Assembly: GCA_973895155.1 (NCBI GenBank)
Contig: OZ316897.1
Span: 21,551,455-21,615,454 of the forward strand
Length of the DNA stretch: 64,000 bases
Origin: Marsupella aquatica
Taxonomy: Eukaryota; Plantae; Marchantiophyta
Direction: 5' to 3'
A model generated the notes under the pieces. That model was not told where the DNA came from, ran no database searches, and saw only the letters and a program-made list of their open reading frames with translations. A program made the position numbers and the translations under genes. How positions within the stretch are numbered: the first letter of the stretch is position 1; each line of letters opens with the position of its first letter. Of this stretch, positions 1-64,000 are shown piece by piece.

Positions 1-88
1 TCAATAAGAAGTTAAAATGTCGTTTCATCCAAAGAGCTGATCCTAGACTGTGTAAGAACTGGATCTAAAGATTGAGGATTTTGCTTAC

Positions 89-1790
89 ATGCAATACATC
101 AGAAGCCTTGTGCCAATTTCCCATGCCCTGACCGGGCTGTCATCGTGGCTTTCGAAAGATATCTTTCTGTTTCACATGTCAAATACAACCATCATCAACT
201 GCATATTTTGGTCAATTGGTTTCTTGGCAAATCAGACTCTGGAAAAACTTCGGCTAGAGCAAGTGAGTGAAGGTGACATACTTGGGCAAACACATCTTGT
301 GAAATGCCTTTGGGCACCTCCGACATTTTGTGAGTTTCATCGAGTTGTTAGCAGTTTCCCCTTCACTTTTTCCACACCTTCTGCAATTGTGCGCCGGACA
401 GCAAAATCCATCCCCTTCCGTCACAGATCTAATGAAATCACTCCGATTTTTTATTGTTCCTTCCTGTTCTTTCCACTGCCCTAAACAGTCTAGGTGATAG
501 AATCGCCCACAAAGGGCAACATCGCAAATAAATACCTGGAAGAAATTCAGTGTGAGAAGGAACAAAGTGACCAGGTAAATTCGCTTCAGCCATGACTCGC
601 ACGTACTATAGCATAATTCTGCACTGGGCAGGCTTCAGAACTCACAAAATCAATCAAAAACCAGCAATATGGAGAGAAGAATTGTAATGCAAATGAAATA
701 GACCGTCATGACGGAGTCTAACTACGCGTCATATATACCATAGTCCCGTTACCTCCATTTCTTTTCCCTCGCTCCTTCCTAGGAGACCACATATAAAGCA
801 TTGTTGTTGCCCGTATTGACAGTTCAGGCAATACCAACTCTCCATTTCCTGCGTTCATAGGTCAATGTTGACAAAACTACCACAGAGGCATCTGGAACTC
901 AAGCAAAAATGTAAAATTATGAGCCAAATTGAAATTGCCAACAATGACCTCATAATCTTCCGCTTGTAATCCAAGTGATCTGCATTGGGATTCGGATTCT
1001 GCGGTAGAGTCCTTGGATGCATGAAAGGAACGCATGCAAGGACCGTCACAACTGCCACACCACCAGTATTTCTTTAAAAGTCAACAAGGTCTCAAATGTC
1101 GTAAATCCTCTTAGCATAGAATCAACTTCACCAGACACAAGCTTGGGACGACTGAGTATTTCAAAGTAAACACAGTGCTTTGCTAGTGAACAACATCAGG
1201 TGGAAAGTATACATGAGCAGGTGACCGCCATCATCACAAATGGCACAGAAGGCTGAAACATCATCATTATGATCATCATGGTAATCGATTTCACCAAGCT
1301 CGTCAAACTGACCGCCATAAACTTCTGCAATGTCGTGAAACTCGTGCTCTCCTTCGTATTGGCTGTCGCCTGAAATCCCCCTTTACAAGCAATAGGAACA
1401 AATATGATCATCTCTAACTTCTTAGAATCAGGTCACCGCAATATCCAGTGTACTCGAATATTAGTTTTCATGTTTAATCCATCCGTCTATACAACCTACT
1501 CAATAGACTCCACTTTACTGTTCTCTTCAATGGCGTCAAATTTGAGAGAAAGCATACCTGAAAGGATCTGCATCCTTACTAGAGGTAGGGAAAACGATCG
1601 AATCCATTTTACAGTCCACGAATCCCGAGTCAGAGGGCTGATCATCTGACCCAGGTTCTGTATCAGAATTAGATTCCACTAGAAATCTTCGTCTCTTTGC
1701 TGCCGGTTTGAATGCTGAGATTTGTGTCCCTTCCATATCCGTCTCATCCAAACAATCAGGTGGATCACAGTCCATAACCTCCTGCTAGTC
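89..1790 (-). CDS. EDM2: EDM2-like (ENHANCED DOWNY MILDEW 2 family) PHD-finger chromatin protein, partial; continues beyond window start, and the 5' exons (possibly up to ~3450) are unresolved
   Basis: GT-AG exons read by hand: ~1790-1558, 1380-1213 (FCAICDDGGHLL), 1051-949 (ICDGPCMRSFHASKDS..CRSLGL), 848-753 (WYCLNCQYGQQQCFICGLLG), 535-282 (VFICDVALCGRFYHLDCL..FCCPAHNCRRC..KCRRCPKAFHKMCLP) and 166-89 (KISFE..VRAWE..RLLMYC). Order and motifs match the EDM2 atypical PHD cluster and the following ISFE/RAW/LIYC motif. Orthology versus paralogy is not established. Confidence 0.85.
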
Positions 1791-4700
1791 TTCCATGGAA
1801 AACACTGCTTCCAAACTGAGGCGTTTGGAGTGGAGAGGACCCTGCGAATGCACCCGGCACAAGAATTCAGAGATAAAATAACAAACCTCAGAATGCATCC
1901 TGCATATGATGATGAGAAGCTAATCATAGGACGACCAGTAATTGGGTGTAAACCGATCCGACAGATTACAAAGCTCCAGGATTTCACGACGTGGAGCTTT
2001 CAGAAGTGATACCTGCACTCGTCACACGGAATGCCCCGATTTGTAGAGAAAAGGTCATCCTTGGTACGTGTCCAAAAAAGAGAAAGAGGTATCGATTCTA
2101 CCAAGGAGTACTACCGCATCGCCGGTGATACGTACCACACAGTCTGCATTGAGCAAATTCCAGACTATTCTGTCAATTGGTACAGCAAGAAGTTTTAGCC
2201 ATTGTTGACAAGAACTACCGTCAGCTTCACATATAATTCATGTCACACGCCAGCGAAATTCGCTCATGGTCGAGACTAGACATCCTAAAATTATGAAGGA
2301 TCCTAATCCTAATCCTCAATTAGTTGCGGAATGTAGTTCATGACAGTCACCTGAAAGATAGTTGCGGATCCGTTCACTGCTCATTTGTGGAAAGTCTTGA
2401 GCTCAACATCACACATCTGCCATGGCATCACAGTGGTCAGTAGCGGTCGCATGTGGAAGAGGCTCATGGAAGACCTTGGAGACGAACAGACAGAAATATG
2501 ATTTAGTCAAATTCCAATTTCGATTGGACAAATGGTTGGAAAGTTTTGAGCTCTTCATTTTCTTATGTCACCAAAAAAATAGGAGCTCTTGACTCAGTTA
2601 TTCTGTAGGTTGCTAGTGGCTTCGACGGGCTGAATCTTTCAGTTTCTGAAATAACAGAGCGCATTCGGATAGAGGGATGGAAACTTTAATTGGATCCTCT
2701 TTTTGGTCACTAAACGGAAGACATTTAGTTGATTGAGGAACCAACAAATGACCAGCTTTCGAAGCAATGATTAGAACATTGAGTCGTACTTTCTACGACA
2801 ACCCGACGGAGGATTGAAAGAACTGATCGTCCAAGAAGAACAGCGAAAAGAACATACAGAATTCAAAATTACCTCACTCCTCAACGGAAAAGGCAATGGG
2901 CAGTAAAGAGCCTGCCACCAGCACAAAACATGAAACTCCCACGAACCTCCTCCAGTCCAACCTCCGACGACGATGAAGAGGCGGCTCCCAATTCCAAATC
3001 ATAATAAGTACGTGCAGCCTGTACTGAAAACTTCAGAACGCATTCCAACGAAACTGTCTGCCTAAGCTTATCCACCGACGCAACGCCTTCAGCTTCTATC
3101 GAATTTTCTTCCCAGACAACCTCAGACAATCCTGAATGGCTCTCGCTTCGAAATCAGACTAGCTTAGCCTCAGACCCCTCTACGGCCACATGAAAAAGCG
3201 CCATAGAATGTTCAATGCACGTCAATCAACTACGAATCTACGACGGCATTTTTCATCATGACTGAACCAAAGTGCACTTCCATTCATAATGAGCCAAACT
3301 TCAGTCCACGTCGCGAAAATGAGGTCGCGTTGTAATAATAATCGGTGACCATATTTTGCGTCTGGATATCAATTCGCTGACCGATCTTGCGGAATTTCCG
3401 TGACCCTGTCTGATCATCATCATGGCATTGCTCTCCTGGGCCGCCAATTGCTCGTACACTATTATATTAAATCTGGGGAAGAGCGAGAGATGTTGTTTAC
3501 TGAGTGCGTTTCGCATGATGACTGGAGGAATCCAGATTCCAGAGCCAACAGCAGCTGAAAGGGTGGGGAGACGAGCTGACGAGAGAGGAGAGGAGAGGAA
3601 AGCTGGAATTGAAATTTTGGAAAGGAGAGGAGATTGTGCGAATGAATGCCATTGGGCATTGGCCGTAGCAGCCGTACACCATTAATTGGTTTCACGACCG
3701 GGTACTGAAAACAATTGCTAACGTTTTTTCAAATCTACGTTGCGCCAAGTTTATACCGTGTAGACTACAGTGTACCATGGATAAGTGCAGCGAAGCCAGA
3801 AAGGCTCTTCCTTCCTTGAGTATATCCATGTCTGAACAAGAACAAACCTAAGGAAATATTTAAGTTTTTGGGGAGCATTACCGAAGATATAATAAACGGG
3901 GATATAAACGGGTGAGCTTCTCGAGCAGTAGTGAGAGTGTATAACTGCATTCCATGTGTAACTGCAGGGTGACAGTGTAGTCCCTCGATAATACACGGAA
4001 AATTACTTTGTAAATAAAACCAAAAAATGCACACTCAGTGTGTCTGTAAGTACAGGTTGCCATCACTAAACGACGTATATAAGTGCATTTTTTTGTCTAT
4101 AAGGTAGAGATGAATCAATCAATGACTGCAACATATATATTAGAAGCGTTATTGATAAGTGCAGTGGACAACTATACATTGTAGTTTCATGTACTTAGCT
4201 GGTTAAATTGTGCACTCCAAGGATTCTGGGTATGAGAAGTCTATGTTTATGACCGGACAAGACATTTGTGGAAGTGCATAAGTGATTTCATAGGCACTTT
4301 TTGGAAATTGCAACAGACATTTGGAGAAGTGCAACATGCACTTATGATGAAGTGCATAACGTGAATAACTGCAGGCTTGGGGTGTTTTCCCAGGAGCCGG
4401 GAGCCTGCACTTAGACTGGTAGACTGTACACTCTTTACAAGTTTAGTCACACATACTAATTAGGGGTAGCCATTGAATTTTCCTACAAGTAACATTATTT
4501 TCATGCAAGTGACACTATACCATATTAGTGTATGACACTAATTTCAACCACCCACCCCAAATATAACCTCACTCCAGTGTGTGTGACTAAATACTATAAA
4601 GAGTGTGCCTGCAACCTCACCACGGAGTATACCAGACTAATTATCAATTTTAGTATTGGTCTTCTTGTTATTTGCTACAAGCTTCCACTAGCCTGAAGCC

Positions 4701-6927
4701 AGGAGAAAACATCTTCAGCATCAACTATCAACTTGTAAGTTGATTGCTTCACTAAGTCTACCCAAATTTACATTGAATTTGACGAGGATGATGAAGACAC
4801 TAATTTAAGTCCTAACAATCTACCAGAACCTGAGGTACGAGTGTATTGTCATGCTAGCTACTGTCTTATAATGTTGTATAATATAGGATCCACTATTTCA
4901 GAGATATCATGCGTATGTAAAAGACTAATTAAGACACCTAGTTTGCTACATAGTTTGCAAGATAAAGAGAAAAGATTGAGAGCATTCCTATTCCTAAAAT
5001 ATAGATCAGACAAAAAAACAAGTCTTCAATAGAATCCATGTTGGTTCGCTTTCATGAACTTAGCTTTGTCCTTATTAGTAATGTCTATGTCTGTATCTAG
5101 AGTTAGGATCTAGAGGTTTCACTCTAGTAGGAGCCTAGACCCATATTCTAGCTTCTTATTTGCAATTTATTAGTAAGATTACAAAAGGTAGAAGTTGTAT
5201 GTTTTTTTTAGGCAGAAAAAAAGGTACAAGATATGTTCACATTTTGCAATGCTATCCACAATGATGAGCACAATCCCAGACTAATCAATCATCCAATTCA
5301 GTGTTGGTCTTGTTGTTTTTTATAAGCTTCCATTACAAAAGGTAAAGGACATGAAAATGATACTATCTATTCACATTTTGGAATGTTATCTACAATGATG
5401 AGCACATCCACATTGGTACAGAGTTTGTTAAACATTTATCATCCTAGCATGAGTACGTAGCCTAGTGATAAAAGATTTTGTTATTGCAAGTGAGATTCTG
5501 AATTCAAACTTCATCAGTCTAGCACTTTAGCACAAATCCTCACCCCAAAATGTGGTTTGTCAAAACTCCTGCATCTAAAAGCGTGACCCAATGAACTGTA
5601 AGAAATGAGTTTCCCAAGAACAATAGATCTGAATATTTTAGTGCTCCATGGCATTTTGTTTATAGTTGTAACTATGGATATGAATAGGATAATGTCCTGG
5701 TCAGAGGTGAATTTTTGCCCTCTTCTATTCTTTGTGTGAGAGAGCCCCCAAACTTGCTGCTCCCCCCCCCCCCAAAAAAAAAGTGTTTCCCCCTGGGAAA
5801 TGATGATCTGAATGTTCCGGTAATATATAGTGCCTTGTCCCGGTTAACAAATTGTGTTGGACCCAAGCTTCCCTTGACCTCTGTCTACTCCAAACTTTTA
5901 TTGCAAAATGTCATTCTAGTTTCATTCGAAATTAATGATTCAAACTGGTGAATTGGTTCCATGTGGCGGGGGAGGAGAGGGGGCTCACACTCCCAAAACA
6001 ACAAAAATTCTGGGATTGCTCACCTTGATTGTGACTTCACTTGCAGGGGGATGGCCAAGCTCACCAAAGATTTGGGGCATTCTGGTAGTTGGGAAGTACT
6101 TGCAAATGGAACTTACAGAAGGAACAGGGCCCTGATGAGAGCCGTATTCCATGCCTGCAGCCCCCCCTTCCAACTTGTGTGCCTTCAACAAGTATTCCAG
6201 TAGGGGGTCTCAAATATTCATCCATTTTGCTCTTCCACAGGATAGGGGCTCTGTCTGGAACGTGACCTATTGATGACTTCAAGATTTTTTGAGTTGATTT
6301 TTTTCAGTCTCAGTGCTCTTGCTTTTTTTCAGTATTCATCCATTGTGGGTGAATATTCATTTTTCAGTCTCATGATCCAATAAAATGTATGGTTTCCATT
6401 AATTGACTACCTTAGGGCTAGGCTTGGGGTTGTAGAGTCAACTACATAACTTTTGGCAGATTTGCACTCCCAAGTGTGGTCAACATGAGGGGCTAAGCTT
6501 TTGTCTTACTGTGTGCACTCAGTGGAAAAACAACTGATGGGCTATCTAGCTTAAATTTGCTCACTACATTGCAGGGTATTCCTCAGCTAGTGAGCTCTAG
6601 AGAGAAACAGTAGTCCTTCCTTCCATATGCCTTCAGGGACAAACACGGGGTGACTCAAGGAAACAAAGGTGCCATATATGGTTATTGTTACAAAACAAAT
6701 TTAAAAAATTGCTGAGAAATGATAGTAAATGCACTCAGGCATACGCTTGCATGGGAGGTTCAGAGGGGCTTCAAGCTTAGATCTGACTGCACATTACAAT
6801 TATGTGGCAAACATCAACATTAACAGACTACATTAACATCCATTTTCCACCCCACTTGCCTGGGCAAATAGATTCAGAGGCTATATCCAACAAATTTTCG
6901 AGACTATGTAGTCCTCCTGGTGGGGAT

Positions 6928-7590
6928 GCTCTAGACTGATAATAAGTTAGATGGTCATAGCTTTCTGTGAAGTCCTTGGGCACTAAAGAAAATGCATTAT
7001 GTTGTAGTCCCCTCCCCACCCCAACCCCCACCACATCGCCCCTTGAGTAGCGCTTTTGACGGCCCAGATGTTGGAACCCCTACAACCCCTAGCACTCTCA
7101 CAGCCGATCTTATCATTGGACCAAGACGTGGGAGTGTCACCGAGCTGGGCACGGTTGCTCTAATAATAAGTTAGATGGTCATAGCTTTGTGTGAAGTCCT
7201 TGGGCACTAAAGAAAATGCACCATGTTGTAGTCCCACCCCACCCCCACCCCTACCACATCGCCCCTTGGGGAGCGCTTTCGACGGCCCAGATGTTGGAAC
7301 CCCTACAATCCGCAGCACTCGTCTTATCATTGGACGGAGAAGTGGGAGTGTATCACAGAGCCGGGCAGGGTTGCTCTAATAATAAGTTAGATGGTCATAG
7401 CTGTTGTGTAAAGCCCTTGGGCACTAAAGAAAATGCACCATGTTGTAGTCCCAGCCCACCCCACCCCTACCCCCACCACATCGCCCCTTGGGAAGCGCTT
7501 TCGACGGCCCAGATGTTGGAACCCCCACCATCTGCAGCACTCTCACCGCCGATCTTCTTGTTGGACGGAGACGTGGGAGTGTATCACCGG
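6928..7590. repeat. Tandem repeat, 3 copies of ~220 bp
   Basis: Unit starting TAATAAGTTAGATGGTCATAGCT..CCTTGGGCACTAAAGAAAATGCA..GACGGCCCAGATGTTGGAACCC recurs at ~6940, ~7163 and ~7380. Confidence 0.95.
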
Positions 7591-7646
7591 GCGAAGAGTG
7601 AGACTGTCATACGGCAATGTAAAAGCAACCGCAGCAGTCGTTGCGT

Positions 7647-7690
7647 TGCACTGCTTGATGCACTGCTTGATGCACTGCTTGATGCACTGC
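7647..7690. repeat. 12-bp minisatellite (TGCACTGCTTGA) x~3.7
   Basis: Directly visible; gives LLDA/CLMH repeats in the ORF track. Confidence 0.9.
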
Positions 7691-7758
7691 TCCTGCGAAT
7701 CACACTCAGAAACTTCGTCCTCCACCTTCACTAGATTTAACGCTGCACATTGGCGCTG

Positions 7759-7921
7759 TGGGAGGTGGTCTTGCAGTTGAGGTTTACAGCATTTGAGGAG
7801 GAGGGCTGGAGAATTGAACGGGGCTGGATTGCAAGAACGAGTGGGAGGTGGTCTTGCAATTGAGGTTGACAGCATTTGAGGAGGAGCTAGAGAATTGAAC
7901 GGGGCTGGATTGCAAGAACGA
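7759..7921. repeat. Tandem duplication of ~82 bp just upstream of the cupin start codon
   Basis: GTGGGAGGTGGTCTTGCA..GAGAATTGAACGGGGCTGGATTGCAAGAACGA occurs twice, at ~7759 and ~7841. Confidence 0.9.
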
Positions 7922-7988
7922 GACAGAATCGAAGGGAGTGCGTGTGAAGGTGTTCTGTGCTTCCCATCTAGAGGGTCCGAGAGCGAGA

Positions 7989-9814
7989 ATGGGTGTACAG
8001 AAGTTGATACAGGCTCTCAATCTGCAGCCGCATCCGGAGGGAGGCTTCTATGCTGAAACTTTTCGGGATGACTCTGTGAAGCTCGAGACGGCTTCTCTTC
8101 CGTCTCACTGTAAGCGTCCGTCCTCTCACCCGCTTTGGAAATTATGTGGGGAATTACCTCTAGAATGATTGAATAGAATTCAATTCGTAGGAATTCTATT
8201 GCCCCTGTAGATTCTTGGAAATCTGTTCTTCCACACCGGAATGCGATCATGTAGCATGGAGCTATGGAGGCCGGAATGTCAAGTGACGATCCCATCCAGC
8301 TAGTAGGGCTTTGAGTTTCGTCGCCTCCATCAGCAGATCTGGATGATTTGAAATGCGAAAGTGGAACACTGTTGGGGCGTAGTTCACATTTCTGAAGATA
8401 TTGGACTGTGAGAGTCCTTGGCGTACATGGCTGAATTCAACCCGGAGAAATTGGTTTCAGATAAAATGGTACTTGTTTGGTCAAGGAGCTTCGGCTACGA
8501 TTAGAAAAGTTACCGCTCTTTATGATTTGCTGAAGCACGAGACGGTACCCACCTCACGTCATTCGAGCATACACTCACAGCCTCCTTAGATGACCTGGAT
8601 CGGAACTTGTGGTTTCGCAGTCAAGGTCGGGAGATCCGTCAGCACTGCCATCTACTTCTTACTGCCAACTGGATCGAAGTCGAGGATGCACATCATTCCA
8701 TCGGCCGAAGTTTGGCATTTCTACAGCGGCGAGCCACTGACGGTAATCTTTGTTATTCCTTTCTTGCCACTCCTGTCAAACTAGATTATGTCATCCAGAT
8801 ATGTTCGATCGTAGAAAAGACCTGAATTTAGTGGTATGGAAGGCTTCTCTGGGACTGAGGAACAATTCTTCAAATGTAAAGTTGCCAAAGTCAAGGAACC
8901 AACTCAGCCCACATTCCGTGAAGTTCTTAGAGGTGAATGAAGGTGCGGGTTCAAAATCTTCGACCATACGTCAAAGATACTATGCAATTGGTTGTCTGAA
9001 GCAGTCATCCTCGCACCTAGTAAGCTGTTGTTTGTACAGCCGAATCCCGGTAGTCTGAATCTTAGCTCGTGCCAACGTAGGACCTGACCTTTCCTTCATA
9101 GATTATATTCTATCTCTCAAGGTAGTTTCTCGTTGCACAGTTATGGAATTGGGTCGTTTGGAAGGGGGATAGGTCTTGGGTCAACTTGTTTAGAGCAATG
9201 CTGGGACGGATCTGGGGTCCTAGGGCCGCCATAGCTGTAATCGCTCTTAAGTTAGCATGCTAGCCTCAGTTAAAGAAGGAATTGCTCTTTCATGGCAGAA
9301 AGGAAGAAAGAAATGCTGAATCGGATGGCTGTGTACAGAATCTAGATATGATGGGTGTTGATATCCTTTCGTTAGTTGTAATACAGCTCTCGAGGAATCT
9401 GAGATGCAGATTCTATCTCTGGCTTGGCTTGGACAGTCTCAGAGGCTAAAAGCCCCTGCTAATAGTTACACAGTGTTTGCTGTTGCGACACAGGTACTTC
9501 AGGTGGATCAGAATGGTAATGTAAAACACACACTTCTCGGTCACGATATTGAAGCCGGTCAAGTGCCTCAATATGTCGTTCCCCCGCGAGTATGGTTTGG
9601 AGCTTACCCAACAAAGGACTACAAAGTGGATGTCAAGGGTGGGACGATTGAAACATTACCTGTAAGGGATCCGGAGCAATGTTATTCCCTGGTGGGTTGT
9701 ACAGTGGCTCCAGGTTTTCAGTTTGAGGACTTCGAGATGGCTAAGCGATCAAATCTTATTAGTCTCTACCCACAAGCAAAATCAGCCATTGAGCTGTTAA
9801 CTGACCCAGAGTAG
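7989..9814 (+). CDS. DUF985 / Cupin_5 (RmlC-like cupin) family protein, 3 exons
   Basis: Exons 7989-8109 (MGVQKLIQALNLQPHPEGGFYAETFRD), 8621-8742 (RSVSTAIYFLL..H..SAEVWHFYSGEPL) and 9494-9814 (LLGHDIEAGQVPQYVVP..WFGA..YSLVGCTVAPGFQFEDFE). Splice sites are canonical and phase-consistent. Confidence 0.95.
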
Positions 9815-10647
9815 TAAACTTAGTTTATAGAGGCAGAACTGCAACCCAATTGTAATAGTCTATGGAAACAAAAACTTTACTCCTGTATCATCTATGTCTG
9901 GAGATGCTGTGGATTTGAATGTTCCTGTCGTCCAAGTTGCGTTCATAGCTGGATCATATTGATGTCGGTTGAGTTGATCATGTACTCATGCATTTACCTG
10001 TTCCTGGTTTATTCATACAATCGTGGAGACATATAACCGTCCGCTTAGCAAAATGCTCTCATCTGGCATTTGTGCCGGTTCAGGTCGTATGTCCACATCT
10101 AGCCCGAGAGTCATTCACAGCTGCAAAATTACATGCTTCGGAGTACATTGCACTGTAGATGGCACTCCATTCCGTATTACACTGGAATAATATATACCGG
10201 TGAAAGCGCTCACCCTTCATCCCAGGAAACATTCCCGCAGAAGTGCTTTATTTGTTCAACTACGTGTTTTCCTTTGAAAGAAACACCTGTTCAATTTCTT
10301 GGCCTGAAGCAAGTAACGATAATTATTTCTTCCGTGCTTCGTAGACAACACCAAGACGTCTGACGTTTCCAAAATACTTTAAAACTGTTTCGCATCAGAG
10401 GGAGTAAGTCTACAGTTAGAATCCTGCCCAAGTGAACGGAAAGTTGCGAAAAAAACACGCTGGATGACTTAACCAGTGAGATCAGTAAACACTTCTGACC
10501 TCAAGCCACTTCAACTGAATCATTTCTCTGATGCTTTCCCCCTTTCCCCATTGGTCGCTTCTGCCCACCAGAGGGACGACGACTATTTGTGATGCAGCTT
10601 GATCTACTCTGGTAAGAAAATTTAACACACACCAGTTGGGGTGGCTG

Positions 10648-13105
10648 TCATGGTATATCCAAGTCTCTCGTACTGCTGGGCCTTAAAGTGGCTCGTGGAG
10701 CACTAACCCAGGGGGTATCGGCAATAGCAAAGCGCCATAATGCTGCAACATCCTTTGGCTCAGCATAATCTATGCCAACCCTTGGACCCACCAGTATGTT
10801 TGAAGGAAGAGGAGCATCCAACATCTCAAGACCTCCTGTTACATACCAGCAGCAATCAGCTTGACGATAAGTAGGCTGAAACGAGACTTGTTAGTGGAAG
10901 TAAACAGGCCAGCTGAATAATTGAAAAAACATTATAGACCGTCCCATTTCGGAGGATCTGAGAATTGGACACGGCTCATCGTGTTTACAGGCTGATGCCT
11001 ACAGAGCAACGGATCACCAAAGAACTACAGAATGATCTCCTTACCTTCATTGTAGAGAGGATGCGATGACCATTCTGTTGTCAATCCTAGAGCCTGTCCA
11101 ACCTTTCCTAGACATGAACGCCGTTTGAATCAGTTTACCATATTGGTGCGGAAAAGTAGGTGAAACTTGAGGAAGACCTCAGCAACAAGGCAATTGAGCT
11201 TCCTAAAGATCTTTTGCCAGGGAACAACTGTAGGAAACTTATGAAAAAGATGGAACGAATAACACCTGCACAAATTGATCGTGGAAGAATTATTTAATGT
11301 GCTGACCTTTCCTGGTCCCGTAAGAAGCATTGGTTTCGCTGTCACTTGGCCTCTACGAAGCTGTATACTGCTGAGACCTGCACATGTCCTGCCAGATCAT
11401 GAACAGAACAAAATAACTCCTCAAAACCCCTTGAGAACTCTTTTCATGGTATGCGCTCCTACTTGCTCACCAAAAATTTCTGAAGATTCGAAATTTTAAG
11501 GTGAGTAGCAAAATAATAGCAGAGGAGTGTGCGACAAAACTAGACTCCGGAAACGTGTGTAAGTTATCCCTCGTTACAAGCGATCCACACACATTGGTGG
11601 AGTTGGAAATGACAACATGTACATGTTAGGTAATGTCATACCAGCAACAGGAGAACACGCTCTGATAAGAACCGCAGCTCCTACACCAATACTGTCGGCC
11701 ACCACGTTGAGCATAATGTGCAATCCGTAGCATAGGTAAACGTATGCATGACCTCCAGGCCCAAACTTCACAGCAAAAGGCATAGTTAAGCTCCCATTCT
11801 GAACGTCAGTTTACTCACATAATTGACATTGAAGATTCCACAAAAGAAGTGGCAAAAACATGACAGAATCGGAAAGATTCAAAGCCTCACAGGTTTCACC
11901 CCTACTGGCATAGTCCTCTTGCAAACTGATCAACATATTGTTGCCATCAGATCCGCAGCTTCAATGCAGGGAACTCACCAATGGCGCTGTGCGAGATGTT
12001 TGACCAACTCGACCATGGCAAGCTGAGTCTCCGGGTCTGTAAGCTTCAACCTGGAAGAGCAAAACAGCAACGACTTTTCACATATGAGGAAAAACAACCC
12101 CTCCGGAAGAAGCACCTTCGAGAAAGCAGTGGTTTAGAAGTATAGGCCACGCATACAAGGCCAAAAGAAGGAAAAGAAAGTGGAATCTGGAATCAATTGA
12201 CAAGTAAAAGAGAGCACGGCCAGAGCAGAAAGCATATGGCCAGTTAACACCCATCCTCGACCTTCTACGCCAGTATCACTCACAGCTGCAACGCAGACAA
12301 TGGACGCGCATTGGACGCTGAAACAACATGAAAACAAAATCTGAGCCAGTATGACTGGGGATATTACAAAACCAATTTTGAATCTCGACGTGATGGCTGC
12401 ACGTCTTCTTGACCCAATTACAGAAAAAAGACCCCTTTCAACATGAAGTGCCAAAACCTAGCTGCGTCCTGTCCTATGCTGGATCCTACATCAGCAGTCT
12501 AGCATCCATCCATCCTGAGGCGAAGCAAAGGAAGTTACCTCAGTGATTTGTAATATAACATCATCTCGCCGAATTAGCTTGCCTAGAAGCTTTGGAGCCA
12601 ACTCCAGTGCATCACATTCATAAAAGCTAGCGTCCAGTATTTTGTAATCCCCCTGATTGGCAGCTCCGAGACCTCGATTGCTCACCACCACCTCCTTTTC
12701 CACAATCGCAGAGCTCAATCGACTGGACCTTCCCGGCTTAGGTACTTGTGATCCTGTCCCAACCTTGTCTGACCGTTTGGCCCTGGTGGACCTGACCTTC
12801 AGAACAACAGCACGAGAGCCCGGATTCCGGGAGGTACTTTCGTTCCTGAGGTCGTCTTTTCGAATCCCATTCTCATCCTCACAGTCTACTGGTTTACTTC
12901 TCTTCCGCAGAGAATACGAAACCCTCTCTCTCACAGAATCACTCAACGCAAACTCCGACAGTTGTCGAGTCCTCGCTGACTTTCTCCCCATGTCCCCCAT
13001 GTTCACACCCTCGTCTAATGCAACCCAATTGCTCTTCTTGGGAAAGGCTTTTGTGAGTCCTAAAGAAGTTCCCGGATTCACTTTCTTCTGGCTTCTTGCC
13101 GACAT
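10648..13105 (-). CDS. MAG: DNA-3-methyladenine glycosylase (MPG/AAG family), 6 exons
   Basis: Exons 13105-12539 (..[29 protein letters not shown]), 12050-11979 ([14 protein letters not shown]), 11765-11642 ([30 protein letters not shown]), 11377-11307 (LLTGPGK), 11102-11045 (VGQALGL) and 10835-10648 ([24 protein letters not shown]). All introns are GT-AG and in frame. Confidence 0.95.
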
Positions 13106-13264
13106 TCGGTGTCATATTTGTGCTCCCATCGGCATACAATTTTGTCCGGAACCCACTGGAGAGACTCCAACCTAGTCATTCCTCTGCAGTATTTCTCTTT
13201 AATTTCTCCTTCCTCATCGACAAAAATTCACACTTCTTCAATCCTAGGAGGGCCAATTCAGTCT

Positions 13265-13419
13265 GGCATTCGATTAGTCCCATTCTACCTCTTGTATGTT
13301 ACAAAGACTCCCAGATGATCGCAGAAGAACTGCATTCCTGTAGGCATTCGATTAATCCCATTCTACCTCTGTATGTTCCAAAGATTCCCAGATGATCGGA
13401 GAAGAACTGCATTCCTGTA
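13265..13419. repeat. Tandem duplication of ~77 bp in the MAG 5' leader
   Basis: GGCATTCGATTA.TCCCATTCTACCTC..CCCAGATGATCG.AGAAGAACTGCATTCCTGTA occurs twice, at 13265 and 13343. Confidence 0.9.
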
Positions 13420-16364
13420 ACGAAAAATTCAGAAGCGAGCTCCCTACAACCCCATTTCGCAGTCTTGCCCACCCTCCTGGCGAATTTTGTTGGTGTTGAT
13501 GGCAGAGCTGGTCATTCCCTGAAAGCTACAGCAGCTTCCCGCGCTGTCGATCGAAGCACTAGTGGTATTTGACTCTTGCTGGTTGCCGTGTAAAACAGAC
13601 ACTACAGTACTGTCTACAGTAATTCTCTGCCACTAAAGTCAGTTGTCCGTGGCTTCTCAGTGTAGTGAAGTTTGCAAATGGATTGTGTTCGAGTTTTTGA
13701 AGCCCACTGAGCATTTACACAATGAAAGTGTTTTTCCCTTATGTTCTCCATTTGGAGGATTTCCCGAAAGGAGCCCAGCATACGAAGGAAAGGTACTAGT
13801 TGAGTAGAAAAATGGTTTTCAAATGGCCCGCCTGTTCATCCAAGCATCTAGTCAAACATGGTGGTCCATGGGAGCTTCAGTTTGGGGACGATTGTAGATA
13901 GTTTGTTTGCTGTGATTGTTGGAATTGTGTAGTCACCGCCGTGAGAACTAATTATATTCAGGGTTTCCTTAAATATATAACATGCCAAAGAACAAAAAGC
14001 ATAAAAGCATCAAACTGTGAAATTGGATCTGAAAGGCAAGAGACCCAATAAAGGGGGGAAAACCAAAGAAAAAAAACAACAAGAAAATGTGTCAAACAGC
14101 CCAAGAGTCCACTACAGTTGCAAAAGAACTAAAGCTTGGCAGAGCTCACAAGTAAATTCCACAGAAGGGTCATGAAGATGGAGGTCATGAAGATGTATCT
14201 GTCTAGAGTCCCTAAAACCAACACTCTGCCTACAAAAAATGACTGCACAAGCCCTTTGAAATGCCTCCCCTCGAAACACAAATAAAAAACAATAAAATAT
14301 AGGGTGAAGAGCTCCAAAACAATAAAATTAATCATTTGGGTAATAAGTAGCACATCCCTCCTCCTATGTTTAACATCAAGTAGATACTCTTTAACCCATG
14401 TAACACCTCTCTCATAGTTGACTGAGTTGCATCTCAAGTCAGGATCTTTTGTTGAATTACAAAACTTAAGTCTATGTTGCAGGACAGGTGCTAGGTAGAC
14501 CAAGTCTTTTTGGTGTGTCCAAATTCAATCAACTAGATCATTATTCTGTGGGGATGCTCTTGAAGCAAAGGAACTCATTAGAGCTTTATGTAGATGTTGC
14601 CAAGACCGCCTCATACCCTGGGTGGAGGCATTTGCTGCTCAATAACACTTTTGACCACATCACGCTCAATAAAACTTTTGTCAACATCAAATTACTTTGA
14701 GCAAGGGTGCCATGGGCCTCTATTGGAGAAGGCCAGAACCTTGCTGGTTGATCAGTTGAGTATGACTGTTAATGTCATGTTAAGACAAGTGGAACGTCAT
14801 CTTACAAATTTAATATCAGCAACAAGACTAGCACTTGACAATGTACAATGGAATGGTTTGATTCCTTTTTGGAACCACAGAGCACAACTACCATGTGGAC
14901 AAGCATCATGATAATTCCTTCTTCTTTTCAGTTCAGAACTTTATGTGGAGAATGGTCCTAAAATTGGATATGGAGTCATAGATCGGATTTAATATTTATA
15001 AAAATACTTAAAGTACATCACATATTTTCAAATATATACGAAAAACAGGTAAAGTTCAATCAGGAGGGGGGAAGGAATAAAGGAAATGACTGTAAATGAT
15101 TTTTTTTACTCGAGGGTCACAGGTATTTTGGGGTTACAATATGCCCAACAGAGATTTTGGACTACCCTACTCATGATAGATTTATTGGTATTTTGTATGT
15201 CTTCTTGTGCATATTGCACCCCCAAGAAGTAGTACATACCAATGTGAAAAGCAACCTTGCATAGGTTTAGCTATACTTCCAATTATTTGCATCCCTATCA
15301 TACCACCAAATATCATAGGCAGTGGTTGTCTGTGGCTCTTCAACAGGCCCAGGCTTTCACCTTACTTCGTAGGGCTGAGACAGTTGGTTTTAGGGTCTGG
15401 CTCCCGTCAGGTTCTGCTTTGGGACCTTCCTTTGCGATTTACTCCAGAGCTTTACCAGGATTTTCAGTTCTCCGCTCAGTAGGGTATTAGCTTTCATGAC
15501 TCCTTTCTAGGTTACTTTGTGTTGGTTCTTGGGTTATGGACCCCTTGTCATGTTTTTTCTTGGGGGCCTTTCCCCTCTTTTCCTCCCCTTTAGTGGGTTG
15601 CTTTGCCTTTGGGATCTTGTCTCCCCGTTTGGCATTTTTGCCCTTGGGCACTCTGTTATATATCATACCTTTCTTGTTTGGAACTCTGTTAATAGACCTC
15701 TAAGTGCAGTAGTTTTAAAATATGTTATGTTATCCACATGTACGAATGTTTAATTGTGGGTGTGATTGCTCATTTTATAATTATGATATGTTTTTGTAAG
15801 AAAGTGCGTCCTAATTTTGTATCCATCAAAGTTTGATTAGTTTGAAAGTTTTCCTTTTGCCTAATTTTAACCTTCTGAGTTAGAAAGTCCTTAGACGTAG
15901 TACATGCTTTCTCACCAACTTGTTAAGACTGATTCTTTAATGTGAAATGGGGATTAGAGCAAGCTCTGGTGGGGCCCATTGACTTTGACCAACTGGACGA
16001 CCTACAGCCTTCTTCTCAACATGGATAACCTAGGGAGTAATTAACTTAGGGTGCCTTTACAAGATATTGGGCCCATTGTGTTCATTTCCCAAAACTTTAG
16101 CTTAATCTATTAGCTAGGTATTCATAAATTCAACAAATATTTTATAATTTTGTGAATGTACTAGAGGAGTAGGTAAGGTAACCTTCCATAAGGTGATGGT
16201 GAATTGTTGGCCATTCTGAGATTTGTTTTCACAAATTGCAGATGTGGAAATTTCATTAGATATATTTTTCATTCTGTTAATAAGAAATATTTGCCTTGCT
16301 CGTGCAAAATTACAAATTATTTTAGGACTCGTCATCATCAAGATATGGGCCCCAACTACCATCC

Positions 16365-16948
16365 ATTTCTGTTGAAAAGCTATGGCCAAAAACCTTCCTC
16401 CATCCAATATGGAGGTCCATCCTGATTTCAATTTCTGTGAAAAAGCTATGGCCAAAAATCATCCTCCATCCAATATGGTGGTCCTGATTTCAATTTCTTT
16501 GAAAAAGCTATGGGAGCATTGTCTCCAATATGGTGGTCCATTCTGATTTCAATTACTTTGAAAAAGCTATGGGAGCAGTGTCTCCATATGGTGGTACATC
16601 CTGATTTCAATTTCTGTGAAAAAGCTATTGCCAAAAACCATCCTCCATCCATATGGTGATCCACCCTGATTTCAATTTCTTTGAAAAAACTATGGGAGCA
16701 GTGTCTCCATTATGGTGGTCCATCCTGATTTCAATTTCTTTGAAAAAGCTATGAGAGCAGTGTCTCCAATATGGTGGTCCATCCTGATTTCAATTTCTGT
16801 GAAAAAGCTATGGCCAAAATCCATCCTCCGTCCAATGTGGTGGTCCATCCTGATTTCCTTTATGTGAAAAAACTATGGGAGCAGCGTCTCCAATATGGTG
16901 GTCCATCCTGATTTCAATTTATGTGAAAAAGCTATGGCCAAAAACCAT
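16365..16948. repeat. Minisatellite: ~9 copies of a ~46-bp core separated by two spacer types (unit ~59-66 bp)
   Basis: Core AATATGGTGGTCCATCCTGATTTCAATTTCT(G/T)TGAAAAAGCTATGG; spacers CCAAAAACCATCCTCCATCC or GAGCAGTGTCTCC. Confidence 0.95.
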
Positions 16949-19900
16949 AGTCGAAGCTTTGAGACCCCCTACTACTCCTATGTGCTCAAATTGGAACTTT
17001 CGACAGAAGCTTCGACTCGCCCCCAACCCACTCCTGAACTGACAGGCGTGGACACTTTGGGGGCAGCAGCAGGAGGCCAATCCAATCACTGGCTCGCCTT
17101 TCTTTGACTTTCAGACCGACCGTCTCTCATCCTTTCGATGACACCAATGCGAAAATCAGCGGAGAGATTTCACAAGTACACCATAGAATCCCGATTTCCT
17201 GCACAGAATTGGGTTGTCATTGATGAGTACAGGACAGTATTGAGTACTGACTGACCTTGAAAGCGAAAGTGCCAGAGAACGAGAAGGAAGCTGGAAACAG
17301 GGATTTGCAATTTTGCATAGAATGAGCTCGTTGTAGAATAAAAAGTCCGGGAGGAAACCAGATCCGCCCACCAAGAAACGGAAAGCGAGCCCGCAGATAC
17401 ATGAACCCACATCGTCGAGGGGCGGCCAACCTGAGGTGGGTGGGACCTAAAAGGGGAGAAACCCCCGTGAAATTAGGGTGACCAGACCAAGCGAGACATG
17501 CTTTGGCGGACATACTTGAGATCCCGGCAGGAAAATTATGCCTTCGAGTAAAGTCAGACTCCGCTAAAGCTAACCACTATGGAAGTAGACAGACGGAGGG
17601 GCAATCGGGATCTCCAGTCTGTTGTCAACTTCTGTGGACATTACGTTGTTCTGTCAGAAGCCATAGCCATACTACACTGAGGATACCCTGTCTAATGCTG
17701 CGGCCACTCTAATCTAAAGGTGATTTCTCCCACGATACCAGGTTTTACTTTTGGTTTCGATAAGCCAGAGGTGTGATGATTTACGTCAGTATTCTGAGTT
17801 TCAGAGGCTTTAACAGTTTGGGGATTCCTTCCAAGGCTTCGGCTGTAAGTATTGTTGTAGTTTAGGGTTTTCATCTCAGGCCTTCCGAAGCGATGGTGGC
17901 CAGAGCACGGTGATGGGGAGTAGGTGTTCCAAGGAGGGAAGGGCCAGGGGGGCCCACGAGAGTCGCCGATTGATGAGAGAAAAGTAGTGGAACGGTCAGT
18001 CATTGCCGCGCTTTTTGATTGAAGTATTGGAGGAGTGGAACGAATAATAAATAAAGCGAAAGAAGTTCGAAATTGGAGGTCTGAGTTTAGTATTGAAGTC
18101 ACTGTACATGTACTGCTTGTCAGGATCACGCTGGTAGGTTACCGGGCAAACCAAACCAGATAACCATCTCCCATTTGCATTGCCAAGGACCCTTTCCCGA
18201 TTTGGCGCTTTTGTTCTTGGCAGCGTTAAATGTAACTTTCGTAGAGAACAGAGCTTGATTAGCCAGAGAGGGGGGAGGTTGACCAAAATTTACCCAGCCC
18301 AGAGGATGACGACACTGGGAACTCTATCAAGTGGTGTGACTTGATCCTGATGAAACCAAAGAATCCCTCATCCGACTCCAGCCCACATGGTATCGATAAG
18401 CCAGTCAGGGATTAAATATTGCGCACTGCATGAACCTAAGTGATGATATCATCATGGAGTACAACATCCCCTGTAGCTAAGCTCCAAAACTACACTGTAG
18501 CTGATTGGGTTTCGCTTCCAAAGGATACCGTCCCCAGTGAAATTTTAACTCCAGTGAGACCAGCGTCTGATATTAACATTATAGTATCGAGGTGAAGAGG
18601 AGATCAAACACACAATGAACCAACATCAAAACATAATCATGCGCCGGTCATGCTGTAATGGTTCTTGAGCCAAAAGGTAAAATATTTGCTCTCATTCAAT
18701 GGAATTTCCCAAGATGCAGTATCCTCTTCATTCACACGGCTTTGATGACGATTATACTCCTGAGTTCCCAATCGACAGGATAAGAGATTCAACAGAAGTC
18801 AGGATGTCGAAGGAAGAACTGTAAACATCGACGGTTCTTGCAGCCATCTCGCGGCCAGTAATTAATGTGAAGACATGACACACCAGTGGTGTAGACTGCA
18901 GATCTCCGTAGGCTGTCCCCACCAAGGCAGGCCCTCTGCACTGTGCAGCAAAAGGAAAGGTTTCAACCAGAAAGAAGATCACGAACAAGCTGGGCCACGA
19001 ACTATGCCCGGAAAGTGCGTGGATACGGAATAAGTGAATTTTAAGTATGGTGAAGATACCTGGTTGGCAGAGGTGGCGCCCACGCCGTCGTGTAGCACAC
19101 TTGTACATGCAAAGATGGCCAGGAACATCCTAAATATACGGATAGAAATGGAAGGAATTTACTGGATAGCATCAGAGGAAGCGGCACGACCATATCGAAG
19201 TCTCCGCATCATTCCCACAAGGAAAATGCCCATTAACCATTGGCCGCAAAAGCAGGCGCACATTAGATCGAGTAAAGCATGTCAGGGGCTTCGTCAGAAT
19301 CTAGAGAGTTCCACCTGGATCCACAGACCTGACTATCCTATCTGGGCAGACACTCACACACCCTCTGACATCGGCCAGCTTTAGAACGTAGCGAGGACTC
19401 TGAGGAACCGATATCGGACAAGGAGAACATGGAAGGCCTTCCGCGTGAAGTTCGCTTAGAAGGATAATGTAGGAATGGCCTGGGTTTCGTCAACCACAAC
19501 TCAAAACTTGGAACTAAATGTACCAGCACTGCAATGCAACGAACTTCAAGTTTATGCAATCGTCTACCGAATTCGGATTGCATCCAACCTTCGTTCGACA
19601 TTCCAGGATTGTGATGAAATTGGATCCTCGCCGAAATATCGCCGGGAATCTACAGAAAAACAACTTCGAAGACAGAATTTCAACTTCAACCACAGAAGGT
19701 GTTGTTCGTGGAGATACCCATACTGCATCGTGAGGTCTATGGATGTCGGAAAATGCTGATCAAACTGTCAGACTTCCCACTTTTTGCCAAGGTGTGCAAT
19801 GTACTGTACCTCAGTCCGCTTAGCCAACTGTCCGAGTGTGTAACAAGGTACATAGTTGCAACTGCAAGAGGGGCTATAGGGGAGAGCGTTCCAGTGTTTT

Positions 19901-21099
19901 ATCTAGGAGACTCGATGCACCGACGAGACTTGCGGGGACGCATACGCAAATCAAACTTCATTTCGGAGAATGACCTCTGCTCTTTGAAAGGAAAAACAAG
20001 CATTTCAAAAAGTAACTATTGAATTGAGATTCTCCCATGAATAAGTCAGGACCGAGTAAACAACCGGGGACAAGATATGTATATTCGTGTCATTCAGGAT
20101 CAGTACATGCCATGGTGGCTTAAACAAAAAGCCACAATTGAAGACCAGAGAGTCGAGTCTAGCGCGCAGATACGATGATTACTCCGTCACCCCATAAGAA
20201 CGGGCAGCATGCAGCAGAAACCAGTGCATTGCCCGACAGAGACTCAAAAGCATGAGGGTGAGATTTATACAAACAACTCTCGTGTTCAACACAAAGAGCA
20301 ACACAACTCTAGACGAACAACCCTATAAGAGGCCATCTACCGGACCCATTTGTGCCTAGATTGTCCATCTTTCCTGGAGAGCAAAGATTCACTGCACCTC
20401 TAGCAATAACAAGTAGAATAGGTGTTTAAGACTGGATGTTGCCGAGCGAGTTACTAGTGGAACTGTAAAATTTTCGAAACTTGGTCTGTCTGTCTCCCTT
20501 TGGAAAGTAGTCTTCCGTTAAACCGACCCACACATGCCAGAATGATGTGCAAATACCAGGATCTGGAGATGAGATTTAACACAACAAGGACGTCGCGAAT
20601 CTCTTTCAGGTCCTGGAACCACTCCCACACCAATGCCTGTCTACCATCCGGTAAAGATAAGCTGCCGCTTATCATTAAACGCCATGATATGCTCCACTTT
20701 TCTTGTTTAAAACCGTCAGCAGCAGAGGTAGAGTAAGTCTTGGTGGTACACATTAGAGAAAACACTGGAGGAAGATGTTCCGGTGAATGAGAAGCAAATG
20801 ACGGTGAGGGGAGCCAGCCGATGACCCGTCTGACTCCACACACATAGCTAAAAGGTGTCTTGTTGGCCAGTTTCTCGGCGGCACCTCTTCACAATATCGT
20901 TGGTCGGGGGAGGATGATGAAAACGTTCTCTTAGGTCTGTCTGCTGTTGCCTTCTTCAATGCTTGGTGGTAAGGATCGATCCTGCTATTTGATTGCTTGC
21001 CGCCTCTTATACACCGTCCATCTGCGGGCGATTAGTCCATCCAGGGAAATAAAATCCTTCACCCATTCCCCGAAATCCTCGTCTCCTCAGTCTGAACGG

Positions 21100-21985
21100 T
21101 TATTCATCTACGACGTTGACGAGTTCGTATTCCACCAACGAGAGGTTGTTATCTTCCTTCACCACGAAACTGGCAGGCTCCGTCACCTCAACCCTCCCCC
21201 ATTTATCCACAGCCAACCGCATCGAACCCTTGAACATGTCGATTTTGGCGTTGCGCAATATCACCGTAACCCCTTCCGCCATTAAATCCACTGAAATACA
21301 AAAGAACAGAACACAACCGTCAGCGATGAGTCGTTCAACCCTTCAGTGCAGACAAGAGGACCAATCTCATGAAGCAATCCAGGGAATTCTATACGACCAG
21401 GATACGAAGAAATGCCTCTGTGAACCGAAGTTCAGCGCCCAGGTAACCTCTTTTTTTGAGGTAAAACTAATACGGAATCCCTATTCACAATTTTAGCCGA
21501 TCTCTCTCAGGAACACACTAACCTAATCGTCGAAACCAACCGCAGGTAAGGACGTCGGCCAAGATCCAGGGCCGATCAGGTGAGAATCTTGGTGCACGAT
21601 CGACTACCCTAAAGATAGCATAGAACGGACCAGCGAAACCCATGTAAATCCTCAATCGAGACACGCAATAGCAGCACACCACGCATGCGGGGAAGACATG
21701 TCCAATCCCTCTCTACCGGAAAGTTTCAGGTTCAGAAGGATGCGAATGGAAACTAGACATACCTTGTTCGTTTCTGGCCGTGAACACAATGACACCGGTA
21801 TCGTCTCCGACAATACATTCGGCAATACGGACGTGACGAACTTGGTTTCCATCAGGGCGCGCCTTCTGGAGCACGAGCTTCGAACTGACCACTTTCACAG
21901 ATAGAGTGTGCCCCGCTGTGCCGGGCCGGAGCTGATCAACCTTGATGAACACCGGCTTCCTAAGGGCAGAATTCGGGGCTGCCAT
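21100..21985 (-). CDS. Small OB-fold nucleic-acid-binding protein (At4g28440-like, SSB/SOSS-B-related), 2 exons
   Basis: Exon 21985-21763 (LRKPVFIKVDQLRPGT.GHTL..RIAECIVGDDTGVIVFTARNEQ) and exon 21290-21100 (VDLM..VILRNAKIDMFKGSMRLAVDKWGRVE..NNLSLVEYELV), the conserved plant family signature. Confidence 0.95.
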
Positions 21986-22290
21986 CTCTCGTCCTCCTCC
22001 CTGTCTCTCCTATCCCACTTTGGCTCAACTTCCTCGTTTAGGTCTCCGGATTAACCGAACGGCCCAAACCCCAGCAAACAATCTACACCTCGATACACAA
22101 TGCGCAAAAACCCTGAGCGAACGATCCACACCTCAATCGATCACTCTCTCTCCTCTCCGATCTTCAAATCTCCAAATCCGCCCACAATTCCAAATCTCGT
22201 CTCGTGTCCTTTCTAAGAAAATCAGACACTCTTCCGTCTCTCCTCCCCGTAATCCAGTAGTGAATCCACTCACTGCCGATCCTCTCGAGC

Positions 22291-22291
22291 A

Positions 22292-22324
<33 letters not shown>
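22291..22324. repeat. (CT)n/(GA)n microsatellite in the 5' region of the OB-fold gene
   Basis: Visible CT run. Confidence 0.85.
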
Positions 22325-24589
22325 CGCGTAATTCCTCCGCCTCGATGGCCGCAGCAGGAGACAAGGAAGAAGACGAAGGGCAGAGCGGCAGAAATGGTGG
22401 AGATGGTGGAATTGGTTCGGCCCTCTACTAGACTTTGCTCTGGCGGCGATGGAGCCTAGTCTCGTCGTTCTCCTCCTCCTCCTCCTTTACGGGTCTCGAC
22501 CTTTCCCTATATGCGCCAAAGCCCTCGCTGGCTGCTCCTCGCTTGCGCCCCCGAGCCCCGACCGCCCGCCCCCATACGCAGTCCCGTACCGTACCTACAG
22601 TACAGTACCTGCTCCATGTTGGGTTAGCCTGTTAAAGTGACCAACGATGCAAATCTGGCTGCTGGCCCAGCGGTTCAGCCAACAAAGCCGGTCACTAAAC
22701 TTCTCCGACCTGCCGCCAGCTTAATTAGCTGAACCTGCGTGCCGTAGCTGCGAAGACTCCTCCCGTCGAACTGAAGGGAGCAATTATCAGCCCACATTAG
22801 CAGTAATGGAGAGAGCGAGAGGGTTCTAGCGTTAATTAATGACGCGAGATCGTGTTGGCGGTTATTCTGTTTTCGAGATTTGTTTGGTTTTTTTTCCCCT
22901 AGCACCCCCTATCATTCTTTCGGATGTTCTCATGCTGTTTGCTTTTCACACATCATTCAATCAAGTGTGCTTCTGTTTTGTTTTCCAAATAGAGCTCATT
23001 GCGCTGTTTAAAGGGATTTTGATCGTCAATTTGATTGGTCGGGTTCTTTCATCTCCTGAATGTTTGTTATAAAGCCCCATGGATTTCTAAGGCTACGGTG
23101 GACTGAGGGGTTTACACATCCAAAGGTGCCCAGATAGCACTATTTCCAGTTTTGACTGAATTGTGGCTAATAAACAGGCTCCGTATCTTTCGCAGCTGGT
23201 TTTCATTAGGTTAAGTTGGTAAGTCATGCTCATGCAAAAACCAAGCAGGGAGTCCTTCACCAAAGTGAAACATCCTTCCCCAAACTGGTAAGTCAGTGCT
23301 CCTCCCAAAACTACATAGAGCGTTCTTCACAACAGTGAAGCGTCCGTTGGCAGTCAGTGTATAATATTTAGCCATTTTTACACTCGTAGGAAATGGAGCT
23401 AATGATTTCAGAAGTATTTGAAACTTTGTCTTATAATAGATTGGACATCAGAGAACATCCTGGAAATGTTTGAGCTTAAATAGAGATCCAAAAGTTGTCC
23501 CAAATAAATTGAATAAGTATGCAAAAAAAATTACATTTTACAACTAATTGGGACACCTGGAAAAATTACTCAAGGTGAAACATCCCAAAGAGAGCCGGAC
23601 ATTGTGGATTTTGGGTGTAAAGTGAAATAGCATGTATCACAGTCCAAAGAGATAGGAAAAACAAACTTACCCCTTGGTCCATCTTGACCTAACTTTCTTG
23701 ATCTCCTTCTTTTTTAAAGATATTGATTTTTCTAATTAAAACAATATATGGAAGTTGAGCCTAGATGGATGGAGCCTCCAAACCTTTAACCAGCATTGAC
23801 ACTAACATCTTCATACACCCTTCCCATAAATTCCCAAAAATACCTGACAGAAAAAATTGACCTTCATTATCACTCTCAATATTTAACCGAATCAAGTGCA
23901 TTTGGGCTCACTAGAAATGGCTTTAAAAGATCTTTTCAAAGAGTCTAAAATGCTGACCACCTTCTTCGGTAGGAGGGAGTCTAAATGGCCTAGTGGATCA
24001 TGTATTGTAGAACACATAATTATCCAGTCTGAAATTAGGAGCCAAATTGTGATAAAAACTTAAAGATTTGATGGCACTAGTTGTCTTGCAAACTTGAAAA
24101 TGATGTGAGCTTCCAGCCCATAGACTGGCCCCGTCAACCATGCAATCCCCATGAACCGTGACACCTTTGACACCCTTTTGATTTCCTAAATGTTGGAAAA
24201 TCAAAGTTTGACCTTCAATATCTTCCTTTAATCTTATTGAATATGATAGGCTCTACTTGGGCTCATTAGAAGACACTTGGAAGATCTTGTCAACCAATCT
24301 AATACAAACTCTCTACTTTTGTGATGGCTCATATTTGGTTGCCCATAACACACTATGCACGGCTACTGACAATAATGCGGGCATCCACAAGGGTTATCCA
24401 CAACAACTGCCCACAAGATTTCCTGTGGGGTTGTCACCATATCTTTTTTTTCTACTTGCCTAGATCCAGAATCGTAAAGAGCAATGGAAAGATCTTGTCA
24501 ATGCCACTACAATCTATGTAAAGGACTCTAGAAACAGATGTGAATTAAGAATTTATGTTTCAATTACTTTGGCGTTTAGTGTATAGACA

Positions 24590-24960
24590 GAATTACTGGG
24601 TTCAGCTTTGGCTTTGTCTAATCTTGGCCATGGCTTAGTTTAGGGCCACGGCTTAGCTTAGGTGAGTTTGGCCAGGGCTTAGCTTAGATCAGCTCGGCCC
24701 CCGCTTAACTTAGATCAGCTCGGCCTCAAATTGGATTGACCTTGGAATCAGGTTATTACCTTGGGTTTGGGTTCCCCTCAACCCGAGGTTGGATTAGCCG
24801 CAACTTGGTCTCGAGTTAGCATAGGTCACCATGGGTTCGGGCTTAGCTTAGGTTAGCATCATGTTAGCTTAGCAAGTAGTGGATTAGCTTGAGGCCATAG
24901 ATTAGATAGGATAGTTGGGTTAGCCAAATTTGCGTTAGCTATGTCATTTTGGTTAGCTCA
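24590..24960. repeat. Degenerate TTAGC/GCTTAG-rich low-complexity repeat, probably TE-internal
   Basis: Many GCTTAGCTTAG(G/A)T-like motifs, e.g. GGCTTAGCTTAGGTGAG, GCTTAGCTTAGATCAGCTCGGCC and GGCTTAGCTTAGGTTAGC. Confidence 0.6.
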
Positions 24961-27361
24961 ACAATTTGTACCCCTCTCGGTTTTGGGGTCATAATTTTCT
25001 CTATATTTGACCAAATTGGCTATAATTGAGCTTGTTGGAAAGAGGAGCTTGAGAAAATATTTTTAAAAAATTTGATTGGTCCAATTCAAATTTTCTCACG
25101 AAACATTGAATCTTTTTGTCTCAGTTTGTTGTGAGACGTAGATCTCATTGAGATATACGTTTTGAGCCATAGGTTGGATCGGATGGCATAGGATAGGCAC
25201 ATATATAAAATAAAATCCAATGGCTTAGGAGAGGCGGAGCTGCACTTCCAGAGGATCGGGCCACACATGAGGGAAATTATGAGTAACCCGAAGTCTCTTG
25301 TAGTAGTACTTGTGGTTTAAGCACGACCGTCTTATCCCTTACACCGAAGGGGATTCTGCTAATGGTTGGACTTCTGTTCTAACCCGCATGACCTTTGTCT
25401 AGCACGACTGACTAGGGAAATTTTTGCTAATTGCCATAGTGAAGAAGACTGCAAACGGCGTAGATTTGGGGAGCTATCGGTGTACATGAGGTCACCGGTC
25501 CACCTCCGGAGTGAAGGTGTTTGAGGTGATTAAGTGGGATCGGGCTAATACGTGCATACCTCAAGAGACTTTATGATTTAGCTCAAGATTCAGGGATAAC
25601 CTACTACATTTGGGTGGATTTGGTTGCGTCGAGGACTTCTCTTCTTGGTGGTCTGGGGCTTCCCTCTGGACAAGTTGTGACGGGGCCAATGGCCCCAAAG
25701 AATGATTTTAAGGGGTAGTAGTGACACACACATGTAAATAAATAGATTTGTGTCAAGATTTTTTTGATATTGTTCTCTTACAACCTCGCCGAAGATAGTT
25801 TACGCGCATTATAGATAAGGTGGGTGTTCATGTTTTTTATGTTCGCTTAATTTTAGTTGTCGGCCAAGCCTCAAGAGTAAGGGGGTTTTCCACTGGCTGG
25901 TACAAGATAAGGCATGTACCCTAATGCCCTTCCATGTAAGCGTCGGGGAATTTCCTATCTTTTTATTTAATTTTAAGTGGCCCTAGTATCAGCATAATGG
26001 GGGCCGGGTCAAAAGGCGTGAGTGGCCAAGCGCCACTTTTGGGACCGGCCAGCAAAAGTTAGGGAAGGAAAAAAATAAGAGCAACCCTGCCAAGGAGCGA
26101 CCCGGCCAGCAGCGAGCGACCCGAGTCGGCAGCAAGGCGGCCTGGGTGGTAGGGACCCAGCCAAGGAGGAACGGAGCCGGCCTGGGAGTGCCAAGGCCCG
26201 AAGAGCAAGTCGAGGGGGTTAAAAGCCCCAAAACCCTGGGCGCATAGGGTGCCGGGCCCCAAAGAGCAAGTATGGGGGGTCGGCCATAAAAGCGCCCATA
26301 GGGCCGTGAGCCGGGGGGAAGGAGGAGCGAGTAATGGGGGAGGGGAGTAAATTCCCCGACCCTGGGGAGGCAGGTACCAGGCATTGGAGGGGAGGCGCGA
26401 ATGAAGGCCCGACTTCTTGGGACAGGCAGGTACGAGGGGGATGGGGATTAAAATCCCCCAAACTTTGAGGATAGGGGGCAGTTAATGTCCCTGGATCCCA
26501 GGGAGATCCCCAATACTGAAGAGGCAGGTACGAAAGGAGGGGAGCGAGAGGGAGTAGGGAGGAGCCATAAAGACTCCCCAAGCCTGGAGGCTCCCCGCAC
26601 CTGGGGGAGGCCTCGGCCACAGGGGACCGCACCGAGAGGAGGCAAGTAGGTGGGGAGGGGCTAATAAAAGCCCCCGTATCCTGGCGGATTCCCAAAACCT
26701 AGGGGGAGGCCTCGGCCATTAGGAGCAAGGCATTGGGGGGAGGAGCGGCCTACTTCAATCGCTCACTTCTAACTCCCTTTCTCATTTTTGCTCCTCACTC
26801 ATTGCCGAACCTCCTTTCCTCAAATTTTTTGCACTCCTCATGTACACATTGTCGAAACTCATTTCCTCATTTTTGCTCCTCATAAACCTTCCCCTTTGTG
26901 CTAAGATTTGCCTCTATTTTCTTTGGGTGATCTTGAGAGTGATCGTGAATTGAGCTGGAGTGGGGATTGACAAAGGCAGGTTGGAGAGGGAACCTAATTG
27001 ATTTTATTGTGGCTGGTTACGGTGGCCGCTTGAGGCTAAGCTCTGGGAATTGAGAAACGGGAGTTTGGTCACCAATTGTGCTCTTGAGTGGGAGTGGAGT
27101 GGATGAGACCTCAAGACAGACCTGAGTTCACTAACACTCGCATTAGGAGATACAAGGCCTGCAACCTACCCGGGATTACATCACCTTGTAGCTAGCCAGA
27201 GACAAAGAAGAGAAATTGGCAACCAGGCCACAATGACGGGGACCAGTGAAGCACCCATGTCATGAAGGACTCAACAACGTTCATACCCCAAGACATTGGC
27301 CAAGCTTCTTGACGATAGCCATGAATTGTTTGAATCCACCGGGATTATTGATTTAATGTGA

Positions 27362-28839
27362 GTGGACATGCGTGCTCCAGTGGAAAGGCACTGGAAGATT
27401 GAGGAGGGAATGGAACTACGGGATGATGGGTTGTACTTTGCATGCATCAAGTGCACCCTCCCTCATGACGAATTGACTTGGTTGCTGATGTTGCGTAACC
27501 AAGACCTGACATTCTACCCCATGGAGTCACCACAGGCACTCACATTGGAAGGGTTGGCCATGTACGTGAAAGAGGCCACCTCTGTGGTGCACATTTCCCT
27601 TGCATCCTTCAAGGACCCAATGCTCAGGGGTCTTGTTGGGAAGGTCCATCAATGAATACTCAGTCGGGTGCAATCAGGTATAATTATAGGGGAACACTTG
27701 GCCATTGCATTCGATATCAAGCAGCACCTTAAGCACACATACGGATCCCAAAGGCCACAAGCCTGGGGGGCTCATCCATTTTCTTGGGTCATTTCTCTTG
27801 AACAGGATGGAGGGACTCATCCCAGTTCCCGAACCAGAGGAAGGAGTATTGCCCTCCTTCCCCACAGTATTACAAAAGATTACCACCACCATCGTGCAAA
27901 ATTTGATCACGGATTCCACCAAGGAGCTGGCCACTAAGTCCATGGCGGAGGGGGCACCGGACAAAGAAGAGGATATGGATGAAGAGTTTACCATGCAGTC
28001 ATTGGAGTCCTTGATTGGTGATCCCGAGGAGCCCATTGTGTATGACATTCCAGAGGTATACTTGGCGGAATTGCAAGAGTACCATGATGCTATTAACGAG
28101 GGTTGGCAATTGTGCAAGGCCATGAAGGGGGCTCTGAGTAGGGCCAATGCTAAGGTGGCAACCTTGCAAGTCGGGCACAAGGCGCTGAAGGAGGTCATAC
28201 TGTCCAAGGAGGAGACTATTCAAGAGAGGAGTAGGTTGTTGAAGCAAGCCTATGACCAGGTTGGCCACTTGCAAGGAGCCCTGTCCACCAAGGCCAAGGA
28301 AGCCAAGGAAGTAGTTGCTTTGAGAAAGGAGCTGGTAACAATGAAGCAAGCCGAAAAGGGTGTGGATACCCTCAAAAAGTAGATTTCAGAGTTGTGTGAC
28401 CAGGTGAGTGCTTATGAGACAAGGGCCAAGAGAGCCGACGCCCTGAGTCTTGCGAAGAGGAAGAAGCCCTGTCCACCCGGTGTTACTCCCGTTGCTTCTC
28501 CAGATATGTTGGCCAAGGCCATTGATGCAGTGGTCATCAAAGTAACCAAGACTTACGGGCCAATGTTGGAAGCGGCCAAGAAGGACAAGGAGAAGTGCAA
28601 AAGCCTAGAGAGTAAGTTGAAGTCAACTCGCAAAGCACTACGGAAGGCAACGTCTGGCCAGGGACCCACTGGTATTTTACACTGTCTCCAACAATTACCA
28701 CTACCACCGTGTCATGCAGGATGAGAATGACTCCATCTGGCCAGAGGACATGATAGATTGCTTTGGAGTGGACAAGGAGGACATCACATCTTTGGGTGGA
28801 TCTGACGACCTAGATGTTTTAGTTGCTCTAGGGATTCAG
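27362..28839 (+). pseudogene. Disrupted coiled-coil-rich ORF upstream of, and possibly spliced to, the Kolobok-like transposase
   Basis: ORF pieces 27362-27655, 27705-28382, 28392-28724 and 28714-28839. An in-frame TAG at 28380 is followed by continued coding-like sequence (ISELCDQVSAYE). The region is K/E/L heptad-rich and ends at donor CAG|GTATGC (~28839), with acceptor TTGTAG at ~28928. Confidence 0.5.
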
Positions 28840-28928
28840 GTATGCCATGCCTCAAAATTCCATCCCATTTTGTATTGTAAATGTCAAAATGTTGACTTGT
28901 AACTGATCCACTTCTTCCTTGGTTGTAG

Positions 28929-31014
28929 ACCTCAACCTCGGACTTTCATGTTCATGATGATGCACCATCCATCATTGAGGACTCTCAACCTTTACCAACT
29001 CAGGTCATGGATTCTCAAAGGGATGTAGTATTAGATTCTCAGCCTCCAATTGTCCCTCCTTCTGATGCAGATACTATTAGGACTAGATAATTTGCACCTC
29101 GTGTTCCTGCTAGAGTAGGGTTTTTGGAGCGGCATTTGATACATACTTTTGTAGACCAACTACTTCCTACATGCCATATATCGGGATGTCCTCTTACTCC
29201 TCGAGTAGAGCATATCCATGAGTTGCAGCAGCTATGGTCCATTTGGATTAGTCGTTGTGGTCAGGAAGGTCATGGGTGGACTTCCTTACTGGTGAGATGG
29301 AGCTAGGGAGGGGCACACCCATGATTACACCTATGTTATATCACTCCACGTTGTGCACCGGCTTGACATATACGGCATTGGCCTCAGACGCTTCACATTT
29401 AGGATTACATGCTCCTAGTCCACATCATTGGCATGATTTCCAAACTAGCCATGGACGATTTAGAGGAGGATGGATTGCGGCAGTGAAGGACCAGTGGGAG
29501 GCAGAGAAAAGGGCGTTGTGGCAAGTGTTGAACGATGGTCTACAACATAGGCGTGACCACGATCCCCATGAAGCAGGTTAGAGACAAGTTCATGGAAAAA
29601 CTTGAGTGTTGATTGTCATTATTTACTTAGGCAATATTATTTACTAAAGCAATATTATCTTGTGGGTTTTTACAGATCCAGGTCTAGTTGTGTATCTAGA
29701 TTGCAGATGGGACTCATCCAGGAGTGGTTATCATGACACTGTTTCCATCATCAATAATTATAGAGGATAATAGAGTCATAGAAATGGTAACTACTACTAG
29801 AAGGGAGGAGGCCAATTCATGGTACCATGAGGAGAGGGGAACCAGAAAGGCATTGGAGAGACTTTGAGATAACGGGATTGTGATCAAGGAGGCCATGCAT
29901 GACGATAATAGGATAGTGGATACCATTATTGATGACTTGGGGATCAAGAATCAGAAAGATATGTGGCACAAGGCCAAAAATTTGTGCAAAAAATTTGTAG
30001 CCACCTTTCTTATCAATGTGGATATTGATCTTGCCACAACCAGGTCTGAATTGACAACTGCCACTTGCAAGAATTTGCAAGATTGATTGAAAGCTCGCAA
30101 TGAGTACACGGGTTGCTCCAACTTGAGGAAGGATGCCTTAGTCCATAAGGTGGCAGATATTAGAGGATTGCCAATGGAGACATTGGTCCTTGTAGTGACT
30201 CGTGGATTGAAACATCTAGAGCTTGTGCAGCACAACATGTCAACCAAGTTGAAAACTTGGTTTTATGTTTGTTGTCGTCGTTGTAAAAATACGTAAGTAT
30301 ATTATACTTTTTTTCATTTGTATCGGATTATTTGTCAAGTAATATTTCACAAGGTTGTTGTCTTCTATGTTTAGTGTAGCAAAGGAAATATGGTCAATAT
30401 ATTTATTTATAGACGCTATTTTGTTGTGCAGAGGAGGGAATAGTGAGTCATTGGCCTATGAGCTAAGCAATTGTGCAGATCATTGGGCTGGTGTTCATAC
30501 AAAATGTCTAACATTGCCTAATCGACCATGCCATCACATTCATGAGGAGGGAGCTGCACAACTAGACTTATATTACAAGAGAGGTAAGAATGTAAATTGT
30601 AGGTTGTCTGTGAGTTGGTATTTTTCTGCGAATATTGACTAATAGCCACATAATTTGTTATGTATTACAGATTTGCCGACTCATGTTGCCATGAAGAATT
30701 TCATGTCAAAGTATATAAAGCCAACAAAGATGTCATTTTATACTATGGCTAGAGAAAATTTCATGTCAAAAACTTTCCATTCGGTGATGGGAAAATATGC
30801 CACAAAATGCATTCACTTTCCAGCATCTCACAAAGCACGATTATTTTGTGTTGGACTGGATTGGAATGAAAACATTCGGCGCCTTGTTTGGAAAGTGTAC
30901 AAGCGTGTGCCTGTCAACACTGTCGTTAGAGATAGGCATGCTTGGACTCGGGTCATGGTGGCACGGACCACTACTTGGAAGGACCAAATATCTGGACGTA
31001 TCTATGGAGTTTGA
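28929..31014 (+). pseudogene. Kolobok-type DDE transposase pseudogene, intron-containing
   Basis: Conceptual translation across frameshifts and introns (~29578-29675, ~30293-30432, ~30584-30670) gives a C..C/C..H Zn region (LLPTCHISGCPL..RCGQEGH), WIAAVKDQWEAEK, first Asp VVYLDCRWDSSRSGYH (~29699), EANSWYHEERGTRKAL, second Asp EAMHDDN, KDMWHKAK, and NFMSKTFHSVMGKYATKCIHF..RLFCVGLDWNEN (catalytic E appears mutated to K). These parallel the D.R.DSPG / S..ME.EG / TDRH / DVWH / TS..E.FH..HYNEN motifs of animal Kolobok transposases. Premature stops are present. Confidence 0.75.
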
Positions 31015-31620
31015 TATGAGGTGATGAAATATCTTATTTCTTAGCTAAGTTTGTGTATTACTGGAGTAATGTACTTGGTGATGGAATTATTTTCAAGTAG
31101 TCCAATATGTAATGTGCTAATTTGTTGTTGTGGTTGTCATGTGTATCATGCACACAGATATTGAAGATGATTGAAAACACTTCATAGGGACCATCCCACT
31201 TTGGGAGACATTTTGCCTAGCCAATTATTTTCTGTAGTACTTTGACCTACCTTAGTTACTTTTTGCCACAGTTTGGACTTATTGTAGGGTGACTTCAACT
31301 CATATTCACCTATATATGTACTTGGTAAATGACTTTTAGTACACTTTCATTTTGTTCCATTTGCACGATTTCTTGTCGGGTTATTGAAGACGTCTTAGAA
31401 GGTTTTATCTCTTTCATAATTTATTGGGTTTTATTGTTAACATAATTTTTTTTGGTAATGTTCAATGATCATATCTTTTTTAATTGTTGTTTTCTTCCTT
31501 CTTCCTTTTGGAGATGGAACTTGAAGGCTTTTACTGGCCAGCCAACTTGAGAATTTCAAAAAGCTATTTTTTATAGATAGGTATAAGTCCTGACAAAATG
31601 AGGGTATAAGGGTGCCTCGA

Positions 31621-32127
31621 TCAACCTACATTGGAGACCATGTTGCCTTGTACACACAAGATGGTCATGCTACTTAATATATACTTTTGAGCTATAAGAT
31701 TGCTCCATGCCACCGTACATGCCTGTGCAGAACATCTAATTTTCACATAGCCTACAAATTGTTCCCCCTCGTCATGCCAAGCCTCCTTGATGGCTTCCTC
31801 CACAAGTGCAGGTAGTCGGGTTCTCTCACCAAACCCACACGCCCAAGCCAAATGGGTGTAGACCTGAAACCTTTTTTTCTTGTTCACACTTTCCGTGAGA
31901 CTATAAGCAGCACACATCTGAAGATCCTCAAGTGGCATCGCTGGGTTCAACAACTCGTGACAATCTGCAATTGCCTTGAATAGTAAAGGCTGATCAAACT
32001 CAACCTCCAACAAGCAAGTCCATTGAGACAATTGAGTAGAACCATCGCTCCAGCTCAATAGATATGTCCCAAGGTCACGATCAATCAACGTCAAGGTGGC
32101 GGTGCTTCTTGGCAAATTATTGGCCAT
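31621..32127 (-). CDS. KolX-like protein copy 1 (P2X7 cytoplasmic-ballast-like C-terminal motif); open frame
   Basis: ATG at 32127. NKKKRFQVYTHLAWACGFGERTRLPALVEEAIKEAWHDEGEQFVGY parallels N..YR..AY..F..W..G.LG...R..IP.CV...IR..FP...G.Y.GF of KolX/P2X7 ballast. Confidence 0.65.
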   Translation of the reverse strand: MANNLPRSTATLTLIDRDLGTYLLSWSDGSTQLSQWTCLLEVEFDQPLLFKAIADCHELLNPAMPLEDLQMCAAYSLTESVNKKKRFQVYTHLAWACGFGERTRLPALVEEAIKEAWHDEGEQFVGYVKIRCSAQACTVAWSNLIAQKYILSSMTILCVQGNMVSNVG

Positions 32128-32254
32128 TCTACAAAACAAAAGACATACAAATATGGTAAATGAGTACACAATAACCATATAAAATGATGTGATATAATAT
32201 TCAGATGGACATTGAGGTTAGGGATGTTTATTGCTACAATGGGGTCTCCCTATA

Positions 32255-32644
32255 AATATCTAAGAGTGAATCCCCCAAAAGCTTCTTCTCTCATTGCCAA
32301 GTATTTCATATAGCCTCTTCTAAAGTATCCGGGAGCCTTCCTCTTGCACCCAAGTGACAAGCCTGAGCCACATAACTGTGAACTAATGCTCTCTTTTGAT
32401 GTGGTTCTTTTGCACACCAACTATACGCAGCCATCCGTAAGTATTCCTCAACACATATTATGGGGTTCAGGAGGTGGTGGCAATCCCGCACAACATTGCA
32501 AAACTCAGGAAAATTTGATTCAATGTCAGTCGTGGAAAAAAATTGATGTCCATTGGTGTTCATTGGGTGTTCCACCCACGTCACAATGTATGTGCCATTG
32601 TCAAGCATGTCTAGGGTGATGGCTTGCCTATTTTTACCTTCCAT
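32255..32644 (-). pseudogene. KolX-like protein copy 2, disrupted near the C-terminus
   Basis: MEGKNRQAITLDMLDNGTYIVTW..FPEFCNVVRDCHHLLNP..EEYLRMAAYS..QKRALVHSYVAQACHLGARGRLPDTLEEAI*NTWQ*..(frameshift)EAFGGF; collinear with copy 1. Confidence 0.65.
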
Positions 32645-32859
32645 ATATGCAGAGAAAATTATAGTAAGAATTATGAACCAGCTCAAAACCACATTGTCAT
32701 GTATATTCATAGAACTACAAAGTTAACACCAACATTGACCAATGCATGATGGATTTAGCCATGAAGTCTACATTATAGCAAAGCAACAAGTGATCATAAA
32801 AAAATTTTAAGTAACAAAATAGAATGCTACTTCAAATAACAGCAAAATCTCTAGTGGCC

Positions 32860-33249
32860 TAGTTTCTATTATTTTTCTTCACCCTCCCCGGGCCAAGTGG
32901 CAAGTATGACATCTTTCATGGGTCGGGGTAGGGTGTGTTTACTAGTCGATCCACAAACTGGGGCCAAGTGTGTAGACACTTGGAATCTCTTCCGACGCAT
33001 CAATCTCTCACAATAACTAAATGCAGCACATATCCAAAGGTCCTCCAAGGGAGCTATGAAACTCAGGGCAGTATGGTAGAACTAGATAACATTGCAAAAC
33101 TCAGGGAAATCTGACTGAATTTCTGCTAAGGTGGTTGTGCGCTCGATGAGGGGGGCATTAGAGGGAGCATTTAGCTCCCGCCAGCTCAAATGGTAAGACC
33201 CATGATTCAGGTCAATCATATTGACACGTACACCTCGCTTTGGATCCAT
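32860..33249 (-). pseudogene. KolX-like protein copy 3 with an internal stop; absent from the ORF track
   Basis: Hand translation from ATG 33249: MDPKRGVRVNMIDLNHGSYHLSW..FPEFCNVI*FYHTALSFIAPLEDLWICAAFSYCERLMRRKRFQVSTHLAPVCG..TLPRPMKDVILATWPGEGEE. Confidence 0.65.
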
Positions 33250-34724
33250 GTCGCTGCATTAGAACCAACAGTCATATCTGTATGTTCATATGTTAGACAT
33301 TGAGAAAAAAAATTAAAAGAGCCAAATAACTTTGACTTGAAATGCCTCCAAGACGGGAATATATGTGCATTCGTCTGTTAGTCATAGAGAGATTTTGACC
33401 AAAAATACTTGGGGCTGTAAGTGTGTTCATGAAATAACAAAACTTACTAATGAATAGGATAAACTTGAAGGTTTTTTTACAACTATTTGAAGGGGTCTAC
33501 ATTATGATGTGTTATTTGGTAAATGAATGACAATTAGTAAGTTAGAGATCATATAGTATGGACATAGTTACAGAAGGGTTGTAGAATTATAGACCCAATT
33601 ATTTGGAGGGTTGTCCAAGAGGGGTCTATATGTGTTCACCCTGACAACATGAAAAAACAAGTAAGTCGGATAAAAACAAGTAAGTCGGACAGATATATTT
33701 TCTCACATTCAGCTTAGTGGGGATGTATACTAAAGAGATATAGACCAATTGGTATGAAGGACCCAATTGAGGTGAAACTTTGGGAGAGGTCAACCGGTAC
33801 TATAAGCCTATGTGCCAACCTTCAAAATTGACAGAATGAGTGATTATATGATGGTTGGCAGGGAGAAGCATCCTACCTTGACTGTCCTGTAGCGTTGTAA
33901 CTGCAGGATTTGTTCATGAGGTTTTTTCATATTCGGCACTAGCTTATTTCCGCAAAAGACAAATAGGTTAGTGCACTCTTTTTGAAGCTCAAGAAGGTCA
34001 GAGCTGTCTAGCTGGGCCGTGTAAAGCCAAGAAGAAAAGGCCGAGACACAAAGCTAGCTCGCAACATATACGAAGCTTTGCTCCGGGCTGTGGAAAGCAA
34101 CGCTCGACTTGTTCTAGAGAAATTGCTTCTTTCCCCGGATATTGATATCTCGTTGCAATCACTGGACAAATATCCAAAGCGTGTGATTGGTAGTCGGGAC
34201 GAGACTGTTTGGAAGAATACATTCCAAAATATAGATTCTCACCTTTTGCGGTTTGTCCCTGATCCAACAAAATTGGGAGAAAGTAATCCCAGACGTTCAT
34301 GCATGACCAGTCAGAGGAAAATGATGGGGCAGAGGGAAGAGCTTCAGAGAAAGAGGGTCGGAGAGGAGATGAAAATCAAAGCAAATGATCATGTCAGTAA
34401 TGGCAAAAATAATGGCGGCTCTACAATGTGCATGGGCCCTTCAAGCCAGAAGACTTTGTTCTCTCCCAACACGAAGAAGACCAGCAAGCTCGGAAAAAAA
34501 GGCACAATTTTGGTAGATTCATTTGTCTGTACGTAGTTTGTCTTCCCTCACTCCACACCCTCCTCAATTGGATCAGGTCATGCGAGGCAGCTATAGTCCT
34601 CATACCAGATAAAACTATTCAACTCACCCACCAAAGAATAATCTCCAAAGGCGGAAGTGCCGGATTCATGATGGCCAAGAAGAATCTCAGTTATTCACTG
34701 CAATCGAAACAGCCCCTTGGTCCA

Positions 34725-34820
34725 GGCCAAAAGTTTCTAACGAGCATTGAAAGTTGAGCTGGTGAGGGCCTACCTCAAGGCCAAAAGTTTCTAACGAGCA
34801 TGCAAAGTTGAGCTGGTGAG
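34725..34820. repeat. Short direct duplication of ~42 bp
   Basis: GGCCAAAAGTTTCTAACGAGCAT..AAAGTTGAGCTGGTGAG occurs twice. Confidence 0.85.
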
Positions 34821-35875
34821 TAAATTGAACACCCACGATGGTCTCCAACCTTTCTATTCAATTTCAAGAAAGTTGTGTAACTTTGCGCCTAGCAAGAAGA
34901 AAGCAAGCATCATGGAAAGCTACGCAGTGAGCTTTCTTTTCTGGCTCCGGCCCTCATCGGAAGCCTTCTTATCCTGCTAATGTCTTTCCTTTGGATCAAA
35001 AAACTGAACGCAAAATACTCTAGAAAAAGAAAATCTAGGAAAAGCTAGAGTACTTTGAGCAACGGCGGCAGAGTTCGGGCCCCACATTGAAGAATACTTT
35101 GTGAGTACAAAGCAAAGGTGAAAGACCCCAAATAGCTAATCCTGAATCAGAGAGTGGCAACTGCAAGTTACCTGTAGAACAATGTTGACAAGCAGCGATG
35201 AAGGACCTTCCCTTGTGCAACTGATCCCGTCTAGTAAAATGTGACAATGCATACACAGCAAACAAAACATCATCGAGCACACAGAGATAACGAGAACACA
35301 CAGAGGAGACGAGTTGCTTTATACTTCACCTTTCTCTGTAGGGAACAAACGCCCTATCCAACAATCCACATAGATTGTATCGAGAGCGGACCAAAATAGA
35401 GAGCAGTCGCAAATCACAGACAATGCACACAGATCATATCGAGATATGGAACCAGACGATCAAGATGGAAGAGCGATCACGTCTTGCCTGGCCGCATGGA
35501 ATAAGGACGACCACTATAGATCAATTCTGGTATTCATGTGAGGCCGAAGGGACACGATGGAGGATGGCTGCCAAAGAGACCCGATGGAGGTGATGTGTGC
35601 CATTTGGTGGAGCCGGCTTCGCGCAAGCTCGAAGGGACAAGTTGCATAATTTTCTGTACATTTGTTTCAATCCTTTGGTTTCTTCACGATGGGATTGACA
35701 TTGTTTCCTGACAAGAGTGAGGACTTGTCGTGAAGGAGGACAACTGTTGTCGGCCAGGGCAGTCAACTTTGGGCAGAGAGGACGGGCCTGCGGGCAGATA
35801 CGGAGATACATACGGAGACAACAATAATGATTGCCGGATAGTCTCAGTGGCCTTTTATACTGGGAGTTGTGGTTT

Positions 35876-36220
35876 AATGAGGAAAACCCTATAACTGGGA
35901 TCAACTCAAGGAAAGATTTGATCACACAAAGACCATACACCTACCTAGAGCATGTCATGACTGGGTCAACCTCAGTGTCCAAGACCATATGTCTATAGTG
36001 AACTATAACAGCGAGCTATTCCGCATCACATCCCACTTGGCCCTATGCGGCAAACGTGTCAATGACAAAGAAAAGATAGAAAAGACACTATCTACCTCCA
36101 CTCGAGCAACATCATACTGTTGGCACAATATAGAAACATAAATTTCACAAAATATTTTGAACTTATAGTTCATATGTTACTAGCAGAAAGGCATCAGGAG
36201 TTATTATTGAAAAACTCACG
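35876..36220 (+). mobile_element. Ty1/copia (Bianca-like) gag fragment, C-terminal part
   Basis: NEENP..WDQLKERFDHTKTIHLPRACHDWVNLSVQD..NYNSELFRITSHLALCGKRVNDKEKIEKTLST, the characteristic Bianca gag motif. Confidence 0.8.
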
Positions 36221-36859
36221 TTGTACCTATTTACCCACATCAATATAACACCCCAGGATGAAGTTGGGGAAGTAATTGCAAATTGTATTGAACACAAACA
36301 TGTTTTTAGTTAAATAAATAGATTGCATCCTATTTTTTCATGAATGAGTTTAATTAAGTATAATTAACCTAAATTGATTCAAAAATTAATTTTTTATGAT
36401 CTCATGGACAAAAACTATTTTATAAGTTTTATATTTCATTTTTAACTATTTGAATGATCAATGCTTGGACCCTTGCATGGTTAGTTTTGATTTGGAAAAC
36501 ATATTAATATTACCATATTTTTAATAATTATAATAAAAAATAATATACAAATGAAGAAAAACTTGTCCAAATTGGGTTTGAAACAAGGTTTAAAAAATAA
36601 ACTAAACTTAGATTGTTTATATTCTAGAATAATTTTTTTTGTAAATAAATCTTAATAAATATAGTAGCACTCAACAACATTTCAGTTGGGTAATACTCAA
36701 TCAAAATAATATTAATTTGTGTGAAGTCTTTAATATGAAATGAGACTCCCTATCAAACATGAGAGAAATACAATGGTGCATACTCAATCAAACTTATTTC
36801 ATACAAACTAAAAATCTTCAATTCATAACTTGTTTGACAATAACTTTAATTTCATGCAT

Positions 36860-37800
36860 GCAACGTTATCAAAAACCTGATATGTGAAATAAACCCTAAA
36901 CCCTCTTCAACTGCAAACCTTAACAAAGTGTGCACGTATCCAATGAATTTAATAATACAGGAGCTAAGTGAAAATATTTGATTGCAAACCTTAACAAAGT
37001 GCACTTTCATTTACAAAGAAAAATGTGCACATATCCAGGGAACATAACAAGACCTATAAGAGCACAATTTGAAGCACAATCCAGCAAACACAACTTGCAT
37101 GCTACTCATAAAACCAATATTTCTATGCATATGCAAAATGTATTTTCCAATCTAAATATATAACCTATAGTATATTTATATATTGTTGTTAATCGCTTAG
37201 AAATGACTAACTTAAATTAGCTTTAGTTTCCAAAACTAGCATTAGATAGTAGCAACTTCCTCGCATGGTCTTTTGACCTATGTGCCACCCTAATTGCTAA
37301 ATCCTTAGTTACTACCACTTACTAATGGTTTTCAACTTTCAACCACTTACTCCAGCAGAAGAAACACAAACACTTGTATTTATCCGTGATCACCTATATG
37401 TTTTTATAAATGCAATATATTCCTACACCTTACCTTCCCATGAAAGCTTGGCAAGCTCTCCAAACAAGTTTTGATCACCAAAAGTTGACGATACTTCCAA
37501 AAATATGCCAATAGTGGTTTAACCTCTTGGTACAAGACTTTCTTACAGTAGCATGCTATAACAATGCGTTGTTTAAAATAACTTCAACTATTACTTTGTG
37601 AGAAGAGCCAATTATTGATACTGACCTCTTGGAGAAAATTCTCTCCACATTTCACTAAATTTCATACTTACAACCCAATACCGTAATAATACTCCAAATT
37701 AATTTATCATCTCTTGGTTGTTGGAAAGCAACAAGAACTCTTACTATAAAATTCTAAACAGCGCTTCCGAGGCACTTTACCTATCCCACAACAACCATCA
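36860..37800 (+). mobile_element. Degenerate Bianca-like copia 5' region (PBS remnant, leader, gag)
   Basis: PBS-like CAACGTTATCAAAA at ~36861. Gag from ~37203: MTNLN*L*FP..DSSNFLAWSFDL..WQALQTSFDHQKLTILP..WFNLLVQDF..YNNALFKITS..LLEKILSTF, with stops and frameshifts. Confidence 0.7.
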
Positions 37801-40159
37801 TAAATATATGATACAAATGAAGAATCTTAATATTAGCTACAGAATCCCTAAATATCGTAAGGATCTTACCAAAGTTCTCATATTGAGAAGTTGATACCTT
37901 AGTAAATTTGAGTCCATGCTTTGATAATTGGATATAAATTTGAATTGCTCTATGTTTATTTCTTTATAACATTCAAGTGTTGTTATTCCAACACTTGTAA
38001 TTGGATGTTCCATTGCCATAAGCATCAACTTAAATTTGATTGAGAAATTATTTGTCAATCTGGTAATTGGTATGTGAGAAGTTATCAAATCAGAGATTCA
38101 AGTACCGTACTACTTGGTTGACTAGAATGAATTCTTGGATTGTTATCTATTAATCTCTATTTCAATTTCTAGTTAAAAAGTAGTCTAATGTTTACTCTAA
38201 ATTTGATTATGGTTTGAGTTTTGTTATATTCTGAATCTTAAAAAACTAGGGTCATGTTGATCTGTTGGGGATCATCAATCTACCTCATCTTATAGCATAC
38301 ACCAATTGAAAAGATATCCTTACTAGTCATTTCCATACATTTCTTTAACTATCAGTTTTGTTCATTGATTGACATCAATCCTTTGTCGAGAGAACTCATT
38401 GGCAAGGATATGCCTAATGAACATCCTATTTGTTCTTTCTAGACTTACCAATTCACTTCTCACTATTTTTTCTTGGGAACAAATTTTGGTCTTTAAATGT
38501 TATTTAAATGTTAATTAACAATCTAACTACTCTATCACACAAATACCTCCATTCACTTCTTCCATACATGTTGATATTTGTGGATCCATTAACTCACCCC
38601 ATGGACCATTTGGATATTTTATGGTATTCATAGATACATCAACAAAGTGGTTGAATGTTATCTTACAGTCGTTCTCCACACGTAACTTAGTCATATAATG
38701 CATATTAGCACAAATCTTGTGAATTAAAGCCCAATTTCCTGAGCATCCTATCAAGACTCCGATAATGCAAGAGAATTTCACTTCCACCATTTTTAAATTT
38801 TTTTGTATTTCTGTATGTATTGACATGATGTTCAATACCTAGTACCACATGCCCATTTTCAGAAAGATCTAGCTGAGAGGATCATTAACTACTTACATCT
38901 TATTGCATGACCCCTACTCATGCACTCACAACTCCTAGTATTTGTTTGGCTGCATGTTATATTACACGCTAATACTTTCATTCAATACCGTCCATCAGTA
39001 TTTAACGTGTTTAGCCCATGGATACCAAATGAGTATTGGCAAACCGCCAAATTTATCCTATCTTTGCTTAATTTGAATATCAGGTTATGGTACCCATATA
39101 ACCCCACCCATATGAACAAAGATGAGATCACAACGACAACTTGGAATATACGTTAGATTTGACTCTCCGTCAATAATCCGTTATTTAGAGCCAAGTGTGG
39201 AATGGTAATATGAAAGAAGTTGGTGAAATTATCAAACTTTTTAACTTTTTGATGCAATTTGAAAGTTACTCAAAATAATAAATAATCTTTTAACCTATTT
39301 TGACCCTTAAAAACGACTTGCAAAAGGAACTAAAGAAGTAAGCATGTTCATGGACTAATCACTTTCATTGGACAAAAATTGATTCTCCTGAAGATTTTGT
39401 TACCTATTAAATGGTCTTTACACCTCATTTTCCTCATTCAAGCTTTTTTATTAGTTAAGTATTTAAATTAGATACCAAGTGACTTTACTAGTTCACCCTT
39501 AGGAATTAGATTTAGAAAGGTTTTGGTCTTATTCTACCTTTAGTTTTCCAACCTTAGATAGGAATAGGTTTTTTAGGAGCTTTTCACATCTCCAAGTTAG
39601 GGAGCTTTACTTATGGACTTCCAAGGAAAATATCGATGTCACTTTTCTTAATTATTTCATCTTTGACCACTATTGGTCTTTCTCTCATGCCAATTTGGGC
39701 TTAGGAGAGAGAATTGAATGAAGAGGATGTGCACCACTATTCTATGTTAAACTTTATCATTTTCATTCACTTTGTTGTTAATTTAATCTTGGAATGGAAG
39801 TGTGAATTGTAAGACGTAGATTTAATATGGAAATATTAAAGAAAAACTTCAAAATCTAGCATTTTGAGAATTGTATGAGGTTTCTAGACGTAAAACCGAA
39901 CTCCATTGAGAATATAAGGAAGTCATGAACTAATAAAAACCAAATGTCTATTGAGAAAAGGAAGAATTTAATGTCAACCATTTAAAGAAAATACAAGTAA
40001 GAATCATTTTTGGATTTTGTGTGTTGAAGATTGTAAAGAAATCATTTATGATTTCAAATGACATAAATTTTGTAATAAATCACTTTCTTTATTTTTATCG
40101 GGAACAAATTATGATATTTTAGATTCTAACGATATATATTTTATGTGATTACACTTATC

Positions 40160-41793
40160 ACACCAGGGATTTTCCTCATTGAGATATTGGATATTCAGAG
40201 GTTCAACCAGGTGATGTTTTATGAACACCAAGGCTCTGGCCTTCTGCTGGGTCGTTGTGCCCTGGTCGGTGATTATGGTTTCGTATATATCTTTAGTTAA
40301 TAGATTAGCTTTAATGTCTAATGACCAGGAGAGGTAGTTCTCCCCCTCGATGGTCAATGGAAGGAAGTTCACCTTTTCTATGGATGCCATATCTTTCGGG
40401 TTTTAGGGTTTTGGTCTTGGGTTTTCGGTTTAAGGTTAAGTCTAGGGTTAGGTTTAAGGTTAGGGTTTTAGGTTTAGGGTTAGTTTATGCAAGGGTTATA
40501 AGATAGGTTCGTTCTTAGTGCTTGCGTTTTGTGCAGTTATAGTTGCTGTGCGCTTTAGGAAATCAAAAGAGTTGATTGTTCCTTTCTCATTTTTGCTTTT
40601 TAGGGTTTCACCTTATTAATATAAGGTTCTTTTTTCGTTAACCCTAAATGCGTTTTAGGTTTAATTCCACATGCAACTTAAGCGTAAAGGATGGGTTGCA
40701 TTTTAGGGTTTCACTTAGGTTTTGTTTTCCTTGTGTATGTGGTTAATTGCACTAGGTTCTCTTGTAAATGAAGTTCTGTTTGTTTTTGGTTTGCAGTTAT
40801 GAGTGGTTTGCGGTTTTGTGCGCTTCCCTGGTTTAGTGCACAGTTTTTTGTATAGGAAATTTGCTTTGACAGATTTTTGCAAGTAAGGAGGGTTGCACTT
40901 AGCAGGTTAATTCTTGTTTTTGTCGTGGTTTTTGCTTCCCATTGTTGTCGTTTTCCTTTCTTTGAAGGTGCTCCCTTCCGCCTCATTTCTCTCCACGTCC
41001 TCCTTCTTTGACTCTTCCTGGTTCCTTGGTTCGTCCTTTTCGAGGCTTTGGCAAATGTTATTGTTCCCGTTTCTCGGTTCTCTCTTTGAACTTTACTACT
41101 TCTGTGAAGGTGTCCTTATGAATCTCAATTCCTTGCTTGCTACTTTTCGATCTGTCCTTAACGTGATACCATCTCTCAGCAACAATTCCTCTTATGTCTC
41201 TTTTGATGTTCTTATCAATTCTTCGCTCCTCTTTTCTCTATGCTTCTTGAATCTGCGCCTCTTTCTCTTTGTCTGCGCCTCTTTCTCTTTGTCAGCGCCT
41301 CCTTCAGTCTGTTTTGATTTTTTCTGTGGACTCGAGTTCGTGCCTTCCTGATTCTTCCTTGCTCGATCATTAATTGCTTTTGAATCTCTCTTACGATCTC
41401 GGATCAGGTGCGAGGCTTTCTTGTTTATTTCTTCCTTACGAATTCCACGATCCCCATGAATTCTTGGACTCTACGGTCTCTAGTTGTTTCAATTGCTCAA
41501 CATTGCGGTCATTTTCTTTTGGGAAAAACTTGGGTAATCTCTAAGTAAAAATTTATCCTCTCTCTCTCTTCCGTTGCCTTTTGCTTCGCTGGTAGAAAAG
41601 TGTTGATAACGTGTTGAGATATAATGCTTGAATTGTATTCCCCTTCTCCCTCGTGTGACTTTATATATGTGTTGAGAAGAATTACATGGGTTTCTAACTG
41701 GGGTTAGGGAAGTAACCCTGGTGACTTAACAGTTATGGTCTAACAGAAGCAAGATTTTCAGATTGTCATTTTGACAAAAATATTTTCCCAACA
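40160..41793 (-). mobile_element. Truncated Bianca-like copia element: 5' LTR (~41793-41612), PBS, leader and gag N-terminus
   Basis: On the minus strand, TGTTGGG...TATATAAAG...CTCAACA is followed by CGTTATCAACAC (Bianca-type PBS). Gag 40390-40160 reads MASIEKVNFLPLTIEGENYLSWSLDIKANL..KARALVFIKHHLVEPLNIQYLNEENP. Confidence 0.8.
40400..40500 (+). repeat. Degenerate telomere-like (TTTAGGG/TTAGGG) tract in the copia leader
   Basis: GGGTTTTAGGGTT..CTAGGGTTAGGTTTAAGGTTAGGGTTTTAGGTTTAGGGTTAG. Confidence 0.7.
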
Positions 41794-41799
41794 TTAAGT

Positions 41800-44078
41800 A
41801 AACCTAATGCACATCCCCTTCAAAGTTTGGAATGAGATAGAACTTCACCATTTTAGCAAGATATGACGACAAATCAATGAGAGAAAAAAGTCTAGCGCAT
41901 CTTACAATTCCATATAATTATAGAAGATTTCTTTGTTGATGTGACAAACACTACACACTCACACATCCTCATGGCTAATGCTCCAACTCGCATAACTTTA
42001 TCAGATGAACCAATTGTAATCCAACAGCCTTGACAAAAATGAGGACAACTACCTAGCGCTACAGATAAATAGTCACGTAGATGCCAATTGGCTTCACCCA
42101 CTACATTGATAGACCCTTCTACTCCTAATGAAGAAATTTTGATACATTATCACTTTTCAATTTATATGATTTCTTTTGCCATTTTTCACAAGCTGAAAAT
42201 GAGACAAATGGATGTCGCAATGACATACCTTTATGAGATGTACACTTGATACGTGCATTTACATGCACGCCTTACCAGAATTAAAAGCATAACGATATCT
42301 TTTGGCTCAAAGAGCCACATCACACATTCTATATTTACAAAATTTTATTTCAAATTCATCTGAGCATACAAATCTCAATGTGTCATCTACATGTACCAAT
42401 AATGAAATTAATACTACACCTCAAGACACCATTGTGTAGTATTGCATGACATATTCACCGCGGACTAGCTATCCGCGTGTTGAAGGCCTTATATGGTTTG
42501 AAATAAAGTGGCAAAATATGGTAGATCAACGGTTTATTGATGATATGATTGCCATGGGCTTCTCCCATGATGCTATTGCACGGACCATGTTTGTTTATTA
42601 AACACACCAATGACAAATTTGTCATCATTGCCATTTATGTTGATGACTAAACTATTTTTGGTAAATACCCGAAGATACAATCAAAATACTAAAGACCACT
42701 TTTGAAATAAAAGATCTCGGTACCATTAAGTTTTGTATTGGTTTACAACTTGAAATATTACCCATTGGCATTTTATTGCATCAAACCACATACATTAAGA
42801 ACATCCTTAAACAATTTAATATGCAATTGCTTATCCTCGTACATCTCCAACGGTAGCACGCTCATTAGAGAACAATACAAATATTTTCTAGAAATGTGAA
42901 GAGGATGAACCCACAATAGGACCGAAGTCATACTCCATACCTTTCTTTAATAGGTGCATTCATGTATTTAGCAAACCAAACTAGTCCATATTTGTTTTTT
43001 GTAATTAACTTACTTACACGACACAGTGCTAATACCACTTTCAAACCCGCTTTCAGACATTGGAATGAAGCTAAACATTTATTCTGCTACCTTGCGGACA
43101 CACAGACACTAGATTATCCTATCCATTTCATACTACTCATGAACTTGTGGGATATGTGGATGCTGGGTATCTGTCCGATACCGACACTGCTAAATCTCAA
43201 ACAGGTTACGTCTCCCTTATAAGAGGCATTGCTTTTTCTTGGAAGAACGTTAAAACAGACCTTAACTCCAACTCCTCAAACCATTCAAAAATCCTAGCAC
43301 TACATGAGGCTAGTCAAGACATCGTATGGTTACGTTCGCTCATCAATCATATCCAAGTTAAATTTGGATTCGACCCACTAACCAAGCCTATTGATATTTT
43401 TGAAGACGATGCAACTTGCATCCAACAAATCACACGAGGATTTATAAAAGGCAGCCATGTGAGACTGTATATAGCACTGAAGTTCTTCTACACTTTCTCA
43501 CTCATGCACTACATGACAAAGAGCCCAATGTATTGTAGATACCGAGTCCCAAGAAATCTCGCGACAACTGAGCAAATCTCTTCACCAAATTGTTGATCCC
43601 TGTTGTTCATCAACAACATTGCCATACGGTTGGATTTCGAAGCTTACGATGATTGATGTGCGAGACATGATTAAAGATACTACTATTATTACTATCTGCC
43701 AATAATATTTTCATGGACACCATAACTAACATAGAAGCTACGTCAACAAGGAGGATTCTGAGGACTGTACTTTTTTTCCTTTAGAACCACATATTTATTT
43801 TTTCTATTGCACTAATAGATTTGCTAAAGGTTTTAACGAGGCAGTCCTCCTCACTTGTACTTATATATCATGTATTATCTCTAAACATGATATATCAAAT
43901 CTAGATCCAAAGTTTATTGTTTATATCTAGTCAGGGTCTAGGGCATATCCAAGGGGGGTGTTTTAACCATAATAGACTTAACCATGGTTACATAAACCAT
44001 ACATGTAACAATGAGACACATATATATAATCTTAAGCAATCGAATCTCAGTTGCCTAAGAATTCATTCTATTCTAACA
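41800..44078 (+). mobile_element. Bianca-like Ty1/copia 3' half: degenerate RT-RNaseH, PPT and a short 3' LTR (~43959-44078)
   Basis: MRQMDV..YLY, LKALYGLK*SG..W, IIAIYVDD, FEIKDLG..KFCIGLQ, IGAFMYLAN, GYVDAGYLSD..AKSQTGYV, SSNHSKILALHEAS and IFEDDATCIQQ. PPT CCAAGGGGGG is followed by TGTTTT...CTAACA. Confidence 0.9.
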
Positions 44079-44149
44079 ATAATACCCAATCTTGTATTGT
44101 TGTTGTTGTCATCCATTTATAAAATAAGAGCTTTGATGGGACTGATCGT

Positions 44150-45825
44150 TGGCTGTTGGATCAAGCCAACCATTTTCTTTGATTTTTATGCTAGTACGGG
44201 TAGTGGGGTACTTAGTCTAGGCAAGGTACTACCTCGTCACCAATGTGCACCTGCCATACCTTATACTTGCCTTGGTGCAAGAAAGGATTTGCAGTCCTGC
44301 TAGTGTGCCCTTGCCAAACCAGTACCTTGCCAGTGTGCCGTGCACCTCGTTCTTGCCTTGCGCCCCCGTACATGCTTGGTCCAAGCCAGGATCTCCCTCG
44401 CCACCTTGCCATTGGCATGCCCTAACCCTTAATAGTTGTAGATGTGACACCTTGAATGTTTTGCAAATTATTGAAAGATGGAAATGAGGTGCAAATTTCC
44501 CCAATTAATTGCCCTTTTGAAGCCCAAATGCCCAAATTTACCTTGCTGAGCACTTTTATGAAGGACGCCACCCAGAGGTGTCCTAAAGGCAGACTGTATT
44601 TAGCACTCCCCCTAATTGTTAGAGGTACGTCTTCCCGTCCTTAGTTTAATCTGAGATTTTTTGTGCTTGATCCTTGTTATTCAAACTCCAGATTAGCAGG
44701 AATTCAACCTTTTTCATGTTGTGTAGTTTAGATTTTAAATTAAGTTCTTACGACACCTAGGTGTTTCCTCTTACACCTTCTGTATGCACCACTCAACTTT
44801 TCTTCTTTTTCCAGGTATGGAAAGGCGTGTCTTTCCATTTCCCTTACTTCCACCCCACTTAGACCTATAAAACCTTTTAGGATTGCTCGGACTTTGAGCA
44901 GGGCAAAACATTATTCAGTAATGGAGATTGCTGATTAGTTTTTCCTCCTTCCATTTTAACAAGTCATTGAGAGTCAAGGTCTTGTATGGAAGTAAAGCTT
45001 GTTGTTATAAAGAGTGATTGAATTCAAGAGATTCTTTTGGGTGACTGAATTTGATTACTAACTTCTGAGGTTCATATCGAATTCACTGCTAGGCCTGCTT
45101 GTTGTGACAAGATTCGCTAGCCAATTTGAGAACGAATGCTTGAATGTGAGAAGCAAAATTCCATTTTCACAGTAAATAGTACCGTTACTTTGCACTGGAA
45201 TAAACCTTAGTGTTCGACTTGAATTGCGTTTCGCTAAGAGTTGAACCATGTTGATGGCATTTTAAGGTTTATCTTTGCATTCGTAACTAGAAATCTACTT
45301 TGGGTTTGGTGAGCAAGATTCTTTCATTCAGTATTGTTATAGATTAAGAGGAAGGAAAGATTGGCAAGATTAATTTCCATTTGCATATGATAAGACCATA
45401 TTCCATTCTGAAGAAGTGGCAGTATCAAATTGTGAATATAGTTATGTCAATCTAAACCTACTTTTAATCATAACTCAGAAGTTTACTCTGGTTGTGTTTT
45501 GATTAATTTATTCATTTTTGCTTTGAGTAGTTGGAGATATGTGAGTAGAGACTCTAAAACTCTCAAATGGATAAAACTATTCAATCTCTTCCAATTCTGT
45601 TCTTAAAGGGATCGAAACCCGAGTTTTAAAGTGTAAAGCGTCACTTTTGGTTCTTTCGACCATACAACAGTGGAAAAGTCTTAGGCCATTTAAATAGCCA
45701 CTGCCAAAGTCTAGAAACAAATAAAAGTGTATTTTTGCTAATTGCCAAGTATTAGTCAAGTCTCGAGTCAAGGATGAAAACTGAAGTAAAGATCACTTTT
45801 CCCAATTGAGATCAACTAGCCATCA
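44150..45825 (+). mobile_element. Probable LTR-derived sequence (gypsy-like solo or partial LTR)
   Basis: Non-coding, with a TATA-like CCTATAAAA at ~44863, a T-rich U5-like tract and an ..CCATCA end. Composition-based call only. Confidence 0.3.
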
Positions 45826-47339
45826 AACTCTATGATTATCTCCTTTGTCCATTTATAAAACCATAAAATGAGGAAGCTAATCCTGGCCCTTCATTTCAAA
45901 CCAATTTTTTGGCATTTGTCGATCCACCCATACAATCCTCCTTTCTCAAATGTCTACCCAAGATCCCCATGCCTGCCCAAACTTGCCTGAAATGAATGAT
46001 TAATTAATTGACAAATAAAATTAAAGAAAACTTTGAAAAAACTTTGAGTATAAATATAGTAAACTCAATATATCTTTACTCATTACAAAATTACAAACAA
46101 GCAAAGGCACCCACTCTTGTCGCATCCATCACCCATCTTGCATCCATGTGCTCTAACCTTTGCTATCTTCAGATACCAATAATATTTTCACAACATTCAA
46201 TGATAGCAACCAAAATATAAAATTCATGTTTCTTTGCCTTGCCTACATTTTTTAATGTTTTGCGTGTATCCTTGGCTCCCTTGCATGCTTTGCCATGCAT
46301 GAACCCGGTCAGATTACACATTTTGATCTTATTGGTGAAAAGGTACTTATTTGATCTTGATGTGTAAGCCGTCGTCCACAATGTGTTGAGTCTTATTGAG
46401 ACAGATGATTTGGTTCGTGAATCTCTTTGAGTGCTCTGTAATGAAGGAGTTGATTGCTTATTATGTTCAGACCAGCGTATTTTTTAAGTGCAATTTTTAG
46501 CCAATCCATCTTCCCCAAAACTTTTTGCCACTTTTGGCTAACATTTGCTAGATTTTGTGTGTGCCATTTGCCACTTTCCCACCTAATCATGGACCCTATT
46601 TGATAGAATGTATTGGATATCTGACCGTCAGGATGTAATCCAGGAAAATTTGACAAAGAACTTTCCTAGCATCTACTCCCTAGCTTAGAGCTGCTGACAT
46701 TCGCCACACTGACTAAAAATAAAAAAACATTAAAGCATACGCTGGTTCAGACCTTCATCATTGTCACTTGATTCCGAGTTGGCACATGCCTTTGACACTG
46801 TTCATATAGATTTCATATCTGCCTCCCAACAAGAGGGAAGTTCCCCAGGAAGTTCTAAATAGGAAATGACATTTCTTGTTAGACATTTCCATGGTGCAAA
46901 TCTCCGAGCTTCACACTATAAATCAATTTAATGAAATCTTAAATCCGAGCATCCAATGTTTGTACTCATATTAATCTATGAAACCTGGTAGTTTGTTTCA
47001 TCAATTTGAATAAAATCCACCTTACACTATTGTAGTTGACAAGTATTATCACATACTACTTAAGGGGTGTTGGGGATACCCAAACTAATCATTGATTATG
47101 ATTTCCCTGTTTGTTAAAAATAAATAATACAGGTCTGAATGTTTTTCATAGGCTGCATATCTCTTACCTTATTACTACATTAGCACTACTACAACAACTC
47201 TACAAGCCATCCAAATTGTACCCGCATAGTGGTGTAGGGGATATGGCCAGCCGAAAATCAAGTTGTCCACCCAATGATTTGTTGTTAAATGGTATTGACT
47301 GCAGGAAGGACGAGACATAAAACCAACCAGGCTTCCCTG

Positions 47340-47490
47340 TAAATGATTATTGTGAAGTGTTATCAAAATCGTTGCGCCTGGGCTTCCCCCGAAATGATTA
47401 TCACAATAATAAATCATTGGCCACATAATCACAATAATAAATCATTGCCCACATTATCACAATATTCACAACAATAAATCATTGCCCACT
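47340..47490. repeat. ~29-bp tandem repeat (ATCACAATAATAAATCATTGCCCACAT) x~3
   Basis: Directly visible at ~47400, ~47428 and ~47466. Confidence 0.8.
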
Positions 47491-47754
47491 GGGCGAATGT
47501 ATCCGGAAATATTGACCATCGGGTTCTAAGCCTGACGGACCGGTGGTCAGGGGTTCGAGAGTGAGCGGTCGATGAGGTCGGAAGAAGAGTGTCGATGAGC
47601 TGGGCGGAGCTGAATTGTGGGAAAGGAGAGGGGAGGGGAGTGACTAGAAGGCGAGCTTTGCGGATCATTCTGGAGAGAGGGTGGTAGCGATTGGGCAGCA
47701 CCGTCGAGGTTATGCTTAATGCGGTCGAGCTAAATTGTCAAGGCTGAGGAATTG

Positions 47755-50564
47755 ATGTTGGGCGGAGCAGCAGGCATGTCAGGAGGAGGAGGTGTGATGT
47801 TGTGTACTCAGATGACTGTGAATCCAGAGCTGAATTCCAGACTTAGCACCGGTGGAGAATTGGGCCGCAGCAGCGGGAGGAGCAGTGATTCAATTCGGAG
47901 CGTGGTCTCGTTGTGGGGTAGGACTGGAAGTTTCAGGGATTGTCATGCGCAGTGTTGCTTTGGTCTGCAGCGTGGATTCAGAGGGAGTGGAATTAAGGCG
48001 AGGGAGAGGAGGAGAAGCTCCGGAGGACCAGGAAGGAGTAGTAGAGTTGTGATGCGCTCGGGAGGGGATAAAAATGACAGCAATTTGGGTGAGTCGAGAT
48101 ATGCTGATTTGGGTTCGTTGCTGTGGTGTTATTTCACTGGTTTACGGACTTAGCGAGTGGAGATTGTTTTCTCAACCAAACCCGAAAAGATCAAATTTGG
48201 ATGCGCTCAAGAGGAGACAACGATGGCATCAGTTTGGAGTGAATTTGACATACAGTTTCTTAATAATTTGCTACTGGAGCTATTTTTCTGTCTGGTCCGA
48301 TCGAAAATTGGGTGATTAAGGGAGAGACAGGTTCTATCCCCTCAAGTGAGTTCATTGTTTGATTTTCTCAGGAGCAGACAATAGCGAATGCCCATTAGAG
48401 GAATAGTTGCGTGGTGGTTTGGTTTAATGGGGATTCCTATCAATTTGACCTCATGTACCCCACAAAGAAGGATAGCTTAGCCTCCAGCAAAGCGTTGCGA
48501 AAAAGACAGCATGCAGAAGGCAGTGTAGCGGATAACCAGCACTGTTTCACCATGACCTAACGGCAGGGAGTGTAGTACTTAAGCTGATGCTGGAGCAATG
48601 TCCGCTATTGAAAAAATGACTATTCCCCGTGATACCAGATTATATTGTAGTACACTGCTTCACAAATCTCAATGGGTCAGGATGCACTATCTAAGTACTC
48701 AGACGAGGGACCTAATAGTGTCAAATCAAAAGGAGGTGAAAGGAGCCCGGAAATACTCATAGGCTTAAGGTGCGAAGCAAGGGAAATTTAACCTCTTAAG
48801 AAAATGCATAGCTTTCCAGAAGTTATTCTATGAGTTAGTTGAGCCAAACTTTCCAATTGACGGTGGCATGAGGACTGAATTGAAAGCCTTGGATGAATTT
48901 CACTTCTTTCTAGAGTACCTTCAATGAGTCTATTCAAAGAGTTTCAAAGGTGAACATTCCAGGATCAAAACATATGAGATTGTCTCGGAGATATCTTTGA
49001 CCGTGTCACTAACAGTTTGGGTCTACATCTTTACTAAATGGGCTCTCCCTTCCCCTTCACACCATTACTAATGGTTTTGTGTCAAAGTGGACATGCATGC
49101 GCATGACAAATGAGTGACCATAAGTAAAAGCGGCGTAGAATTGTATTATCTACCTGATAGTGCTGACTTTTATACTGCTGATATCTGCTGTTCATTCAGG
49201 GAGGTAAATAGTTAAAGTTATTTGTTTTGACTTTCTGTTAATTTTACACTGCTGCCTTCCGAGTGGAGGGCAAGGTTGAGAGAAGACTGACATGCGAACT
49301 GGCAGGTGACGACGGGGTAGAGACTTTATTCATGAGGGAGCTCCGTCGTAGGGGCATGTCTACAAAGGAAAAGGATGGTAGTCCTCTGGGCTCTGCTGGG
49401 ACTGATACAAAAACCAAGGAAGAAAGTGAAGGAACTGGAGGCTTCTTTAGGGGGTGGTCTCTACCAGGAACTGCAAGCACCAAACCTCCTCCACTAACAG
49501 AGTCACAAAGAGACGAGCAACTGAAGAGGTCTCAGGCTTTGAATAGTGAAGGTCTCGATGTAAGAATCTGTGCTTCTTCTTTTGCTCGTTTCTATTCTCT
49601 CACGATGTTAAGTTTAAATTGTCCCGGATTTTCTTCTTTTAAAAAGCAGAGTAACCTGGAGTTATCGCATTCAACAAGCATGACTGAGGCTTGCCTGCCA
49701 TTTCCTTGTGGGTGCAGGGTCCAAACGATTTAGATGCTATTTTCATTCTAAATATCATTTGTAGAGCTTCTGCATCTCTCTCTCATTGTTGTGATTGATC
49801 TTTCCAGATTGTTTGTGATTCAATCGAGCGATTTCAAGTCCATTGTTAAAAAATCGCATGTTCTTTGAGTATTTTTCTTTTCTTGGTGTTTTTTGCCAGG
49901 GTCTTATTCCACGAGGGACTGAGCTGTTGAAACTTGGAAGCAGCTTCTTCTTGGTCTTTTGGCCTTTCATCCTAGCAAGTCTAGCAGCATTTGGAGCAGT
50001 GTATCTGGTATGATCATACTCTGCGAATAAATAAATTCGGATGCTTGTCTGGGCCTGTAGATGGCTTGCACTGGAGTAGCTCCCAAGTAAGCAATTTAGC
50101 AAATTCACGAATGCTGTCCTTTCCAATAACTTGTCTATAGGATGGATTTAATTCTGCATTATATTAGACACCATTGTGACTATCATCAGATTAGTGACGG
50201 GATACCTCCAACTGGTATAGCACTCCTTTACAGAGATTCAGTATGATCTTTTCTTAACGCCATCATGCTCAATGCCATCTGTAATCTTTTGCCCCAACCG
50301 TTGAGAGGTGAATATTGGTTGAAAATTGGCAATATTTGTCATGTCATTCTGCTTCACGCTGTGCTGACCGCTCCTTTGATGATCCAGTATTTTGGATCAG
50401 CATTTATCCATCCAGGGAACAGTTTTGAAGACGTAGGGCGACCTCCGTATGTGGATCCATACCAGCTACTCGAAGAGGAGGGCATTCCACTTCAACTTGG
50501 TCCAAATCGGGTGCCTTTCAATGCAAGAGTAGATGACTCAAGGACAGAAGGAAATTCTCCATAA
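47755..50564 (+). CDS. Conserved plant protein of unknown function, probable plastid transit peptide and transmembrane segment, 4 exons
   Basis: Exons 47755-48088 (S/R/G-rich transit-like), 49306-49559 (LFMRELRRRG..QLKRSQALNSEGLD), 49900-50007 (GLIPRGTELLKLGSSFFLVFWPFILASLAAFGAVYL) and 50388-50564 (YFGSAFIH..PPYVDPYQLLEEE). Phases are consistent; the start codon could also be 47776. Confidence 0.85.
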
Positions 50565-51079
50565 AATTTCATCGTGCACACTCTTCTTGGTATTGAACTC
50601 ATAGCAGCTTGTCTTTTGTACAGTGAGGGCTTGGATGTCGACTTTAATGTCACCAGAGTTAGATCCATGTGTAATTTGAGCATGTATAACTTATTTTTAG
50701 TCCAGTTCCATTATTCATTTCTCCAATGATTTCTTCACGTGGGTAGACAGGTTAAAAAGGTTTGATCGCATTGTGCAACACAAGTCCGGTCTTGTATGTC
50801 AAAGTTTTGGACACTCCTCTCTGGAAGTGGGAACCTGACCTAGGGATGAAAACTGGGGCACGGCAGTATTTGATTCTCAGCGCGCGAGATATTCGATTGT
50901 ACGAGTCATTTTTTCCTGACCAACGCCACCACCTGGATATGTGAACTCGTGGTCCGAGCTGTAGGACACCACATGATCCAAGAATCCTTACAATCGTAGT
51001 CCGAGAATGGGGTCTACATCAAATTAGTCAGTTCAGAAATTATTTATTCAGTAAAGGTACCTGGGGGACTGAAGGCAAG

Positions 51080-51286
51080 GAGTTGTTCCTTGGTTTTCAT
51101 TAAACCACACCTGCCCCTATAAAGGGCTACGGTAACCCGTAGCTCGCATTCTAAAGAGTACAAGTTCAGAAACGTATTTTGAGCTGTTCCTTGGTTTTCA
51201 TTAAACCACACCTGCCCCTATAAAGGGCTACGGGTAACCCGTAGCTCGCATTCTAAAGAGTACAAGTTCAGAAACGTATTTTGAGC
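51080..51286. repeat. Near-perfect 101-bp tandem duplication
   Basis: TGTTCCTTGGTTTTCATTAAACCACACC...CAGAAACGTATTTTGAGC occurs twice, with a 1-nt indel. Confidence 0.95.
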
Positions 51287-52323
51287 TCCACAAAAAGTGC
51301 TGACTGCAAAACCTATTTTTACAAGTACTACACAAAAGGTGCCAAGTTTCCACCTTTAATGGTGAGTAATGAGACATGGAATGAGACTTTTATAGTGGCA
51401 GGTGTGATTTAATAACAGCACCTCTATTGTCTGGACGTTGGAGTTTCAGGCATAACAGTAGCTCTACTTCTGACTTGGAAAAACTGTTTTGCATGATTTA
51501 TTCTTCCGAATGTCATCTCTGCATTCTTTCTTGCCTCAAAATCTCATCTCAGCACTTGCATTCTTCAAAATCTCGGCTCTTATTGTTCCCTAGACACATG
51601 TGTTAATGGGGAGTATGTCCCTCGACTAATTGTTGACAATTAACTTCTTTCCAAAATGTATGTACCCATCTTCTATGAGAAGTAGTGGTCAAAATACCTG
51701 TAATAAAGCCTGAATTCTGTACTACCTCACGTCTCTTGACGTTTACATGAAGTTCAAACAACACGCTTTCCAAAAGATATCTACGTAAGTTGATACAGGG
51801 GTGTGTCTCAACTAGCGACTGAAAACTAGCGGAGCACCCTCTTCCGGAGATGTATCTCACCCACCCCAGATCTGCTTCTGCGATGATCATAAATTGCAAT
51901 ATGTGCCCAATGCTCATACTCTCCAATAAGAATGTTTTACACAGACAATTTCTGTGTGGAATAAAAGCTGGTGGATGCTACCCCTTTCCCAAAACCGATG
52001 ACCGCATTTTTCAAAATCTGAGCAGGGCCACTGCTCCCTCATTAAGGATTACACTTCGAGCACTTTCTCCATGCAATAACAGTTGTAACCTCTTGCTCTC
52101 AGTTACAACCAAAGTCTTGTACGTCGAACCCACGTATTACAGTGAGATCAGTGCTGCTTTTCTGCCGCATGCCTCATAACATATGAAACAAAATTTAAAG
52201 AAGAAAGTCGTATTCCTCTGCAGGTTTCTAACCATGTCAGCTACATGGTCCAAATCTGGTCAGCTCTAGGCAAAAGTGTCTTTGCCCAACCTCAGTTGGA
52301 AATGGTAATGCTGGAGACTACCA

Positions 52324-55300
52324 CTACTGTTTGCTTTTGTTGACACGCCAACCGTGTTGATCGGCAACTCGAGTGAAAGCCCTCTGTGCCTCCTCTTTCG
52401 AATATTCTTTCCCGACAGCCCTCATATCTATCCTTCCTTCCCCTTCGATAAACGCATTCACAATCTGGACCAAGACACTTTCAAAGGAAAACGATGGTAG
52501 CCACCCAGTGTTAGTCAGTAGCTCCATGCAGATGCTCCCACCAATTGTGACGTGCCCTGTGTGGAATAGGAACTTAGGGCTAACAACTCTGACAAATGGA
52601 GGTTCAAAGGGATACATTGCAGGAAAAGTGACTTCCAACAGAACAGAATATTCTGGCTGCTTCTTCAAAGTAGCCAGCTTTTGCAGGTCCTTGTATAGGT
52701 TAGCATAGCCCGTAAACAAATTTTGAGACAAAGTTACATGCCATATGTAAATATTGGTCTCGTTGGGAATTTCGACAGTGATGTTAGCCAGAAATGGCTG
52801 GGTGCCAAGACCACCGGATGCAGATGTTCCCTGCTTTGAATTCCGTATCTCTTTTTGAATGTTCTTCAACTCTTTTGCGATGGCCTGTGTTGCCACGGCT
52901 GACTCAGTTCGAGCTCCACGGGACGAAGATGTTCCCAGCTTTGACTGAACAGCCTCATATTGTACAGTCGCGAACTTTGCTGTGATGGCCGGAGTTACAG
53001 TGGCTGCCTCAATTCGAACTCCACTGGAAGAAGATGCTCCCTGCTTCGACTTTCCAGTCGCATTTTGTGAAGTCGTGAGCTGAGCCGTGATGGCCTGTGA
53101 TGCTGTAGCTGTAAATGAGGCCCTCGTGTGGTTCTCTCTTAACCTTTTTGAGTTGGGCGGCGCTGTATAACTGGATGTAGGAGACTCTCCCTCACTTCCA
53201 GGTGATGCATAGCAACTAGGCTCCGTAGTGGCAGGGTGTGCCAACTTCTTGTCCACAAGCTCGGTATCATTTTTGGGACAGGACACATCCCCTTTCATCC
53301 TGCAGAAGGCTGTCTTCCTTCGATCTACTAGAATCATCTGCTGCAGCTCCTGGTCTTCCGTTTTTAGTCTCTCATACTTCTCCCTCAAATCTATGCTCGG
53401 GGAATGCTGAGATGGAAAATTTTCTTCCAACATGCGCCCCCTGATACTGAGTCTTGAACTAGGATGTTTACAGGATTTATCCATCACTAACAAATAGCGC
53501 ACCGAGACGCTATCCTCCTCGCCAGGTGGGACAACAAGTATGTGATTATTTGCACGAAGAAGGGCCCGCCCGCTCTTTTCTGTAGTGGCCCCAGTAATTA
53601 CCTCGCAGATGGCTATCACTATCATTCCCTCCTTCAAGCTTCCGTTCTTCCAGGAAATATGTGAGATACTTTTGGCATATGAGAATGAAAGGGCAAAATT
53701 ATCCGCAAGATAGATCCCTTGACCAAATGCAGCTCCAGATGACATGTACTTGGTATTGCTCATTGGTCTTAGCCCATTCCTCAAAATGGAGTACCAATTC
53801 CCAGAACCACTTCCATGGAATGCGAAAAATGAACCTCTCTGTTTTCTGCGCTCATTGAATATTGCTTCTTTCTCAGGAGAGTCATGGATCACCACAAACT
53901 GGTATCTGGGATTGGCACAGAGTTTGAATTCTTCTTCCTCTTTCATGATACGAAGGGACAGCCTGTTTGTTGACAGAATGAACCTCATCAGCTCGTACGA
54001 AAGCCACATCTGACATTGCTCTGCCCTAGCTGGTGCATCCTTCTTCCTCCATATGGAGAAGGCCGCCTTTGATAGTTTTCTCTTCAGGGAATTTTCGTCA
54101 TCAGCACTCGCTTTCAGATCTGCTATGCTTGGTACAGCTTGCAGAATTTCCAACAGAAAAGTCTTGTTCTTTATCTCCTTTTTATCACCAAGTCTGTCTT
54201 GCAAGGTTGCAAGTCCTCCAGTTAAACTCTTTGCTACAACTGGGCTTGGGTTGTAAACTACAGGGTCTGATGAGCTGTTTAGCGTAAGACTTGTCTCCCC
54301 CTTCCTGGTAGTAACCTTTTTAGAGGTCTCAGAGAACCATCCGCTCCGTCCCCTCGATACGCCTTCTGTCAGGAAAAATGACGGGAAAGGCTCAAAAACA
54401 TCCCGGTCACTGGAGGCTGCTGCACATGCCAGAGACAACTCCAATTCAACCACCTCGGGCGATTCCTGAATTTCATGATGAATGGTTGCCCCCAACCCCA
54501 GCTCCTCGAAGTCATATAGACACAAATCGTTTTGGCAAGTTCTTAGGCGCCACACAGATGTAGGAAGTAAACTCCAGCAGACGGCACACCAACTAGGCAG
54601 TGTCCTCATCTGAGATCCAATAAAAGATATCAGACCAATCAATGGATTTTCTATCAAGGTAAAGCTCTCAAGAGCCGTATCCATGTAGTGATTTTTCCAA
54701 GGTCTTGGTCGAGGTTTGGCAGCAGTTTTTCCACTCCTGAAGTCGAAGAAAGCCTTGATCAGCTCAGGTATGAGTACAGTGGTACCATATGCGACAGTCC
54801 TTTGCCGTCCATGAAACTTCTTACATTCTGCCTCAAATTCGTCATCTGATACCAATTCCGTGAAGTCAGCCCAACTGGTTTCGACATCGGGGAGAAATTT
54901 GGCACATCTTCGCGTTTCAAGTCCCACAGCAACACGGTTCAATGTCAAAGGATGCCTCGAGATCCTTTCGACCCACAATTGCTTGTCAAACTCGAGAAAT
55001 ATTTGGATGGTTTTCGAGCATGGCAATCCAAGAGAAGCAGCTATTTTCACATCATTGACAAAGCCAACCACCTCAGCTTGTATCCGCACCTGGCACTGGT
55101 TAGACACAGCCGAGACTTTACAAAATTGCAAAATGTCGTCATCCACATACACAAGTTCTGCTGGACCTGGAAAGCTTGCTTTGACAGGTACATAAGGAAA
55201 AGACTCCACACTGCGATGCCGAGCTGCCTCACACCTCTCGCCGGCGTCTCTGATCACCTCATGAAGAAAGCCTTTGAAATGTCCCTCCAAATCATCCGAA

Positions 55301-55812
55301 GTCAAGTCAACATCACTGTCATAGCTTGACGACTTTTCTTCGTTGACCTCAACCGCGTTGGCCTGAACGATTGAGCTCTCAAATGCAAAAGCGAAATCAT
55401 GGAGCGAAGTCATGCCGCTTTGAAGCTCCACAGGCTTGCTCTGTGGCTTCCGTTTTCTCTTTCCTTGATAGCTTATCAATGCCTTGGCGATAACATCCAA
55501 CCCCTGTTCAAGAGCACGTGGACCAACTGGAACACGTTCCAATTTCTCGTTGACAGCAACCATAAGGCTGCTAGGAGCTGAGTTATCCAGGTTCATAGCA
55601 ATGAAGATCTCATCAGATGCAACGTCGTTTTGAAGTGGCATTGTGGGAAGCAAGAGCTGAAACAACATGTCCTTTGCTTTAAAATCCAGGGTCGTCTCTG
55701 TGGCCTCTAAGAACTCAAAAGAGACCTCTGTTGCCTCAACCGGGTGATCTTCCTGCCATTGAAAAAAGGCAGAAACAAAGTGTTGAACTTTCATGTCCAT
55801 ACCCGGATCCAT
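52324..55812 (-). CDS. PARP6/8-like (clade 6) mono-ADP-ribosyltransferase fused to a C-terminal UBE2Q-type ubiquitin-conjugating (E2) domain; single coding exon
   Basis: First in-frame ATG at 55812 (the ORF track starts at a GTG). Motifs: CAVC..RTCQNDLCLYDFEELGLG (PARP6/8 Cys motif), FEPFPS, FAFHGSGSGNWYSILRNGL (His 53817-53815), GAAFGQGIYLA, IAICEVI and NHILVV..VRYLLV (H-Y-I/L triad, no catalytic Glu). E2 domain: NIYIWHV..LLEVTFPAMYPFEPPFVRVVSP..GHVTIGGSICMELLTNTGW (active Cys 52530-52528)..ESVLVQI..GEGRID..YS.EEA..AF.R..HGW. Confidence 0.92.
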   Translation of the reverse strand: MDPGMDMKVQHFVSAFFQWQEDHPVEATEVSFEFLEATETTLDFKAKDMLFQLLLPTMPLQNDVASDEIFIAMNLDNSAPSSLMVAVNEKLERVPVGPRALEQGLDVIAKALISYQGKRKRKPQSKPVELQSGMTSLHDFAFAFESSIVQANAVEVNEEKSSSYDSDVDLTSDDLEGHFKGFLHEVIRDAGERCEAARHRSVESFPYVPVKASFPGPAELVYVDDDILQFCKVSAVSNQCQVRIQAEVVGFVNDVKIAASLGLPCSKTIQIFLEFDKQLWVERISRHPLTLNRVAVGLETRRCAKFLPDVETSWADFTELVSDDEFEAECKKFHGRQRTVAYGTTVLIPELIKAFFDFRSGKTAAKPRPRPWKNHYMDTALESFTLIENPLIGLISFIGSQMRTLPSWCAVCWSLLPTSVWRLRTCQNDLCLYDFEELGLGATIHHEIQESPEVVELELSLACAAASSDRDVFEPFPSFFLTEGVSRGRSGWFSETSKKVTTRKGETSLTLNSSSDPVVYNPSPVVAKSLTGGLATLQDRLGDKKEIKNKTFLLEILQAVPSIADLKASADDENSLKRKLSKAAFSIWRKKDAPARAEQCQMWLSYELMRFILSTNRLSLRIMKEEEEFKLCANPRYQFVVIHDSPEKEAIFNERRKQRGSFFAFHGSGSGNWYSILRNGLRPMSNTKYMSSGAAFGQGIYLADNFALSFSYAKSISHISWKNGSLKEGMIVIAICEVITGATTEKSGRALLRANNHILVVPPGEEDSVSVRYLLVMDKSCKHPSSRLSIRGRMLEENFPSQHSPSIDLREKYERLKTEDQELQQMILVDRRKTAFCRMKGDVSCPKNDTELVDKKLAHPATTEPSCYASPGSEGESPTSSYTAPPNSKRLRENHTRASFTATASQAITAQLTTSQNATGKSKQGASSSSGVRIEAATVTPAITAKFATVQYEAVQSKLGTSSSRGARTESAVATQAIAKELKNIQKEIRNSKQGTSASGGLGTQPFLANITVEIPNETNIYIWHVTLSQNLFTGYANLYKDLQKLATLKKQPEYSVLLEVTFPAMYPFEPPFVRVVSPKFLFHTGHVTIGGSICMELLTNTGWLPSFSFESVLVQIVNAFIEGEGRIDMRAVGKEYSKEEAQRAFTRVADQHGWRVNKSKQ

Positions 55813-56289
55813 GCTTACCAACCGTGCAATCTGTGACCAACAAATCTCCTGCAGTTCAACCTCTTTCCCACAGTTCACAGCAGAAGCGATCCCGCCCCCT
55901 GTGGCGTGACCAGCCTGTACCCCACCGGTCCAATATTGTGATGACTGTCCATCTTCGTACCCGTCGAACTCTCAAAATTGTTGCAGAAAATCCATCAACA
56001 AGCCGGCTCATCCGTTACTGCGGAGACGAACAATCAGATCCTACCTTCTCATCGTCAATTGAACCAAAGAGACTCATCCAGAGAATTCACCGGGAAAGTG
56101 CTACCAGATGAGGTCATGAGGAGTCTCAAATTCCATAGAGCAGGGATGGGTCAACTTCGCTTGATTGGGCTACACGTACGCTGGTCCCGCAGACGAAGAA
56201 GACTCGCAACATCAAGATCTCTGACCATGAACCAGATAGAGACCCATCTTCAGCAAAATCCATCTCAAACCCCTCAAACGTCTCCAATT

Positions 56290-57407
56290 CTGTGAAGGGC
56301 GGTCCACTCAAGTTAATACCAGTGGCAAGCCCGTTCAGACAAGCAGCACAAGGGTGTCAACAGCGGATACAGCTTCTACCAATAAGGAGTGAACACCTAT
56401 AATCCTGATCAACGGGCGTTCCAGTCCAGGAGATCTGCAGGCAATTTTGGAACACTATTGGCGGCCCTGTACACCCATAGAGATATCTATTCACATTACA
56501 GCTTCACAGCCCGAACGAGAACAGGCACAGACGTAAAATGCGCACAAACATTTACACTCCTACTGCACACGAACAGAAGTAGCGACTGTCTCCACCACCA
56601 GGTCGTTTACACCCAAGGGAATCTTACGGAATCTTAAAAATGCCACACCCACCGAGACGTCTCGTTACATCGCGGATATCATAGCCTGAATGAAATTAGA
56701 CAGGGACGTAAAACCTACAAAATCAAACTGCAATCCTGGTCGAAATGAACAGAACTAAAAGCTTTATTAGTAACTACTTCCACCCGCAAGCCCTCCAACA
56801 TGACGTACATCGATGTATCGAGGAAACCCAATGATTGCTGTGTCCATCGCTGTGCTTTCAAATGGAAAGATTAACTAGACAATGACGGCAGATAGGAGCT
56901 TCAGGCAAAACCATTTCTGAAGATGTATGAACCGAACACCGAACGTCATTCAGGACAATTTATCACAGTGGACGGCTGGCCAAATTAAGATGAACGAGCC
57001 GCTGACGTACCAAGTCAATGAGCTGTGAAAGAAACCGCCAGAATGCCTAAAATTGGCCTACAATGAACTTGATAACAAACGAACAAGGATGAAGGTGGTC
57101 GACCATTGCTAGTCCAGAGAAAGCTTCAGGTAACTTGAGAGTCCCACACCCACAGAGACATTTAGTCACATTGCGTGTACCAAAAGGACACGGACCGAAA
57201 CACCCACACTGTGAAACTGCACTCATGAAAATGACCAGAATTGGCAGGCTAGCAATTGTGACCACCACCACCGTCACCGCCACCACCACGCCCTCTGGAA
57301 AGCACCCAATTAAGAACTATCCAGCTATCATCGAGGGAACGGAGTCTAATTTGCGACAACTACGGCTCAGTACTTTCGGCCGGTGGATGAGCGAGCGAAG
57401 GACTCAC
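56290..57407 (-). other. Probable 5'-UTR intron of the PARP-E2 gene
   Basis: Minus-strand donor-like CTG|GTGAGT at ~57407 and acceptor CCCTTCACAG| at ~56290. GA/CT-rich leader or promoter-type sequence lies at 57620-58040. Confidence 0.45.
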
Positions 57408-58667
57408 CAGTTCACAAGCTGCTGCTGAAGAAACAGTCAAAATTCCTCGAAACTTGGCCTTGAATGGACCTTCCCTTTCAACACATCTCCTCGCGGAAGC
57501 TGAGCCGACGCAGAGCAGTCACGAAGCAGCCATTTCGTCCAAATTGTGAAACCACGCTCACCCACTCTTCTCTAGAGCAGTGACAAAGCACCCATTCGAC
57601 CAAATTGGAGGGCACTGACCGACTCACTCACTCTCTCACTCGCCGGATGCCCTCTACATCGACATCCTCGAGCAAGGTCCACCGACCTGAAACTCTCTCT
57701 CTCTCTCTCTAAAGCTTTCCTTAACGAGACTCAAATTGCACCGGCATCTCTGTAGATACCCTCTGCAGTACATCGACATCCAACAACATCCACCGACCTG
57801 AAATGCAAGCTCTCCTTCCAATTGGACTACAATTGCAGCTGACCTGAAATGAAAACCTCTGCCCCCTGACTTCCGAATTGGCCTTAAAATTGCTCCGGCG
57901 GCACGGTGGTGTAATCCACTAACGAAGTTGAACAGCACGGACCCTCCATTATGAATTCCACCATTCCCACCGCTTCGCCTCTAGTACTCTCTCTGTCTCG
58001 CTCTCGATGATCGTAACAAGAGAGAGAGAGAGAGAGCGAGTCCTCTCCACTACTCTAGACAACAGACTGCCTCTTCTCGTCCCGTGTTTCGGCGCCGGAT
58101 CGGTATCCGCCCCGACTCTGAACCGGCCTTTTGCCATATTCCCCCGTCACTGGTCGGGTGATCGGGGTCTTTCTGTCTCGTGACAGATACGCTCCAAAGG
58201 ACGACGCACAGCAGCGGGAGGGGAGGGGAATTAATAATAAAGCGGACTTTTCTCGACGGCTATTTCGGGGAGTGCGAGATCTTGCGGTGAGATATCCGCG
58301 CGATCCGGCCGTCGCTCGGTGGGTTCCTCTTGACATCGACGGGCCGGAGAGCTTTCGGAGCAGTTTCGCCGGTGGGGATGACGTCAGGAGATTGCCACTT
58401 TTGGAAGCTTTTGGAAGTTCTTTCTGGACGCTGGAAAGAGCAACGAAAGATATGGTCGAGAAGGAACGTGCCAGGAAGGGCCAAGGGGGCCAAGGCGGGA
58501 CCGGCCTGGGGCGCCGAATTCAACGTGTGCGAAGTGTTGGGCCCCACCAGAACTGGGAACGTTAATCGTTGTTGCGTAATCATTAGGAGTTGCCCAAAAA
58601 ATTAGCCATGATGGCTAAAATCAGTGGACAGAATTTTGGGATCGTCAGGGTTCTTAAAATACCTGAT

Positions 58668-58763
58668 CTGTCACTACTGTGACGTCTCTCTAAGTCACCA
58701 CAGTAGTGACAGTTCAATACAATAATCAACTGTCACTTCTGTGACGTCTCTCTAAGTGCACAC
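58668..58763. repeat. Inverted repeat (14-bp perfect arms) plus a direct repeat of the left arm
   Basis: CTGTCACTACTGTG (58668) ... CACAGTAGTGACAG (58699-58712), then CTGTCACTTCTGTGACGTCTCTCTAAGT again at ~58730. Confidence 0.85.
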
Positions 58764-59199
58764 TCTCAGGAGGAAGTGTTAGGTAGGCGCTTAATCAGCA
58801 ATTGCTAAAATTAACTACAGTGAGGAGGGGTCACAACGGCAGGTTTAGAACAAATAGTTGGCTTGGAAATAACGAACCTGAATGTGCATTCTTTGAATGT
58901 TAATAGAGATGATGCCAAAAATTATCACATATGATCACCATTTTTTTGACATAGAACACATCTTATGGTGCTTTCCGTCCACATACATTTGATGGGGCCC
59001 TAGAATTATATTAGAGTTTAGGGTTATATATTAGTAAGATTCAGTTATTCTTTTGAACCACATGAGATCAAAACTTGATCTAGACTTTCCAGAGCCAATC
59101 TCTTCCTACCATATGTCATTTGGCTGCTGATTCAGGCATCCAACTAATAGCTAAGGTTTTTCGACGAGTTGCTGTAATAACTACACTAATTGAGTAATG

Positions 59200-59650
59200 T
59201 CTACAATTCTTACTTTTTGCACTCCACTTGAGATTTTCTATGGTGTTAATCAAAAGTCTAACATGGGACCGCTACTCAACGGGTACTCAACCTAATCAGG
59301 CATAGTTCCGCTGCTAAAATTAGCCAAGCATGTATTACAGTGCTGCTAAAATTTGTTGAACATGGGTTTTTTCTTTTAACTTGCAGCATGGGTCCGGTAC
59401 TACAATTGAACGAGGATGGATTCTCAGCCAAAATTAGCCAAGGCAGTATAAATCAGATGATATTAGTCAAGCACGAACCCAATGAAATTAGGGAAGACAT
59501 GCAACTACTAAATTAATCAATTGTCAAGCACATATGGGTCCACTGCTTAAAAAAAGCACAGCTTCTTCTAAATTTAGCTAAGCATCAGTCCGCTACTAAA
59601 ACTAATCGAGCAATGGTCAGGACGATGGGGTCCACTACTAGAAGTGACTA
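59200..59650. repeat. Degenerate tandem repeat of a CCGCTACTAAAATTAGCCAAGCA-like motif
   Basis: Variants at ~59308, 59340, 59425, 59505, 59565 and 59590. Confidence 0.55.
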
Positions 59651-62600
59651 AGTAGTGTAGTGGGTCTGGTTTTAAAATGAGTTGTTTATTTGTTGATATT
59701 TTGAACCATGATTTGTTTGCACAACATTCACAGTTACTTTAACCAACAGGATGCTGAGTTACATAATTGGCAAGCTAGGTGAATTTGTTATGATGACATG
59801 GATTGATTTGGGTCATCTTTTATATCCCAGCGCTAATCAGTATGAAAGATTTTGCCTTATGGGGCTCACTTCCCACGTCAGGTGCCAACTAGTATAGGGT
59901 TTTCTTATTTGGTTTTGGGGAAAAGTTAATGAAAACTTGTATGGATTCAAAAATAAAAAGGTGAGGTTTCATCACAAGGCTGGTTTAGATCTATTAAGCT
60001 TAAGTTTCTAAGGGTATCACAAAAGTTCCAAACATTCACCCATGATGTGGTGCCTCCAACTATAGGTGTTGTCATTTGGAAGATGCTGTTGTTGTGAAAG
60101 TGATGTTGTTAGGGAGGAGATGGGCACCAAGGGGATGATGCAGGGGACCGCCAGGCTGTGATAGCAACCACAGCACCATGAAAAGGGAGAAGTAAATTTT
60201 CTCCCCTGAGTCGGGTGGCACGCAGGCAGGACCTGCCCACAGGCCGGGCAGCTCGCCGGGCAGGCAAGAAAGTGTAGGGGCAGATGCGACGGTGACAAAA
60301 ACCCATTTTTGGTGAACGGCCAGGATTTCTTCCTGCCTTTTTGTTTTGTTTTGTAAATAGATCATGCCCCAGAATTGGCAGGATCTGTTTATAATAGTGC
60401 TTGATTGTAGGATACATCCCAAAATTGGCGAAGCCCCATCACCAGTTTGGAGTGGCTTTGGGAATGAGAGGAACTAGTGTTTTTTTTTGGGTTGATGCTG
60501 CTGTTTTGGAGGGGTAGTGTAGTTGGCCACCCCAGACTCAAGGATAGAGATATGCGTGATGATTGTAGCTGGAGGGAAGGATTTGGTTTAAGAGTCTGAG
60601 CTACCTTCCAGATCTGGAAAACCTTCTTTTTGGAAAATGAGGGCATAAACTTTATGGAAACTGGGGGCAGCTTGGAAAGTTTGAAAGAACTCGAATTATT
60701 GAACACAGGGTATACTCTACACTACTGTTTCCAGGTTTGGCGGTTTTGTACTTCAGTAGTGTGATATGTGTATGGTCGAGAAGCTCCTTTGGACTCAACT
60801 ACAATAAAGTTTGAATTGGGTTCTTGTCGATCACTCGTCCGGATTTCATCACTTGTCATGACCGTCTTTCTATTATGTTTGTCTTGTCATCTATGTCTTT
60901 CCGATTCAGCCAGCGTCAAAATTTAAAAGTCTCTCAAATTTGGTTTCTGTCCTGATTCCTGAGGGAATGCGCGTAGTTTGCCATTGATGCAGAGTGACGG
61001 AAAATGGATGACCCGCTATGATACTGCTTGGAGATTGCTGATGGAAGCAGCTTCTTTGTCTCAGATGGAAGCAGCGTAGGAGGCGGAGGGCGTGCAAAGA
61101 AGTCCAGTCCAAAGACGAGGGACAACAAGACTAATCAGGGATTTTCATGAAATTGTTGCTTCCCACCCCTTCTTTTGCTAGAGATAGCCGGTTGTTGATG
61201 ACTTTGCCTCTTAAAAGGATGACTTGAATCTTGCTGAGTCGCAAGAAATCTGTTTAGGTACTTAGTTTAATTCCCTCATATTCTGCTGCTACTCCATCTT
61301 TTCAGTCCCTCTAGATCCTTTTGCATGACCTCACTGAGTGATTCGTATCGACCTTATGGATATACCAGCGTTTTACTTCTCTGTGTTTGAAGTCAAGTAT
61401 GATCTTAGACGATTTTCAAACTTGTTAAAACAAACTGTGGTGAACGGGAATTCTAAGTGTAGCGTAAGCTACATGCATATAGTCCGAGTTGATCTCTCGT
61501 AAAGATGTTCATTCAAGGGGGTGTCTCAGACACAGCCCTTGTCCCTAGAGTCAGCCCTTGTTGTGCTGCAGAAATGTTAATTAAATTATCGCCAAGCTAG
61601 AGAGATCTTCCCAACACATCTTCCTGTGACCCCATGAGTATCAGTGCCCTGAACTCCTTCTAAATGTCGTCAATTCTGTTCTCCCCTCGCCTATTCTCTC
61701 TCGCTCGCGTTGGGCACAATCGTACCCTCACTCTGGACTAAAATCTGGGCCGGACTCTGCGACTGTAGTAATTTAACTGGTGATTCCGGAGGGGGCTGTA
61801 ATCTCTCTGCGTTGAGCCATAGGACAGAGATTAAGAAAGTCATTCGTGCGTTCATTGTTGAACAATACAAGTGGGAAGATAAAAACTTGTCCCTCGGTCA
61901 GAGTTGGACTTGGGGTTTACACCGTCAAGGAATTCTTCCCTTAGTCGTTGCACAAATCACTTTTAGCGAAGACCTCAATCCAGCACCGTGGAGTGAGAGA
62001 CCAAGAGTTGCTAAGGCAAAACTTGTGTCGAATATCTTGGCTATTTGTGTTTGCAGGGAATCTGAACTCAAAGTAAAGCCATTCTAAAGAGGAGGTATGA
62101 AGCAGGGGGCTGCAAGATGATGTCTTCCTTACCTTCCTATTCTTACAACTCACCCTATTCCGCCCAAAAGAGCTCTATAGCTTTCTCACCAGAAGAGGGG
62201 GTCCCTACTGGGCCTGTCAAACTGCGTTGCATGGATGGAGGTGCTTCCCATCGCCATTCTTCAGGCTGGAAATTTCCGAAGGTGTTTGTCAGAGGCCACA
62301 ACAAGGAGCAGAAGGTCCGTAAGACCTGGTCGGGCAGTACTCTGGTCCATACGAACATCAATAACCGAAGGGCCAAATAAGGCACGAGAGGAACCTGTAC
62401 TTCAGATTCAAGGTAAGTCAAGAAGGGAAGCTGCGAAAAAATGACGGATCAACCTCTGATTGAAAGTTTTTGACCAATGGGGGTTTCCGTATTGTTCAGG
62501 GTTCATCAATTCTTCTCGAGTCTAAAATTGAGCCGCATGAGGTTGTGTATGCTATTCTTTGGTCCAAACGTAGAACTCATCGTTGTTCTCGATTCAATTG

Positions 62601-62769
62601 CGTTGCTATCAATTTTTATTCATAACCAGAACACTGTCTCAGAATGAGCGGCGGCATTGATGTAATTGTGGTTTATAGTTTTGGTTATGATTGAGTCATC
62701 ACGAATTCCTCCATGCAGTATTGGGTAAAGAAGTGGTGGCCCCAGACTACCAGTGACGCAATTGTCAAC

Positions 62770-63745
62770 TTCTCTGGAAAAACATCTAAACTTTCCTGGC
62801 AGCACGATAATAATGCCACTAGAATTTGCCAAAGTAAGTCTTGATGAAAGGAATCAGACAGAAGTGATAATGTTTGCGAAGGAGGCTCAGCGAGGCCAAT
62901 CTCATGAATGCAGAGTCTGCCTTTGTGCAGGAGAACAGAACACCAAATACTATCGTAATGGTTCTTAGTTATCTAGGGAATGGTGTCCCTTAGTTTCGGA
63001 CAAGGGCCGTTGGCTGTCTGCGACACAACAATGTTGGACGTTGCGGCGATTAGCCATTTTCCTATCTTTAAGAGGTTACCTCGCCTACGGGGTTTTGGTT
63101 GTTAACGTTCTCGTGCGATTTTCAAAAACAAAAAAGAAGAAGAATTCCCCTCTTAAGGGCTTCGTATGTGGCATCCCTGGACGTGTAGGGGTAAAATCGG
63201 ATTTCTGTTGTGGTTCCCTTGCAGCCTCGTGTCGTTATTTTATCCATAACCGTGTCTTTATGGCATGAACAAGGTTGCACATTGAGAGGCGGAATTGATG
63301 TATATCGTGGTTTACAGTTTTGGCCACTATTGAGCCATCAGGAATCCCTCCCCCATGAAGGTTTGGATAAGAGAAGCTGTTGCCCCAGACTGGCAGTTTA
63401 GCAAGCTTCAACTTTTCTGGAAATCATCTAATATCTTGCGTTGAAGCTCGCTAACAATAACACAGAAATTTGCCAAATCATACAATATCTTGCCTGGCAG
63501 CGCCAAAATAATGACACTAATTTTTGTCAAAGCAAATGTTGATGAAAGGGATTAGACAGAAAGGGACAGTCTGTGAAGGATGCCTCAGCCGATGAAGGTC
63601 AACCGTTGAGAGTAGCGCACCTAGAGGCCAAATTATGAATGCAGACGTGAGTCTGCCTTGTGGGGAGAAAAGAACACCAAATTACGATTGGAATGCATAA
63701 CAATTATCTAGGGAATTGGTCTCCCTTGGTTTCAGACAAGGTCCA
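62770..63745. repeat. Diverged direct duplication (~62770-63005 versus ~63410-63741)
   Basis: Shared blocks in the same order: CCTGGCAGC..AATAATG.CACTA, TGATGAAAGG.AT.AGACAGAA, ATGAATGCAGA, AGAACACCAAAT and TTATCTAGGGAAT..CCCTT.GTTTC.GACAAGG. Confidence 0.85.
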
Positions 63746-64000
63746 TAGACTAAGAACTCAGAGGCACGACACTAAACCTTTCAGGCTCGAAATCGTGGCT
63801 TGTGATAAGCTTTATTCGAGTGAATTTTACTCGTCCCCTGACATTCTACATTCTATTGGAGATACCCTGGGAGAGTAATTTCCAGAACTTCATACAAGCA
63901 AGGAATGTACACAAAGTATAGAAAAAGGACTCTATTGACTGCTTTATTTAGATTTGCATTTTTCTTCGCTAATGAAGACACAGTAAAAGTTCTCCATCTA

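What the first reader, a model, noticed from the sequence alone, without database searches (positions are those of the whole stretch)
31621..33249. Tandem array of three divergent KolX/P2X7-ballast-like genes lacking the zinc-cysteine cluster
Seen: three collinear ~115-130-aa paralogs spaced ~520-600 bp apart share a plan (..GTY.LSW..FPEF....DCH.LLNP..LE.L...AAYS....KRFQV..HLA..CG...R..LP..EEAI...W..EGE.F.G[YF]) but are strongly diverged, so the triplication is old. Known: Kolobok typically carries one KolX, related to the Zn- and GDP/GTP-binding cytoplasmic ballast of vertebrate P2X7. The CxCxxC..CC cluster is not visible here; a different, beta-like N-terminus replaces it. Inference: an expanded and remodelled accessory module, perhaps hetero-oligomeric, regulating transposition or countering silencing. 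This is the best candidate for an undescribed system in the window.
Basis: partly seen in the sequence, partly recalled or inferred. Interest (0 to 1): 0.82.

Follow-up and report, generated by a model that had tools for sequence, protein, structure and literature searches.

The report
Plant transposon with three ballast-like genes
A broken copy of a repeated jumping gene (Kolobok-like) in a plant, likely a liverwort, carries three old, diverged copies of a small helper gene distantly related to the "ballast" tail of the animal P2X7 receptor but without its zinc-binding cysteines; they likely act as protein-binding helpers of the element, which is untested.

Summary
The three minus-strand paralogs are real (33-38% identical, starts 605 and 517 bp apart). 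Related copies in public DNA runs lack the three stops, and one 12%-diverged contig carries A, B and the start of C, so the triplet is a family trait. All named relatives are liverwort proteins. The ballast link holds indirectly: a bridge protein matches C (E 3e-9), the family profile (97%) and Pfam P2RX7_C; fold matches to P2X7 residues 506-595 are weak (Z 4-6). The zinc cluster is gone and a predicted three-strand sheet replaces it; three of five rat GDP ligands are changed. A decayed gene with Kolobok DDE motifs faces the triplet; no element ends were found. Best reading: a Kolobok lineage with a triplicated, zinc-free KolX derivative, each copy perhaps spliced from one shared leader. Hetero-oligomer, GTP binding and anti-silencing are unsupported. 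Cysteine-poor KolX is already published for piggyBac. This scan noted single KolX genes in other genomes (diatom, oyster), not this family. New variant of a known kind; interest 0.45.

The parts
32869..33249 (-). Paralog A, KolX-derived gene, 126 codons; in-frame TAG at 33084-33082; ends after an acidic run, without the family's last F-x-G-F motif
   Evidence: other copies read CAG at the stop
32250..32644 (-). Paralog B, KolX-derived gene; TGA at 32308-32306 and 32293-32291, one-base gap near 32287
   Evidence: most laid depth of other copies shows sense codons, and an extra base at 32287 in 625 of 769 depth in X4 but only 52 of 236 in X3 and 12 of 43 in X1
31736..32127 (-). Paralog C, KolX-derived gene, open for 129 codons; frame slip in the last two codons gives a 39-residue tail ending at 31621
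   Evidence: family hits; model
32128..32160 (-). Predicted splice acceptor (T-rich tract plus TAG) one base before the start codon of C
   Evidence: sequence only, no RNA
32645..32675 (-). Acceptor-like T-rich tract before the start of B, ending CAT instead of CAG in this copy
   Evidence: weak, the AG is missing here
33250..33285 (-). Predicted splice acceptor (TGCAG) four bases before the start of A; another copy has a long T/C tract directly upstream
   Evidence: loose end at 33259 in X1
33440..33450 (-). Only donor-like site (GTAAGT) found in the 950 bases upstream of A; candidate end of a shared non-coding leader exon
   Evidence: inference
28929..31014 (+). Decayed, spliced Kolobok-type DDD/E transposase gene facing the triplet: first D 29690-29716, second D ~29898, DxWH 29958, WxxC 30258, zinc-finger H 30481, third acidic position ~30769 (K in this copy); stops and frameshifts; predicted introns 29578-29675, 30293-30431, 30585-30670 (approximate)
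   Evidence: against motifs printed in PMC9587614 Data S5; no Pfam hit
31015..31735 (.). AT-rich spacer between the converging genes with AATAAA-like hexamers on the minus strand

Best explanation
This is a broken copy of a repeated cut-and-paste transposon, likely of the Kolobok Kol0 type and likely in a liverwort, whose small helper gene (likely derived from KolX) was triplicated long ago and whose three products likely serve as zinc-free protein-binding helpers of the transposase. Shown: three paralogs, their breaks in this copy, sense codons and the same three-gene order in other copies, a facing gene with Kolobok DDE motifs in order, loss of the cysteine cluster, and selection on the proteins after duplication. 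Predicted: a three-strand N-terminus joined to the helical C-terminal half of the ballast fold. Inferred: a promoter in the element's right end makes one non-coding leader that is spliced to the acceptor in front of A, B or C, so that each transcript makes one small protein; each protein binds the transposase or a host tethering factor through the conserved R-F-x-V-Y and L-P...W...F-x-G-F surface, and the three have divided that job (partner, timing or target). They likely bind neither zinc nor GDP the way P2X7 does.
For: Paralogy and selection: (pN 0.40-0.43, pS 0.66-0.81). Family in liverworts. Ballast link: P0013 is hit by C at E 3.4e-9 among 1.84 billion proteins, by the family profile at 97.2%, E 3e-11, matches PF20478 at 45.9 bits against a cut-off of 23.5, and its only 4 PDB hits at E<=1 are P2X7 chains. 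Model pLDDT 85, strands 11-16, 21-27, 32-38; model residues 51-131 align to rat P2X7 506-595, rmsd about 3 A over 70 residues, top row Z 5.8. Other copies: all three stops read as sense codons in most laid depth, and X1 record 2 (1,689 bases, 104 other letters over about 830 aligned) spans A, B and the start of C with replaced spacers. Transposase motifs in order, each of four unique on the + strand of the window. Acceptor-like sites 1 and 4 bases before the starts of C and A. Two diverged Calypogeia members have accession numbers four apart on a contig of the same length, and three Riccia sorocarpa members lie within 25 locus tags. Transposase-accessory binding is reported for MuDR, PIF/Harbinger and CACTA (PMC12973397 passages).
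Against: None of the three copies, nor any liverwort member scanned, hits PF20478 directly (0 of 29 besides P0013). No fold match is significant: Foldseek E 0.4-1.4, and in the wide searches P2X7 ranks 16 and 10, below unrelated helical bundles. The transposase call rests on short motifs that I widened after seeing the window, so the 0 of 100 shuffle result is partly circular; it has no Pfam hit. No TTAA-flanked inverted ends were found. No single contig of another copy was seen to join the triplet to the transposase (tables cut). B lacks the acceptor AG in this copy. Among differences to other copies the excess of silent changes is marginal (12 of 26 against 29% expected, P 0.046; only 40 of 87 rows were shown). 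The function of KolX is not given in the passages read, so the helper role is by analogy.
Confidence: 0.55

Rival explanations
1. The three genes are kept mainly for dosage or as partly redundant spares: they do one job, and A and B are drifting under relaxed selection.
For: A ends before the last conserved motif, also in another copy (loose end at 32890); B departs from family consensus at R-F-x-V-Y; B has the longer end branch (1.16 against 0.61 for C).
Against: All three pairs show pN well below pS; coding parts stay alignable in other copies while spacers are replaced; 33-38% identity is far for simple spares.
Confidence: 0.2
2. The proteins counter host silencing or host defence, and the paralogs diversified in an arms race, as VANDAL accessory proteins do.
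For: Fast divergence and repeated copies are what conflict would give; VANDAL precedent (PMC12973397 passage); other elements of this genome are noted as carrying chromatin enzymes (unchecked scan notes).
Against: No chromatin, DNA-binding or enzymatic domain is seen; the beta-strand part has no characterised match.
Confidence: 0.12
3. A, B and C form one hetero-oligomer that binds GDP/GTP like the P2X7 ballast and switches transposition on or off.
For: R546 and Y550 equivalents are kept (33 and 40 of 44 rows) and R578 is K in 33 of 44; invertebrate ballast domains also keep only R546 and R578 (PMC7016195 section 11); P2X7 chains come three to an entry.
Against: H547 is F (32 of 44), R574 is E (29 of 44), K583 is D, S or E (34 of 44), which removes positive charge from the site; A lacks the C-terminal motif; Riccia fluitans members are named at scattered locus tags.
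Confidence: 0.08
4. The triplet is not part of the DDE element: it is a separate repeat or host gene family that happens to lie beside a transposase relic.
For: No ends found; depth between the two parts (31015-31615) is at single-contig level in 2 of 4 runs; no relative was fetched with its flanks.
Against: The pairing of a ballast-type gene with Kolobok-type DDE motifs is exactly the published Kol0 gene set; both parts are repeated and decayed alike; the same stretch is well above single-contig depth in the other 2 runs.
Confidence: 0.05

Closest known systems
Kolobok superfamily, Kol0 (Kolobok0) lineage, type Kolobok-1_XT, with accessory protein KolX (Kojima and Bao 2022, PMC9587614; passages, section 10 and parts of supplements read)
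   Same: DDD/E gene with DxWH signature and a zinc-finger stretch before the last acidic residue, plus a separate small gene of the ballast family.
   Different: Three accessory genes instead of one; no cysteine cluster; predicted beta-strand N-terminus; land-plant host, whereas the paper lists Kol0 from animals and Kolobok in plants only from a chlorophyte and rhodophytes; ends not found.
P2X7 cytoplasmic ballast / ZCD domain, Pfam PF20478, nanor-like proteins (Rump et al. 2020, PMC7016195; passages and section 11 read; PDB 6u9v, 6u9w)
   Same: Helical C-terminal half (rat 506-595) with R546, Y550, L569-P570, I577, R578 (as K), aromatic 581 and the closing aromatic-x-G-F pattern.
   Different: None of the zinc cysteines, including C572/C573, is kept; H547, R574 and K583 are changed; below the Pfam cut-off; small free-standing proteins.
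KolX-like proteins of piggyBac families piggyBac-2_GrCh and piggyBac-14_PI (PMC9587614 Data S6)
   Same: [quoted passage not shown]
   Different: They keep a CxxC-xxx-C stretch and one cysteine after the P; they sit in piggyBac, one per family listed; no tandem set is described.
Maize MuDR with MURB (PMC12973397, passages read)
   Same: A plant cut-and-paste element with a small second gene; a model for how the products may work (binding the transposase).
   Different: No sequence or fold link was tested or is implied; MULE superfamily; single accessory gene.

Membership tests
Kolobok superfamily | [quoted passage not shown] | tested here: met
   Motifs in order at 29690, 29898, 29958, 30769 against Data S5. 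Motif level only, patterns widened post hoc; the last E is K in this dead copy; no Pfam hit.
Kolobok superfamily | Zinc finger between DxxH and the last E | tested here: inconclusive
   H-W-x-G-x-H followed by C..C-H-H at about 30481-30550, matched by eye only.
Kolobok superfamily | RR..YY terminal inverted repeats and TTAA target duplication | tested here: inconclusive
   No convincing pair; the copy is decayed and bordered by another high-depth repeat near 28600, so ends may be lost.
Kolobok superfamily | Interspersed related copies | tested here: met
   Many contigs of 80-95% identity over both genes in 4 of 4 runs of 2 studies; depth is not a copy number.
Kol0 lineage | Second gene of the KolX/ballast family | tested here: met
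   By one bridge sequence and weak fold matches; three copies rather than one.
Kol0 lineage | Placement of the DDE core in the Kol0 clade | not testable with these tools
   No reference Kolobok transposase was available as a session sequence; homolog search with the last exon found none.
KolX / ZCD ballast domain (PF20478) | Seven zinc-binding cysteines in three clusters | tested here: not met
   No CxxC or CC in A, B, C; the C572/C573 positions hold no conserved cysteine. Seven of 44 family rows have a CxxC, three of them variants of an RxxC column, four in long N-terminal extensions.
KolX / ZCD ballast domain (PF20478) | Pfam PF20478 score above the curated cut-off | tested here: not met
   No hit for the three copies or 29 relatives; only P0013 passes.
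KolX / ZCD ballast domain (PF20478) | C-terminal motif (L/I/V)PSC(C/S)x3IRx2(F/Y)Px5Y(S/T)G and ballast helices | tested here: inconclusive
   Spacing and hydrophobic positions kept, cysteines lost; fold Z 4.2-5.8, within the range of common helical matches.
KolX / ZCD ballast domain (PF20478) | GDP site R546, H547, R574, R578, K583 of rat P2X7 | tested here: not met
   R kept, F, E, K, D/S/E at the five positions; binding itself not testable here.

The most novel reading that the evidence does not exclude
A liverwort Kolobok lineage rebuilt KolX into a zinc-free ballast protein with a new beta-strand head, triplicated it, and switches between the three through alternative splicing of one leader, giving the transposon a three-way choice of partner for targeting or counter-defence; it would also be the first characterised Kol0-type element and ballast-fold family in land plants.
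Probability: 0.2. Interest if true: 0.7.

Novelty: new variant of a known kind. Interest (0 to 1): 0.45.

Why it matters
KolX is the proposed source of the P2X7 ballast, and its job in the transposon is not given in the passages read. A natural family that dropped zinc and most of the GDP site yet stayed under selection points to what the core of the fold is for, and three paralogs in one element offer a built-in comparison. It also extends ballast-type transposon genes to liverworts; eight paper searches in an open-licence library turned up no description of them, but Repbase and subscription papers were not searchable. It remains a dead copy of a known kind of element with an unproven mechanism.

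Tried and rejected
No whole genome is held for the window, so copies could not be pulled out and aligned. Direct Pfam, PDB-sequence and Atlas searches with C or the family profile gave nothing; Pfam, Atlas and homolog searches with transposase pieces gave nothing. Two metagenome scans returned no confirmed locus (0 of 424 and 0 of 175 pattern matches). No RNA holder was listed. Complex prediction of C with B gave no answer (score 0.00 twice, alignments not used). Inverted-end searches found no TTAA-flanked pair. P0021 (1,082-residue repeat protein) among the 30 hits was dropped as unrelated; P0013 was left out of profile A2 so that it could serve as the test. The tree (36 rows; P0013, P0018, P0020, P0021, P0024, P0032, P0039-41, P0043 left out) puts A, B, C in one 14-row clade with Calypogeia proteins (100/98) but does not resolve their order. 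I considered that short C-termini in Calypogeia P0001 mirror paralog A; rejected, because its cluster mate P0042 looks like a frame-shifted full-length form. In one search two variants at the end of B were read in the wrong frame; one search gives the corrected counts. The paper search was uninformative (none of the 20 listed holds the word Kolobok); the Kolobok mentions in PMC8616336, PMC6337768 and PMC12973397 are passing. Figure S6 of PMC9587614 (the KolX alignment) is a picture and could not be read.

Full report
Observation. Three minus-strand genes lie head to tail: A 33249-32869, B 32644-~32250, C 32127-~31736, starts 605 and 517 bases apart. They are 33-38% identical over 112-120 codons with BLASTP E 8e-20 to 6e-25, and a family profile finds no fourth copy in the window. 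None has CxxC or CC.

Age and selection. Third codon positions are 33-44% identical and positions 1-2 are 53-62%; pN is 0.40-0.43 and pS 0.66-0.81, near or at saturation. So the proteins were under purifying selection long after they split. In a 36-row tree all three fall in one 14-row clade with four Calypogeia proteins (100/98), unresolved inside; C is 56% identical to a Calypogeia protein, more than to its neighbours.

Family. A search of 1.84 billion representatives gave 30 hits at E<=0.001; a word-index search added Riccia fluitans members. Of the 30 proteins looked up, those with an organism name are all liverwort (Calypogeia fissa, Riccia sorocarpa, R. fluitans); the rest are unnamed Logan or JGI records. 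The host is therefore likely a liverwort; this is an inference. Two diverged Calypogeia members have accessions CAM6099328 and CAM6099332 on a contig of the same length, and R1sor_013310, 013316 and 013335 are near each other, a hint that clusters occur elsewhere; the DNA between them was not seen.

Link to KolX and the ballast. Neither the three copies nor 29 relatives hit Pfam P2RX7_C. One hit, P0013, bridges: E 3.4e-9 to C, 97.2% and E 3e-11 to a profile built without it, PF20478 at 45.9 bits against 23.5, and P2X7 chains as its only 4 PDB hits at E<=1, best E 0.03. P0013 itself holds the motif twice. The model of C has pLDDT 85 with three strands (11-38) followed by helices. Residues 51-131 align to rat P2X7 506-595 at about 3 A over 70 residues: Z 5.8, first of 999 in the second look, but Z 4.2 and 4.4, ranks 16 and 10, in the wide searches; Foldseek E-values are 0.4-1.4, though P2X7 chains fill 6 of the top 10 rows for the trimmed domain. 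The fold evidence alone is not significant; with the sequence bridge in the same register it is persuasive. Using that register and the rat GDP ligands given in PMC7016195: R546 is R in 33 of 44 rows, H547 is F in 32, Y550 is Y in 40, R574 is E in 29, R578 is K in 33, K583 is D, S or E in 34, and C572/C573 are not cysteine columns. So these are KolX-derived, but fail the defining zinc test and should not be filed as KolX proper.

The neighbour. On the + strand, 28.9-31.0 kb holds a decayed spliced gene with, in order, a first-D motif at 29690, HDD at 29898, DxWHxxK at 29958, a W..C motif at 30258, a histidine-cysteine stretch at 30481 and FHS at about 30775, matching the Kol0 cores printed in Data S5 of PMC9587614. 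Four of these patterns occur once on the + strand of the window, and 0 of 100 shuffles give the ordered trio, but I widened the patterns after reading the window. The last acidic residue is K here, and there are stops and frameshifts. No Pfam hit and no homolog came up. No TTAA-flanked inverted ends were found. That Kol0 genes usually face each other is recalled and echoed in a scan note, not read in a paper.

Other copies. Four public runs of two studies, kept as contigs, carry many contigs of 80-95% identity over both parts. On 32090-33290 (three runs), the differing letter removes the stop in A (206 of 206 depth in X3, 418 of 418 in X4, 29 of 46 in X1) and both stops in B (384 of 436 and 350 of 350 in X3); the extra base at 32287 is common in X4 (625 of 769) but not in X3 or X1. 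One X1 contig of 1,689 bases with about 12% other letters spans A, B and the start of C with both spacers partly replaced; further contigs bridge each spacer. A stop in the transposase at 29865 is also absent from most laid depth in X3 and X4. Depth here is not a copy number. Of 26 coding differences among the 40 rows shown (87 in all), 12 are silent against 29% expected (P 0.046), 3 remove stops: weak support for selection among copies. No contig was seen joining the triplet to the transposase.

Expression. The spacers are only 135 and 222 bases. C starts one base after a T-rich tract ending TAG, A four bases after TGCAG (with a long pyrimidine tract in another copy), B after a T-rich tract ending CAT; an AATAAA lies between B and C, and the one donor-like site upstream of A is near 33448. 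Sites as strong as C's precede 0-3.5% of background positions, sites as weak as A's 7-20%. This fits one leader spliced to three alternative last exons, but it is a prediction without RNA.

Mechanism. Most likely (0.55) the three are zinc-free adaptor proteins that bind the transposase or a host tethering factor and have divided the work; binding of accessory proteins to transposases is reported for MuDR, PIF/Harbinger and CACTA (PMC12973397). Rivals: dosage or spares (0.2), counter-silencing (0.12), GDP-binding hetero-oligomer (0.08), unrelated neighbour (0.05). The identity of the locus (Kolobok-like element with KolX-derived triplet) I put near 0.85; the function is inference.

What is known. 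PMC9587614 (passages, section 10, supplement search, file 3 part 106, file 2 part 7) defines Kol0 as transposase plus one KolX, lists Kol0 from animals and Kolobok in plants from a chlorophyte and rhodophytes, and reports piggyBac KolX-like proteins lacking most cysteines; its supplements do not hold the words Marchantia, Physcomit or Selaginella, and Figure S6 could not be read. PMC7016195 (passages, section 11) treats the domain across animals. PMC6004289, PMC8616336, PMC6337768 and PMC12973397 were seen as passages. Eight searches found no account of liverwort Kolobok or of several KolX genes in one element; Repbase was not searchable. The scan has no note on this family in this genome or on look-alikes and has noted single KolX genes in a diatom and an oyster.

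Verdict. A real feature, partly misdescribed: a dead copy of a liverwort-type Kolobok-like element with an old, selected triplet of zinc-free KolX derivatives. New variant of a known kind; interest 0.45.

Noticed in passing
window 52327-55971 (-): An uninterrupted 1,215-codon frame with a PARP catalytic domain (PF00644, E 4e-13) and a C-terminal ubiquitin-conjugating domain (PF00179, E 5e-9); long and without introns.
   Followed up: partly
window 28010-28610: Depth far above the rest in all four runs, with loose ends at 28267 and 28595: a piece of another, very abundant repeat that encodes a coiled-coil-like frame (27690-28724) and abuts the 5' part of the transposase relic.
   Followed up: no
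window 35881-36141 (+) and 43075-43593 (+): Copia-type gag fragment (PF14223, E 4.5e-4, below cut-off) and a frame that looks by eye like copia RNase H (recalled motif, no Pfam hit).
   Followed up: partly
window 16337-16970: Tandem array of 58-66 and 121-124-base units, seven copies of an 82-base core.
   Followed up: no
window 6910-7582: Three copies of a unit of about 220 bases.
   Followed up: no
window 9362-9811 (+): Exon of a cupin (PF06172, DUF985) gene.
   Followed up: partly
protein P0013 (unnamed JGI record): A 133-residue protein with two tandem copies of the ballast C-terminal motif and a CxxC-xxx-C stretch: multiplication of the module within one chain in another organism.
   Followed up: partly
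window 51080-51287 and 35847-35880: A near-perfect 101-base tandem duplication whose core is 82% complementary over 34 bases to a site 15 kb away.
   Followed up: no
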